Assembly (NCBI GenBank): GCA_963667665.2
Contig: OY763927.2
Span: 1,120,001-1,184,000 of the forward strand
From: Nitrosopumilus sp.
Lineage (GTDB): Archaea; Thermoproteota; Nitrososphaeria; Nitrososphaerales; Nitrosopumilaceae
Reading direction: 5' to 3'
Length of the DNA: 64,000 bases
Program-made: the position numbers and the translations under genes
Shown here: positions 1 to 64,000 of the stretch, piece after piece
Layout of the letters: every line of letters starts with the position of its first letter
Numbering within the stretch: the stretch's first letter is position 1
The notes under the pieces: model-generated
The model's database searches: none
What the model was told of the DNA's origin: nothing
Seen by the model: only the letters and a program-made list of their open reading frames with translations

Positions 1-105
1 ATTGGAAAAGGCTTGTTTAAAGAAGTAGTAAGGATTCAACAAGTAAGAGACATTTATGGAATTAGAGCAGTAAACGAAATCAGAAATGATTTGAATATTT
101 CTTAA
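1..105 (+). CDS. 3' end of a gene entering from the left (partial; product uncertain)
   Basis: Frame 1 is open from base 1 to TAA at 103-105 (IGKGLFKEVVRIQQVRDIYGIRAVNEIRNDLNIS*) and overlaps the stop of the convergent gene by 4 nt. Confidence 0.6.
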   Translation: MGKGLFKEVVRIQQVRDIYGIRAVNEIRNDLNIS

Positions 106-2171
106 ACTCCTGTATCAATTTCTTTGAATTGTTCTTGTTTATTTTTTAATGCAGCAAAGATTGCCAAGATTGCGACAACCCAAATTACACTATACAGCAC
201 ATTTGGAGCACTAACATACATGTACGGAGTGGCATCCATAATGTTGATCCTTAACTGTAAAGCCCTATCACTAAGATCTATCATTCCTGTATGATATGCA
301 GAACTATCTTTTGGAACAGCTGAAATTTTCTCAACGCCTGTAAGCATAAAGTTCACATCATTTTGTATTCTAAGGAAGTTTGTAGAGTCTGTAGGAAACA
401 CCCAAACTGGATTTTTGGCAATAATTTCACCATTTTCATTTGTTGTTTCAAGTAAATTTGGATTTTCCATAACAATTTCTAAATCTGCGTGAATTGCCAC
501 CAAATGAGCACGGATTGCAGCAGGATCAGACGAACCAATAATTCCATCAAGATGTCCCCTCATCCTATCAAGAGGGTAGATGTCGGTGTTGTAACCACTA
601 ATTGCCATATATCCTCCAAAAACAATAATTCCAATTATTCCAATCATGGAAAGTTTGTAAACAATTTTTGCCATTTTTTCGTTCTTGGTCATTACATGAT
701 TATTACTTGATTTATTTCTTTTAAATCGCGTATGAGACAGGCTCATGTAAGCAATATAAAAAAATCCAACAGTTTGCAATCCAATGATTGGTACAAACAC
801 AGGGTTGTTTGAAAAAATTGAAATAAAAATTGCCATTATTCCATATACACCAAAAAATATCTCCAAGAGAGTAGTTTGGGAAAAAGGCAAATTGTATGAT
901 TTGTTTTTCCAATCATCATCTTTTGTTATGATTCCATATTTTGGAGTTCTAAGAAATTCATTTTTCTTTCCAAGTACTGCATCAAAGACTGCAACAGTGT
1001 TATTTACGGACAACCCAGCATTGTAGACTAACAAGAATGGTAGTATCTTTGCTTTTGATTTCCAAGACTTGTGATACATACTTTGTATAATCATGATGTA
1101 TGCACCTGGCCCCATTGCAAGATATGTTGCAAATGTAATAAGAGGAAGAAAACTAATCACGTAAAGATTAACTTGTCCTGCTAACAAAACTGGTAATGCC
1201 AAAAATTGTATCAGCATTAATGGATAAACAATATGACGAGTAAGTTGTATGAATGCTTGAATCTTTGCTTCAACTGCAACTTTACGTTTAACAGCAATAT
1301 CAAAAAGTAATTTTATTGCGCATTGAATAGAACCTTTTGCCCAACGGAATTGTTGTCTTTTTGCTGCATTCATTTGAGCAGGAAGTTCTGCATCAACTAC
1401 AATATCAGGCAAGAACACACATTTCCATCCTTTCATTTGTGCTCTATAACTAAGATCAAGGTCTTCAACTAGTGTAGCAGTATGCCAACCTCCAGCATCT
1501 TCAATGCAATCACGTTTCCAAATTCCAGCAGTACCATTGAAATTCATGAATAGGTGAGAATTACTTTTAGCTTTTTGTTCTATTAGAAAATGAAAGTCAA
1601 GACTGAGTGCTTGGACTTGAGTAATTGCAGAATAGTTTTCATTGACATGTCCCCAACGACATTGAAGAAGACCAATATTTGGTTTTGAAAAGTAAGGAAT
1701 TGCGCGTTTTAGAAACCATGTAGGAGGAATAAAGTCAGCATCAAAGATTGCAACAAACTCTGAATCTGTTATCTGCATGGCGTATTTCAATGCGCCTGCT
1801 TTGTACCCTTTTCTGGTTCCACGTCTTATATGATCAATTTGAAATCCTTGTTTCTTGTAATCAGAAACTACATTTTCAAGTAATTCAACTGTATCATCAT
1901 CAGAGTCATCTAACACCATTATTTTCAGTTTCTTTTTTGGATAATCCAAATTACATACTGCATCTACGAGTCTCTTTGCAACATATTTTTCGTTGTATAT
2001 TGGAAGTTGAATTGTAACTGACGGGGTACCTAAATCAACAGTAGGCAAAACATCTTTTCTTTTTCGAGAAAGAAAAGCCAGATAGTAAAAATTGCAAGTA
2101 TATGCAGTAATTATGATAGCTGATAAAATAAACAGATCAAAAACAAGCTGAGTGAAAGGATTGATTGGCAT
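102..2171 (-). CDS. Processive family 2 glycosyltransferase (cellulose/mannan synthase-like) with multiple TM segments and an extra C-terminal domain
   Basis: D,D,D,QxxRW motifs: DDSDD, FDADF, VEDLD, QQFRW; KAGAL; hydrophobic helices. Confidence 0.9.
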   Translation of the reverse strand: MPINPFTQLVFDLFILSAIIITAYTCNFYYLAFLSRKRKDVLPTVDLGTPSVTIQLPIYNEKYVAKRLVDAVCNLDYPKKKLKIMVLDDSDDDTVELLENVVSDYKKQGFQIDHIRRGTRKGYKAGALKYAMQITDSEFVAIFDADFIPPTWFLKRAIPYFSKPNIGLLQCRWGHVNENYSAITQVQALSLDFHFLIEQKAKSNSHLFMNFNGTAGIWKRDCIEDAGGWHTATLVEDLDLSYRAQMKGWKCVFLPDIVVDAELPAQMNAAKRQQFRWAKGSIQCAIKLLFDIAVKRKVAVEAKIQAFIQLTRHIVYPLMLIQFLALPVLLAGQVNLYVISFLPLITFATYLAMGPGAYIMIIQSMYHKSWKSKAKILPFLLVYNAGLSVNNTVAVFDAVLGKKNEFLRTPKYGIITKDDDWKNKSYNLPFSQTTLLEIFFGVYGIMAIFISIFSNNPVFVPIIGLQTVGFFYIAYMSLSHTRFKRNKSSNNHVMTKNEKMAKIVYKLSMIGIIGIIVFGGYMAISGYNTDIYPLDRMRGHLDGIIGSSDPAAIRAHLVAIHADLEIVMENPNLLETTNENGEIIAKNPVWVFPTDSTNFLRIQNDVNFMLTGVEKISAVPKDSSAYHTGMIDLSDRALQLRINIMDATPYMYVSAPNVLYSVIWVVAILAIFAALKNKQEQFKEIDTGV

Positions 2172-2225
2172 ATCCCTAATTTCTCAGATTCATTATTCTC
2201 TATTTATACTTGCAAAAAATTATAA

Positions 2226-3170
2226 TTATTTCAACTCAAAGATTTTGATTGCTTGTGGTGGGCAAACACCTTCACATGCTAGACAAAATATACAATCGGG
2301 TTCTTTTGACATTAACGGTTTCTGCTCTGATGCAGGATTTCCCGGAGTATCAAACCACTCATAAACATCTACAGGACATGCTTCAATACATCCACCATCT
2401 GCAATACAGATATCATAATCTACTGAAACAAATTCGCCCCAAACTCCCATAATTCCATTACTTGTACCTTTTCGTCCCCAAGTTTTGATTGAATATCCAG
2501 CTGCATCATATACTGCAGATTGTTTCATTTTGGATTTGTATTCAACATCAATTGGACCAGGTTTAGCGCCATCTGGAATTTCCATTTCCCCTTCATCTTC
2601 TTCACCTTCTTCTATTACTTCAACTGCTTTGGCTTTTGCACCAAGAACGATTTTTGCCAAAGGAGTAAGTTCTTCAAGTTTTTGAATAGCTGCAATCTCT
2701 GAGATCTTTTCTTTTTTTACATAATAAGAAATCATCTTGTCAGACAAGATAGTGTTTCGCAAAATAGTATCAATTACCATTTTTGCAAAATGGTCTGCTT
2801 TCTTTCTATAATCTAAAACCCAATTAGGATCACCAAATTTTTCAATTGGAAAAATTTGATAAATAATATCAACTACTACACCAGTTACAATTTCAACTGT
2901 AATAGATAATTCAACTTCGCGGTATCCTTTTGCTTCTGGATCTTTCATGTTTTGTTCTTTCCAGCGATATGTTGCAAAAATTCTGTCAGCATACATATCC
3001 ATTTCAAATGTCTTTTTGAGTCCATCATGAATTGATTTTATTTCTGCTGGATCTTCAAGTGTAATTGGTAGTCTGTAAAGTCCAATTTTGTAACCATGTA
3101 ATGGATAAACACCACGTTTTGCAGTTGGAGCCTCCATGGACCAAACTCGATCTTTTAAGAGTAAAGACAT
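2226..3170 (-). CDS. Ferredoxin-domain protein (unknown N-terminal domain plus C-terminal dicluster ferredoxin)
   Basis: CIADGGCIEACP and CIFCLACEGVCP motifs. Confidence 0.85.
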   Translation of the reverse strand: MSLLLKDRVWSMEAPTAKRGVYPLHGYKIGLYRLPITLEDPAEIKSIHDGLKKTFEMDMYADRIFATYRWKEQNMKDPEAKGYREVELSITVEIVTGVVVDIIYQIFPIEKFGDPNWVLDYRKKADHFAKMVIDTILRNTILSDKMISYYVKKEKISEIAAIQKLEELTPLAKIVLGAKAKAVEVIEEGEEDEGEMEIPDGAKPGPIDVEYKSKMKQSAVYDAAGYSIKTWGRKGTSNGIMGVWGEFVSVDYDICIADGGCIEACPVDVYEWFDTPGNPASEQKPLMSKEPDCIFCLACEGVCPPQAIKIFELK

Positions 3171-3207
3171 CTAATTTTTTAAGCACAAATTAATTTAAAA
3201 ATGTTTG

Positions 3208-3519
3208 TCAGTTATCATCATCTGGACACGTAAGTTCTCGTAGTTCAGTGTATTTTTTGTCCAGTGCCTCTGCATACACCACAACCTGTGATAAATCAAA
3301 AGAATTCTTGGAAAAATACCATCTAATAGGAACCCAATGTCCAATTCCATCCATATCATGAATCATTCCCTTATCAGCTTTGACGTGTAGTTTTTCATCT
3401 ATAGATGTCTCTTTTACAGTAAGTCCTCTCTTGGTGTTATCTTCTAAAATAAGATCTGTGTCACCATCTTTGATAAAATAGAAAAAACCTTTCTTTAGAA
3501 CAGGAAGGTCTAAAAGCAA
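3208..3519 (-). CDS. Hypothetical protein, co-oriented with the sulfurtransferase
   Basis: 103-aa ORF with TTG start 1 nt after the upstream stop. Confidence 0.7.
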   Translation of the reverse strand: MLLDLPVLKKGFFYFIKDGDTDLILEDNTKRGLTVKETSIDEKLHVKADKGMIHDMDGIGHWVPIRWYFSKNSFDLSQVVVYAEALDKKYTELRELTCPDDDN

Positions 3520-3520
3520 T

Positions 3521-4366
3521 TTATTTTTCCACAGGATTTCCGATCATGTTGCCCCATTCAGTCCAAGAACCATCATAGTTTCGAACCTTGGAATAGCCGA
3601 GTAGATATTTTAAAACAAACCAACTATGTGATGATCTTTCCCCAATTCTACAATAGCATATTACATCTTTGTCTGAAGTAATACCTTTTGGTTCATAATT
3701 TTGTTTCAAGTCTTCAACTGCTTTGAATGTTCCATCAGCATCATTAACTGCAGTTGCCCATGGAATATTATTTGCACCAGGAATATGTCCACCTCTTTGT
3801 GCATGTTCCATTGGATATTCCGGAGGAGCAGTAATTTCGCCAGAGAATTCAGCAGGTGATCTAACATCAACCATCACACTATCTTCTCTTCCCATTGCTC
3901 TACTAACATCAGATAAATAAGCACGTAATCCTTCATCTGGAGGTTGTGCATTGTATGTTGTAGATGTCATTTGTGGTTCATCTGTAGTGTAATCTTTGTT
4001 TTCTAATTCCCATTTTTTTCTTCCGCCGTTCATAATCTTTAGATTTTCATGTCCATAATATTTGAAAACCCAGAAAACAAATGCTGCAAACCAATTGTTA
4101 AAGTCACCATAAAGAATTACTTCAGTGTCAGAAGTGATTCCATTTTTTGACATTAATGCTTCAAATTGTTTTTTACTAATTATATCTCGAGTAACAGGAT
4201 CATTAATGTCACGTTTCCACCAAATAAGGCTCGCACCATTAATGTGACCTTTCTCATATCCATTTACTGGATCATAATCAACTTCTACTAATTTCCTATT
4301 GTTGTTAGGAGGATTTTTAGATACCCAGTCAGTATCTACTAAAACTTCAGGATGTGCGTAACTCAT
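3521..4366 (-). CDS. Tandem-domain rhodanese / thiosulfate sulfurtransferase
   Basis: GHINGA and GHIPGA, active-site loop YCRIGERS, C-terminal YDGSWTEW signature. Confidence 0.95.
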   Translation of the reverse strand: MSYAHPEVLVDTDWVSKNPPNNNRKLVEVDYDPVNGYEKGHINGASLIWWKRDINDPVTRDIISKKQFEALMSKNGITSDTEVILYGDFNNWFAAFVFWVFKYYGHENLKIMNGGRKKWELENKDYTTDEPQMTSTTYNAQPPDEGLRAYLSDVSRAMGREDSVMVDVRSPAEFSGEITAPPEYPMEHAQRGGHIPGANNIPWATAVNDADGTFKAVEDLKQNYEPKGITSDKDVICYCRIGERSSHSWFVLKYLLGYSKVRNYDGSWTEWGNMIGNPVEK

Positions 4367-4454
4367 ACCTTAGACAAATTTGTTTGCATACTTAATTGTT
4401 TTTCAAATGCAGTAAAAATATCATTTTTATGTAAATAGAATTCAGAAGAACTGC

Positions 4455-5270
4455 TTGAAACTTCAAAAAGTTGCAGTAGTAAGTAAAGTAGGTTCTAAAG
4501 ATTCAGAGCAAGCTGGAAAAGATGTTGTAAAAAAACTATTAGCAAAAAAAGCTACAGTCTATACAATTTCCCCAATTGAAGTAAAGGGTGCAAAAAAAAT
4601 TGAAACATTAGAGGAATTAAAAAAAGTGAAACTAGACCTTGTAATTACTCTTGGAGGAGATGGAACAACTCTTCGAGTTTTTAGAAACCTACAGAATGAA
4701 ACACCAATTCTAACTATCAACGTAGGTGGAAATAGAGGAATTTTATCAGAAATAACATTTGAAGAATTTAATGATGCAATTGATCAAATTTTAAAAGGCA
4801 AGTTCTTCTTGGACAAAAGAATCAGAGTAGTTGCATCTTGTGGAGGAAAAGAATTCCCACCAGCACTAAATGAGATCTACATTAGTAGAACAAACTTGAC
4901 TAAAACTGCGGAAATTGAAGTGAAATTTCAAAATGACACTGTAAAACAAAAAATGGATGGAGTAATTGTTGCAACACCTAGTGGATCTACGGGTCATTCA
5001 TTTTCTTTAGGAGGTCCAATTTTGCATGAAAGCTTGGATGTTCTAATTATTACTCCAGTTGCACCAGTATACAGATTAGAATCAATTGTAGTTCCAGATG
5101 AGAAAATCGAGATTGTGTGTTCTCACGATTGTAATATCGTAATGGATGCACAAGTGGTTAAAGCTGCAGGATATGGAGAACCAATAATTATTAAAAAATA
5201 CAAAAAAACAGCAGTCTTTGTAAGATTGAAAAAACGAGGACTGAGACAAATGAGTAAGCTTGGATTTTAG
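4455..5270 (+). CDS. nadK: NAD(+) kinase
   Basis: GGDGT, LNE and TPSGSTGHSFSLGG motifs. Confidence 0.9.
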   Translation: MKLQKVAVVSKVGSKDSEQAGKDVVKKLLAKKATVYTISPIEVKGAKKIETLEELKKVKLDLVITLGGDGTTLRVFRNLQNETPILTINVGGNRGILSEITFEEFNDAIDQILKGKFFLDKRIRVVASCGGKEFPPALNEIYISRTNLTKTAEIEVKFQNDTVKQKMDGVIVATPSGSTGHSFSLGGPILHESLDVLIITPVAPVYRLESIVVPDEKIEIVCSHDCNIVMDAQVVKAAGYGEPIIIKKYKKTAVFVRLKKRGLRQMSKLGF

Positions 5271-5736
5271 AATTTTAGATGCTAGTGCATTTTATGCAGG
5301 AGTTCCATTTAGATCATCTAGTGTTTACCATACAACATCTCTTGTTTATGATGAAATTAGGCACATAAAGAAAAATCACGGTGCTCTTGAAATTTTACTT
5401 GAAACTAAAAGACTGAAAATCAGAGAACCAGATAAAGAATCAACAGAAGTTGCAGTAAAGGCTGCAAAAGACACTGGAGATTTCCCACAGTTAACAAAAC
5501 AAGATATTTCCATCATTGCGTTATGTATTGAAATGAGTGGTGAAATAATTAGTGATGATTTTGCAATTTCAAATGTAGTAAAGAATCTAGGTTTAAAAAT
5601 ATCACCAATAATGACTCAAGGAATTAAAGATGTAGGGAAATGGATTCATTATTGTCCAGGATGTAAAACTAACCATACTAATGTTAAAGAGTGTCCAATA
5701 TGTGGAACACCATTGAAAAGAAAACTACTCAAGTGA
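5260..5736 (+). CDS. nob1: Nob1-family PIN endonuclease with Zn ribbon
   Basis: ILDASAF, TGD...D, SDDFAI, CPGC...CPICG. Confidence 0.85.
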   Translation: MDFRILDASAFYAGVPFRSSSVYHTTSLVYDEIRHIKKNHGALEILLETKRLKIREPDKESTEVAVKAAKDTGDFPQLTKQDISIIALCIEMSGEIISDDFAISNVVKNLGLKISPIMTQGIKDVGKWIHYCPGCKTNHTNVKECPICGTPLKRKLLK

Positions 5737-5739
5737 CAA

Positions 5740-6426
5740 TCATGCATCATGTAAAGTTTTTTGGTTGGACTTTTTGAGAAATTTACTTTTAGATTCTAAT
5801 ATTTTTTTGATTTTCTTTGCTCGTGCTTCACCCAGTCCTTCAACTTTTGCTAATTCAATAGCAGTAGCTGTGAACACTTTGAATGGAGTTCCAAATTTTT
5901 CAAGCATCCTAACTGCAAATTTTTCTCCTATTCCAGGTAAACTACAAAGAACAGATAGTTGTTGTTTTTGTAAATCAGAAGATTTTTTAATTTTTTTTAA
6001 ATAAGGACCGTTAGGAGCATCTTTTCTTGAACACATTGAGACCAATAATTTTGCTGTATGAGTTGCATTAGGAGTAGGAATTATTGGAATTTTAAAATCA
6101 ATGGCAACAGTAGAAAGAGCACCATAAAATATCAGCGGATTATCAGTGATGTCCTCAATTTCATCAACATTTCCTTCTACGAGTATTATAGGAAATGCAA
6201 AATGTTCTTTGAGTCTAGAACACTGATCAAAGAGTCGCCCATCAAAAACTGATGACATTAAATCGCGAATACTCTTTCTTTCTACAACTGTTTCTGGTGC
6301 AACAATATAATCACCGATAGGAAGTGTCTTCATCTCAACGTTCAACCCAACTGACTTGAGAAGTTCAGGAATTCCACTTTTCCGTTCTCGTTCATCTACA
6401 ATAATTCGAAGATTTTCTAATTTCAT
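5740..6426 (-). CDS. xpf: XPF/ERCC4 nuclease with HhH domains (short form)
   Basis: VDERE, GDY...VERKS..DL, LPGIG and VEGLG hairpins. Confidence 0.9.
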   Translation of the reverse strand: MKLENLRIIVDERERKSGIPELLKSVGLNVEMKTLPIGDYIVAPETVVERKSIRDLMSSVFDGRLFDQCSRLKEHFAFPIILVEGNVDEIEDITDNPLIFYGALSTVAIDFKIPIIPTPNATHTAKLLVSMCSRKDAPNGPYLKKIKKSSDLQKQQLSVLCSLPGIGEKFAVRMLEKFGTPFKVFTATAIELAKVEGLGEARAKKIKKILESKSKFLKKSNQKTLHDA

Positions 6427-6479
6427 CTAGAATACTTTTACAGATTTATCAATATCTTATTTAAAATCAGTGTATAAGA

Positions 6480-6869
6480 TTATTTTCTAGGATTATCTTC
6501 TGCTGGTGGAGAACTTTTAGAACTAGATTTCATCATTTCAGTAATTTTTGATTCTTGTTCTTTAAGAGATTCTTTGACACGAGTTTCTTGTTTTTCAAGA
6601 ACAGTCACACGTGTTTTTGCCATCTCTTGTTTTTCTTCTAATTCATCAATTAGTTCTTTTTTTGTTGATTTAATTAAAACAGTACCTGCATGTTTGAATA
6701 CAGTATCACCATCTGCAACTTTCTTTAATTCTTCAAGAGCTTTTGCTGTTTCTGCGTTTTCCATTTCAAGATGTTGTTTTTGAGTCATAATTGATTGGAG
6801 ATTTTGTTGGGATTGTTGTAATTTCATAATTTGTTCTTGAAGCCATGGTGGCATTTGTGGCGATGACAT
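6480..6869 (-). CDS. pfdB: Prefoldin beta subunit
   Basis: Coiled coils flanking the VFKHAGTVLIK hairpin; position in the exosome cluster. Confidence 0.9.
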   Translation of the reverse strand: MSSPQMPPWLQEQIMKLQQSQQNLQSIMTQKQHLEMENAETAKALEELKKVADGDTVFKHAGTVLIKSTKKELIDELEEKQEMAKTRVTVLEKQETRVKESLKEQESKITEMMKSSSKSSPPAEDNPRK

Positions 6870-6892
6870 ATTCATTCAAAAAATTTGTTTCA

Positions 6893-7138
6893 TTATATCT
6901 TTACCGATTCAATTGAATCGTGGCTAACTTGAATTAGTCTAAGTGTAGAATTAAGATTGGCTCTTAAATGAGGTAAATGTTCAGATTCAACAAAAATGCT
7001 TAACTCTTCATCAAATGTTATCTCAGTCTTTACAGGATTTTCAGGATAAAATTCGTTGTCAGTATTTACAGAATCATAAATTGCTTTTGTTTTGTCGTTT
7101 GCATTAATAGTGATTTTTGCACTAAAGTTTAATGTCAT
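6893..7138 (-). CDS. pcc1: KEOPS complex Pcc1-like subunit
   Basis: LRANLNSTLRLI motif; canonical position between L37Ae and prefoldin beta. Confidence 0.8.
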   Translation of the reverse strand: MTLNFSAKITINANDKTKAIYDSVNTDNEFYPENPVKTEITFDEELSIFVESEHLPHLRANLNSTLRLIQVSHDSIESVKI

Positions 7139-7334
7139 ATGCAGTTCCAGCTACTTTAAAGCTGCATTTTTTACAAGACCAAATTCCCACAGCATCTCGA
7201 CCAAATGTTGTTGAGGCGCATTCAGGGCAGTTTCTCTTTTCTTTTAATTGAAAATGGATTTTTGTATATTGTTTCCTAAGTTTAATTCCATATCTTGCAC
7301 CTAATCCTTTAAGAGATTTTTTTGCTTTTGCCAT
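7122..7334 (-). CDS. rpl37ae: 50S ribosomal protein L37Ae (eL43)
   Basis: GARYGIKLRK, CPEC...GIWSCKKC. Confidence 0.95.
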   Translation of the reverse strand: MAKAKKSLKGLGARYGIKLRKQYTKIHFQLKEKRNCPECASTTFGRDAVGIWSCKKCSFKVAGTAYDIKL

Positions 7335-7335
7335 T

Positions 7336-8154
7336 TTATTGAGCTCCCTGTTGAGCTTCTTTTAATTTTTCTCTGATTTTTGCACCTACTCTAACAGAAA
7401 GTTCTCCACATTGAACAATTTCGTCTTGTGTGAATCCATCACTACCACCTTTCTGCAAGGCACAAATATTTTCATCAGAATTGGTTGTAATTGTAATTCT
7501 TGCATCCATGCTAGCCCATTCATCTCCATTTGGATCAACAACAATATGATTTCCAATCTTTGCCATAGTTACAGATACTGGAATTGTTGCAGTTGGTAAT
7601 GGAGTTGCTTCCGCATCAACAAGTGTTGGTTTATCATTTTCCATAACCCATTTTGGGGTTTTAGATGTAAGTAGTGCAGCAGTAGCAGCATAAGAGCATG
7701 CATCAAAGAGATTGCCATCATAATCAATAACTACAATATCAGCAAATACACCAACTACTGACTTGTCTTTTTCAATAACTAGTTGTGACACATCAATCAT
7801 ATGACTTTCTCTAATTCCCCTATCAGTAACTCGTGCCAATTCAATTACATGAGGTTGTGGTGGCCCAGTTTCAACAGTAGGATGTGAAAGTGGTAAAAGT
7901 TCAGCAGTACAAATGAAAATACCTTTGTCACCCATATCTGGAAAAGGTCTATCGGGTTGGATTTTTACTCCACATAAAACTTCGGTGTCACCTAGAAATA
8001 CTCTTGCCGAACCATTTGCTTTAGGAACAGCGTTAATTTCAATTGATATTTCTCTTGGTTCATCTAGTGCTCGTCCGTCTATTCTTTTTCCTTGTTCTAG
8101 TAATTCAAGAATTTGTGACCTTTTTAATTCGTCAATTACAGTACGTGATGCCAT
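7336..8154 (-). CDS. rrp42: Exosome subunit Rrp42
   Basis: RNase PH fold: RIDGR, ANGSARV.LGDT, DYDGNLFDA. Confidence 0.95.
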   Translation of the reverse strand: MASRTVIDELKRSQILELLEQGKRIDGRALDEPREISIEINAVPKANGSARVFLGDTEVLCGVKIQPDRPFPDMGDKGIFICTAELLPLSHPTVETGPPQPHVIELARVTDRGIRESHMIDVSQLVIEKDKSVVGVFADIVVIDYDGNLFDACSYAATAALLTSKTPKWVMENDKPTLVDAEATPLPTATIPVSVTMAKIGNHIVVDPNGDEWASMDARITITTNSDENICALQKGGSDGFTQDEIVQCGELSVRVGAKIREKLKEAQQGAQ

Positions 8155-8156
8155 TT

Positions 8157-8891
8157 CTAGTCTTTTCCTGATCCAAAGTATTTGTCATTGAGTGCTTTCT
8201 TTTGTACTTCATAAACAATTTTGCAACCTTTAACTCCAACGTCTACACATTTTTTATATTCTTCAGTAGTTAGAACTCCATCTAATTGTAATAACGTAAT
8301 TTTTTCAAGACTTGGCATATAACCAATTGGCATATCTGCTTGACCTGCTTGGTCTTCTTCATTGTTAACATCAAGAACTATAGTATCAGCTACTTTACCT
8401 GAAGCACATGCTGCAACCATATCCCTCATTGGAATTCCTGCATCTGCTAATGCAACAGAGGCTGCAGAAAGTGCTGCACATCTAGTACCACCATCGGCTT
8501 GTAAGACTTCAATAAATACATCAACTGCTGTTCTTGGAAATTTTTCCAACATTACTGCAGGTTCTAGTGCCTCTTTGATTACTTTGGAAATTTCAATCTC
8601 TCTTCTTGAAGGAGCAGGATTTTTTCTGTCACTAACAGAGAATGGTTCCATATGATATCTAACTCGTAAAATTCCTGTATCAGTATCTGACATGTGTTTT
8701 GGATGAACATCTCTTGGACCAAAAATACCAACTAGTATTTTATTATCACCAAATTCAATGTAAGCAGAACCGTCTGCATTTTTTAGTCCACCAGCTCTAA
8801 TCGTTATTTTTCTTGTTTCATCAATTTTTCGTCCATCACAACGAATTCCATTTTCGTCCAATAGGACCATTGTTGCATCTCGTCCACCCAT
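8157..8891 (-). CDS. rrp41: Exosome subunit Rrp41
   Basis: ADGSAYIEFG, RREIEISKVI, QADGGTR. Confidence 0.95.
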   Translation of the reverse strand: MGGRDATMVLLDENGIRCDGRKIDETRKITIRAGGLKNADGSAYIEFGDNKILVGIFGPRDVHPKHMSDTDTGILRVRYHMEPFSVSDRKNPAPSRREIEISKVIKEALEPAVMLEKFPRTAVDVFIEVLQADGGTRCAALSAASVALADAGIPMRDMVAACASGKVADTIVLDVNNEEDQAGQADMPIGYMPSLEKITLLQLDGVLTTEEYKKCVDVGVKGCKIVYEVQKKALNDKYFGSGKD

Positions 8892-9571
8892 TATGATTCA
8901 CCTTTTGATTCTAACATTTCTTTCACTTGATCAATCAAATTAGCAATATGTGCTTTCTCATCTACCATTTCAATGGCTTTTTTTGCCTTTAATAATCCCT
9001 CGGGAGACTCACATGAAACCACTACCCATCCATTTTGACCAATTGTAATTGCAGCATTAGTAGCCATCTCTATAGTCTGGATCATTGTTCCTCGTTTTCC
9101 AATTAAGCGTGGAACCTTACTTGGGGAGATTTCAACTAATGCCCCAGAGTCTATTTTACCTAAATCTCTATCAGAAATTGTTACAAGGGGATCTCTTGTT
9201 CTATCAAAATTAGCAATTCTTGCAGCAACAAGATCTCCTGCTTTAAGTTTTGATGTAAGTTCATCAGCATGAGCAGAAAAGTCTCTTCCAAAGACATCTT
9301 GTGCTGGTAAAAAGCCAACATAACATGAATTGATATCTAATTCCCATGACAATGATGTATGAGAAAGGACTTTGCCAATAACAAGATCATTAATTTTTGG
9401 AATATATTTTCCAGTTAAGGAAATCACTCTAACAGAATCATCATAAATTTCAGAAATACCAACAGTTGTAGAAATTATCTTATTTCCATCAAGTATTACA
9501 TTTTGTTCAGGTCTAAAGGGTCCTGAAGTTACTACATCGCCTGGAATAACATATTTTCTCTTATTTTCCAT
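8891..9571 (-). CDS. rrp4: Exosome RNA-binding subunit Rrp4
   Basis: S1 and KH domains (KVPRLIGKRG, IGQNG). Confidence 0.95.
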   Translation of the reverse strand: MENKRKYVIPGDVVTSGPFRPEQNVILDGNKIISTTVGISEIYDDSVRVISLTGKYIPKINDLVIGKVLSHTSLSWELDINSCYVGFLPAQDVFGRDFSAHADELTSKLKAGDLVAARIANFDRTRDPLVTISDRDLGKIDSGALVEISPSKVPRLIGKRGTMIQTIEMATNAAITIGQNGWVVVSCESPEGLLKAKKAIEMVDEKAHIANLIDQVKEMLESKGES

Positions 9572-10257
9572 TACTTCATAACCTCAACTGTAGCAGAGCC
9601 TTTGGTTATAGAGCCTAATCTATCTATCACGTTTGGCCTTGCTGCAGCAGGTATTTCAAGTATTGCTTTTAGAGAACCATTATTTTGCCATTCTTCATTT
9701 TTTAAAGTACCTACAGATTTTAGAACAGAATATGATTGAGATGCATATTGTGCAGGGACTATAATTTCTAATTGCAAATTTTCAGATTTTAGGGCAATTA
9801 TGGAACGCAAGTTTTCAACAATATCTTTTACTTGTTCATCTACACTTTTTTGAGGATCGACTGAAACTCTGCCATCTTTCATAGCTTGCTCAATTCTCAA
9901 TGGAGGGTGAGGTAAGTGAGTTTTAGGATCTACGTAGGTCTTGGCAATATATTCAACAATACGTTTTTTCTTTTCATCAATCATTTTTCGTCTTTGATCA
10001 GTTGTAAGATTCAGATCACCTTTCTCAAGTATTATCTGAGCAATTTCAGTCAGGTCTTCAGTTTTGAAGGCCTTTAGTAATTTTTCATTTGTTGGTTTTG
10101 TTCCTTTTCCTGAGTCAGTGTAAATGTCCTCTGAAACCAAAACTGCAGAAATATCCTTTTTCTTGCCTAGTTTGTAATCCAATGCAGGATCAGGCTTTAC
10201 CAAAATCTCAAATTTTTCGCCTTCATAGGAATACCTTGCTACTGTGACATCAACCAT
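9571..10257 (-). CDS. Ribosome maturation factor SBDS/Sdo1
   Basis: GEKFEILV, DPKTHLPHPPLRIE. Confidence 0.95.
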   Translation of the reverse strand: MVDVTVARYSYEGEKFEILVKPDPALDYKLGKKKDISAVLVSEDIYTDSGKGTKPTNEKLLKAFKTEDLTEIAQIILEKGDLNLTTDQRRKMIDEKKKRIVEYIAKTYVDPKTHLPHPPLRIEQAMKDGRVSVDPQKSVDEQVKDIVENLRSIIALKSENLQLEIIVPAQYASQSYSVLKSVGTLKNEEWQNNGSLKAILEIPAAARPNVIDRLGSITKGSATVEVMK

Positions 10258-10344
10258 TTCTGAAATTTGTATGGTAATTTGGTATTTATCTATACGTAAA
10301 ACTAGCTAGATTCTTATGGGGACTTTGAAGATTTTCTTCAAGAT

Positions 10345-10983
10345 TTGCCATCCTTAGAAGTAATTAACAAAGATGATCAAAAAATGTCTGTAAAGCTGAA
10401 AGGCGTTCCATTACAATATGCAAATGCACTTAGACGTATTTGTCTAAATGGTGTTCCAATCTTTGCAATAGATACTGTAGATATTATAGAAAATTCATCC
10501 GTACTGCCAGATGAAGGATTGGCACACAGATTAGGACTAATTCCAATAAAAACTGACTTGTCTAGATTTAATGAACCATCTAAATGTGAATGTCAAAGTG
10601 AAACTGGTTGTTCTAACTGTAGAGTAATGTTAGTTTTAGATTCAGGTGATTCAGATGAGACAAGAACTGTTCTATCAAATGAGTTATCCTCTGAAGATGA
10701 TTCAGTAAAACCAATTTCGGATAAAATCGCAATTGTTCAACTAACCCAAGGTCAAAGAATCAAAGTTGAATGTTATGCAAGATTGGGACGTGGTATAGAG
10801 CATGCTAAATGGAACTCTGCAAATATTTCAACTCTTACTGATACAGACAAAAAAGATGAAAGTGTTCTCACTGTAGAATCAACTGGAGCTCTTAGTCCAG
10901 AGCAAATTATTCTTGCGGGTGTAGACGAAGTGAGTAACAAACTAGTTGAATTCAAAGATATGATTAATCAAATCAAAGAGTAA
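10345..10983 (+). CDS. rpo3: RNA polymerase subunit Rpo3 (D)
   Basis: ANALRR, DEGLAHRLGLIP, HAKW, VESTGAL; CxCx5Cx2C motif. Confidence 0.95.
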   Translation: MPSLEVINKDDQKMSVKLKGVPLQYANALRRICLNGVPIFAIDTVDIIENSSVLPDEGLAHRLGLIPIKTDLSRFNEPSKCECQSETGCSNCRVMLVLDSGDSDETRTVLSNELSSEDDSVKPISDKIAIVQLTQGQRIKVECYARLGRGIEHAKWNSANISTLTDTDKKDESVLTVESTGALSPEQIILAGVDEVSNKLVEFKDMINQIKE

Positions 10984-11028
10984 ACTAAGCATACATATTA
11001 TATTTGGGTTTTAAGTGGTTTTATTATC

Positions 11029-11376
11029 ATGACTAATCAAGTAGTAATTCGTATGGCAAGAGATCTAAAAAAAGCATCAGTCAAAAATGATGCTCCAATT
11101 TGGGCAAAACTAGCAGAATATGCATTAAAGCCTTCTATTGCACGAAGAGATATCAACTTGAATAGAATTGCCCAGTTAACAAAAGAAAACGATACAGTAG
11201 TCTTTCCAGGGAAAGTTCTTGGAACAGGTAATGTTTCTCACAAAATCACACTATGTTCATTTTCAATTTCAAATTCTGCTGTTGATAAAATTATTGATAA
11301 TGGTGGAAAACTAATCAGTTTTTCAGATTTGATTAAGCAAAATCCTACTGGAAAAGGAGTGGTTCTACTTGGCTAG
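11029..11376 (+). CDS. rpl18e: 50S ribosomal protein L18e
   Basis: APIW, INLNRI, VVFPGKVLGTG; gene order. Confidence 0.95.
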   Translation: MTNQVVIRMARDLKKASVKNDAPIWAKLAEYALKPSIARRDINLNRIAQLTKENDTVVFPGKVLGTGNVSHKITLCSFSISNSAVDKIIDNGGKLISFSDLIKQNPTGKGVVLLG

Positions 11377-11833
11377 TCAAGAAACAGTTGTCAGAACAGA
11401 CAGACCAATAGTTGTTGATGCAACAGACCATATTGCTGGAAGACTATCATCAAACGTAGCAAAATTACTAATCAAAGGAAACAGAGTTTCAGTTGTAAAT
11501 TGTGAGAAAATCATGATGAGTGGAACAAGAAGTAACCAAATTAAAGAATACAGAGAATTTTTAGAAATTAACAGTATCATCAATCCAAAACACGGACCTG
11601 TCCATTACAGAAGACCAGATACAATTATTGCAAAAATGATTCGTGGAATGTTACCATATGATAGAAAACCATCAGGAAAAGAATCACATCAAAGACTTAG
11701 AACATACATTGGTTCTCCAAAAGAATTAAAATCACTTGAAAAAATTCAATTTGAAAAAGCTAAAATTAGAAAATCTTCATCAAATTATACTACAGTGGGA
11801 GAATTATGCAGAGTAATAGGGTGGACTGAATGA
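11369..11833 (+). CDS. rpl13: 50S ribosomal protein L13
   Basis: VDATDHIAGRLSS, IRGMLP. Confidence 0.95.
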   Translation: MASQETVVRTDRPIVVDATDHIAGRLSSNVAKLLIKGNRVSVVNCEKIMMSGTRSNQIKEYREFLEINSIINPKHGPVHYRRPDTIIAKMIRGMLPYDRKPSGKESHQRLRTYIGSPKELKSLEKIQFEKAKIRKSSSNYTTVGELCRVIGWTE

Positions 11834-12279
11834 CAACTCCAAAAACTGAAATTTATTTTGCAACTAGAAAAACAGCTAGTGCACATGTTTACATTACAAA
11901 AGGAAAAGGTAAAGTTAGAATTAACAATGTTCCAGTTGAAATGATCCCACAAGAAACTGCACGTGAAGTAATGTTAGTACCATTAGAAATCACAGGTGAC
12001 TTGAGAGATAAAATAGATATTTCTGTTAGAGTAAGCGGAGGAGGTTTCATGGGACAAGCAAGTGCTGTTGCAACTGCAATCTCAAGAGCACTTATAGGAT
12101 GGACAAAATCTAAAAAAGAACCTAAAGAGCATCCATTCCCAAAATCCACAAGAGAGGACCTAAGAAAAAGAATCACAGATTTCGATAAATTTCTAGTAAG
12201 TGGAGATGCCAGAAGAAAAGAACCAAAGAAATTTGGCGGACCTGGTGCCAGAAGAAGAAAACAGAAATCATACCGTTAG
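11830..12279 (+). CDS. rps9: 30S ribosomal protein S9
   Basis: GGGFMGQA, EPKKFGGPGARRRKQKSYR. Confidence 0.97.
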   Translation: MTTPKTEIYFATRKTASAHVYITKGKGKVRINNVPVEMIPQETAREVMLVPLEITGDLRDKIDISVRVSGGGFMGQASAVATAISRALIGWTKSKKEPKEHPFPKSTREDLRKRITDFDKFLVSGDARRKEPKKFGGPGARRRKQKSYR

Positions 12280-12282
12280 ACT

Positions 12283-13002
12283 GTGAAGGCTGTAATTTTA
12301 GCAGGCGGCAAAGGAACTAGAGGTAAGCCATACACTGAATATTTTCCAAAAGCAATGACTCCCATTAATGGTAAGCCATTAATTGATTATATTGTAAAAT
12401 ACCTAAAATCATTCAGTTTTGTAAAAGAGATTATCATTGTTTCAGATTTTAATGGATTAGGAGGACAAATCAAAAACTATTATGGAAATCAAAAAAATAT
12501 CACATTTGTTCAAGATTCACAAAGTGGTACAGGTGGAGATCTTTTACATATTGAAAAAAAACTCAAAGGTGAATCAGAATTTTTGTTATGGTTTGTAGAT
12601 AACTTGTGTTCAATAGATCTAAAAAAGATGAAAGAGTTTTTCAGAGAGAAAAATAGTTCTGCATGTATTGCAACAAGAACAAAAAGAAAAGAAGAAACAG
12701 GATTTGCTATTGTAGAGAACGGAATAATAAAAGAATTCAAAGAAAAACCAGTTATGAAATTACAGTTATCAGAATGTTTAGGAATCTATATGCTTGGAAA
12801 AGACATCATTAAACGAATCAAGGCAAAACAAAAACAAAACAAGATTAATCTGTCATACGATATTTTACAACAATTATCAAAAGAAGGAAAAATTAGTGCT
12901 TATGACATTGGAAACAAAGAATGGTTAGATGTAGAATCACCCATGATTTTAGAAAGAAATGAAAAAATGGTAAAGAAGATCATAAAACAGATGGGACTTT
13001 AG
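12283..13002 (+). CDS. Sugar-phosphate nucleotidyltransferase family protein
   Basis: AVILAGGKGTR, PKAM, EFKEKP. Confidence 0.85.
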   Translation: MKAVILAGGKGTRGKPYTEYFPKAMTPINGKPLIDYIVKYLKSFSFVKEIIIVSDFNGLGGQIKNYYGNQKNITFVQDSQSGTGGDLLHIEKKLKGESEFLLWFVDNLCSIDLKKMKEFFREKNSSACIATRTKRKEETGFAIVENGIIKEFKEKPVMKLQLSECLGIYMLGKDIIKRIKAKQKQNKINLSYDILQQLSKEGKISAYDIGNKEWLDVESPMILERNEKMVKKIIKQMGL

Positions 13003-13564
13003 ACTCTTTTTCAAATTCAGATATTTTATCTTCAAATTGTAAAGTTTGTGAAATATCATCTAAACCATCTAAGAGAATTTTTTTCTTGTAAGAGTCTATT
13101 TCAAAAGATATCTCTTCAGATGAAGTTTTGATGATTTGTTTTTCTAGGTCAACTTCGATTGTGTCTAGTTCTAGTTGTAGTTTTTCAACTGTTTTTTGAT
13201 TTAATGAAATTGGTAAAAGCCCATTTTTGAAGCAGTTGCTAAAGAAAATATCTGCAAAAGAAGGTGCGATAATTACAGAAAAACCATAGTCTTGAAGGGC
13301 CCAAACTGCATGTTCTCGACTAGAACCACACCCAAAATTGTCCCCAGTTACCATAATTTCAGAATTATCATATTTTGAATCATTTAATACAAAATCAGAT
13401 TTTAAATTCTCGTTTTCATCATAACGCCAATTATAAAACAAAAATTTTCCAAATCCTGACTTGTGAATCAATTTTAAAAATTGTTTTGGAACAATTTGAT
13501 CAGTATCCACATTAATCTTATCAAGTGGAGTGATGATACTCTTTATTTTTTTGAAGGATTCCAT
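12980..13564 (-). CDS. leuD: 3-isopropylmalate dehydratase small subunit
   Basis: [33 protein letters not shown]. Confidence 0.92.
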   Translation of the reverse strand: MESFKKIKSIITPLDKINVDTDQIVPKQFLKLIHKSGFGKFLFYNWRYDENENLKSDFVLNDSKYDNSEIMVTGDNFGCGSSREHAVWALQDYGFSVIIAPSFADIFFSNCFKNGLLPISLNQKTVEKLQLELDTIEVDLEKQIIKTSSEEISFEIDSYKKKILLDGLDDISQTLQFEDKISEFEKESKVPSVL

Positions 13565-13565
13565 T

Positions 13566-14981
13566 TTAACTCAAATCCATCTCGCGTACATCTACAAAGT
13601 GTCCTTCAATTGCAGCAGCTGCTGCCATTACAGGACTGACTAAATGAGTTCTTCCACCAGTTCCCTGTCTGCCTTCAAAATTCCTGTTTGATGTGCTTGC
13701 ACATCTTTCACCAGGAGACAAGATATCAGGGTTCATTCCAAGACACATGCTACATCCAGCTTCTCGCCATTCAAAATTAGCATCAATGAAAATTTTATCA
13801 AGACCCATTTCTTCAGCTTGTTTTTTTACCATCTGAGAACCTGGTACAACCATTGCTCGAACATTTGTAGAAATTTTTTGTCCTTTGACTACTTTAGATG
13901 CTTCAATGAGATCTTCTAGTCTTGCATTTGTACATGAACCGATAAATACTCTATCAATTTTGATGTCTGTGATTGGAATTCCTGGTTTAAGATCCATATA
14001 ATCAAGGGCTTTTTCAGCACCTTTCTTTTGATTAGCATCACCTTTGGAAAATTCATCAGGAGATGGAATTGATTCAGTTACGTCACATGTCATTCCAGGA
14101 TTTGTACCCCAACTAACTTGAGGTGCAATATCATTGATATTCAAAGTGAATTGTTTTTCAAATTTTGCATCACTATCTGTTTTTAGATGTTCTTTCCAAT
14201 TATCAACAAGTGATTCATAGTTTTTTGGGGTATATTCTCTACCTCTAAGATAATCAAAAGCCTTCTCATCAGGTGCAATAAGACCTGCACGTGCTCCAGC
14301 TTCAATTGACATATTACAAATAGTCATTCTTTGCTCCATAGAGAGATCAGTAATGCCTTGACCACAATATTCGATAACAGTGCCATTACCACCACTGGTT
14401 CCAATATTTTTGATAATTGATAATACAATATCCTTAGCAGTTACTGCATGGGGGTTCTTTCTTTTTCCTTCAACTCTAATTTCAAATGGTTTTGGTTTTT
14501 CTAACCATAAAGTTTGAGATGTCAAAACATGTTCAACTTCACTTGTTCCGATTCCAAAAGCTAGTGTTCCAAAAGCCCCATGAGTTGAAGTATGACTATC
14601 GCCACAAACAATTGTAGAACCAGGTATGGTAATTCCCAATTGAGGTCCAATTACATGAACAATTCCTTGGTTAGGACTGTTTATATCAAATAACTTGATT
14701 CCAAAATCTTTACAGTTTTTTTCCAAAGTTTGAATTTGAACAGCTGAAGTTTGATCCAATATTGGAAGAGACCTATCATTTGTTGAAACATTATGATCCA
14801 TTGTAGCAATAGTAAGATCAGGTCTTCTAACTTTTCTTTTATTCATCCGTAATCCATCAAAGGCTTGAGGAGATGTTACTTCATGTACAAGATGTCTATC
14901 AATATAGATTAGAGAAGGACCATTTTGTTTTTCAACAACTATATGAGACTTCCATATTTTTTCAAAAAGAGTTGTTCCCAT
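13566..14981 (-). CDS. leuC: 3-isopropylmalate dehydratase large subunit
   Basis: [37 protein letters not shown]; start placed at [10 protein letters not shown]. Confidence 0.92.
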
Positions 14982-14988
14982 TTCAATC

Positions 14989-15474
14989 CTAGTCTGGTTT
15001 ATACTTGAAAAGACCACCTGCAGTAATTATTTTTCCAATAATTTCTGAAAACGGTTTCATTTTGTATGTTTGATTTTTAGTGATGTTTTTAATTTCATTA
15101 GCTGAAATATCAATATTAATTTCATCACCTTCGGAAATTCCATCATATGCATCTTTATCAATTTCAATTGGTAACAAAAATGCACCATCAACTGCGTTTC
15201 GATAAAAAATTCTTGCAAAAGATAATGCAAGTACAGCCTTTATTCCTGAATGAGACAAAGCGATAGGGGCATGTTCACGAGATGAACCACATCCAAAATT
15301 TTTGCCAGACAATATGAAATCACCTTCTTTTACCTTAGAATGAAAATCAGGATCTAATCCCTCCATAGCATGAGTGGCAAGCTCAGCATAATCATGTACT
15401 TTTAGATATTCACCAGGAATAATTACGTCAGTATCAATATTGTCTTGTGCGTATTTTATGATATTTCCTTTCAT
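14989..15474 (-). CDS. Second aconitase-family small subunit (archaeal LeuD/HacB type; possibly homoaconitase)
   Basis: [37 protein letters not shown]. Confidence 0.8.
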
Positions 15475-16742
15475 TTCAAATCCCTTGGATCAGTGATTTT
15501 TCCAGTAACTGCTGAGGCTGCAGCTACTAAAGGAGATGAAAGATATGTTTGCGATTCAATATGGCCCATTCTTCCTGGGAAGTTTCGGTTTGTAGTACTG
15601 ATACAGATTTCATCTTTTGCCAAGACGCCCATATGAGCACCACAACAGGCTCCACAAGTTGGAGGTCCAACTGTTACGCCTGCATCTAAGAAAATTTTCA
15701 ATAATCCATTTTCCATAGCACGTTGGTAAATTGAAATTGCTGCAGGTAAAATTTCAGTTCTAATCTTTACTTTTCTACCTTTAAGAATTCTTGCTACAGC
15801 TTCCAAATCTTCGTATTTTGCACCAGTGCAAGAACCGATGTATGATTTATCTAATTCAACAGATGGTGCTTCTCTTACAACTGAAATATTTGCAGGAGAA
15901 AATGGTTTTGCAACAACAGGTTCCATCTCTGAACTTTCATATTCAAATACTTTGGCATATTCTGCATCATCATCACCATTTACCAAATTAACATTTTTAG
16001 CACCTCTACTAGTAAGATAATCAATTACTTTTTGATCTGGTTCTACAATTCCATTCTTTGCACCTGCTTCAGTAGTCATATTACATAATGTTAGTCTGCT
16101 TTCTACAGACATTTCATCGACTCCACTTCCACCAAACTGCATGGTTCTATATGCACCACCATCAGTTCCAATATCCCCAATTATTTTTAGAATCAAATCT
16201 TTGGCCATGACATGATCTGGTAATTTTCCATTTATCTTAAAGTAATAAGTTTCTGGAACCTTAAACCAAATATTCCCATTCAATAAAACATAAGCAATAT
16301 CGGTATGTCCTAATCCACAAGCAAATGCACCTAAAGCACCAGTTGTATTAGTATGAGAATCTCCACCAACATAAACATCACCTGGCATTACTAATGCTTC
16401 TTCATGAGATAGAGTATGGCAAATACCATATTGTCCCATACCATATTTGAAGTGTTTTTCAATTCCATATTTTTTTGTAAAGTTTGATAATTTTACAATG
16501 TTCTCTGCTGAAACTTTGTCTGCTGAAGGAACAAAGTGATCTTCAGCTACCCAAACTTTGGATGGATCCCATAATTTATCAACTGAAATTCCTTGATTCT
16601 TTAGTTTGTCAAATACTTTGATTACGCCTGGCCCTGAGACATCATGGAGCATCACCTTATCGACATCAGCAAAAATAACATCATCAGGGGAAACTGAAGA
16701 TTTTCCAGATGCGCGTGCAAGAATCTTTTCAACAATATTCAT
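15471..16742 (-). CDS. Second aconitase-family large subunit (archaeal LeuC/HacA type; possibly homoaconitase)
   Basis: DSHT, GSCT, CGACCGAHMG, NRNFPGRMG. Confidence 0.8.
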   Translation of the reverse strand: MNIVEKILARASGKSSVSPDDVIFADVDKVMLHDVSGPGVIKVFDKLKNQGISVDKLWDPSKVWVAEDHFVPSADKVSAENIVKLSNFTKKYGIEKHFKYGMGQYGICHTLSHEEALVMPGDVYVGGDSHTNTTGALGAFACGLGHTDIAYVLLNGNIWFKVPETYYFKINGKLPDHVMAKDLILKIIGDIGTDGGAYRTMQFGGSGVDEMSVESRLTLCNMTTEAGAKNGIVEPDQKVIDYLTSRGAKNVNLVNGDDDAEYAKVFEYESSEMEPVVAKPFSPANISVVREAPSVELDKSYIGSCTGAKYEDLEAVARILKGRKVKIRTEILPAAISIYQRAMENGLLKIFLDAGVTVGPPTCGACCGAHMGVLAKDEICISTTNRNFPGRMGHIESQTYLSSPLVAAASAVTGKITDPRDLK

Positions 16743-16814
16743 AAACAAAAAAGCTTGTTCTACAGATTAAAAGCTTTTCAGAACAATAAAAAAGAAAAGA
16801 GTGCTCAGAATATT

Positions 16815-17591
16815 GTGCAACTAACAGTTTTACCACTATTAGCAAAGAGGATGGTAGGAAAATTTGATGTTTTTGAGGTCTTATTAGAAACATTAGGAAA
16901 AAATAATACAAAATTGCAAGAAGGAGATGTTTTAGTAATTTCAACAAAATATATCTCAAATTCACAAGGAAGGATTATCGAACTAGAAAAAATCAGAACA
17001 TCAAATGAAGGTACAGAAATTTCAAAAAAGTTCCAGTTAAAACCTGAAATTGCCGAAATCATCATCAGAGAATCTGATACAATTTTTGGCGGTATCGGAG
17101 GATTTGTAATTACATCGTCAGATAACATAATGGCACCAAATGCAGGAATTGACAAATCTAATGTAAAAAAAGGGAAAGTCGTCCTATATCCTACAAAGCC
17201 ATATCTTATTGCAGAACAAATTCGTAGAAAAATTTTCTTAAAATTATTCATTCATGTTGGAATAATCTTAGTAGATAGTAGGTTAATGCCAGCAAGAATT
17301 GGAACATCAGGAGTTGCAGTTGCATGTGCGGGAATTGAACCAGTTTTAGATATGAGAGCAAAAAAAGATCTTGACGGTAATTCATTAAAAGTAACATTTC
17401 AGGCAGTAGTTGATAATCTCGCAACAATTGCAAATCACAAGATGGGAGAAGGTGCAGAGTCAAAACCATTTGCCATAGTTAGGAATTCAGGTGCAAAACT
17501 TACTGATAGAAAAATCAATTCTTCAGAAATGGCAATATCCCCAGATCAATGTGTATACGTAAGAGGATTATCAAATCCTGCAAAGAATTAG
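16815..17591 (+). CDS. cofE: Coenzyme F420-0:L-glutamate ligase
   Basis: GDVLVISTK, NAGIDKSN, R.GTSGVAV, MGEGAESKPFAIVR; GTG start inferred. Confidence 0.85.
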   Translation: MQLTVLPLLAKRMVGKFDVFEVLLETLGKNNTKLQEGDVLVISTKYISNSQGRIIELEKIRTSNEGTEISKKFQLKPEIAEIIIRESDTIFGGIGGFVITSSDNIMAPNAGIDKSNVKKGKVVLYPTKPYLIAEQIRRKIFLKLFIHVGIILVDSRLMPARIGTSGVAVACAGIEPVLDMRAKKDLDGNSLKVTFQAVVDNLATIANHKMGEGAESKPFAIVRNSGAKLTDRKINSSEMAISPDQCVYVRGLSNPAKN

Positions 17592-17640
17592 TGATCTAGT
17601 TAGTTCGACTTTAAATATAGGATTTGAGTGGAACAAAATT

Positions 17641-18195
17641 GTGGAATACCTTACAAAATATCCTAAGACAATTTCATTTTTTGATGGATTAAAACATAAG
17701 ATTAATGTCGATAGTAAGGATGGAGTTGAACAACTTCACATTGTTGTAAAAAAGAGTTTTGAAGAATTAATGAAAATTTTTGCAGAAGAAGGATTTACTA
17801 AAGTAAAATTTGAACATAAACAACCAGAACAAATTGGAAGTGGGATTAATCTAAAATTAAAAAAACCATGGGAGATGCACATTAGAATGGTTGATCTCAA
17901 AAAAGGATTAATTGGAATTCATGCTGAAGTAGAGGTTTCAAGAGACTATCTTCAACATCTTTTCTCTCAAAGAACTCCAGTTGTTTATGAAGTAGAAGAG
18001 ATTCTAAAAAAATATCAAGTAGAGTATAGTTTTTGGCATAATAAAATCAAGAAAAGTGTTCATTCAATTGTAGATAATTACAAAGTCAAACTTGCAACAC
18101 CAGGAATTCCAGTAATTGCATGGAAGCCAATGTTATTTGTGATTGTAACAATTGTTGCTATGTATGGTTGGAAATTTTTTGATACAATCTGGTAG
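17641..18195 (+). CDS. Hypothetical protein with C-terminal TM helix
   Basis: 184-aa ORF; TATA-like TTTAAATA about 25-30 nt upstream; hydrophobic tail. Confidence 0.7.
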   Translation: MEYLTKYPKTISFFDGLKHKINVDSKDGVEQLHIVVKKSFEELMKIFAEEGFTKVKFEHKQPEQIGSGINLKLKKPWEMHIRMVDLKKGLIGIHAEVEVSRDYLQHLFSQRTPVVYEVEEILKKYQVEYSFWHNKIKKSVHSIVDNYKVKLATPGIPVIAWKPMLFVIVTIVAMYGWKFFDTIW

Positions 18196-18196
18196 T

Positions 18197-18526
18197 TTAA
18201 ACACCCAGAGTTTCAGCTTTGGTTAATTCTAAAAATACCTTATCTCCAACTGAAAGACCCATGTCTTTGTATTCATGCATTTCAAGTTTTAATTGAGTAG
18301 TACCTCCTTGCATTCCCATACCTCCCGTGCCACCAGCAAACATCTTGTTTAGATCTTTCATCATATCATTCATGTTTGTAAATCCCATGACCTTTGGGCT
18401 ACCAAAAGGAGTTTGTGGATTTTGAGCTCCTTCTTTAAGATCTTTAATTGATGATAATGAGACTATAACATATGGTGCCCCATCAGGTGCTGCATCAATG
18501 CTTTTTACTACAAATTCTTTCTTCAT
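18197..18526 (-). CDS. Hypothetical protein with Met/Gly-rich central loop
   Basis: 109-aa ORF that fills the gap; TATA-like element upstream. Confidence 0.7.
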   Translation of the reverse strand: MKKEFVVKSIDAAPDGAPYVIVSLSSIKDLKEGAQNPQTPFGSPKVMGFTNMNDMMKDLNKMFAGGTGGMGMQGGTTQLKLEMHEYKDMGLSVGDKVFLELTKAETLGV

Positions 18527-18631
18527 ATCTGAAATTACTAACTCACTCCATATAATTTTAATTTTAAGATGAATTTAGCCTAATATCACCAGGTTTGAAG
18601 CTTTAATTACAATTTTTAGGATTTTAAATTA

Positions 18632-19165
18632 TTGCCAGAAAGTTTGAAGACCACATTACAGTATTATGGAATTTCACCCTGGGAAATTGAAGTCATATAT
18701 GGATTTCTAAATTCTCATTTTACAGTAATCCAAGACGAAATTGAACCGAATGATGATAATTTTGTGAGTTTTTTAGACATGGAAATTCCTCTTCCATTTA
18801 ATGAGGCATTTTTTCAATGGTTTAATTTCAGACGTTGGGAAAAAGTCAAAGCAATTTTCAAAGAGATGAAACGAAGAAGAGGTAGTGGAAACGCTTTAAA
18901 AATTAAAATCAATTTTTTGGGAAACCCAAAAATTAGTTTTGTTATTGATACTGCAGACAGACATGTATTCAACAATGCTGTGGAAAAAATTGATTTTGTT
19001 TTAGAATTATTATCATATCATTTAGATCCTAAAAAATTACCCTCAGAAATTTCAGAAATTGTGTACAAGTTTGATTCAGAAGCAATTAGATGGCGTCCCA
19101 ACATAGTATCATCTGAAAATAAGAAATATACTTTCAAGGATGATTCATGGGTAAAAATTACGTGA
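18632..19165 (+). CDS. Hypothetical protein
   Basis: 177-aa ORF that fills the gap. Confidence 0.7.
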   Translation: MPESLKTTLQYYGISPWEIEVIYGFLNSHFTVIQDEIEPNDDNFVSFLDMEIPLPFNEAFFQWFNFRRWEKVKAIFKEMKRRRGSGNALKIKINFLGNPKISFVIDTADRHVFNNAVEKIDFVLELLSYHLDPKKLPSEISEIVYKFDSEAIRWRPNIVSSENKKYTFKDDSWVKIT

Positions 19166-19592
19166 GATCTTTCTGTAACGGCTCTAATAATTTGTGAAGT
19201 TCTTTGTATTTTGATTCTAGGAATTTTAAAGCATTATCTAATTTCTTGGATTTTCCATACTTGTAACGAATTAGTTCACGATGATGCCAAAATATTTTAC
19301 CATCATCAACTGAGAGAGTTGTAAAATAATCGGTTCCTATCAAAGTATCAGGAAGTTTTACATCATAAGGAAATAATATCTCTACAATAAACCATTCATC
19401 TCCATCAGGATAATCAGAACCAGTCTCTACATCAAAAAATAGATGAAGTAAATCAGACTGCATTAGACCAGTATCATTTATGGATGGATGTTTTACTGAT
19501 GATTTTTTAAAATCTAGATTAACTAGTTGTGGTTCAAAGAAACCTTTGATAATTGATTTTCTAAATATCTTATTTGCCTCTTGAATGTTCAA
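19158..19592 (-). CDS. Hypothetical protein
   Basis: 144-aa ORF with a convergent overlap. Confidence 0.7.
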   Translation of the reverse strand: MNIQEANKIFRKSIIKGFFEPQLVNLDFKKSSVKHPSINDTGLMQSDLLHLFFDVETGSDYPDGDEWFIVEILFPYDVKLPDTLIGTDYFTTLSVDDGKIFWHHRELIRYKYGKSKKLDNALKFLESKYKELHKLLEPLQKDLT

Positions 19593-19640
19593 TAGTAAAA
19601 TTATCTACAAACTAGTCTATAACTTGTTAGGTACCTTGCT

Positions 19641-20603
19641 CTAAACTTCTAAAGAATCAAGAATTTTTGAAACATCTGTTATAGGCAAACCATTTTCCGA
19701 AATCTTTTGTTTGGCAGGGGGGTTTTCAAGGTAATTTGGAATTTTATCTTTCAAACGAACGGTAAATGGAGAAATAAGTTCGTTTTGATAAAATACGCCT
19801 GTGGGTATTTTGCCTCCCCATTCTAAAGATTTTATCAAGGCTTGAGATAGTTTTTCATTAACTTCAATCTCATCATCATAATGTACTAAAGGATCAAACC
19901 GAGTATCCTCAAGTTTGTAAATTCTGGAATGTCTTTCCAAGGATTCTTGAGCCAAATCTACACCAGCATACCAATCTCTTGTATTGATATCATTGTATGT
20001 AGGACATGGTTGCAAAACATCAAGAAATGCAAGACCCTTGTGTTTAACAGCCTTTATTATCAAATCTTTGAGATGTTTAACATCATAAGAATAACCTCTA
20101 CCAACAAATGTAAAACCACTTGCTATAGCCAACCCAATTGGATTTACATCATAATTTGTATTTGGAGAAGGCAATGATTTTGTCTGTTCTCCAAGTTTTA
20201 GAGTAGGAGATGCTTGTCCCTTTGTTAATCCATAAACACCATTATCAAAAATTATGTAAGTCATGTCGACATTTCGTCTTCCAGCTGCAACAAAATGACC
20301 AGCCCCTATTCCTAGCCCATCACCATCACCACCAACGGCAACTACGGTCATCTCAGGATTTGCGAGTTTACCACCTTGGGCAAAAGTAAGAACTCGACCA
20401 TGCAAAGTATGAACTCCGTATGTATTGATAAAGTGAGAAGTTTTTCCAGAACATCCAATACCTGAAAAAATTGTTGCCTTGTCTCGTTCTATTCCCATTT
20501 CTGCCAAGGCCATCTGTAATGCATTAACTATTCCAAAATCCCCACAACCAGGACACCAATCATTATGTACATCAGTTTTGTAGTCAGCAAGCTTAAGCGC
20601 CAT
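19641..20603 (-). CDS. 2-oxoacid:ferredoxin oxidoreductase beta subunit
   Basis: WCPGCG, SGIGCS, TPP motif GDGD...[16 protein letters not shown]. Confidence 0.95.
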
Positions 20604-22500
20604 GAGTTAGAATCTCCCTCTTGTCAGCTTTGTTTTCAACAATTTTCTTTAGCGAATCATATATTTCTGTGCTAGTCATTCCTCGTCCTGTATATTTTAA
20701 TATAAAATAATCAATATCCTTAAGGACATTTTGTTTAAAGATTTGACCTAATTGTCCTGAATAATTTGCTTCAATGTCAATTATTATTTTTGTGTACTTG
20801 AGAAGAGATTTTACATAATCAGTTGGAAAAGGATGAATTAGTTTAATCTGAATAAATCCAATGTCGATTCCTTCTTTTTTTAGCATGGAAAGGGCATCTA
20901 AGATAGGACCTTTGGTAGAACCCCAAGAAATTATAGTGTGTTTATGTGCACCAAAAGATTCTACTTGTTCCTCATCAGGGATTCTTTCTAATGCCAAATC
21001 TAGTCTAGACATTCTTTTATCCATCATCTTAATTCTCTCAACAGGATCTTCAGAAATGTGGCCATATTCGTCAGATTCATCGCCTGTATTCCAGAAAATA
21101 CCGTTATCTAATCCAAGTCTAGATCTAGGAGAGATGCCATCGTCAGTATAGGCAAATCTCTTGTATTCACCCTCAACTTTGTCTAGTAGTTTGCCTCTAT
21201 CAATTGTAATCTTATTTGGCTGAAATCTTTTGCATGTCACAACAGAACTAGAAAGAAACTTGTCCATCATGTGAATAACAGGAATTTGAAAGACATCTGC
21301 ATAGTTGAAACATCTTCCTGTATCATAGAAACTTTCTTCAATATCTCCTGAAGCATATACAATCTTTGGAAAGTCTCCTGCACCTGCATGAACTGCAAAA
21401 AGAAGATCATCTTGTCCATGTCTTGTTGGAAGACCTGTTGACGGTCCACTTCTTTGATACAAAGTAATCACAATAGGGACTTCATTAATTCCGGCCCATC
21501 CTATTGCCTCAGTCATTAATGCAAAACCTGGACCAGAAGTAGATGTTGAGGAACGTGTACCAGTTAATGCAGCACCAATCATCATCCCTATAGCAGAAAT
21601 TTCATCTTCAGTTTGAATCACAGCTGTAGAACCAGGTCTGTCATCTTGAATTTGTAAAATTTCGTTTGATTCCAAATAGTTGCTTTCATCAGAAGCTGGA
21701 GTGATTGGATAATAGGATTGAAATCTACACCCAGCGACCATTTTCCCAATTGAAGTTCCATAATGACCCTGAACAAGAATGGTGTAAGGTTGTTTTGTAG
21801 TTCCAGTTAAACTATGTTCAAAGTTTTCAAATTTAGAAGCATAATTGTAAGAATAGTTTGCTGCTTGTTTGTTTATTTCTGCAATCTGAGGTTTTTTTGA
21901 AAATATTGAATCAATTGAATGAAGTAAAGAATCAAAAGGCATCTTGATTAATCCTAAAGATAATGAGACACCAATTACATTATACATTCTAACTAGCCCA
22001 CGTAATTTTGGATTATCTACCTCTTCAGAAAGATTTTCTAAAAGTGTCTTAAAAGATACAGGATAAAGTTGTACACCTTTTTCTTTGGCAAGTTCAAGTA
22101 CTCCTGCTATAGTAAATGGTTTATTTTTTGATTCAAGAAATTTGCATAAGCGTTCTTTGAATGGGGCATCAAGTGTATGAACACTATCAATATCAGTTTC
22201 TTCTAATTTTGAATCATAGATGATTCCACCATTAGAAGAAACTTCATCAAAATGGCGAAAAATTGTTTCGGCATCAAATGATGCCATCAATGTTACATCA
22301 TTCACATTGGAATGGATGTTTTCAGTTGAAACCCTTACTGTGAAATAACTATGCTCTCCTTTAATGTTTGAATAAAATTCTCTTTTACCAAATATTTGAT
22401 ATCCCATTTCTGCACAAACTTTAGAAAAGATGTTCGCCCCTGATTCAACTCCACTACCTTGTGGACCACCAATTAACCATGTAAAATCAACTAAACTCAT
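20593..22500 (-). CDS. 2-oxoacid:ferredoxin oxidoreductase alpha (gamma-alpha fusion) subunit
   Basis: [42 protein letters not shown]. Confidence 0.95.
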
Positions 22501-22549
22501 AGTAAGTCACCTTTGTTTTGAATAGTAATAATCTGTTTTACCAATTTAA

Positions 22550-22696
22550 TCAACCTCCTGTTGCTGCATCAAACAATGCACATTCACATTTGTCACGTTC
22601 TCCACAATAAGGACAAACACAAACACATTTTTCTATTGAATTTGCGCATTCTACACAAATGGCGAATTCTTCTTCTTCATTAACTTCAGAAGACAT
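22550..22696 (-). CDS. Small Cys-rich protein (48 aa, 8 Cys) ending in Gly-Gly; absent from the ORF track
   Basis: Hand translation: MSSEVNEEEEFAICVECANSIEKCVCVCPYCGERDKCECALFDAATGG*; fills the gap directly upstream of OFOR alpha. Confidence 0.75.
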   Translation of the reverse strand: MSSEVNEEEEFAICVECANSIEKCVCVCPYCGERDKCECALFDAATGG

Positions 22697-22747
22697 ATAG
22701 GATTTACAAAGAAATCGTATAAATGGTTTGAGATAAATTCCAAGTTA

Positions 22748-23716
22748 ATGAAAAAGAAAGTGTTTCTTACAAGAATTTTACATGATTTTGCATTAAAGGA
22801 ATTAAAAAAAAGATATCAAATAGAAATTCATTCTGGAAAAATTCCCATCCCTCAAGCTAAACTGCGATCAAAAATAAAAGAAATAGATGGACTGATCTGT
22901 TTTCCATATGACAAAATCAATAAAACAACAATTGATTTGGCCAAGAATCTAAAAGTGATTAGTACCTATAGTGTTGGTTTTGATCATATAGATACTCAAT
23001 ATGCCAGAAAAAAGAAAATCCATATTGGTTACACTCCAGAAGTATTAACTGATGCGACAGCTGATCTGACATTCTCATTATTACTTGACATACTACGAAG
23101 AGTTTCAGAAGGAGACAGAATAATTCGTGATGGGAAATGGAAGATAATCTACGGAGCATATGACTATGTAGGATTAGATCTTCAAGGAAAAACAATTGGT
23201 ATTTTAGGCCTAGGTAGAATTGGCGGAATACTTGCCAAAAGAGCAAAGGCATTTGATATGAAGATTATATATCACAACAGAAAACATGTTTCTAAAACCA
23301 AAGAGAAAAAATTAGGAGCCAAATATGTCTCATTTGAAAAACTAATCACTCAAAGTGACATCATTTCAATTCATGTACCACACACAAAAGAAACAGATCA
23401 AATGTTTAACATGAAAATTTTCAGAAAAATGAAAAAATCTGCATTTTTGATAAATACATCTAGAGGAAAGATAGTGAATGAAAAAGATCTTGTTATTGCA
23501 TTAAAGAAAAAAATTATTGCAGGCGCAGGATTAGATGTCTTTGAAACAGAGCCTATTAGTAAAAAACACGCATTAGTAAAATTACAAAATGTGGTGTTAG
23601 CACCGCACATAGGAAGTTCAACGAAAGAAACCAGAGCCAAAATGGCAGAAATTACTGTGAAAAATCTTAATCTTGGAATGAATGGGAAAAAACCGATCTA
23701 CTCTGTAGGGTATTGA
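22748..23716 (+). CDS. D-2-hydroxyacid dehydrogenase (glyoxylate/hydroxypyruvate reductase-like)
   Basis: GLGRIG, INTSRG, GAGLDVFETEP, PHIGS. Confidence 0.9.
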   Translation: MKKKVFLTRILHDFALKELKKRYQIEIHSGKIPIPQAKLRSKIKEIDGLICFPYDKINKTTIDLAKNLKVISTYSVGFDHIDTQYARKKKIHIGYTPEVLTDATADLTFSLLLDILRRVSEGDRIIRDGKWKIIYGAYDYVGLDLQGKTIGILGLGRIGGILAKRAKAFDMKIIYHNRKHVSKTKEKKLGAKYVSFEKLITQSDIISIHVPHTKETDQMFNMKIFRKMKKSAFLINTSRGKIVNEKDLVIALKKKIIAGAGLDVFETEPISKKHALVKLQNVVLAPHIGSSTKETRAKMAEITVKNLNLGMNGKKPIYSVGY

Positions 23717-23785
23717 TATTTACGCATGAGTTACAATCCAGAAAAATGTTGAGTTTTTATATCTAAATTGTAAAATAGTATCAGA

Positions 23786-23875
23786 TTGAAAAAATTCAAA
23801 CATACTAACGAAGAATTAGAATTAGCTAAACTACAAACTGAGAAAGATAAGAAGAAGAAAGAATCTGAAGAATAA
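23786..23875 (+). CDS. Putative 29-aa charged microprotein; absent from the ORF track
   Basis: TTG...TAA gives MKKFKHTNEELELAKLQTEKDKKKKESEE; TTTTTATAT about 25 nt upstream; T-run right after the stop. Confidence 0.4.
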   Translation: MKKFKHTNEELELAKLQTEKDKKKKESEE

Positions 23876-23882
23876 TTTTTTT

Positions 23883-24290
23883 CTACTTGTCTTTTTCAGA
23901 CAAGTTTTTTTTTAAAAATTGAATTTTAGAAGAATATTTTTGATTCAAGTTATCATATACTTTTTTTCTTTCAGAAATTATTGTTTTAGACTCATCATAC
24001 ATTTTTGTAAAAAATGCGGCTAAAACACGCTCGCCATTTTTGTTAAAGAATCTCACACTAAAACTAGTACGGTCAGGCTTTTCTTCCTGTACAAACTCTG
24101 CTGATTTTATCAATTCTGAATTAATATGCATGTGTGCTGGGCCATCATTATCTCCAATAGTAATCCACTTTTCTTTTTGTCGTATACTAAGAGAATTACT
24201 TCTAATCTCACTTACTGCACCATCATTTTTTATTATAAGTAAAATATCATCAATTTTGACTAAATCAGATAATATCTCTAAAAGCAACAA
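23883..24290 (-). CDS. ChuX/HutX-like heme/tetrapyrrole-binding carrier
   Basis: LLIIKNDGAVSE, HMHIN, SFSVRFFNKNGERVLAAF pattern. Confidence 0.65.
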   Translation of the reverse strand: MLLLEILSDLVKIDDILLIIKNDGAVSEIRSNSLSIRQKEKWITIGDNDGPAHMHINSELIKSAEFVQEEKPDRTSFSVRFFNKNGERVLAAFFTKMYDESKTIISERKKVYDNLNQKYSSKIQFLKKNLSEKDK

Positions 24291-24326
24291 GTATTCTTGA
24301 AATTGAAATTATATCAATTTTTAGAA

Positions 24327-24596
24327 TTATTTCGTATCAATTTGGACAAAATCGTCTACATCGCCATGAACACAATCGGTTCCAACTGTTTTTACTGGTA
24401 AAAAGTTAATTTTGCCATCATGAATTTTTCCTTCATTTTGAAGAATTCCAATTTTTCCAGAAACAATTTGTTTATGTTTTTCACAGGCTACACCAACCAT
24501 GTATTCATCTTTATCAGAAATAATAGATACAATAAATTCTGGTGGATTAACACATTGTTTTCCTTTTTCTGTTACTGAACACTGATCAGGAAGCAT
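24327..24596 (-). CDS. Small hypothetical protein, possibly Zn-binding
   Basis: C..x8..C and CEKH pattern; fills the gap. Confidence 0.65.
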   Translation of the reverse strand: MLPDQCSVTEKGKQCVNPPEFIVSIISDKDEYMVGVACEKHKQIVSGKIGILQNEGKIHDGKINFLPVKTVGTDCVHGDVDDFVQIDTK

Positions 24597-24656
24597 AATC
24601 AAATTTTGATTGTTATGGAATATTAAGCTTAATTAGAATAGATTCAGGTTTGAAAA

Positions 24657-25952
24657 TTAGAAAAGACTTGTAATTTCATCGAAATTCCAAAAAGATTCTT
24701 TTGGTTTTTGAGAATAATCTAAGAATCCTTTCTCTTGTAATTTTTTTATAATAAATGCAGAATATGCAGGAGCACCAGTAGCTCCAGGAGAATTATAATT
24801 TACAATATGAAACGAATTTTTGCCAACAAGCTCCAAAATATCTTTTACAAATTCACCTTTGGAAGAAATAACAGGTGTTCGTATTCCTGCGGTACCATGT
24901 TTGGTGAAATATTCAGGTTTGATTTTTGGAATAAATTGTTGGATTCTATTAACCATCGCAGTTTTTGAAACAGAGCTAAGGAATTCTTTAGAAAGCATTG
25001 ATAGAAAACTACTATTTGTAAGAAGACGCCTCACATTTCCTCCAAATATTTCAAGGATTTTAGAAACTGTTGTATTTAGTTCACCTACATATCCTTCATA
25101 AGTTTCAGGGGTTGCTACAGGTACTGCATTTGGTCCAATCTCAGTTGTTCCATTAGATCTTTTAATCCAATGAGGATCTAAAAATGGGAATTCAGAAAAT
25201 CTAGCTACAGTGTAAATATTTGTTTTAACTAAATCTGCATATGATTGATCACATATCCAGTATTCTCCTCTAAAATGAAGATCATCGTATTCTTGTGCAA
25301 GATTACATTTTTTAGCAATATCTAATGAATTGCCACCAGAACAATTTATCAAAAATTTTGCAGTTAACGTAGAATCATCAGAGAACGTAAGTTGTACCTC
25401 TGAATTGTCATCAATGTTTATCACTTCTTTGTTAAACAAAAATTTCGTTCCATTTTTTTCAGATTCTTTTTGTAACTCTTTAGTTAAAATTCCATAATCG
25501 GTGGAGACATCCCTTGAACAGTAAAGGCCAGAGTAAGCATGTAGGTTTGATTCTTTTTTTAAAAGGTCTTTTGAATCAAGTAATTCAACTTGTTTTTCAG
25601 GAATTCCATTTTGGGTAGACCACTTCATGTATTTCTCTAAAGTTTTATGTTGTTGTTCATCTGAGGCCACTTCAATTGTTCCAACTTCATACCATGGTAG
25701 AGATTTCTTCTTTGCAAAAATTTCCCATAAATCATGAGAAACTAGAGATGAAACTGCAGATGTTTTTCTTTTTTTAGGATCTAGATAAAATGGGGAATGA
25801 ACCACGCCTGTATTTCTACTACTAGTGTGTTTTGCTACATCATTTTCTTTTTCAATTACACAGACATTAAGATCATAAAGTGTTGATAGCCAATATGAAA
25901 TCGTTGTACCTAAAATTCCTCCACCAATAATTGCAATATCAAATTTTTCCAA
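24657..25952 (-). CDS. FAD-dependent oxidoreductase, L-2-hydroxyglutarate oxidase (LhgO)-like
   Basis: IIGGGILG, HTSSRNTGVVHS, FRGEY, GPNAV, AGIR, SPGAT. Confidence 0.85.
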   Translation of the reverse strand: MEKFDIAIIGGGILGTTISYWLSTLYDLNVCVIEKENDVAKHTSSRNTGVVHSPFYLDPKKRKTSAVSSLVSHDLWEIFAKKKSLPWYEVGTIEVASDEQQHKTLEKYMKWSTQNGIPEKQVELLDSKDLLKKESNLHAYSGLYCSRDVSTDYGILTKELQKESEKNGTKFLFNKEVINIDDNSEVQLTFSDDSTLTAKFLINCSGGNSLDIAKKCNLAQEYDDLHFRGEYWICDQSYADLVKTNIYTVARFSEFPFLDPHWIKRSNGTTEIGPNAVPVATPETYEGYVGELNTTVSKILEIFGGNVRRLLTNSSFLSMLSKEFLSSVSKTAMVNRIQQFIPKIKPEYFTKHGTAGIRTPVISSKGEFVKDILELVGKNSFHIVNYNSPGATGAPAYSAFIIKKLQEKGFLDYSQKPKESFWNFDEITSLF

Positions 25953-25982
25953 CGTAGAATTAAAGATCTATTAGGATTTAAT

Positions 25983-26831
25983 TTATTGTATATTTTTAGC
26001 CTGTTCGTTCTTCTTCATTTGATGATATGTGTCAATAAATCCAGTTGAGGTGTCAGTATTATCTGGACATAATGCATTATGAGCTTCTGACAATTTGTAC
26101 CAAGGAATTGTTGGATACATGTGATGAATGTAGTGATATCCACCATTATGATGAAATAAATTTTTAAAAAATCCAATATCAGATCTAGAGCCAGACTTTG
26201 TGTTATAATGTTCAGTTACTTCTGCCCAATAAAAGAAACTTGCAAAAGACCACAAGAATGGAATAAACCAATACATTGCCAAAATATGTAAGACATCAAA
26301 ATACCAGAAAATTGAAATTACAGGTATCCAAAATATTGCAAACTTTATGGAGCTTTTTGGAGGATTTAATTGAATTGCAAATCTAAGATAAAAAAGTCCA
26401 GCATATCCAATGATTGGTTTTATGAACCACATCCAAAAAAGATTCTTTTTAGGATTGTTTAGTCCATGTACTTCATAATCTCTAACAATGTGATCTACTT
26501 CTGTATTCATTTGATAATGATGATCTAAATGTTCAGTTCGATATTGATTCATATCTACAAAAAATGGTACTGCATAAACCCATTCCAGATAATCATTTAG
26601 TTTTTTTGTTTTAAACAAATTGAAATGAGATGCTTCATGGAACAATGATTCACCAATTGCATATTGGAATGCACCGATAATCCATACTGAAATTAGGTAA
26701 ACAATCCAATCATTTGCCCATATACTAAAGCCAATTACACCGAAAATTACTCCCCAATCAAAAATAAGTGCTGTAAATCCCCTCAGATTACTTCTTTGAA
26801 CAAAATCCTGAGCTTTTGGTTGCATTGCCAT
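25983..26831 (-). CDS. Membrane fatty acid desaturase superfamily protein
   Basis: Three His boxes (HEASH, HLDHH, HYIHH) plus TEH; TM segments. Confidence 0.85.
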   Translation of the reverse strand: MAMQPKAQDFVQRSNLRGFTALIFDWGVIFGVIGFSIWANDWIVYLISVWIIGAFQYAIGESLFHEASHFNLFKTKKLNDYLEWVYAVPFFVDMNQYRTEHLDHHYQMNTEVDHIVRDYEVHGLNNPKKNLFWMWFIKPIIGYAGLFYLRFAIQLNPPKSSIKFAIFWIPVISIFWYFDVLHILAMYWFIPFLWSFASFFYWAEVTEHYNTKSGSRSDIGFFKNLFHHNGGYHYIHHMYPTIPWYKLSEAHNALCPDNTDTSTGFIDTYHQMKKNEQAKNIQ

Positions 26832-26870
26832 GTTCAAATTTTTTTTAGTTCAACACAGATTTAAGATTTT

Positions 26871-27010
26871 TCATGAGTATCAGCATAAAAATTCATGAAT
26901 TATTAAGATCATACCTGAGTATGTCATGCAAAATAGCTAATTTTCTAAAAGGTTAACATTCAAGCTAACTAAACTATAACTCAATTTTTGCTTAATGTAA
27001 TTCATGAATT
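26871..27010. promoter_or_regulatory. Divergent intergenic region with the repeated palindrome AATTCATGAATT
   Basis: Perfect copies at 26890-26901 and 26999-27010; core TCATGA at 26871-26876; CATAC-n4-GTATG at 26910-26923. Confidence 0.4.
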
Positions 27011-27981
27011 GGGAACTAGATATGAATTGGGATCAAATATTAGATCCGAATGGAAGTTTTGAGCAGACTTCTGCTGAATTAATTCATCAAAGTCGTCCAC
27101 ATATAGAATTAGTTCCTGAACAAACTAAATCTCAAACAATGGGTGTATCAGATTATCTGGTTGCATTTACAACACAGTCACATAGTTATTGTGTAGGATG
27201 TGTGGATATGGTAAATTCAACAAAAACATCAGCATCTCTTCCTAGACACAAACTTTCATTCTATTATGAGACTTTTTTAAATTCCATGGCAAAAATTGTT
27301 GGAAATTTTGAGGGAACCAACTTTGAAATTAAAGACGGATACTATATGGCAGGGATTTTTGGTGTTGGAGTAGTTTCAATTCTTGTTGCCAAAAAATATC
27401 ACGGCTCAGAAATGCTTGGAAAAGCATATCTATTTTTAGGATTAGGATTTTTTGCTTGGTTTATTGCAGATGTCGGATATTATTATCAACAATTTGTTTT
27501 AGATATAGACCCATGGCCATCTCCTTTTGACATAGGCTTTTTTGCAAGTTATATTTTTGCAATCTTACATCTTTCACTTAACACAAAATATTTCAGACCA
27601 AAATGGTCCAAAGAAATGAAAGCTGTTCTTATTGTGATTCCAATTGTCGCAGTTGGTAGTTTTTCAATGATTGCATATGATGCTTGGGGAGAATATGATG
27701 AGCTCTTATTTGATATAGGATACAGTAACTTGTTTATTGTTGGAATATCAATAACACTAGCTTTTGCAGTTGTAGGTGCAAGTGTTTTCCGTCATTCAGT
27801 TCTCAAAGAAACATGGTTACTATTAGCAATAGGAATATGCTTGTGGGTGGCAACAGATTCTGTCTACTTTTATTTAGAAACAATTGAAGAGTTTACTCAC
27901 AATCACCCAATTAATTCAGGTTGGACTGCAGCTTTTATGATAATTATTTATGCTTTATACAAACACACTAAAACTCTATAA
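27004..27981 (+). CDS. Chimeric ORF: truncated class III nucleotide cyclase fragment fused to a multi-TM membrane domain
   Basis: YCVGCVDMVNSTK...YYETFLNSMAKIVGNFEG, then an abrupt switch to about 7 hydrophobic helices. Confidence 0.6.
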   Translation: MNWELDMNWDQILDPNGSFEQTSAELIHQSRPHIELVPEQTKSQTMGVSDYLVAFTTQSHSYCVGCVDMVNSTKTSASLPRHKLSFYYETFLNSMAKIVGNFEGTNFEIKDGYYMAGIFGVGVVSILVAKKYHGSEMLGKAYLFLGLGFFAWFIADVGYYYQQFVLDIDPWPSPFDIGFFASYIFAILHLSLNTKYFRPKWSKEMKAVLIVIPIVAVGSFSMIAYDAWGEYDELLFDIGYSNLFIVGISITLAFAVVGASVFRHSVLKETWLLLAIGICLWVATDSVYFYLETIEEFTHNHPINSGWTAAFMIIIYALYKHTKTL

Positions 27982-28077
27982 TTAATCCCACATGTGATAT
28001 TCTACAAAATGATGCTCTAATTGTTTTACTGGGAATCTTTCAGAACAGTTAGAACATTTGTAGATTTTATTCATCAT
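27982..28077 (-). CDS. 31-aa single C2H2-type zinc-finger microprotein; absent from the ORF track
   Basis: Hand translation: MMNKIYKCSNCSERFPVKQLEHHFVEYHMWD*. Confidence 0.55.
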   Translation of the reverse strand: MMNKIYKCSNCSERFPVKQLEHHFVEYHMWD

Positions 28078-28144
28078 AAATAATATACGTATTCATAGTA
28101 GAAAAGCAAATCCCCAAATTCTCATAATTGGGAATTAAAAAAAG

Positions 28145-28242
28145 CGCCGGGAGGGAGATTTGAACTCCCGTTCCCTTGCGAGAACGCGCTTTATGGTTAA
28201 TTATTTCCAGGCGCGCGCCCTACCAGGCTAGGCGACCCCGGC
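28145..28242 (-). tRNA. tRNA-Ser(GGA) with a ~14-nt intron at position 37/38 (28191-28204)
   Basis: Acceptor stem GCCGGGG/TCCCGGC plus discriminator G; anticodon stem CGCGC/GCGCG around CT-GGA-A; long variable arm TTCTC-GCAA-GGGAA; T arm GGGAG-TTCAAAT-CTCCC; CCA not encoded. Confidence 0.93.
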
Positions 28243-28306
28243 ACAAGTCTTGCGACAAAATTATTTCACAAGATTTGATTATATATTGTGTTATTTGAGA
28301 ATCATA

Positions 28307-28753
28307 CTATTTCCAAATTGTAATTGCACTTGATTTCTCTATATGATTTCCTTGATGGTCTGTTGCTGTTGAAGATATTTTGTATAGACCCTCCAAGGCA
28401 AAATTACCATCATTTTTTATTTGATTCCAATAAAGTTCTATTTCATCACCAGGTTCTATCTCAGATATCACTTGTGCAGAAATTGGTGAATATATCAATA
28501 TGCCAGATAGTGTAGTAATTTTAAGACCATATGATGCATCAAAGAAGATCATTGGAATGGTTCCAGAATTTACAATTCGAATTTTCATCTCTTCACCTAT
28601 TTTAAAATCAACTTTTTCAGTAACTACAGAAATTGATGGCCCTTCAACAAAAATTAACTGGCTTGTATTTTTCACATCAAGCAAATAAACACCAAATGCA
28701 AGCCCAGAAATCAAACCAACGCAAATAAAGATAACAAGGCTTTTTGCTAGCAA
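28307..28753 (-). CDS. Membrane-anchored or secreted beta-rich hypothetical protein
   Basis: N-terminal hydrophobic helix; WNQ...GLYKI Ig-like pattern; TTG start inferred. Confidence 0.7.
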   Translation of the reverse strand: MLAKSLVIFICVGLISGLAFGVYLLDVKNTSQLIFVEGPSISVVTEKVDFKIGEEMKIRIVNSGTIPMIFFDASYGLKITTLSGILIYSPISAQVISEIEPGDEIELYWNQIKNDGNFALEGLYKISSTATDHQGNHIEKSSAITIWK

Positions 28754-28779
28754 TTCTTTTAAAATAATTTCTTGATTTT

Positions 28780-29781
28780 TTAATCTTTTGGAGGAGTGGG
28801 TTTGGTTCTCCATTTTTTAGGATAAGTGTTTGGAGCCATAATGATTCTTCTTGTTTCAAATGCATATCCCTTGGTAGCATCACGAATCTCTTCTTCAGAC
28901 ATTGTAGATTCTGCTAAAGCTACTGCCTCTCCTTTTTGTGTATAAATTCCAACGATATCTCCTACCTTTAGATTTGGAGAAATTTGCAAAATGCCAGGAA
29001 TTGCAAGTTGTGCTCCATGACACATGGCATCTACTGCAGAATCACGAATTACTACTGACTTTAATTCACTAAATGCAAGTTCAACAGGCTTGATCATCTT
29101 CATTAGTTTAGTATCATCTTTGTTCTCCTCCCAAACTGCAAATGCATCTGCTAGTTCATGAAGAGTCACTAAACCATCAGTTTCATAAAATTGATCTACT
29201 CTGGTTCGTCTCAGCTCAATCATTGTAGCGCCAGGTCCAAGAATTTCGCCTATATCATAGTATAATTTTCTGATATATGTTCCAGATTCACATAAAATTC
29301 TAGTTAAGAGTAATCGTTCTTTTTGTTCTAGCACTTCAAATTCATGGATAGTTCTTGTTCTAGTTTGTCTTACAACAGCTGAACGTTGAGGAGGTTTTTG
29401 ATAAATTTCTCCTCTAAACAAATCAATTGTTTCCTCTAGCTTTTCTTTAGATGGAAGGGAATGGACTCGTCCTAATGCATGGTATTCTTTTGGGCCATAA
29501 AGTAAAACACCCAATGCTTTAGTAGCTTCACCCAATCCTAATGGTAAAACTCCTGAAACTTGAGGATCAAGTGTTCCACTGTGACCAATCTTTGGAAGTT
29601 TCAAAATACGTTTTGTCCAAGCTACAGTTTCATGACTTGTAGGACCTGGTGGTTTATCCAAAATAATAAGCCCATAATTGAGTAATTGTTCAATTGTTCT
29701 TTTATCATAATATGTTCCATATGCATCATCTGTAATGTCCTGATCAATTTCAACAAGATTTTCTAGTTGTTTTAAAGTCAT
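28780..29781 (-). CDS. cbf5: H/ACA RNA-guided pseudouridine synthase Cbf5
   Basis: DKPPGPTSHE, GHSGTLDP, GTYIRKL, PUA domain. Confidence 0.95.
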   Translation of the reverse strand: MTLKQLENLVEIDQDITDDAYGTYYDKRTIEQLLNYGLIILDKPPGPTSHETVAWTKRILKLPKIGHSGTLDPQVSGVLPLGLGEATKALGVLLYGPKEYHALGRVHSLPSKEKLEETIDLFRGEIYQKPPQRSAVVRQTRTRTIHEFEVLEQKERLLLTRILCESGTYIRKLYYDIGEILGPGATMIELRRTRVDQFYETDGLVTLHELADAFAVWEENKDDTKLMKMIKPVELAFSELKSVVIRDSAVDAMCHGAQLAIPGILQISPNLKVGDIVGIYTQKGEAVALAESTMSEEEIRDATKGYAFETRRIIMAPNTYPKKWRTKPTPPKD

Positions 29782-30338
29782 AGTAATTTTCTCACAGTTT
29801 CTTTTGCAACATCAATTACTTGTTGGGCAGTAAGATTATCTGTATTAATTATCAAATCAAATACTGACGTATCATCTCCAAAATCAAAGTTGTATAATTT
29901 TTTGTACAATGCCTTATTCTTATCAAATCGTTGTTTTGTAATTTCATATGCATCATCAGAATTCATTTTATCTCGTGATTGCATTCTTTTAGAACTGCTT
30001 GTATGAGAACCTTCAAGCCAAATTTTGATGCCATCTTTGATTAGCCAAGGTAATGTGTAACTGGTAATCACCATTCCACCCTGATTGTAAAGAGCAGTTA
30101 ATTTTTCATCTAGTTTTTTGTCAAATTCAGAATTTTGCTCACGTTTGTTGAGAAAATCAAGTCCGTCATCGGTATCCCACCAATCATCACCTGAAGAATC
30201 AAAACCTTGTTCTTTTGCCATTTCTTTTAGAACATCTCCACCGCTAAGATATTGTAATTGAAATTCTTCTGCTAATCCTTTAGCAACAGTTGTTTTTCCT
30301 ACTGCAGGAGGACCAGAAATAACAATGGATTTTGTCAA
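29778..30338 (-). CDS. cmk: Cytidylate kinase (archaeal type)
   Basis: P-loop GPPAVGKTT; DLIINT; conserved position. Confidence 0.85.
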   Translation of the reverse strand: MTKSIVISGPPAVGKTTVAKGLAEEFQLQYLSGGDVLKEMAKEQGFDSSGDDWWDTDDGLDFLNKREQNSEFDKKLDEKLTALYNQGGMVITSYTLPWLIKDGIKIWLEGSHTSSSKRMQSRDKMNSDDAYEITKQRFDKNKALYKKLYNFDFGDDTSVFDLIINTDNLTAQQVIDVAKETVRKLL

Positions 30339-30958
30339 GTACCCATTGTTGTTTTTGTTAGTTTCATGATCATTCCACTAAAAGCAATAGAGGAAAGAAA
30401 ATACCATGCCCAAAGATATATTGCATTTTCTTTGCCAAAACAAATATGATCAGGATCTGCTGCTTGCAAAGTAGTACATGTTAACGTGAAGAAATCTCCA
30501 GGAATTACATTTAGTGGAATTGGGGATAAAGCTACAGTGTATGAGAACAATTGTGGCAATACAAGATAAAATATCAATATCAAAGGTACAAATGTAATCA
30601 TTATAGGCCTCATATTCATCTGCATCATTTCCATTGACATTTTGTTCATGTATGATGATTTTTTGTTTAGTTCAGCTGTTTTTTCTGAATCTTTAGATCT
30701 CATGGCTCTCATTCTTTCTTTTTGCCATGCTCGTGTTTCCTTCATAATGCGTTTTAGTTTCACTTGATCAACCATCTTCTTTCTAACTCCAGCATTAAAC
30801 AAATTGAGAAGAATACCAAATCCAGTTACACAAAACAGCGAAAGAATTACTCCTTTGATTATTGGGTCATCACTTCCCAAAGCCTGTCTACCTTCTGTAA
30901 ACATTTCAAATTGAAGGGGTATTGATTCGATGAAAAGTAGAATAAAGTTGAAATCCAT
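30335..30958 (-). CDS. EMC3/TMCO1 (DUF106, Oxa1 superfamily) membrane insertase
   Basis: Met-rich coiled coil, RPIMITFVP, WYFLSS; located between adk and cmk. Confidence 0.85.
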   Translation of the reverse strand: MDFNFILLFIESIPLQFEMFTEGRQALGSDDPIIKGVILSLFCVTGFGILLNLFNAGVRKKMVDQVKLKRIMKETRAWQKERMRAMRSKDSEKTAELNKKSSYMNKMSMEMMQMNMRPIMITFVPLILIFYLVLPQLFSYTVALSPIPLNVIPGDFFTLTCTTLQAADPDHICFGKENAIYLWAWYFLSSIAFSGMIMKLTKTTMGT

Positions 30959-30961
30959 TTT

Positions 30962-31540
30962 TTACAGTCCTATTGAAGTAATTATTTTATCCACTGCTTC
31001 ATCAACCTTTCCCTCATCATTGAGAATATATCTTACTGGGGAACCGGTAATCACTACACACGCAGAAATCATGCCTGTTTGATATTCTAATTCTTTTTTA
31101 ATGTTAATTAGAGTAATTTTATCTCTATTTCGAGTATCATCTTTCATTCGTCTATTATAGATTTCTTCTGGTTTTGCAGAAACAGAAACAAAGTTTGTTG
31201 GTTTGATAATTTTCAAAACATGTTCTGGTAATCCAGGATAGTATCCTTCTGGAGAATGGATAAATGCATGAGTATCAATGATTACAAGTTCGTCAGTTTG
31301 TGCAGCAATTTTTTCAGCGACAATTTTTTGGAGATTTTGTTGCTCTTTTAGTGATAATTTTCTAAGTTCATCTCTTTCTTTCAAACCATTTTCCTTGGCA
31401 ATCTCAAACATCATAGTTCCAAAACTCAGTACATTGACACTTTTGTCATGACTTTTTATGATCTCAACAACTTTGGATAACAGAGTTGTTTTTCCAACAC
31501 CCGGTATTCCGGTCATTATTATTTTTCTATTTTCTGCCAA
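30962..31540 (-). CDS. adkA: Adenylate kinase (archaeal type)
   Basis: GIPGVGKTT, IDTH, GYYPGLP, RRMKDDTRNRD. Confidence 0.93.
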   Translation of the reverse strand: MAENRKIIMTGIPGVGKTTLLSKVVEIIKSHDKSVNVLSFGTMMFEIAKENGLKERDELRKLSLKEQQNLQKIVAEKIAAQTDELVIIDTHAFIHSPEGYYPGLPEHVLKIIKPTNFVSVSAKPEEIYNRRMKDDTRNRDKITLINIKKELEYQTGMISACVVITGSPVRYILNDEGKVDEAVDKIITSIGL

Positions 31541-32957
31541 GTAACGCACCCAAACGCGGCATAACCACTTCTACTTGTTCTCTCACTAATTGTGTATAAT
31601 AGTTGATGAGAATATCTACCATAAGTAAAATTCCAATTCCAGAACCAAATACACCAAGAACATCAGATACACCTGCCAAGAGACCTAAAATCATAGAGCC
31701 AACAATGGTTACTGATGGAATGTACTTGTTGAGTAATGCTTCAACTGGTTTGTTTGATCTTCTAAATCCAGGAATTTGAACATCTGCATCAAGTAAATTC
31801 TGAGCTGCACTCTTTGGCGATAAACCACCAAGTTCCACCCATAACTTACCAAACACAACTACAATTCCAATCATAAATATTACATAACCTACTGCACGCA
31901 TTGGATCTAAAACTGCAACATCCAAACCTCTAGGAGGAGTAATGTAATAGATGATACCACCTATTGGGGTATTGGGGCTAGTCGGATCAAATTGCGCTAT
32001 AAAATTCATAAAGAAATTGTTGTTCCGCGGGTTCATGTTTGACCATAACATTTGGAACATGAAAACAGCATTTGCAGTTAAGGCAGATGCTAAAATTACT
32101 GGAATGTTTGAGACATACATCAATTTGATTGGATACACAGCAGAGAAACCTCTGTATTTTGTAGATACAATTGGAATCTCAATTTTCATTCCCTGTGTAA
32201 ATACAAGTATCAACAATATTCCAGCAGTAAGACACAACCCGAAGATACTCGGGAGTTGATTTGCACGGAATAAAATATTTGAAAGATCACCATTCATGAT
32301 GGATTGACCAATATACGGGATTATGCCAATCATGCCTCCATCACCTGCAGGTAACGGGCTAAACATGCTCCAAAGAATTTGTTGAGCAACACCTGCCATA
32401 ATGAATAAACTGATTCCACTACCAAGACCCCAACCCTTCTGGATTGTTTCATCTAAGAACATGATAATTATCGACGCGCCCATCAGTTGGCCAATCATTA
32501 CATACAAAAAGTATGGTTCAGTAACTCCAGGACCATAAACTGCTACAGCATATACAATAGATTCAGCTATAATTACAATGTATGTAACTAATTTAGTAGC
32601 TGTTTGAAATATTCCTCGTTCTTCTGGTTTTTTGAAATCAAATTTGAGAATATCTGAACCTCTCAATAATTGCATCAAGAGTCCAGCTGTAACTATCGGC
32701 CCTATTCCTAATTCAACAAGGGTTCCTTGTTGTGATGCAAAAATAACTCTAGCAAATGCTAGAAAATCAAACTGTGGTGCAGTGGCTCCAAACAAGGGCG
32801 TTTGGCCCATTACCATGTAAATTAATAATATTACTCCACACCATAACAATCGTTTTTGAAGAGTGATCTTCTTTTTTGGTTTTGGTACTTGAGGAAGATA
32901 TGGTTCTACTTTGAAAACGATTTTTCTGATAGTACTAGTAATGGTACCTTCAGCCAT
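31527..32957 (-). CDS. secY: Protein translocase SecY
   Basis: ELGIGPIVTA, GWGLGSGISLFI, YVSNIPVIL, IPGFR. Confidence 0.97.
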   Translation of the reverse strand: MAEGTITSTIRKIVFKVEPYLPQVPKPKKKITLQKRLLWCGVILLIYMVMGQTPLFGATAPQFDFLAFARVIFASQQGTLVELGIGPIVTAGLLMQLLRGSDILKFDFKKPEERGIFQTATKLVTYIVIIAESIVYAVAVYGPGVTEPYFLYVMIGQLMGASIIIMFLDETIQKGWGLGSGISLFIMAGVAQQILWSMFSPLPAGDGGMIGIIPYIGQSIMNGDLSNILFRANQLPSIFGLCLTAGILLILVFTQGMKIEIPIVSTKYRGFSAVYPIKLMYVSNIPVILASALTANAVFMFQMLWSNMNPRNNNFFMNFIAQFDPTSPNTPIGGIIYYITPPRGLDVAVLDPMRAVGYVIFMIGIVVVFGKLWVELGGLSPKSAAQNLLDADVQIPGFRRSNKPVEALLNKYIPSVTIVGSMILGLLAGVSDVLGVFGSGIGILLMVDILINYYTQLVREQVEVVMPRLGALLGRK

Positions 32958-33375
32958 TATCAGATAACACCTCTCCCCCAACTGCTTTTAATTTCTCTTC
33001 AGCAGATGCTGTGAATTGTTTTACTTTGACGGAATAAGCGTTAGTTAGTTTTCCGCCGCCAAGGAGTTTTTCGTATCCTGCATTTTCAAGATCTACGATT
33101 TTCTTTCCTCCTTCTTCTTTACCGAACTTTGAGAACAAGTCATCAAGATCTCTGACGCTAGCCCATTTCTTTGTAATATTTGGGTGAGGTGGTTTAGTTG
33201 AATCATGACCATAATGATCTGGGTCAAATTTTAACATAGAACTGTAATGGTGTTTCATCATACCTGTTTGTCCAAGACCGCCCTTATGACCACTTGCACG
33301 ATGTTGACCTACTTGTCCCCATCCCATATGTCGTCCTCCTCTAAGTCTTCTAGTTTTTCGTAATCTAGTTGCCAT
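32950..33375 (-). CDS. rpl15: 50S ribosomal protein L15
   Basis: RKTRRLRG..HMGWG, KLLGGG. Confidence 0.95.
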   Translation of the reverse strand: MATRLRKTRRLRGGRHMGWGQVGQHRASGHKGGLGQTGMMKHHYSSMLKFDPDHYGHDSTKPPHPNITKKWASVRDLDDLFSKFGKEEGGKKIVDLENAGYEKLLGGGKLTNAYSVKVKQFTASAEEKLKAVGGEVLSDNG

Positions 33376-33376
33376 G

Positions 33377-33844
33377 TTAAATCATTCTCCTAACTATAGT
33401 GTCAAGTTCTTTATTTTGTCCAAGCATACCTTTTTGCCCATATAGTTTCTTAGTGCTTCTCTTGAATCCATGTCTTGGAGGTGCTAAAGCAAACCAAGGT
33501 TTTAGAGGTTTTAATTTAGATAAAGTATCTTTGCCATCAGCCAAAGCTGTTGCCAATTCATCAGTACTTGCAAAACCAAGTTCTTTTAGATCTTCAGCAG
33601 TTATTTTTTTATAACCAGATTTTCTTGCTTTCTTTTCAATCAATTCTTTTGCTAAATCTGCATCAAGTTCAACCCAAGATACATAGTGTTGTACTTTTCT
33701 TAACATTCCCAAAGTGTTATCTTTAACAGGTAAAATTGTTGCACGATATTTTTTATCTAATTTTAACAAAGTCATAGTAGTTGTTGCCCAATATGGACAA
33801 TCAGCTTGACCTTTAATTCTAACAACAAGATATGCTTTTACCAT
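33377..33844 (-). CDS. rpl30: 50S ribosomal protein L30
   Basis: VVRIKG, GMLRKVQHYVSW, LAPPRHGF. Confidence 0.93.
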   Translation of the reverse strand: MVKAYLVVRIKGQADCPYWATTTMTLLKLDKKYRATILPVKDNTLGMLRKVQHYVSWVELDADLAKELIEKKARKSGYKKITAEDLKELGFASTDELATALADGKDTLSKLKPLKPWFALAPPRHGFKRSTKKLYGQKGMLGQNKELDTIVRRMI

Positions 33845-33849
33845 TTTTA

Positions 33850-34578
33850 TCAACCTTGACTAAATGTCTGTCTAAGACAATCCAATACAGCTTTTGAAGT
33901 TGAACTCATTGTAGGAGTAGAGCCTTTTGCAGTAGTCCATGCATCTTTAAGACCAGCTAATTCCAATAATCGTTTAATTTTACCACCAGCAACTAAACCT
34001 AATCCACGAGGTGCTGGAATAATTTCAATGGTGACACTTCCACCCTTTCCTTTAACCTTGAATGGAATAGAATGTTTTTGATCACATCGGCATTCCCAAC
34101 TGCCACATCCTAATTTGATTGGGCTGACATTTAGAAAAGCTTGACTTGTTGCTTTCTCAATTGCAATTCTCATTTGTTTTGATTTTCCTCTACCAATTCC
34201 CAAGTAACCATTTTCATTTCCAGCTGCAACAATTGCTTTGAATCGTGTAGACTGGCCATTTGAAGTCATTTTTTGAATAATTCCTACATCAACAACTTCA
34301 CTTTTCAAATCTGGAAGTAGTTTCTTGATAATTCCTGCTTCTTGAATTCTTAATCCTGATTCAATTATTTCTTCAAGTGAAGTAATTTCGCCTGATGCAA
34401 CTTTTTTCCCCAAATTAGTTTTTGGAACCCAAACCTCTTCTACGGGTTCTCTTCGTGGTCTTCTTGGACGATCGCTATTTCCTCCTGGTGGACCTCGTCC
34501 ATAGACAGGTGCACGTTTTCCTCTTGGACCACCACTTGATTGCCCTTGTGTACCTTTAGTTTTTGTTGCTTGACTCAT
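33850..34578 (-). CDS. rps5: 30S ribosomal protein S5
   Basis: WVPKTNLGK, GCGSWEC, PAPRGLGLVAG. Confidence 0.96.
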   Translation of the reverse strand: MSQATKTKGTQGQSSGGPRGKRAPVYGRGPPGGNSDRPRRPRREPVEEVWVPKTNLGKKVASGEITSLEEIIESGLRIQEAGIIKKLLPDLKSEVVDVGIIQKMTSNGQSTRFKAIVAAGNENGYLGIGRGKSKQMRIAIEKATSQAFLNVSPIKLGCGSWECRCDQKHSIPFKVKGKGGSVTIEIIPAPRGLGLVAGGKIKRLLELAGLKDAWTTAKGSTPTMSSTSKAVLDCLRQTFSQG

Positions 34579-34580
34579 TT

Positions 34581-35063
34581 CTATTTACCTTCATTATCAA
34601 TAGTTGATTTCATTTTTGAAATATCATTTTTAACAGTAAGATGTTCTCCGTTGATTCTATCATCAGATGGAAATGTTTCCTTATCAGCTGGAACTTGAAC
34701 TCCAGCATCAATAACTCCTTTGAGAGCTGCTGCCATTCTTTGCGTGTATCTTTTAGTTCCGGTATAAAGAATAGCATCATTTGCACCTTTACCAAGTGCT
34801 TTCTTACCTGCCAAGTATCCTGTAAGATATGCTGCAGGTACACTCTTTCTAGAACCTTTCCAACCTTTTTCAAGTAAATATCTGGAATGTGCAGATGCAA
34901 TAACAGTATCACCAGTCATCCCAGGCTTGAGAATTTGTACTTGAGTGTTTTCATTAGAAATATTTACAGTAATAAAATCACGTTTACCCATCAACATAGT
35001 TCCTCGTTTTTTATAATTGGTCTTTTCTTCTCTAAGTCTTCTCAATATTTTTGAATAGGCCAT
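34581..35063 (-). CDS. rpl18: 50S ribosomal protein L18
   Basis: KTNYKKR, PAAYLTGYLAG, RINGEHL. Confidence 0.94.
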   Translation of the reverse strand: MAYSKILRRLREEKTNYKKRGTMLMGKRDFITVNISNENTQVQILKPGMTGDTVIASAHSRYLLEKGWKGSRKSVPAAYLTGYLAGKKALGKGANDAILYTGTKRYTQRMAAALKGVIDAGVQVPADKETFPSDDRINGEHLTVKNDISKMKSTIDNEGK

Positions 35064-35099
35064 CTATAGAAACCGAGTTTGAATCTTCTCTTATATACG

Positions 35100-36014
35100 T
35101 TAAGCGTGAATGAGAGCAACAAGTAATGCCTTTTGAGTATGAAGACGATTTTCTGCCTCATCCCAAACAACGGATTGATAACTATCAATTACAGATGATG
35201 TTACTTCTTGTCCTCTCTTAGCAGGAAGACAATGCATAAAGATCGCATTTTTCTTTGCAGTTTTCATTAATTTTGAATTGACTTGATACTTGGGGGAAAA
35301 ATTTTTGATTCTTTTTGGATTACTATTATGAATAGATGAAAAAGTATCTGTAACAACTACATCAGCATTTTTAGTTGCAATGAATGGATCTGTAGTTAAT
35401 TCAATGTTAGTTAATTTCTTTGATTCTTTAAGAACAGTTTTGTCAGGTTCAAATCCTTTAGGAGTTGCAATCGACATGTCAATTCCAGATAATGCAGCAC
35501 CATAAATCATAGAATTACAAACGTTATTTCCATCCCCAACCCAAGCAATCTTTAATCCTTTGAGTTTTTTCTTCTTTTCTTTAATTGTCATAAAATCTGC
35601 CAAAGTTTGACAAGGATGAAAAGAATCAGATAATCCATTTATCACAGGTACGTTTGCATGTTCAGCTAGTTTATCTAACAATTCATGTTCGTAAACACGG
35701 GCCATTATACAATCAGTGTATCGTGAGAGAGTTTTTGCCGTATCTTCAATAGATTCACCACGAGATAATTGCATATCATTTGATGACAAATTAATTGCAT
35801 AACCACCTAATTGATACATTCCAATTTCAAAACTTACACGTGTTCTAGTAGATGGTTTTTGAAAGATCATCGTTAATGTTTTATTTTTCAAAAGAGGTTT
35901 GTTTCCACCTTTTTTAAGTTCTTTTTTTAGCTTTATTGAATAATCGATTAATTCCACAAATTCCTTTGGTGTTAATTCCGCTAAAGTGAGTAAATCTTTT
36001 GTTTTGAGTTTCAT
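35100..36014 (-). CDS. argF: Ornithine carbamoyltransferase (or LysW-pathway homolog)
   Basis: STRTR, HPCQ, GDGNNV, HCLP, AENRLH; start placed at MKLKTKDLL. Confidence 0.9.
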   Translation of the reverse strand: MKLKTKDLLTLAELTPKEFVELIDYSIKLKKELKKGGNKPLLKNKTLTMIFQKPSTRTRVSFEIGMYQLGGYAINLSSNDMQLSRGESIEDTAKTLSRYTDCIMARVYEHELLDKLAEHANVPVINGLSDSFHPCQTLADFMTIKEKKKKLKGLKIAWVGDGNNVCNSMIYGAALSGIDMSIATPKGFEPDKTVLKESKKLTNIELTTDPFIATKNADVVVTDTFSSIHNSNPKRIKNFSPKYQVNSKLMKTAKKNAIFMHCLPAKRGQEVTSSVIDSYQSVVWDEAENRLHTQKALLVALIHA

Positions 36015-36066
36015 TTCCCAAATCCAAACAACCTCGTTTCTTTTTAGGTTTTTCTTCTTTGTCTTT

Positions 36067-37308
36067 TCATTCACCAGATTCGAGTCTACCATGTTTAACC
36101 CACTCACGAATCTTGTTTGCTAGTTTGTTAGCTTCGTTGTCATTTTCAGGGGGAGGAACATCAAATAGATCTGAATAAGTTGCAATGTCATCATCGCTAA
36201 TTCCTTCAAACGGATCAGTAGAGGAAGATTCTGGTGTTGGTTCTGGTGTTGGTTCTGGTGTTGGTTCTGGTGTTGGTTCTGGTGTTGGTTCTGGTGTTGG
36301 TTCTGGTGTTGGTTCTGGTGTTGGTTCTGGTGTTGGTTCTGGTGTTGGTTCTGGTGTTGGTTCTGGTGTTGGTTCTTCTGTTTTTGTTATGTCAACATTA
36401 CCTAATGAACCAAAAACAGTTTCTAGAAAAGTTTCCTTATCAAATGGTTTTAGATCAGAATATTCTTGTCCGGTTCCAACATAAAGAACTGGTGTAGAGG
36501 TGACTTTTACAATGGATAAAGCAGCACCGCCTTTTGCATCTGCATCACTCTTTGTCAAAATAGAAGCATTGAATTTTACGCGTTTAAAAAATTCTCGTGC
36601 TTGATTAACAGTATCATTTCCAGCTAAAGAATCGCCTACAAAAATTGTCATATCAGGATTTACAACTTTGTTGATTTTTTCAATTTGTTCCATCAGGTTT
36701 TTGCTTGTTTGCATTCTTCCTGCAGTGTCAATTAACACACAATCTGTTTTGTGAGATTTTGCATACAATACTGCATCTCTAGCAACGGCTGCAGGATCTG
36801 AATTATAATTTTGTGCAACAAGTTTTAGATTTAGACGATTAGTATGTTCTCGTAGTTGCTCAATTGCACCAGCTCGATAAGTATCTGCAGCTGCAACAAC
36901 AACAGAATATTTTGCTTGTTGTAGCATATACGCAATTTTAGCTAAAGAAGTAGTTTTTCCTGTTCCATTAATTCCAACAAATAAAATCAGAAAGGGTTGT
37001 TCTTGTTTCTTTTTTTCATTAATTTTTTCAAATAGATCAATTTTCTCTACAGCATCAAATAATGCAGAGATGCTTGAAATCAAACTATCTTTAACAAATT
37101 TTTCAATTTGATGCTTGTCAATTTTTGAACCAATTAATTTTTCTTTTAGATCAGATTTAATTTCATCAATTACTTCACCAGCTACATCAGATTCTAAAAG
37201 AGAGATTTCTAATTCAAAAAGGATTTCTTCAATATCTTTTTCTTTGAGTTCCTTTTCACCAAAGCTTTTCGCTGCATTAGAAAATGCATCACGAAGTTTA
37301 TCAAACAT
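36067..37308 (-). CDS. ftsY: SRP receptor FtsY with C-terminal (EPTP)n/acidic extension
   Basis: GINGTGKTT, DTYRAGA, DTAGR, TKSDADAKGG, GTGQEY. Confidence 0.95.
   Translation of the reverse strand: MFDKLRDAFSNAAKSFGEKELKEKDIEEILFELEISLLESDVAGEVIDEIKSDLKEKLIGSKIDKHQIEKFVKDSLISSISALFDAVEKIDLFEKINEKKKQEQPFLILFVGINGTGKTTSLAKIAYMLQQAKYSVVVAAADTYRAGAIEQLREHTNRLNLKLVAQNYNSDPAAVARDAVLYAKSHKTDCVLIDTAGRMQTSKNLMEQIEKINKVVNPDMTIFVGDSLAGNDTVNQAREFFKRVKFNASILTKSDADAKGGAALSIVKVTSTPVLYVGTGQEYSDLKPFDKETFLETVFGSLGNVDITKTEEPTPEPTPEPTPEPTPEPTPEPTPEPTPEPTPEPTPEPTPEPTPEPTPESSSTDPFEGISDDDIATYSDLFDVPPPENDNEANKLANKIREWVKHGRLESGE
36229..36376. repeat. Perfect 12-bp coding tandem repeat (TTCTGGTGTTGG) x12 plus a partial copy
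   Basis: Counted directly; encodes EPTP repeats in FtsY. Confidence 0.97.
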
Positions 37309-37311
37309 GTT

Positions 37312-37737
37312 TTATCCCGATTTTGGTTGTGATACAGATTGCATTAATTGATTAATTTGTTCTCGTCCTTGCTCTAATCGTGCTGCAGCATCTTGTTTTT
37401 TTGCAGTATTATCTTGTAAAGCAACTTCAATTTCTTTAATATGGGCTTCAAGATAGTTTATAGCTGAAGGGAAATCTTTTTCCACTGCAACTCCTGCACC
37501 AATACTCAAAACAATCTTGCTGTTAGATAAAATTTTTGTAGGAACATATGTACCGATTCCGATTGGAACAAGAGTTTCTGATTCAGGCTTTTGACTTAGA
37601 GTTTTAATGGACTCAATTGCAGCAGTTGTCTCTCTTAAAACACTCAAAAAAGTTCCTTCTCTTTGAGATAATTCAGAAAAATATGTTTCAAGCATTTGCA
37701 TTTGCTGCATTAACTGCTGTGCCTGTTCTTCACTCAT
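37312..37737 (-). CDS. pfdA: Prefoldin alpha subunit
   Basis: ETLVPIGIGTYV, IGAGVAVEK; upstream of ftsY. Confidence 0.92.
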   Translation of the reverse strand: MSEEQAQQLMQQMQMLETYFSELSQREGTFLSVLRETTAAIESIKTLSQKPESETLVPIGIGTYVPTKILSNSKIVLSIGAGVAVEKDFPSAINYLEAHIKEIEVALQDNTAKKQDAAARLEQGREQINQLMQSVSQPKSG

Positions 37738-37819
37738 TTACAACAAACCATTCTCAGATGGTTATAAATTCATTCACAGATATCTCTAATGAGAATAAAA
37801 AATAAATAAAGATTGAGCT

Positions 37820-38440
37820 TTATTTTGCTTTTGAGAATCTAGATTCTACTTCGTCCCAATTAACTACATTCCACCATGCCTCGATATAGACTGGTCGTTT
37901 GTTTTGATAGTTGAGATAGTATGCATGCTCCCAAACATCACAGCCTAACAATGGTACTAATCCTTCTGTTCTTGGACTAGTTTGGTTTGGCATTGATTTG
38001 TATTCAACCTTACTTGAAGAAGGATTGTATACTAACCATCCCCAACCACTGCCTTGAATTACTGCTGTAGTGGATGAAAATTTCTCTTTAAAGTCAGAGA
38101 AGCTTCCAAAAGAATCGTTAATTGCATCAGCAATTGATCCTCCAGGTTCTCCGCCTCCGTTTGCTTTCATGTTATTCCAAAATAGTCTATGGTTATCATA
38201 GCCACCACCGTTGAAATTAATTGCACCTCTTTTGTCTTCTGGTACTGAGTTGATATCAGACAAAATATCAAGAATATCTTTGTCTTGAATCTCAGCTGGA
38301 CATGATTCAAGAGCTGCATTTAGTTTGTCAGTGTATGCTTGATGATGTTTTGTATGATGAATCTCCATTGTTTTTGCATCAATGTGAGGTTCTAATGCAT
38401 CATAAGCATATGGCATTTCAGGAAGTGTGTATTTTCCCAT
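37820..38440 (-). CDS. sod: Fe/Mn superoxide dismutase
   Basis: HHTKHHQAY, NHRLFW, QGSGWGWL, DVWEHAYY. Confidence 0.96.
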   Translation of the reverse strand: MGKYTLPEMPYAYDALEPHIDAKTMEIHHTKHHQAYTDKLNAALESCPAEIQDKDILDILSDINSVPEDKRGAINFNGGGYDNHRLFWNNMKANGGGEPGGSIADAINDSFGSFSDFKEKFSSTTAVIQGSGWGWLVYNPSSSKVEYKSMPNQTSPRTEGLVPLLGCDVWEHAYYLNYQNKRPVYIEAWWNVVNWDEVESRFSKAK

Positions 38441-38518
38441 GAATACTTTTGAGAATTTATTCAATTTATTTGTTTAGTAAGCAATTCATTTTTACTTGTA
38501 AAAATAGTTAGAAAATTT

Positions 38519-40543
38519 GTGAAATTATTAGTTTTTTCTTTGATGGTAGTATTTTTGGTGGGTTTTATTTTATTTCAATCTATAGAATCTGAAAATGAAA
38601 TTCAGACATACTTGGAGAGAAGTGTTCCATATGTTGGAACAGAAATTCCAAGAATGGATGGAATTGATGGAACTGGAATTAAAATAGCAGTAATTGATAC
38701 TGGAGTTGATTTTAATCATCCAGATTTATTTGGATGGGGTCCTGATGGAAAAGTGATAGGAGGATATAATTTCATACAAGAAGATCAACCACCTTTAGAT
38801 ACAAACGGTCATGGTACGCAAGTTGCTGGAGTAATTGCAGCCGATGGTCAAGCAGTTGGAATTGCACCTAAAGCAAAAATTCTTGCCTACAAAGTTTCAG
38901 AAGATGGTGAAGGAGTATCATCAGAATTAATCACTAGAGCCATAGAAAAAGCAATTGAAGATGGTGCAGATATTATCAATATTAGTTTAGGAGTAAACAA
39001 AACAAATACAAAAATTGAACGTGCAGTAAATAATGCATTAGAAAAAGGAATTTTCGTAGTTACTGCTGCTGGAAATGATGGCCCAGGATTCAAAACAATT
39101 GGTAGCCCAGGTAGAAATTTTGGATCTGTCACGGTTGGTGCAACATACAACAATCTCACTTCAAGTTTGGTTGCAACATTAGAAGTAGATGACAAACCAT
39201 ATACTGTAATTCCAATGGTAGGTTCATCAAAACTAGAAGAACCAATTATTGGAAAAATAATTTTTGGAGGATATGGGAAAATTGAAAACTTGAGAAAAAT
39301 TGATGTGAAAGATGCAATATTAATTGTTGAGAGAGGAAGTGATGTGGAAGGAGAGTTATTGTATTTTTCCATCAAGGAAAATAATGCTGCAAATGCAGGA
39401 GCAAAAGCTTTGATTGTATACAATAACAAAGCAGGAATTTTTTTGGGTGAATTGATTCACGAATTTATGGAACTAGGATACAAACCACAAATTCCAGTTG
39501 TATCCATTGACAGAGAAGAAGGACTTGAAATTATAGAATCTATAAAAAATGGTAATGAAGCAAATATGCATTTATTTTACAACCCAGATTTTGTAGCACA
39601 TTTTAGTTCTAGAGGACCAGTATCACCATTTTACATAAAACCAGACATGGTAGCACCTGGTGCATATATCAATTCTACACAAAACAATGGAGGATATAAT
39701 TTTACGAGTGGGACAAGTTATGCAGCACCACATGTTTCTGGAGCAGCAGCACTATTACTTCAAAAAAACCCAGAACTTCATCATCATGAAATTAAATCCC
39801 TATTACTAACTACAGTTGAGCCTGTTTCAGATGCCTATGGACAAGAATTTTCACTGCATGAATCAGGTGCTGGGAGATTAGATATTGGGAATGCATATGG
39901 TGCAAAATTAATCATCACTCCACCAAATTTTGTAGTTAATGTATCATCAGATGTTCTAATTGCGGAGAAACAATTTAGAATAAAATTGATTGAGGGTACG
40001 TTTGATAATTTTGATGTTAAATTTGTTGGGCCAGAATTTGTAAAATTCACATATTTTTTTGAAGGTAATACTTTACAAATTAAAATGAATGTCACTGAAG
40101 AAAATTTTGGAGAATATGAAGGAAAAATAATCATCAATCATGACAGTACTCGATATGTAATTCCATTTCTATTACATTATACACCAGGTTCAATTTCAAT
40201 AAATCAACAAAATCAAAAACTTTTCTTTTATATTTATCATCCAGAAGAATGGAGCTTTGCAAAAATATCAGTTACAAACAGCAAAGATGGAAAAATAGAC
40301 ACCACTACTGTTACACCAAACAAAAAGTCATCAATAGAAATCTATGAAAATGCAGAATACTGGATTGATGCAAAAATTAAAGTTAATGGAAACACATCAT
40401 CTGCATTTAACACAATTAAAATTAGTTCACTTCCAGAAAATTCTTACAGATTAGAAATAATCGACATTCCAGAAAAGCAGGTAGGAATAATTGCAGGAAT
40501 TGTAATAATAATAGGAATTATTGGATTAATTAAAAGAAGATAA
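38519..40543 (+). CDS. S8 subtilisin-like serine protease with PA domain, N-terminal signal and C-terminal TM anchor
   Basis: VIDTGVD, HGTQVAG, AAGN, GTSYAAPHV; hydrophobic tail followed by KRR. Confidence 0.92.
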   Translation: MKLLVFSLMVVFLVGFILFQSIESENEIQTYLERSVPYVGTEIPRMDGIDGTGIKIAVIDTGVDFNHPDLFGWGPDGKVIGGYNFIQEDQPPLDTNGHGTQVAGVIAADGQAVGIAPKAKILAYKVSEDGEGVSSELITRAIEKAIEDGADIINISLGVNKTNTKIERAVNNALEKGIFVVTAAGNDGPGFKTIGSPGRNFGSVTVGATYNNLTSSLVATLEVDDKPYTVIPMVGSSKLEEPIIGKIIFGGYGKIENLRKIDVKDAILIVERGSDVEGELLYFSIKENNAANAGAKALIVYNNKAGIFLGELIHEFMELGYKPQIPVVSIDREEGLEIIESIKNGNEANMHLFYNPDFVAHFSSRGPVSPFYIKPDMVAPGAYINSTQNNGGYNFTSGTSYAAPHVSGAAALLLQKNPELHHHEIKSLLLTTVEPVSDAYGQEFSLHESGAGRLDIGNAYGAKLIITPPNFVVNVSSDVLIAEKQFRIKLIEGTFDNFDVKFVGPEFVKFTYFFEGNTLQIKMNVTEENFGEYEGKIIINHDSTRYVIPFLLHYTPGSISINQQNQKLFFYIYHPEEWSFAKISVTNSKDGKIDTTTVTPNKKSSIEIYENAEYWIDAKIKVNGNTSSAFNTIKISSLPENSYRLEIIDIPEKQVGIIAGIVIIIGIIGLIKRR

Positions 40544-40544
40544 T

Positions 40545-42149
40545 CTATAAAGTAAGTTTTGGACCTGCATCAATTATATCAGATGAAACATTTTCAAATT
40601 TCTTAAAATTTTCAACAAATATTTGAGCTAAATTTTTTGCAGAAAAATCATACGAATCTTTGTCAATCCAAGTATTTTTTGGATCTAAAATTTCAGAAGG
40701 AACATCATCTATTTCAGTTGGGACATCTAAATTGAATAAATCATTATGATCATATTTCACATTATCAAGTGCACCTGAAAGAGCAGCAGTAATCATTGCA
40801 CGACTATATTTGATCTTTATTCTTTTTCCAATTCCATATGGACCGCCAGACCAACCAGTGTTTACAAGATAAACTACAGTATTGTGTTGATTAATTTTGT
40901 CTCCAAGTAATTTTGCATAAACAGATGCTGGTCTAGGCATGAATGGAGCTCCAAAACACTCAGAAAATACAGATTTTGGTTCTTTGATTCCTCTTTCAGT
41001 TCCGGCTAATTTACTGGTATAACCGGACATAAAGTGATACATGGCACCTTCTTTTGTTAATCTAGAAACTGGAGGCAAAACTCCTAATGCATCAGCAGTC
41101 AAAAATACAATCACCTTTGGATGACCACCAACACTAGGAATTACTGCACCAGGAATGTAATCCAAAGGATATGCAACGCGGGTATTTTCAGTTAAACTGT
41201 TATCATCAAAATCAGGAACATTATCATCAAGTACTACATTTTCTAAAACAGCACCTGGTTTGATTGCATTCCAGATTTCAGGTTCTGCTTCTTGACTAAG
41301 ATTGATACATTTTGCATAGCATCCGCCTTCAAAGTTGAACGTACCATTGTCAGACCATCCATGCTCATCATCACCAATTAGTTGTCTATTTGGATCTGCA
41401 GAAAGGGTGGTTTTACCAGTACCAGATAATCCAAAAAATAATGTAGTATCACCTTTTTTCCCAATATTTGCAGAACAATGCATTGGAAAAATACCACGTT
41501 CGGGTAAAAGGTAATTCATTATACTAAACATTGATTTTTTCATTTCTCCAGCATATTGCGTACCTCCAATCAAAACAATTTTTCTTGTTAAATCAACTAG
41601 GATTAATACATTAGTTCGGGTTCCATCAATTTCTGGAACTGCCTCAAAATCATTAATACATAATATAGTAAATTCAGGTTCATGATTTTCCAACTCCTCA
41701 TTTGTAGGTCGAATAAACAAGGTTCGTCCAAATAGATTTTGCCAAACGTGATCATTAATCACTCTAATGGGTAGACGATTTTCAGGGTCAGAACCTACAA
41801 AACCATCAAAAACAAAAAGTTCTTTATCATCAACAAAGTTTTTCATTTTTTCAAGAAGTTTCTCAAATTTATCACTTGGAAATTGATGATTAATTTTTCC
41901 CCAATCAATTGTATTTTGAGTTTTGTCATCATATACAATAAATCGGTCATCAGGAGATCGACCAGTATATTTTCCAGTATTAACTGAAAGAGAACCTGTA
42001 GAATTTACTACACCTTCATTTCTTTCAACTGCAAGATTTACCATTTCATCTACGCCTAGATTTCTGTAAACTTTGGAAGGACTGATCCCAAATGTTGTTA
42101 ATTGTGATGAGAATTTGTCAGTTACAGCATTACCTACAACTTGAGTCAG
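40545..42149 (-). CDS. pckA: Phosphoenolpyruvate carboxykinase (ATP); probable CTG start
   Basis: TGRSP, YAGEMKK, GLSGTGKTT, IGDDEHGW, EGGCYAK; frame stays open 35 codons upstream of the track's ATG (42044) to a CTG preceded by GGAGG. Confidence 0.93.
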   Translation of the reverse strand: MTQVVGNAVTDKFSSQLTTFGISPSKVYRNLGVDEMVNLAVERNEGVVNSTGSLSVNTGKYTGRSPDDRFIVYDDKTQNTIDWGKINHQFPSDKFEKLLEKMKNFVDDKELFVFDGFVGSDPENRLPIRVINDHVWQNLFGRTLFIRPTNEELENHEPEFTILCINDFEAVPEIDGTRTNVLILVDLTRKIVLIGGTQYAGEMKKSMFSIMNYLLPERGIFPMHCSANIGKKGDTTLFFGLSGTGKTTLSADPNRQLIGDDEHGWSDNGTFNFEGGCYAKCINLSQEAEPEIWNAIKPGAVLENVVLDDNVPDFDDNSLTENTRVAYPLDYIPGAVIPSVGGHPKVIVFLTADALGVLPPVSRLTKEGAMYHFMSGYTSKLAGTERGIKEPKSVFSECFGAPFMPRPASVYAKLLGDKINQHNTVVYLVNTGWSGGPYGIGKRIKIKYSRAMITAALSGALDNVKYDHNDLFNLDVPTEIDDVPSEILDPKNTWIDKDSYDFSAKNLAQIFVENFKKFENVSSDIIDAGPKLTL

Positions 42150-42298
42150 AGGATTATGCCTCCAAAAATTATTTTATCAATCTCAGATGGTTTCATGAGA
42201 TATTTCGATCCGCCTTGAATTTCCTTATTATCTCTTTCCTATCTGAAATTTTTTCTTATCTAGGAACGTATTTATTTCAAAATTCAAGACTCACTCTT

Positions 42299-42703
42299 AT
42301 GTCGATCAACAAAGAAAAGCTTGCAAAGAGACAGGAAATAAAAGGACATAATCCTGATTTTGTTAGACCAGAAAGTTGGCGTTATGTTAGATTACAAACT
42401 AATTGGAGAAAACCAAAAGGTATTGATCACCACCAAAGAAAACAAAAAAGTAGAGGTCGTCCAGGTCTTGTTAAAGTTGGATATGGAGGACCTAAAGAAG
42501 CAAGAGGATTACATCCTTCAGGATTTACAGATAATTTAGTTTACAATTTAAATGATTTAGAAAAATTAGATCCAAAAAAAGATGGTGTTAGATTTGGACA
42601 TAGTGTTGGTACTAAAAAGAGAAAAGAAATTGTTGCTAAAGCAGTTGAAGGAAAATTTAAAATTTTTAATGCGAGAGTGAATGTAAGTGGTAGTAAATCT
42701 TAA
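42299..42703 (+). CDS. rpl32e: 50S ribosomal protein L32e
   Basis: WRKPKGID, VGYG, RGLHPSG; start placed at MSINKEK. Confidence 0.95.
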   Translation: MSINKEKLAKRQEIKGHNPDFVRPESWRYVRLQTNWRKPKGIDHHQRKQKSRGRPGLVKVGYGGPKEARGLHPSGFTDNLVYNLNDLEKLDPKKDGVRFGHSVGTKKRKEIVAKAVEGKFKIFNARVNVSGSKS

Positions 42704-43142
42704 AGCTAAAAAAAGACTGGCAGCTAGAGTTACTGGTGTCGGTGTTCATAGGATAAGATTTGATACTGATCATCTAGATGATGTTGCAGATGCAATTACA
42801 AGAGAAAATATTCGAAGTCTCATTACAGCAAATACAATTAGAATCAAATCATTTACAGGTACATCTAAAGGCAGAGCACATACAAAGAAAGCCCAGAAAA
42901 ACAAAAGAGGTATTACTCAAGGCACAAAAAAAGGTAGAAAAGGTGCACGAGTAGGTAAAAAAGAAGTATACGTTGCAAAAGTTCGTGCATTGAGACGATT
43001 GTTAAAGATTGCAAAAGACAGAAAAGATTTGACCAATCCAGAATTTTGGATACTCTACAAAAAAGTTGGTGGAAATACAGTTAGAAACAAAGCACACCTT
43101 AGAACTTTGATGGATGAAATTAAAGAAAAAAGAAATAACTAG
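42687..43142 (+). CDS. rpl19e: 50S ribosomal protein L19e
   Basis: KKRLAARV, AITRENIR, KKGRKGAR. Confidence 0.95.
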   Translation: MVVNLKAKKRLAARVTGVGVHRIRFDTDHLDDVADAITRENIRSLITANTIRIKSFTGTSKGRAHTKKAQKNKRGITQGTKKGRKGARVGKKEVYVAKVRALRRLLKIAKDRKDLTNPEFWILYKKVGGNTVRNKAHLRTLMDEIKEKRNN

Positions 43143-43438
43143 AATCTATATACTCTGTTTTTTAAATCCAGAATTTTACCATTTTTAATTTGAATGCCTT
43201 CATCATTTAGTAATTTTATTTTTACATGTTCTCCATACGCATAACCACCAATTTTTCCAGTAGACATCACCACCCTATGACATGGAATAATTACAGGGTA
43301 AGGATTTTTGTTCATTATTTTTCCAATTATTCTCTGTCCATTTTTCAACCCAACTGCTTTTGCTAATTCACCATAAGTTGTGATTTGACCTTTTGGAACC
43401 TCCAGTAATTTTTTGTAAATCTTTTGTTCAAGATTCAA
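43139..43438 (-). CDS. ogt: Methylated-DNA--protein-cysteine methyltransferase (single domain)
   Basis: TTYGELA, active site PCHRVV. Confidence 0.9.
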   Translation of the reverse strand: MNLEQKIYKKLLEVPKGQITTYGELAKAVGLKNGQRIIGKIMNKNPYPVIIPCHRVVMSTGKIGGYAYGEHVKIKLLNDEGIQIKNGKILDLKNRVYRF

Positions 43439-44211
43439 AGTTTGATTACCTCAAGTTTTGTGGATTCAAGAAAACCAAGTACTTTCTGTTTATTGGATCC
43501 AAGTCCATTCCAATCCAAAAGAGCAGTTTGTGCCATACTATTTTGTGCAAGAATATGAGAAAATAATTTTTCATCAAGATTATCTAATGAATGTTTTGGA
43601 ATTACAGTTCCAAGTGCATATTTTCCTTCAAGTAGTTCATTTGTAAATTTTAAAGGATAGTGTGTTCCTCCAAAACAAATTGCCACAGGATTTTCTTTGA
43701 TTGGTTGTGTAATTACTTGATGAACCAATGTTGCTACTGAATTACACAAAGATATGTCGTTCCACTGTTTTTCAGATGTGCCTATTTCTATGAAAATAGA
43801 TGGTTTAGTCAGTGCAGTAGGCCCATGATGTGTTGCCTCTATAGTGATTTGGAATTCTGAAAATTTAGACTGATGTTTCTTCAAAGTTTGGAGATACGCT
43901 TTTTGAAGATGTGGGTGAGGGATTGATACTTGTTTTTCATTTCCACCAAATTTTGCTTCAGAAAAATTACCAGTGCAATGACAAGTTAATGCTAATACTC
44001 CTGATTCTGCAGCATGTTTTGAGAGAAATACAAATCCATCATAATGATATTTTTCTTCTAACCAATCTGCAGAAATTGCAGGAGTAGGAATTATTATCAT
44101 GTCATAAAATTTCCCATAGAAAATATCGCCTTCTTGGTTCATTTCTTTCGAAAGAAATTTTGCCATATTGTGACCTGCAGGATCATCTTGATACGCAACT
44201 AGTAGTTCCAT
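43435..44211 (-). CDS. dtdA: D-aminoacyl-tRNA deacylase (archaeal DTD2 type)
   Basis: FLSKHAA, EATHHGPT, FIEIGT, GGTHY; start placed at MELLVAYQDDPAG. Confidence 0.9.
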   Translation of the reverse strand: MELLVAYQDDPAGHNMAKFLSKEMNQEGDIFYGKFYDMIIIPTPAISADWLEEKYHYDGFVFLSKHAAESGVLALTCHCTGNFSEAKFGGNEKQVSIPHPHLQKAYLQTLKKHQSKFSEFQITIEATHHGPTALTKPSIFIEIGTSEKQWNDISLCNSVATLVHQVITQPIKENPVAICFGGTHYPLKFTNELLEGKYALGTVIPKHSLDNLDEKLFSHILAQNSMAQTALLDWNGLGSNKQKVLGFLESTKLEVIKL

Positions 44212-44250
44212 GAGATAAGAGATATAAAGACACCTTATTAATTTCCAGCA

Positions 44251-44427
44251 ATGAACCCTAAGCAGACTTTGAGAAACATGGTTAATATGATGAAAATGAC
44301 CAAAAAACCAGACAGAGATGAGTATCAACAACATCTTAGATTGGTAATGTTTGGAATAGCTGGAGTTGGTGCAATTGGATTTATTATTCAGTTTGTGTTT
44401 TCGGTAATTACATTTGGTAGGACATAA
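44251..44427 (+). CDS. secE: Protein translocase SecE (Sec61 gamma); absent from the ORF track
   Basis: MNPKQTLRNMVNMMKMTKKPDRDEYQQHLRLVMFGIAGVGAIGFIIQFVFSVITFGRT*; KKPxxxEY plus a TM helix; TAATG overlap with spt5. Confidence 0.92.
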   Translation: MNPKQTLRNMVNMMKMTKKPDRDEYQQHLRLVMFGIAGVGAIGFIIQFVFSVITFGRT

Positions 44428-44921
44428 TGACAGAGGAAATAAAATCAACTGAGGAAGTTCAAACAACTGAGGAAATAAAATCACATTTGTTTGCAATTAG
44501 AACCACTGGTGGACAAGAAAAAGTGGTGATGAGGTTATTAGAAGCCAAGGCAAATGCAAATAAAATTAATATTCAATCAGTTTTGCTTGTTGATAATCTA
44601 AAAGGCTATGTTGTAGTTGAAGCAATCAATCCAAGTGATGCATACATGGCAGTTGAAGGAATAAGACACATTCGTGGTCAATTAAGAGGAGAATTAGAAT
44701 TCAAAGATATTGAAGGATATCTTATCAAGAAATCAACAGTTTCACAATTAGCAGTAGATAACGTAATAGAGATCACAGGAGGTCCATTCAAAGGAATGAA
44801 AGCAACAATTACCAGAATTGACGTTGAAAAAGAAGAAGCAACAGTAGTTTTGTTGGATGCATCATACCAATTACCAGTAACAGTAGATGCAAACTATCTG
44901 AAACTAGCAAGTGGGGCTTAG
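44427..44921 (+). CDS. spt5: Transcription elongation factor Spt5 (NusG)
   Basis: AIRTTGGQE, KGYVVVEA, KOW motif GGPFKG. Confidence 0.95.
   Translation: MTEEIKSTEEVQTTEEIKSHLFAIRTTGGQEKVVMRLLEAKANANKINIQSVLLVDNLKGYVVVEAINPSDAYMAVEGIRHIRGQLRGELEFKDIEGYLIKKSTVSQLAVDNVIEITGGPFKGMKATITRIDVEKEEATVVLLDASYQLPVTVDANYLKLASGA
44430..44483 (+). repeat. Imperfect 18-bp tandem triplication at the Spt5 N-terminus
   Basis: acagaggaaataaaatca / actgaggaagttcaaaca / actgaggaaataaaatca. Confidence 0.8.
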
Positions 44922-44956
44922 TAAGGATTAAATTTTTCATATTAAGAGGATAAAAA

Positions 44957-45436
44957 ATGGGAGAACAAAAAGTATCAGCACTTGTAACGGGAGGAGGAGC
45001 ATCTGCGGGTCCACCATTAGGTCCAGCATTAGGCCCTCTAGGTGTTAACATTATGGAAGTCATCAAAGCAATTAATGATAAAACAAAAGACTTTGAGGGA
45101 ATGAAAGTTCCTGTAATTGTTATTGTTGATACTGATACAAAAAAATATGAAATTGAGATAGGTATTCCTTCAGCTGCAGCCCTCATTATGAAAGAAGCAG
45201 GAATCCAAAAAGGCTCAGGTGCATCAGGAACTGAATGGGCAGGGGATATCACAATGGATTCAATTGTCAAAGTTGCAAATACAAAACTTGAGAAATCTTA
45301 TACTTCTTCATTGAAATCTGTTGCAAAATCCATCATTGGCACATGTGTAGCATTAGGAGTCAAAGTAGAAGGAAAGACTCCAAAAGAAATTACCGTCGAA
45401 ATTAATGATGGTAAATGGGATGAAAAATTCCAATAA
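44957..45436 (+). CDS. rpl11: 50S ribosomal protein L11
   Basis: GPPLGPALGPLG, GTCVALGV. Confidence 0.96.
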   Translation: MGEQKVSALVTGGGASAGPPLGPALGPLGVNIMEVIKAINDKTKDFEGMKVPVIVIVDTDTKKYEIEIGIPSAAALIMKEAGIQKGSGASGTEWAGDITMDSIVKVANTKLEKSYTSSLKSVAKSIIGTCVALGVKVEGKTPKEITVEINDGKWDEKFQ

Positions 45437-45892
45437 TTATTGAATTAGATAAACAGGATCTTTATCGGTTTTTTGTAATTCTACAAAGGTTTCAGTATTT
45501 TGAATACCATCTATTTTTCCAATTTTTTCAATTACTACTGTATGAAGGGCTTCAAGATTCTTTGCATAAACATGAATCATTATATCGAATCTACCAGTGA
45601 TTTCAGAGATTGATACAACTTCTGGTGTTTCCATGAATTGTTTATGAATTGCATCCTTAAACTTTGGATCTCGATTGATTCCAACAGTGGCTTTTACACC
45701 AATACCTAAGAGAGAATCATCAATTTCTATGGTAAATTTTTTGACCAATTTTTTCTTTAGTAATCTCTTGATTCTACTATAAAGCACAGAAGCATTGATC
45801 CCAAGTTTTTTTGATAAAATAGGAACAGAGATAGATCCATCTTTAGTTAATTCATAAAGCAATTTCATATCAAGTTCATCAAATCTGTGCAT
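45437..45892 (-). CDS. Lrp/AsnC family transcriptional regulator
   Basis: DELDMKLL...SRIKRL HTH; ITGRFD. Confidence 0.9.
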   Translation of the reverse strand: MHRFDELDMKLLYELTKDGSISVPILSKKLGINASVLYSRIKRLLKKKLVKKFTIEIDDSLLGIGVKATVGINRDPKFKDAIHKQFMETPEVVSISEITGRFDIMIHVYAKNLEALHTVVIEKIGKIDGIQNTETFVELQKTDKDPVYLIQ

Positions 45893-46058
45893 TGTGTTAG
45901 AAAATTATACTTGTGATTTAATATATGTAGGTTTTCAGACAAATTTCCCTTCGAATTACATCTATTTTATTGAAAAAGTGTAATTTTTTAAAATAATCAA
46001 TAATCAAAAATCTTAACCTCTAAACGATTTTAAGTAGGCTTTCTCGAAAATGTTCGTA

Positions 46059-46721
46059 ATGATTACAGAGACACAACTTACTGAAGTGATTAAAAAAGTC
46101 AAAGATGAAACTAAACAGAGAAAATTTACACAAGCTATAGAACTAATTATTAATTTCAAAGATATTGATGTCAAGAAAGGATTTGCTCTAAATGAAATAG
46201 TTCAACTTCCAAAGACAAGTTCTCCAGCAACTGTTTGTGTTATGGCTACAGGAGATATGAGTCAGAAAGCAAAACAGGCAAATGCTGATGCAGTTATTGG
46301 AACAGCAGAACTAGATAAATTTGCAACTAACAAAAGAGAATCTAGAAAATTCATTAACAAATATGATTTCTTTTTAGCAGACACTAAAGTCATGCCACTT
46401 GTAGGTAAAACTTTGGGTCAATTCTTAGGTCCTAGAGGAAAAATGCCAACACCAGTTCCATTTGATGCACCAATTGAATCATTTTTACAAAGATTTAGAT
46501 CATCAATCAAAGTTAGAACAAGAGCATCTTTATCCATATCATGTAAAATTGGAGACGAATCTATGGAGGACACAGACTTGGCAATTAATGCACATGCTGT
46601 AATTAGTGCAATTGAAAAGAAATTACCAAACGGTGAGAAGAACATTAAAAAAATTATGATAAAGACTACAATGGGTAAACCAGTAAAACAAGTACAAGAG
46701 GTTAAGAAGAAACGTGCATGA
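46059..46721 (+). CDS. rpl1: 50S ribosomal protein L1
   Basis: RKFTQAIEL, LGPRGKMP, KTTMG. Confidence 0.96.
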   Translation: MITETQLTEVIKKVKDETKQRKFTQAIELIINFKDIDVKKGFALNEIVQLPKTSSPATVCVMATGDMSQKAKQANADAVIGTAELDKFATNKRESRKFINKYDFFLADTKVMPLVGKTLGQFLGPRGKMPTPVPFDAPIESFLQRFRSSIKVRTRASLSISCKIGDESMEDTDLAINAHAVISAIEKKLPNGEKNIKKIMIKTTMGKPVKQVQEVKKKRA

Positions 46722-47580
46722 GAATAGAACATCTTATCCTAAAAGAAAAACCCAAATGTATCAACAATTACAAGAGTTGCCAAAAAAATACAAAGTTCTA
46801 GCTATAATCAAAATGAACAAAGTACGTTCCACACAAATATTACCATTAAGAAAAATTCTCAAAGATGACGTAGAATTTGTAAGTATCAAAGACAAAGTTG
46901 CAAAAAAAGCACTTGAGAAACTAGACGTGCCTGGAATCAAAGACATGATTGGAGAACTTACAGGACAATGCATGTTCATGTTTACTAACATGTCACCATT
47001 CAAGCTAAATGTCCTTCTAGCCAAAAATAAAATCATGATGATTGCAAGAGGAGGTGATATTGCAAGTATAGACATTGTAGTACCTGCAAAAAATACAGGA
47101 ATTGCACCAGGACCAATGCTTACAGAATTCAAAGAAGCAGGTATTCCAACTAAAATTGATCAAGGAACAATTTGGATTGCAAAAGATAGTACTCCTGTTT
47201 TGAAAGGTGAAGTAATCAATGAAAAATTGGCAACAATTCTTGGAAAATTAGATATCAAGCCAGTAGAGGCAGGAATTTCACTTTATTCAGCACTAGAAGA
47301 TGGACTCAAGTATGCTGAAGAAGAGATGGTAATTGACGTTGAGAAAATTAGAGGAGAATTTGCACAAGCACACCAAGAAGCAATTTCATTATCTATTGCA
47401 GCAGCATATGTTACTTCAGAAAATATTTCACAAATTCTTAATAAAGCATCTCAATCTGCACGTTCCGTATCTGTTGAATCAGGTTATATGACTGATGAAA
47501 CAAAGGAGCAGATTTTACAAAAAGCAGATGCTCAAGCTAAAGCAGTTGCTGGACAAGCAAAAGATTACACACCTGCATAA
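46714..47580 (+). CDS. rplP0: 50S ribosomal protein L10/P0
   Basis: TGIAPGP, GIPTKI, LGKLDIKP; follows L1. Confidence 0.94.
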   Translation: MHENRTSYPKRKTQMYQQLQELPKKYKVLAIIKMNKVRSTQILPLRKILKDDVEFVSIKDKVAKKALEKLDVPGIKDMIGELTGQCMFMFTNMSPFKLNVLLAKNKIMMIARGGDIASIDIVVPAKNTGIAPGPMLTEFKEAGIPTKIDQGTIWIAKDSTPVLKGEVINEKLATILGKLDIKPVEAGISLYSALEDGLKYAEEEMVIDVEKIRGEFAQAHQEAISLSIAAAYVTSENISQILNKASQSARSVSVESGYMTDETKEQILQKADAQAKAVAGQAKDYTPA

Positions 47581-47615
47581 ATTAAAATCTAGAACCAGAG
47601 AAATTATTAATTAAG

Positions 47616-48494
47616 TTATTCTTTATCCGTATTTTTTATAATGAGATCAATAACATCTGATGCTCTAAATGAACTTCTAACGAATGGGCCAGATTCTACA
47701 TGCAAGAATCCCAGTTTTTTCAAATCAAGTTTTAATTGGTAAAATTTTTCTGGTGTTACAAACTCCTTCACTGAAAGATGTGATAAAGATGGTTGTAAGT
47801 ACTGACCAAGAGTAATGAAATCAACATCAACATCTCTGAGTTCTTGTGCAGTTTGTAGAATTTCTTCTTTTGATTCACCTAATCCCAACATCAAAGATGA
47901 TTTTGTAAAAATGCTAGAATTTATTTCTTTTACATATTTCAGAACTTTCAGTGATTGCTTGTAATTTGCTCGAAGGTCTCTAATAGAGGGACTTAATCTT
48001 TTGACAGTTTCAACATTATGACCAATTACATTGGGTTTTGCTTTTGCTATCGTTTCGATGAATTTTTCATTTCCACTAAAATCAGGAATTAATGACTCAA
48101 CTACTGTATTTGGGCATTCAGATTTTATGCATTGAATAGTTTTAGCAAAATGCTCAGAGCCTTCATCTGGAAGATCATCTCTGCAAACAGACGTGATTAC
48201 TATATAACGAAGATTCCAATCTTTGATTGCTTCTGCTACATGTTGAGGCTCCTTAGAATCTAATTCGAAGGGTTTTCCAGTTTCAACATTGCAAAATTTG
48301 CAGCCACGTGAGCACACATCACCCATGATCATAATTGTTGCAGTTCCTACACCCCAACATTCAGAAATATTAGGACAGGAGGCCTCCTCACAAACAGTAT
48401 GTAGATTATATTTTTGCAAAGTCTTTCTAACTTTGAGATAGTTTTCACCTGAAGGAATTTTCATTTTTAACCAGCTGGGCCGGATTAAACTCAT
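47616..48494 (-). CDS. lipA: Lipoyl synthase
   Basis: CEEASCPNISEC (CX4CX5C), CSRGCKFC radical SAM motif, GQYLQP, VRSSF; start placed at MSLIRPSWLK. Confidence 0.95.
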   Translation of the reverse strand: MSLIRPSWLKMKIPSGENYLKVRKTLQKYNLHTVCEEASCPNISECWGVGTATIMIMGDVCSRGCKFCNVETGKPFELDSKEPQHVAEAIKDWNLRYIVITSVCRDDLPDEGSEHFAKTIQCIKSECPNTVVESLIPDFSGNEKFIETIAKAKPNVIGHNVETVKRLSPSIRDLRANYKQSLKVLKYVKEINSSIFTKSSLMLGLGESKEEILQTAQELRDVDVDFITLGQYLQPSLSHLSVKEFVTPEKFYQLKLDLKKLGFLHVESGPFVRSSFRASDVIDLIIKNTDKE

Positions 48495-48505
48495 TGATTC
48501 AATGA
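48491..48505. promoter_or_regulatory. Palindrome TCATTGA-T-TCAATGA at the divergent lipA/gcvT promoter
   Basis: Perfect 7-1-7 inverted repeat overlapping the inferred lipA start codon. Confidence 0.35.
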
Positions 48506-48536
48506 ACATATAACAAATAATAACATTTTACATTTC

Positions 48537-49592
48537 ATGCGATCTCCATTTTTCAAAAAACATTTAGAATCAAAAGCCAAAATGGTTGACTTTCATGGAT
48601 GGGAAATGCCATTACAGTATTCTGGAATTATTGATGAGCACAAAAATGTCAGAGAAAGCGTTGGATTGTTTGATGTTTCTCATATGGGTAGATTCAAGAT
48701 TATAGGAGATGCAGAATCACAAATACAACATTTGATAACAAATGACATTTCAAAGATTGGTGACAAACAAGCTATCTATTCTCCAATGTGTAACGAAAAT
48801 GGTGGAATAATAGACGATGTGATAGTTAGCAGAATCAATTCAGATGAATTTGTAATTGTTGTAAATTCATCAAACATCAAAAAAGATCTTGATTGGATCA
48901 CAGAGAATGTAAAGTCATGTGAGATTCAAAATGTCACAGATGACTATGCGTTATTAGCACTGCAAGGTCCAAAAGCTGAAAATGTTCTAAAAGATGCAGG
49001 GGTTGAGCAAATAGAAGATCTCAAGTCATTTCATTTACTTGAAACAAAACTATACAAAACTGATTGTATTATTTCAAGAACTGGGTACACTGGTGAAGAT
49101 GGATTTGAGTTATTTTTTGATTCAAAACAGCTACAAGTTTGGGAAAAATTATTGGAAACAGGCACAAAATATGGAATAAAGCCTATTGGTTTGGGTGCAC
49201 GGGACACACTAAGACTCGAAGCAGGATTGATGCTTTATGGGAATGACATTGATGAGACAATCACTCCACTTGAAGCACCACTAAAGTGGACCGTAAAATT
49301 TGAGACTGAATTTATTGGAAAAACAGCACTTGAACACAAAAAAGTGGAGAGAAAAATGAGAGGTTTTGAAATTATCGAAGCAAAAAGAGTTGCTAGAAAA
49401 GACAACAAGGTTTACGATGAGAAAGAGGAGATCGGAATTGTAACATCAGGTAGTTTCTCCCCCACACTTGGCAAGCCAATTGGATATTGTTTTGTACCTG
49501 TAGAATATTCTTTAGAGAGAAAAATTAAGATCGATATTGGTGATAAATTCTATGATAGCAAGTTAACATCTACTAGATTTTATAAAAGATAA
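48537..49592 (+). CDS. gcvT: Glycine cleavage system T protein (aminomethyltransferase)
   Basis: FHGWEMPLQY, LFDVSHMG, RTGYTGEDGFE, GLGARDTLRLEAG. Confidence 0.96.
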   Translation: MRSPFFKKHLESKAKMVDFHGWEMPLQYSGIIDEHKNVRESVGLFDVSHMGRFKIIGDAESQIQHLITNDISKIGDKQAIYSPMCNENGGIIDDVIVSRINSDEFVIVVNSSNIKKDLDWITENVKSCEIQNVTDDYALLALQGPKAENVLKDAGVEQIEDLKSFHLLETKLYKTDCIISRTGYTGEDGFELFFDSKQLQVWEKLLETGTKYGIKPIGLGARDTLRLEAGLMLYGNDIDETITPLEAPLKWTVKFETEFIGKTALEHKKVERKMRGFEIIEAKRVARKDNKVYDEKEEIGIVTSGSFSPTLGKPIGYCFVPVEYSLERKIKIDIGDKFYDSKLTSTRFYKR

Positions 49593-49629
49593 AACAACTT
49601 TTTTTAAAGAGATTATTTCAGAGTCTGCC

Positions 49630-50010
49630 GTGGCAGGAAAAAAATTTACTAAAGAACATGAATGGGTTGAAAAAAGCGATCAAAGTATAATTGTTGGAAT
49701 AACAGAATTTGCACAAGATCAGCTTGGAGACATAGTATCAATTGAATTACCTAAAGTTTCAAGTTCATTCAAACAAAATGATGTCATGGTAATCATAGAT
49801 TCCGTCAAAGCATCATCTGATATCTACTGTCCAGTAGATGGAGAAATTATTGAAATTAATGAAAAATTATTAGAACATCCAGAATTAATCAATCAGTCAC
49901 CCTATGAAGAAGGATGGATTGTGAAAATAAAACCAAGTAATCATGAGCAAATAGATTCTTTGCTTTCTAAAGAACAATATGATGAACTAGTAGGACAAAA
50001 TAAGGAGTAA
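49630..50010 (+). CDS. gcvH: Glycine cleavage system H protein
   Basis: HEWV, VGITEFAQDQLGD, lipoyl-Lys motif DSVKASSD, INQSPYEEGWI. Confidence 0.96.
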   Translation: MAGKKFTKEHEWVEKSDQSIIVGITEFAQDQLGDIVSIELPKVSSSFKQNDVMVIIDSVKASSDIYCPVDGEIIEINEKLLEHPELINQSPYEEGWIVKIKPSNHEQIDSLLSKEQYDELVGQNKE

Positions 50011-50013
50011 TCA

Positions 50014-51267
50014 ATGAACTTTATTCCGCATACAAAAGAAGACATTTCTAAAATGCTTTCAGTTGTTGGATGCTCAACATTAGATGAATTATTTTCAGAA
50101 TTCAAACCAAGACTTTCTGAATTAAAGCTAGACAGTCCGTTAAGTGAGATGGAATTAGTTTCATACATTACATCTTTGTCAGAAAAAAATTCAAAAATGA
50201 AATACTTTGCAGGTGGTGGGTCTTATGATCATTACATACCATCGGTGATCAATCATCTTGTGTCAAGAGGAGAATTTTTGACATCATACACACCATATCA
50301 ACCAGAAGCTAGTCAGGGAGTTTTGCAGGTTTTATACGAATTTCAGTCATTCATATGCCTTCTTACAGGCATGGATGTCTCAAATGCATCTCTTTATGAC
50401 GGTGCATCAGCCTTGGCTGAAGCAGCATTGCTATCCAGTGCACACACCAAACGAAAGGATGTTTTTGTAGATGATGGACTTAATCCAGAATATCTCAAAG
50501 TTCTTCAAACATACTGTGATGGTACAGAGCTTACCATTACAAATACAATTGATGAAAATACTGCATGTGTAATTTCACAGACTCCAGACTTTTATGGTAA
50601 TATCAAAAACTCTCAAAGCTTGATTGATAAGGCTCATCAAAACAATGCACTGTTCATAAACTGTATCTCAGATCCAACCTCTTTGGCAATACTCAAAACT
50701 CCTGGAGAATTTGGTGCAGATGTTGTTGTTGGAGAAGGTCAAGCATTTGGTATACCAAAAAGTTTTGGTGGTCCTTATCTAGGATTTATTGCAGTAAAAC
50801 AATTTTTGACAAAAAAATTACCAGGAAGAATTGTAGGAATGACTACAGATTACCAAGGCAATGAAGGTTTTGTTTTGACATTACAAGCAAGAGAGCAGTT
50901 CATCAGAAGGGAACGCGCCACAAGTAACATTACTACAAATCAGACACTGCTGGCATTAACTGCAACAATTTACTTGGCATCATTAGGAAAATCTGGACTT
51001 CAAAATGTAGCAAGGGCATCATATCACAGAGCACATCTTTTGCATGAAAAGTTAAGGAAAAATGGCTTTGATGCCATCAACACAAATCCATTTTATAATG
51101 AATTTTTAGTAAAATCACCAAAACCATCTGAAAAAATAATTGCAGATTTGATGGAATGTGGCATTTTTGGTGGAATAGATGTTGGAGACAATAAATTATT
51201 GGTATGTTGCACTGAAAAAAATTCACTTCAAGATATTGGTTCATATATTTCGGCGGTAAGTAAATGA
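50014..51267 (+). CDS. gcvPA: Glycine dehydrogenase (decarboxylating) subunit 1
   Basis: TSYTPYQPE.SQG, NASLYDG, REQFIRRERATSNI. Confidence 0.95.
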   Translation: MNFIPHTKEDISKMLSVVGCSTLDELFSEFKPRLSELKLDSPLSEMELVSYITSLSEKNSKMKYFAGGGSYDHYIPSVINHLVSRGEFLTSYTPYQPEASQGVLQVLYEFQSFICLLTGMDVSNASLYDGASALAEAALLSSAHTKRKDVFVDDGLNPEYLKVLQTYCDGTELTITNTIDENTACVISQTPDFYGNIKNSQSLIDKAHQNNALFINCISDPTSLAILKTPGEFGADVVVGEGQAFGIPKSFGGPYLGFIAVKQFLTKKLPGRIVGMTTDYQGNEGFVLTLQAREQFIRRERATSNITTNQTLLALTATIYLASLGKSGLQNVARASYHRAHLLHEKLRKNGFDAINTNPFYNEFLVKSPKPSEKIIADLMECGIFGGIDVGDNKLLVCCTEKNSLQDIGSYISAVSK

Positions 51268-52676
51268 AATTAATTTTTGACTACAACCAATCAAATACAA
51301 AGCATACACCTTCTCAAGAAAATGATGTAGATTTGCCTGAAGATCTAAAAAGAAGTTCTCTTCCATTATGTGATGTAAACGAGATTCAAATTATTAGACA
51401 CTACACTGAGTTGTCAAGAAAAAATTATGGTATTGACACCAATTTTTATCCTCTAGGCTCATGCACCATGAAGTACAATCCCAGAGTAAATGAAGATCTT
51501 GCCAAACTACCAGGATTTTCAAACTTACACCCTCTCATGCCTACTACTCATGCACAAGGGGCATTGCAAGTCATTTGGGAACTAGAAGATAATCTAAAAG
51601 AAATCACTGGAATGGATGCGTTTTCTCTTCAACCATCTGCTGGTTCACAATGTGAATTGCTTGGAGTAATGATTGCAAAAAAATATTTTGCTGAAAAAAA
51701 TGAGAACAGAACAAAAATAATAATTCCAGACTCTGCTCATGGAACAAATCCTGCAACTGCAGCCATGTGTAAATTCCAAACAGTTACGATTCCAACAGAT
51801 GTACGTGGTAACATGGACATTAATGAATTCAAAAAGGCGATAGGACCAGATGTGGCAGTTGTAATGATTACAAATCCAAACACTTTGGGGTTATATGAAG
51901 AAAATTTATCTGAGATCAAAGATCTTGCAAAAGAAAATGGAGCGCTAATGTATTGTGATGGTGCAAACATGAATGCACTTTTGGGAATTAGTAAACCTGC
52001 AGATCAAGGATTTGATATGATGCATCTTAACTTACACAAGACATTTTCTACACCACATGGTGGTGGTGGACCTGGCGGAGGAGCACTTGGAGTTAGATCA
52101 TTTCTTGAAGATTATTTACCAGTACCAAGAATTAAAAAAGAAAATGAACAATTCATTTTTGATTCTAACAAAGAAAAGAGTGTAGGTAAGCTGCATTCGT
52201 TTTATGGAAACTTTGGAATACTTGTTCGCGCATTATCATACTTAAAATCATGGGGATCAGACATTCAAAAAGTTTCACAGATAGCAGTTTTAAATGCAAA
52301 TTATCTTTTTAGTTTGCTAAAAGAAGACTTTGATGTACCATATGACAGGAGGTGTGCACATGAATTTGTCATATCTGCAAAAAACTTTGGTGAGAAAAGT
52401 ACTATTAACATTGCAAAAAGAATTACAGATTATGGTTTTCATGCACCTACAATTTACTTTCCATTGATTGTAAAAGAGGCCTTGATGATAGAGCCAACAG
52501 AAACTGAAAGCAAAGACACACTAGATGAGTTTGCTAAGGTCTTGAAAACCATCATCAAAGAACTAAAAGAAGACCCAGAATTAGTCAAAAATGCACCTCA
52601 TACCATTCCTGGAAGATTAGATGAGGTAAAGGCAGCACGCCAGCTAAATTTACGATGGATGCCTAAGGAATCATAA
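51264..52676 (+). CDS. gcvPB: Glycine dehydrogenase (decarboxylating) subunit 2
   Basis: PLGSCTMKYNP, AHGTNPA, PLP-Lys motif HLNLHKTFSTPHGGGGPG, MIEPTETE. Confidence 0.96.
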   Translation: MKLIFDYNQSNTKHTPSQENDVDLPEDLKRSSLPLCDVNEIQIIRHYTELSRKNYGIDTNFYPLGSCTMKYNPRVNEDLAKLPGFSNLHPLMPTTHAQGALQVIWELEDNLKEITGMDAFSLQPSAGSQCELLGVMIAKKYFAEKNENRTKIIIPDSAHGTNPATAAMCKFQTVTIPTDVRGNMDINEFKKAIGPDVAVVMITNPNTLGLYEENLSEIKDLAKENGALMYCDGANMNALLGISKPADQGFDMMHLNLHKTFSTPHGGGGPGGGALGVRSFLEDYLPVPRIKKENEQFIFDSNKEKSVGKLHSFYGNFGILVRALSYLKSWGSDIQKVSQIAVLNANYLFSLLKEDFDVPYDRRCAHEFVISAKNFGEKSTINIAKRITDYGFHAPTIYFPLIVKEALMIEPTETESKDTLDEFAKVLKTIIKELKEDPELVKNAPHTIPGRLDEVKAARQLNLRWMPKES

Positions 52677-52677
52677 A

Positions 52678-52989
52678 TTGAATTCCAGCCACGATGAAAT
52701 CATTACTAAAATTATCACAGCAAAACTAGGCAAGATTGTAAAAATCGAGCTTGCCTACAAGCAAGAATCACAATTGATTCATTCAATTAGAATAACAGGT
52801 GATTTTTTTGTTCATCCTGAAGAAGTAATTGAAGAACTAGAGCAAGGACTTTGTGGAATCAAATTAGAAAAAGAAGATTTGAAAAACAAAATTCATTTAG
52901 TTTTGAAGAACTCAGAGATTTTTGGATTTGAAATTGATTCGTTAGTTGATGTTATACTTGATACAAAAGGTGATAAAAATAAAATTTGA
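52678..52989 (+). CDS. Lipoate-protein ligase small accessory subunit (stand-alone C-terminal domain, LplB-like)
   Basis: IRITGDFFVHPEEVIEELE motif; overlaps the ligase catalytic gene. Confidence 0.8.
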   Translation: MNSSHDEIITKIITAKLGKIVKIELAYKQESQLIHSIRITGDFFVHPEEVIEELEQGLCGIKLEKEDLKNKIHLVLKNSEIFGFEIDSLVDVILDTKGDKNKI

Positions 52990-53701
52990 AAAAATTAGAA
53001 TTTTAGAAACAGAAAATAATATTGGACCATGGAACATGGCAGTAGATGAGTTTTTACTTTACAACTGTAAAGAACCTATTTTAAGAATTTATGGTTGGTC
53101 AAAGCCCTGTATTTCTATTGGTTACTTTCAAAACATAGACGAAGTTAATTACAAAAAATGTAATGAGAAAAATGTAGATGTAGTTAGAAGAATTACTGGT
53201 GGGGGAGCAGTTTTTCATGATATGGAGTTAACATATTCGTTTGTTACAAAAAATTTTCCACAAAATATATTGGAATCATATAAAGAAATCTGTGAGATAA
53301 TCATACAAGCATTAAAGAATCTTGGACTTGATGCCAAGTTTTCGCCATTAAATGATGTTACAGTTAATGAGAAGAAGGTTTGTGGAAACGCACAGACTAG
53401 AAAGAACAATACTTTACTGCAACATGGAACAATCCTTTTAGATGTAGATGTAGAAAAAATGTTTTCACTGCTTAATGTACCAATAGAAAAGATTAGTGAT
53501 AAAAAAATTTCAGATGTTAAAAATAGAGTTGCAGGTATCTCAAAAACGTTTGAACAAGTTTCTGATGCTCTAAAAAGTGCCGCAAGGGATGTTTTTGGAT
53601 GTGAACTTGATCCTATCAAACTAAACCAAGAAGAATTAAAATCATGTCAAAAGTTAATGGATAAAAAATTTTCAAGTGAAAATTGGACGTTTAGAAGATA
53701 A
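52970..53701 (+). CDS. lplA: Lipoate-protein ligase catalytic subunit
   Basis: NMAVDE, SIGYFQ, RRITGGGAVFHD, KKVCGNAQ, LQHGT; start uncertain (GTG at 52970). Confidence 0.9.
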   Translation: MIKIKFEKIRILETENNIGPWNMAVDEFLLYNCKEPILRIYGWSKPCISIGYFQNIDEVNYKKCNEKNVDVVRRITGGGAVFHDMELTYSFVTKNFPQNILESYKEICEIIIQALKNLGLDAKFSPLNDVTVNEKKVCGNAQTRKNNTLLQHGTILLDVDVEKMFSLLNVPIEKISDKKISDVKNRVAGISKTFEQVSDALKSAARDVFGCELDPIKLNQEELKSCQKLMDKKFSSENWTFRR

Positions 53702-53742
53702 TCTTGGTAAAATTTATTGCTACTTGAATTTCATCAAATCCT

Positions 53743-55047
53743 ATGTATGATGCAGTCATAATTGGTGCCGGACCTGCTGGTTATGTGTGCGCAATAAGCC
53801 TAGCAAGGCAAGGTGCAAAGGTATGTGTTGTTGAGAAAAATGGTCTAGGAGGCACATGTACCCAAAAGGGCTGCATTCCAACAAAATATCTACATTCAAT
53901 GGGTGATATTGTAAGAAAGGCAAAATCAGCCAAAAAATTTGGTATCAACAGCAACATTGAGATTGATTATTCAATTCTAAGATCAAAAATGAAATCAACT
54001 GTTTCAAAGCTTGCATTAGGAATTGATTTTCTGTTCAAAGAGCATGGAGTAGAGCTAATAGAAGGAGAAGCTATCATTAAATCACAAAATCAAGTTATAG
54101 TAAATGATAAAACATTAGAGACAAAAAATATTGTTCTTGCAACAGGAAGCAAGCCCAAAAGTTTTCCAGTAAATAATTTAGCTGAAAAAATCGTGTCAAC
54201 TGATTCAATTTTTGATCTAGAATATCTTCCAGAATCTATTTTGATTGTAGGTGGAGGATATAGTGGATGTGAGTTTGCATCAATTCTCAATGCACTAGGA
54301 TGTAAAATTTGGTTAGTTGAGATGGAGAATTCTCTTCTGCCTGGTCAACCAAAAGAGGTAGGAGTTGCCATTGAAAAATATATGAAACTAGATGGAATTT
54401 CTGTTATGACAAAATCTTCTATAAAAATAGATAACGGAAAAGTAATGATAAATGAGGATGAGATCAATCCAGAAAAAATTCTAATCAGTACAGGAAGAGA
54501 ACCTAATTTTAACACTGATGAACTAGACAAGTTAGGAATTGCTTGGAATAAGGAGGGCATTACAGTTAATGAGCGCATGCAAACCAATCTGTCAAATGTT
54601 TATGCAATAGGAGACATTACAGGAAAATATGAGCTTGCACATGTAGCATCATATCAAGGTGAGGTTGCAGCACAAAATATCTTGGGAGAAAAAAGTACAA
54701 TGGATTATTCTGTAGTACCATTCTGTGTGTTTACATATCCTGAAGTGGCAATTGTTGGAAAATGTGAGGGAAATTCGAAAGAGTTTCCTATGGTAGCTAA
54801 TGCAAAAGCAAATTGTTTAGGAGATACACGTGGATTCATCAAGGTTTTTGAGGAAAATGGGATTTTACAGGGTACAATCATAGTTGGAGCACATGCAAGT
54901 GAAATCATTGGTGAAGCTACATTGGCAATAAAATTAAAACTGAAACCAAAAGACGTGATTGAAACAATTCATGCTCATCCTACCCTTCCAGAAGCATTTG
55001 TAGATGCTCTAAGAAGTCTGGATGGAAAAAGCATCCATACCTCATAA
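53743..55047 (+). CDS. lpdA: Dihydrolipoamide dehydrogenase (GCS L protein)
   Basis: GAGPAG, GGTCTQKGCIPTK redox disulfide, GGGYSGCE, HAHPTLPE. Confidence 0.93.
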   Translation: MYDAVIIGAGPAGYVCAISLARQGAKVCVVEKNGLGGTCTQKGCIPTKYLHSMGDIVRKAKSAKKFGINSNIEIDYSILRSKMKSTVSKLALGIDFLFKEHGVELIEGEAIIKSQNQVIVNDKTLETKNIVLATGSKPKSFPVNNLAEKIVSTDSIFDLEYLPESILIVGGGYSGCEFASILNALGCKIWLVEMENSLLPGQPKEVGVAIEKYMKLDGISVMTKSSIKIDNGKVMINEDEINPEKILISTGREPNFNTDELDKLGIAWNKEGITVNERMQTNLSNVYAIGDITGKYELAHVASYQGEVAAQNILGEKSTMDYSVVPFCVFTYPEVAIVGKCEGNSKEFPMVANAKANCLGDTRGFIKVFEENGILQGTIIVGAHASEIIGEATLAIKLKLKPKDVIETIHAHPTLPEAFVDALRSLDGKSIHTS

Positions 55048-55049
55048 TA

Positions 55050-55056
55050 TTTTATA
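55050..55056 (+). promoter_or_regulatory. TATA-like box for the LLM/condensing-enzyme pair
   Basis: TTTTATA ending about 25 nt before the ATG at 55081, the spacing expected for a leaderless transcript. Confidence 0.45.
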
Positions 55057-55080
55057 CTAGAGAGGTATCGTAGAAATTTT

Positions 55081-56007
55081 ATGACTAAAATTGGAATTGA
55101 GCTTGGAATAAGAGCTCCTATAGAAGCTATAAAGCGAGCAGCTCAGATTGCTGATGCAAATTCTGTTGAATACTTTTTTGTGCCAGAAACACATCCAGGA
55201 TTTTTTGGAGTGAATGCATTAGATGTATTATCAAATATCAGTGAGAAAGTAAAGAATGTAAAACTTGGAACAGGGATAATCAATGTATTTTCAAGAACAC
55301 AAGAAGAGATTCTTGATGCTGCAAATCACATACACACAAAGACTGGCGGAAAATTTGTTTTAGGAATGGGAACAAGTGCACCCATAATTATTGAGAATTT
55401 GTGGAAGATGGAATTTAAAAAACCACTTTCACGATTAAGGGATTACTCTAATTTTATCAAGACAAAATATTCTGGTCCAATCTATTGGGCTGCAGTTGGC
55501 AAAAAAACCACAAAACTTGCAGCTGAAAATGCAGATGGTGTAATATTTTTTTTAAAACCAAGAGATCAAATTTCAAATCATATAGATCTAATCAACTCAA
55601 CACTAAAGTCCTTGAATAAATCAGAGGATGAGTTTAATGTAATTTCAATTCTTCCTACTTTTTTTTCAGACAATAACAATCAAGCAAAAATGACCCTAGC
55701 TGGATACATTGGTGCAAATGAATTTTATGCAATTTCACTAACAAATGCTGGTTTTAAAGAAGAGGTTAAAAAAATAAAGAGTACTTATGAAAAAGGTGGA
55801 TTATTGGAGGCTATGCAAAATGTTGCAGATATACTGCTTGATGAACTAACAGTTTCAGGCTCAGTAGAACAGTGCAAAGAGAAAATTAAAAAAATTACCA
55901 AAAGCACTAAATTGAAAACCATAATTTTGGGATTTGACCTACCTGAAAACAAATACACAGATGATTTTTTTGAGAAACTTGATAAATTGCTGAAAAGCCT
56001 TCAATAG
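55081..56007 (+). CDS. LLM-class (luciferase-like) oxidoreductase, probably F420-dependent and Mer-like
   Basis: VPETH, VKLGTGIINVFSR, GGKFVLGMGTS, PIYWAAVGKKTTKLAAENADGVI. Confidence 0.85.
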   Translation: MTKIGIELGIRAPIEAIKRAAQIADANSVEYFFVPETHPGFFGVNALDVLSNISEKVKNVKLGTGIINVFSRTQEEILDAANHIHTKTGGKFVLGMGTSAPIIIENLWKMEFKKPLSRLRDYSNFIKTKYSGPIYWAAVGKKTTKLAAENADGVIFFLKPRDQISNHIDLINSTLKSLNKSEDEFNVISILPTFFSDNNNQAKMTLAGYIGANEFYAISLTNAGFKEEVKKIKSTYEKGGLLEAMQNVADILLDELTVSGSVEQCKEKIKKITKSTKLKTIILGFDLPENKYTDDFFEKLDKLLKSLQ

Positions 56008-56008
56008 G

Positions 56009-57106
56009 ATGCCATCTGTTAACTTATCAAACATAGTATTTACCAAGGCAAAATTTCGTTATTCAATTTCTGAGATAGTGGATGATTTTCTCAAGAAAAA
56101 GCTAGACAAGGAAGTTAGAGAATATGCAAAAAATGAGCTTGGAATAGACTATATCTACAAATCATATGATTTTTCAAAAATTGATTTTGACAAGGGGAAT
56201 TTTGTTGAGTCAGATGTTAGCCTAAATGACATGTATTATCAAACAGCAAAAAAGTCTCTACGTGGAGTCAATCCTAAAAAAATTGGATTATTCATTACAA
56301 TTAATGACAATCAGCAGTATCTTGATCCTTCACCAACAGTTGAACTAATTCCCAAGCTTTCATTTAGAAAAGATATCAGAGCACAAAACTTCCAGGGATT
56401 GGCATGTTCCTCATTTTCAGAATCGCTGCTAAATTCTGCAGGATATTTTCTCATGAATGGGAAAGAAGATGCATTTGTACTAATTGGGACACATTATACT
56501 CCATGGTTCTTAGATAGAATAAAGCAAATTAAACACATCACAAAAAAAGATAAAACAAATTTTTATAATTTAATTTATTTTTTGATTTTTAGTGATGCTG
56601 TTGCATCTACCATATTATCACAAAAAAAGACAAAAAATACGCAAATTCAGATTGATTCAAAATCAATTCTCACTCTAAAGGATACAAAAAATACTGAGAA
56701 AAATGCCACAATCAAAATGTCTCCAGACAAAAAACACAGAATAGTTTTTGATATGAAATTAAAGCCAAAAAAGCTTAGAGAAGAGGTAGCAAATCTTTCA
56801 GTAGAAAATCTCAAACTATTGCGCAAAAAGATGCCGTCTGAATTTAAAAGAATTAAGATCTGGGGATTACACACTGCGGGAGGTAGATTCGTAGATTATG
56901 TTTCAGAAAAATGTCAAATTGATAAAACAAAGATTGGACTCAGTTATGATTTAATGAAAAAGACAGGCAATACAGGTGCGGTAAGCTCACTACAATTCAT
57001 CTACGAATGCATAAATAAAAAAGATCTCTCCAAAAACAACTTGGGTTGTTTTATTGATTATGGTTGGGAAGGAGTTAACCTATTCATATTTAGAAAAGTA
57101 AATTGA
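56009..57106 (+). CDS. Type III polyketide synthase / FabH-like condensing enzyme (thiolase fold)
   Basis: Cys (QGLACSS), His (WGLHTAGG), Asn (TGNTGAVS) triad; LIFSDA corresponds to LFGDG; DYGWEG corresponds to GFGPG. Confidence 0.8.
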   Translation: MPSVNLSNIVFTKAKFRYSISEIVDDFLKKKLDKEVREYAKNELGIDYIYKSYDFSKIDFDKGNFVESDVSLNDMYYQTAKKSLRGVNPKKIGLFITINDNQQYLDPSPTVELIPKLSFRKDIRAQNFQGLACSSFSESLLNSAGYFLMNGKEDAFVLIGTHYTPWFLDRIKQIKHITKKDKTNFYNLIYFLIFSDAVASTILSQKKTKNTQIQIDSKSILTLKDTKNTEKNATIKMSPDKKHRIVFDMKLKPKKLREEVANLSVENLKLLRKKMPSEFKRIKIWGLHTAGGRFVDYVSEKCQIDKTKIGLSYDLMKKTGNTGAVSSLQFIYECINKKDLSKNNLGCFIDYGWEGVNLFIFRKVN

Positions 57107-57122
57107 AAAAAAGTAAAGTTAT

Positions 57123-57410
57123 CTAGCCAAATAGAGAAGACAATCCTTCCATGGCTGCTTCTTCATTTTTAGGTTCTTCTTTCTTTTCTTCACCACCAGC
57201 TGCTGCATCTGGTGCGGCTGCTGCTGTAACTGCTACAGGTGCGGCTTTAACTGCCTCATCGATATTTACATCAGCCAAGGCTGCAACTAGGGATTTTACT
57301 TGAGCTTCATTAACTTCAGTACCAGATGCTTTAACAACTGAACTGATGTTTGTCTCATTGACGTCCTTTTTTAGCTTGTGAAGAAGTAAAGCAGCGTAAA
57401 CATATTCCAT
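57123..57410 (-). CDS. rpl12: 50S ribosomal stalk protein P1/L12
   Basis: [11 protein letters not shown], Ala-rich hinge, GLSSLFG tail. Confidence 0.96.
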
Positions 57411-57475
57411 TGTATCGAGATTTTCTTAGAGCATAATATAAAACTATGGAGAAATCATGGCTAAAATTTGAAAAG

Positions 57476-57985
57476 TTAGTTCAAGATTCTAAGACTTCGA
57501 CAAACAGAATAAAGTGTTCTTCTCAGGTTTTTATCAATTAAAGACTCCATTCTGTTTTTCAAAACCCGTTTTGCTTCATCTCTTTCAGAACCAAGAGGTA
57601 AGGATAATACTTTATTTAGAAATTCTGATAGAGATTCTCTAATCCAACCATCCAGCATTGCATACACTTGTGGAGGAATAATATCGCATTTGTCTTCATT
57701 AAGATTAACTATATCTGCATAATTTTCATATTCAATTCTATACACTAAAGCCAAAACAACATTATCAGGTGTAGGATGCTCTAATATTTCTCGTGAACGT
57801 TCTCCTGTTTTTCCTTGTTCCACCTTATTTTTTAGGCCAACAGGATTGACTATTACACCATTGACTCCTACTTTTTTGCCATCAATACCTGTAATTACTC
57901 CAAAGATAAAGTCAAAAAAATCACCATTTTTTTTAGTAGCAAAAACATGAGCCCCTTCTTTTAGGGTAAGTTTTTTTCCAAACAT
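57476..57985 (-). CDS. Hypothetical protein
   Basis: 169-aa ORF that fills the gap; AT-rich promoter upstream. Confidence 0.7.
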   Translation of the reverse strand: MFGKKLTLKEGAHVFATKKNGDFFDFIFGVITGIDGKKVGVNGVIVNPVGLKNKVEQGKTGERSREILEHPTPDNVVLALVYRIEYENYADIVNLNEDKCDIIPPQVYAMLDGWIRESLSEFLNKVLSLPLGSERDEAKRVLKNRMESLIDKNLRRTLYSVCRSLRILN

Positions 57986-58063
57986 GAATCAACTGCATTA
58001 TGTAGTGTATTTAATTTATTATTAATCGACAATTCTTAATAATGGATTGGAGCATGCTCAACG

Positions 58064-60733
58064 TTGGATAAAAAAGAGATTCTAAAGGAATTTTCATCAG
58101 ATTCTGACAGATACTACAAAGTCAAGTTGTTTGATGAGCAAGGTTTTGTCAGAAAGGCTTGCTCAAAGTGTGGTAGGTTCTTTTGGACTTTGGATTCTGG
58201 AAGAAATTTTTGTCCTGATGATGCAGATGATACGTATTCGTTCATTGGAGAACCTCCAACAACTAAGAGATTTGATTATACACAAGCATGGAAACAAGTT
58301 GAAGAATTTTTTGTAAAAAATGGTCATACTTCAGTTAGTAGATACCCAGTAGTGTGTAGATGGCGTGATGACTTGTACTTTACAATTGCATCAATTGTTG
58401 ATTTTCAAAGAGTAATGGGTTCAAAAGTAGTTTTTGAGTTTCCTGCAAATCCATTAGTAGTTCCACAAACTTGTTTGCGTTTCAAAGATTTAGAAAATGT
58501 TGGAGTAACAGGTAGACACTTTTCTAGTTTTTGTATGATAGGACAACATAGTATTCCAAATGCAGATGGGTATTGGAAAGACCAATGTGTTGATTTAGAC
58601 TTTAGATTACTAACTGAGCAATTTGGGATAAAGAAAGAAGAAGTTGTTTTTGTAGAAGATGTGTGGGCTGGTGGCGGTTCATTTGGTTCATCATTAGAAT
58701 ATTTTGTGAGAGGGTTGGAACTTGGGAATGCAGTATTTACTGAATTTCAGGGAGAATTAGAAAAGCACACTACGCTAGACCAAAAAATTATAGACATGGG
58801 TGCAGGTCTTGAGAGATTTGCATGGATTACGATGGGAACTCCTACTGCATATGACTGCTGTTTTGGTCCAATAACGAATTATCTCTTTGAGAAAATAGGA
58901 ATTGATTCAGATTCTGAAATGTTAAGAAAATACTTTACAGCAATTGCAAAGAATCTTGAGATATATGATGACTTGATTGATGTAAGAAAACATGCAGTAA
59001 AGAGTGTAGGATTAAGTGAGGACCAAGTAAATAGAATTATCACACCGCTTGAAGGAATGTATCTTATTGCAGATCATCTTCGTACTTTGATCTTTGCAAT
59101 AGCTGATGGTGCTCTACCAAGTAATGTTGGAGGTGGATATAATCTAAGAATGATGATACGAAGAATTAGCGGAACAATTGATAGAATGAATCTCAAGCTA
59201 GACATTGATGAATTAGTGGATATGCATATTGACTATCTCAAAGATACTTACCCAGAACTAGATGAGAAAAGACAAGACGTCAAGACCATCCTAAAAATAG
59301 AATCTCAGAGATATGTTGAATCCAAAGTCCATATGAAGAAGAAAGCTGATAAAATTCGTGAAAAAGGAACACCATCAGTTGGTGAACTAATTACTTTGTA
59401 CGAATCAGATGGAATTACACCTGAATATCTCAAAGAGATAGATGTAATTTCAGAGATTCCCTCATCATTTTATGAAAAATTATCAGATTTGCATCAGTCA
59501 GACAAGAAAAAGACTGCAGAGCAACTATCCATTGAAGACTTGCCTGAAACTGAGATGTTATTTTACAAAGATGATCCTATATCATTTGATGCCAAAGTTC
59601 TCAGAGTAATTGATGATTTGGTAGTACTTGATAGAACCTCATTTTATGCAAGAGGTGGAGGACAAGAACCAGATTATGGCAGTATATCAGGCTCAAAAGT
59701 AGTTGATGTGAACAAACATGGCGGTATAATTTTGCACAAGCTTGATGGTAAAATTCCAAAAGAAGGAGAAACAGTATCATGTATAGTTGATGAAACTCGT
59801 AGATCAAACATTACAAAAAACCATACCAGCACACACATTCTAAATTCATCAGCTAGAGGAGTTTTGGGTTCATGGGTTTGGCAGCATTCTGCATTCAAAG
59901 ATGATGATCATGCCAGACTAGACATTACACATCATTCATCACTAACTGAACAACAAGTACAAGATATAGAGAGATCTGCAAATGAGGTTGTTGCAAAAGA
60001 CATGTCAGTTACAATTGATTACTATGATAGAGGAGCAGCTGAGCAAAAATATGGATTTAAAATATACCAGGGAGGTGTAGTTCCAGTAAAGTCAGTTAGA
60101 ATTGTATCAATTGAGGACTTTGATGTTGAAGCTTGTGGTGGAACACATGTCAAAAAGACAAAAGATATTGAATTAATCAAAATTACAAGAACTAAACGAA
60201 TTCAAGATGGAGTAGTAAGAATAGAGTTTGTCTCAGGACCAACTGCACAAAAATATGTTGAACAACAAAAAGTAAAACAATCAGAACAAGCTGAAGAATC
60301 AGCTCAAAAAGAAATGATAGAAAAACAAAGAGAAGAGCGAAAACAAAAAGATATAGAAAAGATGCGAGTATTATTTAAAGAAATCTCAGAAGGAAAATCA
60401 GGTATTATTGAAGAAATAGAAATGAAAGATAAATGTCGTTTTACATCTAGTAAAAAATATAATGAATTTTTCCATCAAAAATTTGGCGGAGATTTAGTAA
60501 AAATGGATAAAAAAATAGCCTATTGTGGAGTTTATGAAGCAGATAACGCGGTATGGATAATTGTATTTTGTGGAGAACAATCAGGGAAAAATGCAGAAGA
60601 AATTGTTCGTAAAGTCGCAAAAATCTTAGATGGGAAGGGTGGTGGAACTGCCAAATTTGCTAAAGGTGCTGGAAAAGACACATCTAAAAAAGACGAGGCA
60701 ATTAAAAAAGCAAAATCAATGATTTTAGGATGA
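58064..60733 (+). CDS. alaS: Alanine--tRNA ligase
   Basis: VGVTGRH, DMGAGLER, ADHLRT, editing motifs HTSTH and CGGTH, C-terminal GKGGG. Confidence 0.97.
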   Translation: MDKKEILKEFSSDSDRYYKVKLFDEQGFVRKACSKCGRFFWTLDSGRNFCPDDADDTYSFIGEPPTTKRFDYTQAWKQVEEFFVKNGHTSVSRYPVVCRWRDDLYFTIASIVDFQRVMGSKVVFEFPANPLVVPQTCLRFKDLENVGVTGRHFSSFCMIGQHSIPNADGYWKDQCVDLDFRLLTEQFGIKKEEVVFVEDVWAGGGSFGSSLEYFVRGLELGNAVFTEFQGELEKHTTLDQKIIDMGAGLERFAWITMGTPTAYDCCFGPITNYLFEKIGIDSDSEMLRKYFTAIAKNLEIYDDLIDVRKHAVKSVGLSEDQVNRIITPLEGMYLIADHLRTLIFAIADGALPSNVGGGYNLRMMIRRISGTIDRMNLKLDIDELVDMHIDYLKDTYPELDEKRQDVKTILKIESQRYVESKVHMKKKADKIREKGTPSVGELITLYESDGITPEYLKEIDVISEIPSSFYEKLSDLHQSDKKKTAEQLSIEDLPETEMLFYKDDPISFDAKVLRVIDDLVVLDRTSFYARGGGQEPDYGSISGSKVVDVNKHGGIILHKLDGKIPKEGETVSCIVDETRRSNITKNHTSTHILNSSARGVLGSWVWQHSAFKDDDHARLDITHHSSLTEQQVQDIERSANEVVAKDMSVTIDYYDRGAAEQKYGFKIYQGGVVPVKSVRIVSIEDFDVEACGGTHVKKTKDIELIKITRTKRIQDGVVRIEFVSGPTAQKYVEQQKVKQSEQAEESAQKEMIEKQREERKQKDIEKMRVLFKEISEGKSGIIEEIEMKDKCRFTSSKKYNEFFHQKFGGDLVKMDKKIAYCGVYEADNAVWIIVFCGEQSGKNAEEIVRKVAKILDGKGGGTAKFAKGAGKDTSKKDEAIKKAKSMILG

Positions 60734-60737
60734 TATT

Positions 60738-63599
60738 ATGGAAATTAACTGGAATGAATTAGAATCAAAGTGGAGAGAGAGATGGAATGAAACTCGAGAC
60801 TTTGAGACAAATCCAAATGATAAACCAAAAAAATTCATTACAGTAGCATATCCATATCCTAACTCACCTCAACACATTGGACATGGAAGAACTTACACCA
60901 TAGCTGACATTCATGCAAGATTTTATCGAATGAAAGGATACAATGTCTTGTTTCCAATGGGTTTCCATTATACTGGAACACCAATACTCGGCATGGCAAG
61001 AAGAGTAGAATCTAATGATAAGGAGATAATGGATGGTCTTCGTAACATCTATCATGTTCCAGAAGAAGACATCAAAACATTTGTTGAACCAATAAAGATT
61101 GCAGACTATTTCCATGAAGAGATTAAATCTGGAATGATAGAGATGGGTTATTCCATTGATTGGAGAAGAGAGTTCACTACAATAGTTCCAGCGTACCAGA
61201 AATTCATTGAATGGCAGATTAATATTTTGAAAGAGAAGAACTTGATCATCCAAGGGAATCATCCTGTTGGATGGTGTCCACGTGATCAGAATCCAGTATC
61301 ACAACACGATACAATGGGTGATGTAGAGCCAGACTTTACTGAATACATCTTGATTAAATTCAAGTTTGATGATTATATCATACCAACTGCAACACTACGT
61401 CCTGAAACAATTTTTGGTGTGACAAATCTTTGGGTTAATCCTGGAATAATGTATAAAAAAATTACGGTTAATGGTAAGAAATGGATTGTATCTAAAGAAT
61501 GTGCACGCAAGTTAGAATTTTTGGATAAAGAGATTACTTATGATGGTGAGATATCTGGTTCTGATTTGGTTGGAAAAAATGTCACCATTCCACATCTCAA
61601 TAAATCAATTCCAATGATTCAGGCTAGCTTTGTTGAATCAGCCACTGGGACTGGTCTTGTAATGTCAGTGCCAGCTCACGCTCCATTTGACCATCAAGCT
61701 CTAGTTGATTTTAAGAAAGATCAGCCTCTAGGCTCAGAATATCAGCTAATCAAGCCTATTTCAATCATATCTACAGAAGGATATGGAGATTTTTCAGCAA
61801 AAGAGACTTGTGAGAAATTTGAGATAAAGAATCAAGATGATCCAAAGCTGGAAGAAGCTACAGACGAGATTTATGGAAAAGAGTTCTACAGTGGAGTTCT
61901 CAAAGAAAATTGTGAGCAGTTTGCCGGCAAAAAAGTATCTGAAGCTAAAGATACAATCAAAGAATGGTTAGAGGAGAAAAAGTATTCAGATATTTTATTA
62001 GAATTAACAAACGCTCCTGTAAAGTGTCGTTGTGGAACTGAGTGTGTTGTTAAAGTTTTGACAAATCAATGGTTTCTTAATTACGGTGATAAAGACTGGA
62101 AAGATAAAGCTACAAAGTGTTTTGATACAATGGGAATATTACCAAATGAGATAGTTAGTGAGTTTCATTATGTAGTTGGATGGTTACGAGAACGAGCTTG
62201 TGCAAGACAACATGGTTTGGGTACCAAATTACCATGGGATAAAGACTGGATTGTTGAAAGTTTGTCTGATTCTGTAATTTACATGTCATACTATACAATT
62301 GCTAGATTTGTCAATGATGGAACCATTAAAGCTGAGAATTTGTCAAAAGAATTTTTTGATTATGTCTTTTTAGGTGAAGGTTCAGCTGATAAAGTATCTG
62401 GAATTCCAACTGGAACAGTAGAAGAGATAAGAAAAGAGTTTGTATACTTTTATCCAGTTGATTCAAGACATTCAGGTCGAGATTTAGTTCCAAATCACTT
62501 GACATTTTTTGTTTTTAATCACGTAGCTATATTTCCTGAAAATAATTGGCCGCAACAAATTGTTGTTAATGGTTCTGTACTAATGGATGGTAAAAAAATG
62601 TCAAAGAGTATGGGAAATATCATTCCATTACGACAAGCCATACAAGATTATGGTGCTGATCCAATCAGATTGGCAATTATCATATCAGCTGAGCTACTAC
62701 AAGACGCTGACTTTAATTTAGAATCAGTAGGCGGAATCAAAAACAAGCTAGAATCAATTCTTGAGGAATGCCACAAGCTGAAATCTGGTCAAATTAGCAA
62801 TTCTGAGGCTGAAGACAGGTGGATTACAAGTAGATTGCAGAATCTTATTGCAAATGTTACTGGCTCTGTAGAGAAAATGAGGCTACGTGAAGCACTCCAT
62901 GAGATATTATTTGCATTTGAAGGGGATCTACAGTGGTATCTCAAGCGTGCAAAGGCCAAAGGTCGAGATAATTATGATGGAATCTTACACCAAATTCATA
63001 GTACTAGAATAGCAATGCTTTCACCATTTGCACCCCATATAGCTGAAGAGATGTGGCAGAATCTTGGCAATTCTGAAATGGTTTCAAAATCTAGCTGGCC
63101 TACAGTAGATACAAGAGTAATTGATGCTAAAGCTATCCAAGCTGAAGACTTGTTAAAGTCAATCATTAATGATATTGCAAATATTCTCAAAGTTACAAAA
63201 ATTACTCCAAAGAAGATTACAATTTACACAGCTGATTCATTCAAGTCAAAAGCTTATCATACAATTTTAGAAAAAGTGATGGAAGAGCAAACTAACATGG
63301 GAGTAATAATGAAAGAATTAATTGCAAATCCGGAAACAGTTGACATTAAGAAAAATCCGGACTTTGTTCAAAAGACAATCAAGGATATTTTATCAGAACC
63401 AACTGAAATTAGAAAGACCAAGCTAGAAACTATAGATTTTGATGAGAAAAAGTTTGTTTCAGAAGAATTGGTTTCAATTGCAAAGCAAGACTTTGGTGTT
63501 GATGTGTCTGTATTTGCAGAAGATGATGCAAACATCTACGATCCAAAAGGAAAAGCTAGACATGCAAGACCATTCAAGCCAGCAATCCTAATTGAATAA
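60738..63599 (+). CDS. leuS: Leucine--tRNA ligase (archaeal/eukaryotic type)
   Basis: HIGH, KMSKS, ATLRPET, GTGLVMSVPAHAP. Confidence 0.97.
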   Translation: MEINWNELESKWRERWNETRDFETNPNDKPKKFITVAYPYPNSPQHIGHGRTYTIADIHARFYRMKGYNVLFPMGFHYTGTPILGMARRVESNDKEIMDGLRNIYHVPEEDIKTFVEPIKIADYFHEEIKSGMIEMGYSIDWRREFTTIVPAYQKFIEWQINILKEKNLIIQGNHPVGWCPRDQNPVSQHDTMGDVEPDFTEYILIKFKFDDYIIPTATLRPETIFGVTNLWVNPGIMYKKITVNGKKWIVSKECARKLEFLDKEITYDGEISGSDLVGKNVTIPHLNKSIPMIQASFVESATGTGLVMSVPAHAPFDHQALVDFKKDQPLGSEYQLIKPISIISTEGYGDFSAKETCEKFEIKNQDDPKLEEATDEIYGKEFYSGVLKENCEQFAGKKVSEAKDTIKEWLEEKKYSDILLELTNAPVKCRCGTECVVKVLTNQWFLNYGDKDWKDKATKCFDTMGILPNEIVSEFHYVVGWLRERACARQHGLGTKLPWDKDWIVESLSDSVIYMSYYTIARFVNDGTIKAENLSKEFFDYVFLGEGSADKVSGIPTGTVEEIRKEFVYFYPVDSRHSGRDLVPNHLTFFVFNHVAIFPENNWPQQIVVNGSVLMDGKKMSKSMGNIIPLRQAIQDYGADPIRLAIIISAELLQDADFNLESVGGIKNKLESILEECHKLKSGQISNSEAEDRWITSRLQNLIANVTGSVEKMRLREALHEILFAFEGDLQWYLKRAKAKGRDNYDGILHQIHSTRIAMLSPFAPHIAEEMWQNLGNSEMVSKSSWPTVDTRVIDAKAIQAEDLLKSIINDIANILKVTKITPKKITIYTADSFKSKAYHTILEKVMEEQTNMGVIMKELIANPETVDIKKNPDFVQKTIKDILSEPTEIRKTKLETIDFDEKKFVSEELVSIAKQDFGVDVSVFAEDDANIYDPKGKARHARPFKPAILIE

Positions 63600-63768
63600 A
63601 AAAACCGCACAGGTATGCAATAAACATGAGGGGAATATGGCATATGTACGGTATGCTACTAAATGATTATCAAAATTTCTAAAATGGATCATCTACTTTG
63701 TAATACCATTTGGTGAGATCAATTTGTCAAAAGCAAATTAGCGATCATATTATTTCATGTCGTAAACT

Positions 63769-63984
63769 TTATTTTTTCTCTTTTTTCAAGATATCAATAA
63801 TTTCAGTATTAGTCTTTATCCATGTTTTAAGATATGCAAAAAACAGATTCTCCAAATCATCAATTAATCCTTCAAGTCTAGGATCTAAGCGTATATCTGC
63901 AAGTTGTTCATCGAGATTTTCTAGAATCACAGCTAATCCTTGGTTAGAAATTTCTAACTTTTTAATTGCGTCTTCAACGGTCAC
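63769..63984 (-). CDS. Small hypothetical protein
   Basis: 71-aa helical ORF with GTG start near the window edge. Confidence 0.55.
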   Translation of the reverse strand: MTVEDAIKKLEISNQGLAVILENLDEQLADIRLDPRLEGLIDDLENLFFAYLKTWIKTNTEIIDILKKEKK

Positions 63985-64000
63985 AAAAATTATAATATAT

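Follow-up and report, generated by a model that had tools for sequence, protein, structure and literature searches.

A luciferase-like oxidoreductase and a condensing enzyme in the glycine cleavage and lipoylation cluster of Nitrosopumilus: a possible source of the lipoyl carbon chain

The window analysed here, 64,000 nucleotides of Nitrosopumilus sp. (contig OY763927.2, positions 1,120,001 to 1,184,000), carries a ten-gene block for glycine cleavage and protein lipoylation, in which eight familiar genes are accompanied by two that encode an oxidoreductase (LLM) and a condensing enzyme (KAS3L). Do these two enzymes build the C8 chain from which the lipoyl group is made? An earlier note on this DNA had proposed that they do, independently of ACP and with a dehydratase borrowed from elsewhere in metabolism.

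Gene content and the lipoate metabolism of the genome

All the genes named in that note are present between positions 47616 and 57106, and profile matches bear out its description of the block as LipA, a bipartite ligase and GcvH together with two further enzymes. The lipoyl synthase gene lipA (47616..48509, minus strand, 297 aa) is divergent from gcvT, and the other genes all lie on the plus strand. Its product matches the curated models NF004019 (398.3 bits, cut-off 203) and TIGR00510 (381.6 bits, cut-off 310.25) and contains both Fe-S motifs, CX4CX5C at residue 40 and CX3CX2C at residue 66, as well as a C-terminal motif of the RSSY type (RSSF at 278), as expected of a lipoyl synthase. The glycine cleavage system is complete. 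It comprises the aminomethyltransferase gene gcvT (48537..49592; GCV_T 307 bits, GCV_T_C 66 bits), gcvH for the lipoyl acceptor (49630..50010; GCV_H 148.5 bits), with the lipoyl lysine K60 in an SVK motif, the genes for glycine dehydrogenase subunits 1 and 2, gcvPA (50014..51267; GDC-P 416 bits) and gcvPB (51264..52676; GcvP2_C 97 bits, GDC-P 32 bits), and lpdA for dihydrolipoyl dehydrogenase, the L protein (53743..55047; TIGR01350 424.5 bits, cut-off 408.8).

Between gcvPB and lpdA, two adjacent ORFs encode the separate subunits of a bipartite lipoate-protein ligase: lplB for the small, C-terminal-domain subunit (52678..52989; Lip_prot_lig_C 36.8 bits, cut-off 24; NF053749 53.8 bits, under the cut-off of 65) and lplA for the catalytic one (52946..53701; LplA-B_cat 172 bits; TIGR00545, LplA_large, 193.5 bits, under the cut-off of 280). 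The TTG listed as the start of lplA probably lies slightly upstream of the true one. Either octanoate or lipoate may be the substrate that LplAB prefers. Downstream of lpdA on the same strand follow LLM (55081..56007), for a luciferase-like oxidoreductase of the F420 class (308 aa; Bac_luciferase 113 bits), and KAS3L (56009..57106), for a condensing enzyme of 365 aa with a predicted thiolase fold and a Cys-His-Asn triad. The LLM stop codon ends at 56007 and the KAS3L ATG is at 56009, which leaves the single nucleotide between them that had been reported earlier; a TTTATA read from the sequence (55051..55056, plus strand), which may serve as an archaeal TATA box inside the cluster, is likewise seen 28 nt upstream of the LLM ATG. 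Elsewhere in the window, at 16755-17591, lies the F420 biosynthesis gene cofE.

The block contains no LipB, ACP or FAS gene, as the earlier note had it, and in the genome as a whole (99.97% complete) there is no PP-binding (ACP) domain, no LipB-type second transferase and no lipoyl E2 domain. The BPL_LplA_LipB family has two members genome-wide, the lplA of the cluster and a 337-aa ORF that is probably a biotin ligase, and the one Biotin_lipoyl domain belongs to a 171-aa ORF, probably BCCP. GcvH is the sole candidate lipoyl acceptor in the genome. The ten genes are best explained as one functional module that installs the glycine cleavage system in an organism without other lipoate metabolism.

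Linkage of the pair to the lipoylation genes

If the pair serves lipoylation, it should co-occur with lipA-gcv-lplAB, and homologous blocks without it would speak against the proposal. Within the order, the pair does accompany these genes in two families. Among the 151 genomes of the window's own family (f1), the same 21 encode LipA and an LLM orthologue, and 20 of these also encode a KAS3L orthologue, the sole miss being G034, in which LLM sits at a contig end. In family f63, LipA and KAS3L are encoded by adjacent genes in the same four of nine genomes. In none of the families surveyed, f1 and f63 included, did a genome without lipA yield an orthologue of the pair. Elsewhere in the phylum sample, LipA is encoded by 60 genomes belonging to other families, and the pair by none of these. 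Families f62, f70, f71, f72, and f76 of the class have LipA and no KAS3L; a single locus among them was examined, which proved to be a 2-oxoacid dehydrogenase operon. Partly contrary to the proposal, the sister family f3 has the same eight-gene cluster, lipA-gcvTHPAPB-lplBA-lpdA, but lacks the pair. It was seen in full in G654, flanked by PPDK and TIM-FBPase, and in part in G648, and no KAS3L-profile match occurs anywhere in these two genomes.

It has to be asked whether the pair is a passenger, a caveat already raised in the earlier note. It would then be a small secondary-metabolite unit beside the cluster, making an alkylpyrone, a resorcinol, or a reduced diketide, and co-occurring with lipA since one DNA block is inherited or lost. 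The f3 cluster is compatible with this, single deletions of the whole block could account for the losses, and the TATA-like box permits separate transcription. The evolutionary rate of the pair is also about 1.5 times that of the glycine cleavage genes, and the pair is far more diverged in f63, where it is 33-34% identical to that of the window, the glycine cleavage proteins being 59-69% identical. On the other hand, the pair has stayed with the cluster in each of three gene orders, at three chromosomal sites and in two families. These orders are lipA< gcvT>...lpdA>LLM>KAS3L (A), gcvH>...lpdA>LLM>KAS3L> <lipA gcvT> (B), and LLM>KAS3L> <lipA gcvT>...lpdA> (C), and the gap between lpdA and LLM in other loci is about 5 to 134 nt. 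Across 11 loci, the tree of LLM and KAS3L is congruent with that of six glycine cleavage and lipoylation proteins. The dN/dS values of the pair, 0.12-0.31 for LLM and 0.10-0.27 for KAS3L, indicate purifying selection and fall in the range of lipA, lplA, and lpdA. In G592, of the same genus and with the same site, the gcv and lpl genes are gone and only fragments of KAS3L, LLM, lpdA, and lipA are left, so that the pair decays with lipA and lpdA instead of surviving. A point against a role in the module is G573, where KAS3L alone of the ten genes is damaged, by a frameshift near codon 345; as this genome is a MAG, the frameshift could stem from misassembly. LLM and KAS3L belong integrally to the module and are maintained by selection, and an independent passenger is unlikely because the pair co-occurs with lipA, is kept through three gene orders, is never found without lipA, and decays with the cluster in G592.

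The two enzymes and the chain they may build

The earlier label of KAS3L as a PKS is weak by sequence alone, as the protein scores below every Pfam gathering threshold applied: 20.3 bits (E 6e-4) against 26.6 for ACP_syn_III_C, 18.3 against 27 for Chal_sti_synt_C, and 14.7 against 27 for FAE1_CUT1_RppA. Its f63 orthologue scores 28.5 bits, and a precomputed PF08541 match is recorded for many members of the cluster. The structure model (pLDDT 94) has the thiolase alpha-beta-alpha-beta-alpha fold along the entire chain and, compared by Foldseek and VIA, resembles type III PKS, KCS, and FabH; its top matches are type III PKSs forming pyrones or resorcinols, a point in favour of the passenger discussed above. 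When the family profile was compared with the PDB, 3-ketoacyl-CoA synthases were the best match (2.7e-26). Residues C133, H288, and N321 do not vary in any of three alignments, of 16, 15, and 33 sequences, the last with identities down to 18%, and the His and Asn motifs align with those of stilbenecarboxylate synthase and KCS. The structure model and this triad, unchanged in 33 homologues, together confirm a thiolase-fold, Cys-His-Asn decarboxylating condensing enzyme, probably of the type III PKS / 3-ketoacyl-CoA-synthase type.

LLM belongs to the TIM-barrel family PF00296, Bac_luciferase (113.3 bits, cut-off 27.9). Its 13 NCBIfam matches, 12 of them to F420-type LLM models, all lie under their cut-offs (best TIGR04024, 115.5 bits against 345.4), and the use of F420 is likely from these profiles. 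The nearest solved relatives are Mer, to which all six sequence matches with solved structures belong (8.8e-18 to 1.5e-5). Could LLM then act as Mer does, using F420 to reduce a methylene-tetrahydropterin and so accepting the C1 unit that the T protein releases, with the condensing enzyme unrelated to it? A Mer NCBIfam model matches LLM at 98 bits, E7 is aligned to the catalytic Glu6 of Mer, the sole MTHFR match in the genome is sub-threshold (20.1 bits), and in f63 a formate-THF ligase gene adjoins lpdA. The scores are, however, far under the equivalog cut-offs (NF002619, 98.2 bits against 276; TIGR03555, 77.1 against 348.7). The pterin site of jMer comprises four positions, Glu6, Phe233, the carboxamide of residue 178, and Asp96 (PMC11094777), of which LLM retains Glu6 alone, with Tyr for Phe233, Phe at 178, and Ala for Asp96; the f63 orthologues have Val for the Glu, and the neighbouring His region is deleted. 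Such a role would also leave unexplained the invariant coupling of LLM to KAS3L, at a distance of 1-19 nt. With sub-equivalog scores and lost pterin-site residues, a C1 role of the Mer kind is disfavoured and highly improbable.

With regard to the supply of a C8 chain, KAS3L would condense malonyl-CoA with a short acyl-CoA, that is, acetyl-, then butyryl-, and then hexanoyl-CoA. Malonyl-CoA is abundant in these archaea because the 3HP/4HB carbon-fixation cycle passes through acetyl-CoA carboxylase. The 3-oxoacyl-CoA product would undergo reduction, dehydration, and a second reduction. LLM with F420H2 would perform one of the two reductions, that of the ketoacyl or the enoyl group, and the remaining steps would fall to the 3-hydroxyacyl-CoA dehydrogenase and the promiscuous enoyl-CoA hydratase of the 3HP/4HB cycle. 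Three rounds would give octanoyl-CoA, to be hydrolysed to octanoate, which LplAB with ATP would load on GcvH before LipA inserts two sulfurs. The fold of KAS3L is that of CoA-using enzymes, type III PKS and KCS. A single ECH_1 hydratase and a single strong 3HCDH dehydrogenase are encoded in the genome, and for Nmar_1308, the hydratase of N. maritimus, an activity of 47 U/mg and a Km of 0.12 mM have been measured with (E)-2-octenoyl-CoA (PMC7845616, Table 4). Octanoate cannot come from KAS3L and LLM alone: beyond a borrowed dehydratase, the chemistry requires a second reductase and probably a thioesterase. The original C8-building proposal stands as to the association of the pair with the lipoate cluster, but the f3 cluster does without the pair and more enzymes are needed than the proposal had allowed for. 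That LLM and KAS3L supply the C8 acyl chain is what we infer from the whole, and CoA-based C8 synthesis for lipoylation, driven by the pair, is put forward tentatively.

The pair might instead belong to the module without building octanoate from C2 units. KAS3L could, for example, be an acyl-transferring or single-step enzyme, of the acetoacetyl-CoA synthase type or extending an existing acyl-CoA, and LLM could convert its product by reduction into a metabolite required only while glycine cleavage runs. The invariant Cys-His-Asn triad points, however, to decarboxylative condensation and not to plain transfer. Besides the lipoyl arm, no concrete product required by the glycine cleavage system is known, and its needs for PLP, folate, FAD, and NAD are common to genomes without the cluster; such a role appears rather unlikely. 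Returning to the supply of octanoate, it is possible, if somewhat short of an even chance, that two families of ammonia-oxidising archaea (AOA) carry a dedicated two-gene, ACP-independent, CoA-based, F420-linked chain unit, composed of a condensing enzyme like KCS or type III PKS and an LLM reductase, which relies on the 3HP/4HB cycle for a hydratase and a dehydrogenase and makes octanoate solely for lipoylation of the H protein. If true, a source of the lipoyl carbon chain would for the first time have been identified in archaea.

Comparison with known systems

An accessory set of gcvT/H/P, E3, lipoate ligase, and lipoyl synthase genes has been described in deep-sea and sponge-associated AOA, at an insertion site relative to N. 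maritimus (PMC7265257, PMC7848895). Its gene set and patchy distribution are as found here, but in the relevant parts of those papers it consists of glycine cleavage and lipoylation genes only, LLM and the condensing enzyme being unmentioned. Close homologues of the window LLM bear the names of deep-sea Nitrosopumilus genomes, and no published mention of the LLM and KAS3L pair was found. In the free-octanoate route through Lpl(AB) and LipA (PMC10332631), LplA/LplB and LipA are likewise clustered with the acceptor protein in the absence of an octanoyltransferase. That route starts from octanoate without saying where ACP-free archaea obtain it, whereas the cluster described here has two additional enzymes as fixed members.

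As to the enzymes themselves, LLM shares its superfamily with Mer, and its Gly-Ile/Val pair aligns with the non-prolyl cis-peptide site of the latter; it differs in falling under the equivalog cut-off and in the loss of pterin-site positions C and D and, in f63, of position A. The plant 3-ketoacyl-CoA synthases (KCS/FAE1) are condensing enzymes of an ACP-independent, CoA-based fatty-acid elongation. KAS3L is 14-15% identical to them, and the alignment of its model begins at about residue 84 of the plant chains, the N-terminal part of which has no counterpart. The plant enzymes act on very long chains with the partners KCR, HCD, and ECR and no LLM. The bacterial alkyl-starter type III PKSs (M. 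tuberculosis PKS18/PKS11, M. marinum type III PKS, CylI) are 11-16% identical to KAS3L and form pyrones or resorcinols; to our knowledge, none is linked to lipoate genes. In concept, a dedicated octanoyl supplier has a parallel in mitochondrial type II fatty-acid synthesis, a small route kept mainly for lipoylation; it is, however, ACP-based with a full FAS II set, whereas the archaeal module has no ACP and two dedicated genes.

Gene content and setting of the cluster

The earlier note had described a block of lipoylation and glycine cleavage system (GCS) genes with two extra enzymes, and both this observation and its gene list are confirmed by an ORF listing and by Pfam and NCBIfam scans of the window. 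The cluster comprises ten genes (47616–57106). lipA (47616–48509, minus strand), whose product has both Fe-S motifs, is followed on the plus strand by gcvT, gcvH, gcvPA, gcvPB, lplB, lplA, and lpdA, all recognized in the same scans, and then by the genes of the extra pair: LLM (55081–56007, plus strand), encoding a luciferase-like oxidoreductase of 308 aa, and, 1 nt further on, KAS3L (56009–57106, plus strand), encoding a thiolase-fold protein of 365 aa. The gaps within the plus-strand array range from −44 to 41 nt, and a motif check located the lipoyl lysine in GcvH. The cluster is flanked by rpL1-rpL10 on the plus strand and by rpP1 on the minus strand; where congeneric genomes are devoid of it, rpL10 and rpP1 are convergent and 300–700 bp apart. 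A 169-aa ORF on the minus strand (57476–57985), with no Pfam or NCBIfam match, adjoins rpP1 in every examined locus reaching that far, be the cluster present or absent, and is not a member of the cluster.

A scan for promoters and terminators, performed with bacterial models inapplicable to archaea, gave 31 promoter-like sites versus 42.8 in shuffles. The one true RNA run provided two error-free contigs, both on lpdA alone (54555–54984), and a run guessed to be RNA provided a contig spanning the LLM/KAS3L junction (55525–56316) from a relative about 92% identical; both being small-share runs available as contigs only, neither set demonstrates a transcript or an operon.

Gene order was inspected in 17 loci, representing ten genera or more, and three arrangements were distinguished, in all of which KAS3L directly follows LLM. 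In the first, that of the window, the cluster is located between rpL10 and rpP1; in the second, found in genera g7 and g18, the lipA-gcvT unit lies past KAS3L and the chromosomal site is different; in the third, characteristic of a second family, f63, LLM-KAS3L precedes lipA, and the whole cluster is placed between the PPDK gene and TIM-FBPase. In one f63 locus (L038, genome G615, contig C24) the gene for formate-tetrahydrofolate ligase (FTHFS, 820 bits; 14995–16716, minus strand) comes right after lpdA. The PPDK...TIM-FBPase neighbourhood of L038 is also that of L046, the pair-less cluster of genome G654 from the sister family f3; this common setting, together with FTHFS, suggests that the location is old and shared, and that C1 units leave by a folate-based route.

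Trees built over 11 loci are congruent between the pair and the six larger GCS and lipoylation proteins, the pair evolving at about 1.5 times the rate of the latter. Pairwise dN/dS values are 0.12–0.31 for LLM, 0.10–0.27 for KAS3L, and 0.08–0.41 for the other eight genes.

Distribution of the pair and of lipA

Whether the pair co-occurs with lipA, the check proposed in the earlier note, received a positive answer in two families, in each case within the same genomes. Among the 151 genomes of f1, the window's family, KAS3L orthologues (E ≤ 1e-100) are present in 20, LLM orthologues in 21, and LipA in 21; leaving out G077 and G093, two unpublished genomes counted here, gives 18, 19, and 19 of 149. 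Two additional weak KAS3L matches (23–27% identity) and two additional LLM matches (32–36% identity) are paralogues. LipA and LLM occupy the same 21 genomes, and the single KAS3L miss is G034, in which a contig ends 134 nt from LLM. The lipA gene, too, is therefore accessory in f1 (21 of 151 genomes), where lipA, LLM, and KAS3L are gained or lost jointly. Within the class sample, KAS3L is present in 3 of 83 other species of the window's genus. A class-wide profile search (401 genomes) found the pair in one additional family, f63; when all nine genomes of the latter were searched, LipA was present in four and KAS3L in the same four, the genes being adjacent. The presence of the pair tracks lipA one-to-one in both families. 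Relative to the window, the f63 pair is 33–34% identical, versus 59–69% for the GCS proteins.

Loss of the cluster has left traces in G592, a congeneric genome (99% complete) in which only fragments remain between rpP1 and rpL10 (locus L049, G592:C1:1161000-1180000, 7261–12513). These correspond to KAS3L residues 231–365, with stop codons within, LLM residues 115–290, lpdA residues 12–127, and lipA residues 74–297, the gcv and lpl genes being deleted. The locus shows loss from an ancestral cluster-bearing state, direct evidence of loss in a cluster-less relative, and shows that the pair was not retained once the rest of the cluster was lost, in this single case. In G573 the KAS3L gene (L052, G573:C12, about 589–1698, minus strand) carries a frameshift near codon 345, which shifts the conserved C-terminal strand out of frame; the remaining nine genes of the cluster are all intact, at 82–96% identity to those of the window. 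This is either an assembly error, which may be the case because the assembly is in 110 contigs, or an early pseudogene.

The proposed tie to lipA holds in f1 and f63 but not beyond them. In f3, of the same order, LipA was detected in 2 of 35 sampled genomes: G654 has the full lipA / gcvT-H-PA-PB-lplB-lplA-lpdA cluster lacking the pair, and G648 has lipA-gcvT at a contig end; the KAS3L profile matched nothing in either genome. In the phylum sample none of the 60 LipA-bearing genomes outside f1 has a KAS3L orthologue or even a distant match, and within the class, families f62, f70, f71, f72, and f76 carry LipA, with KAS3L absent. The one such class locus examined (L047, G593:C1:839000-858000, 3968–10437; f62, same order) represents a different system: lipA is the first gene of a 2-oxoacid dehydrogenase operon (fused E1, E2, E3) and is followed by a gene for a 209-aa protein with an LplA/LipB catalytic domain, a short ligase or transferase devoid of an LplB partner. 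Clearly, archaeal LipA systems do not in general require the pair. Acyl-CoA dehydrogenase genes do not follow the absence of the pair in any consistent way: G648 and G615 have them, and none was found in G654, G006, or the window's own genome, G000.

The earlier note had left room for the pair being an independent passenger. Very probably the two genes belong to the module as integral components.

Predicted activities of the two enzymes

KAS3L scores 20.3 bits with Pfam, below threshold. Its AlphaFold model (pLDDT 94, with 33 homologues as input) finds type III polyketide synthases (PKS) as the best Foldseek matches (TM 0.74–0.80), and the family profile, run against solved structures, ranks 3-ketoacyl-CoA synthases first (2.7e-26), with PKS18 and FabH within 10 bits. 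Because of the model, these fold and profile matches, and residues C133, H288, and N321, invariant across all alignments, KAS3L is predicted to be a decarboxylating condensing enzyme with a Cys-His-Asn triad, belonging to the CoA-using branch. Complex prediction for KAS3L with LLM gave a score of 0.00 and returned no verdict.

The KAS3L family is very isolated, with 56 matches at E ≤ 1e-3 among 1.84 billion representatives; in a clustered database, those of the best 120 of 141 matches that carry a name are Nitrosopumilaceae or Cenarchaeum proteins. For the mid-distance homologues (P0123–P0132, 32–41% identity), a single-protein scan of genome contigs recovered two ordinary family loci only, and a metagenome scan one unrelated partial match (L025); the f63 loci probably represent this group. 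Seven distant type III PKS-like genes of other families (22–28% identity) lack lipoylation neighbours, with the exception of G347. There (L034, G347:C24:62000-80000, 8624–13911) the gene, 22% identical to KAS3L, and gcvPB/gcvPA are 1.3 kb apart on opposite strands, with ThiS and a small ORF, both unrelated, in between; the proximity is taken as chance.

NCBIfam matches of LLM are confined to F420-type LLM models, every score being below the cut-off. The window also encodes CofE, F420-0:gamma-glutamyl ligase (16755–17591, plus strand; 204.7 bits), and the organism is therefore able to make F420, which is probably the cofactor of LLM. The solved structures related to LLM by sequence are Mer enzymes only, and the catalytic Glu6 of Mer aligns with E7 of the window LLM; a Mer-like reductase is one rival reading. 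At the other pterin-site positions defined by mutagenesis (PMC11094777), the window LLM has Tyr for Phe233, Phe at residue 178, and Ala for Asp96; the f63 orthologues have Val at the Glu6 position and a shortened neighbouring His-containing segment, and LLM scores fall far under the Mer cut-offs. A Mer-like function is accordingly of low probability. As for methylene-folate reduction, its route in this genome is not obvious from an MTHFR-family search, the sole match of which, outside the window, is a 285-aa ORF with a sub-threshold 20.1 bits (G000:C1:110495-111049).

A candidate octanoyl source

As a rule, archaea have neither ACP nor type II fatty-acid synthesis. In the window's genome (99.97% complete) a search for the PP-binding (ACP) domain, positive in 11 of 14 control genomes, found none. 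A 171-aa ORF contains the genome's one biotin/lipoyl domain, and there are two BPL/LplA/LipB-family proteins, one of them the cluster LplA; therefore GcvH would be the sole acceptor and LplAB, a free-acid ligase, the sole loader. A fatty-acid-desaturase-family membrane protein (25983–26837, minus strand; 101 bits), odd in an organism without fatty-acid synthesis, is encoded next to a DAO-type FAD oxidoreductase (24657–25952, minus strand).

Malonyl-CoA is abundant in these archaea, arising from the 3HP/4HB cycle. A single enoyl-CoA hydratase and a single strong 3-hydroxyacyl-CoA dehydrogenase are encoded in the genome, as this cycle leads one to expect; in vitro, the hydratase of N. maritimus accepts (E)-2-octenoyl-CoA as a substrate (PMC7845616, Table 4). 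Given hydratase, dehydrogenase, and cofE, a CoA-based route to C8 still needs a condensation that extends the chain irreversibly and one or more reductions, which would be the chemistries of KAS3L and LLM. Synthesis of the octanoyl chain by the pair is the best mechanism at hand, offered tentatively and with rather more doubt than confidence. If true, a streamlined autotroph puts its carbon-fixation enzymes to a second use in making a cofactor, a physiological role is added for the many F420-type LLMs still unassigned in these archaea, and a minimal ACP-free C8 route becomes available for possible engineering use; if wrong, the pair remains a strictly conserved, unexplained part of the glycine cleavage module of marine archaea.

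The literature on glycine cleavage in these archaea, searched together with polyketide, 3-oxoacyl, and luciferase-like terms, held no description of the pair outside supplements, which may list the genes. An accessory island with GCS and lipoylation genes has been published for ammonia oxidizers of the deep sea and of sponges (PMC7265257, PMC7848895), and the main-text passages describing it differ from the present account in making no mention of the pair; in the relevant passages of PMC8397731 and PMC7554672, LLMs and GCS are mentioned only separately. Likewise, the Lpl/LipA and Lpl/LipS1S2 routes, as outlined in passages of PMC10332631, start at 'free octanoate', its source unnamed there; for the octanoyl chain of archaeal lipoate, the cluster brings a concrete, cloneable candidate source in the form of two small soluble enzymes.
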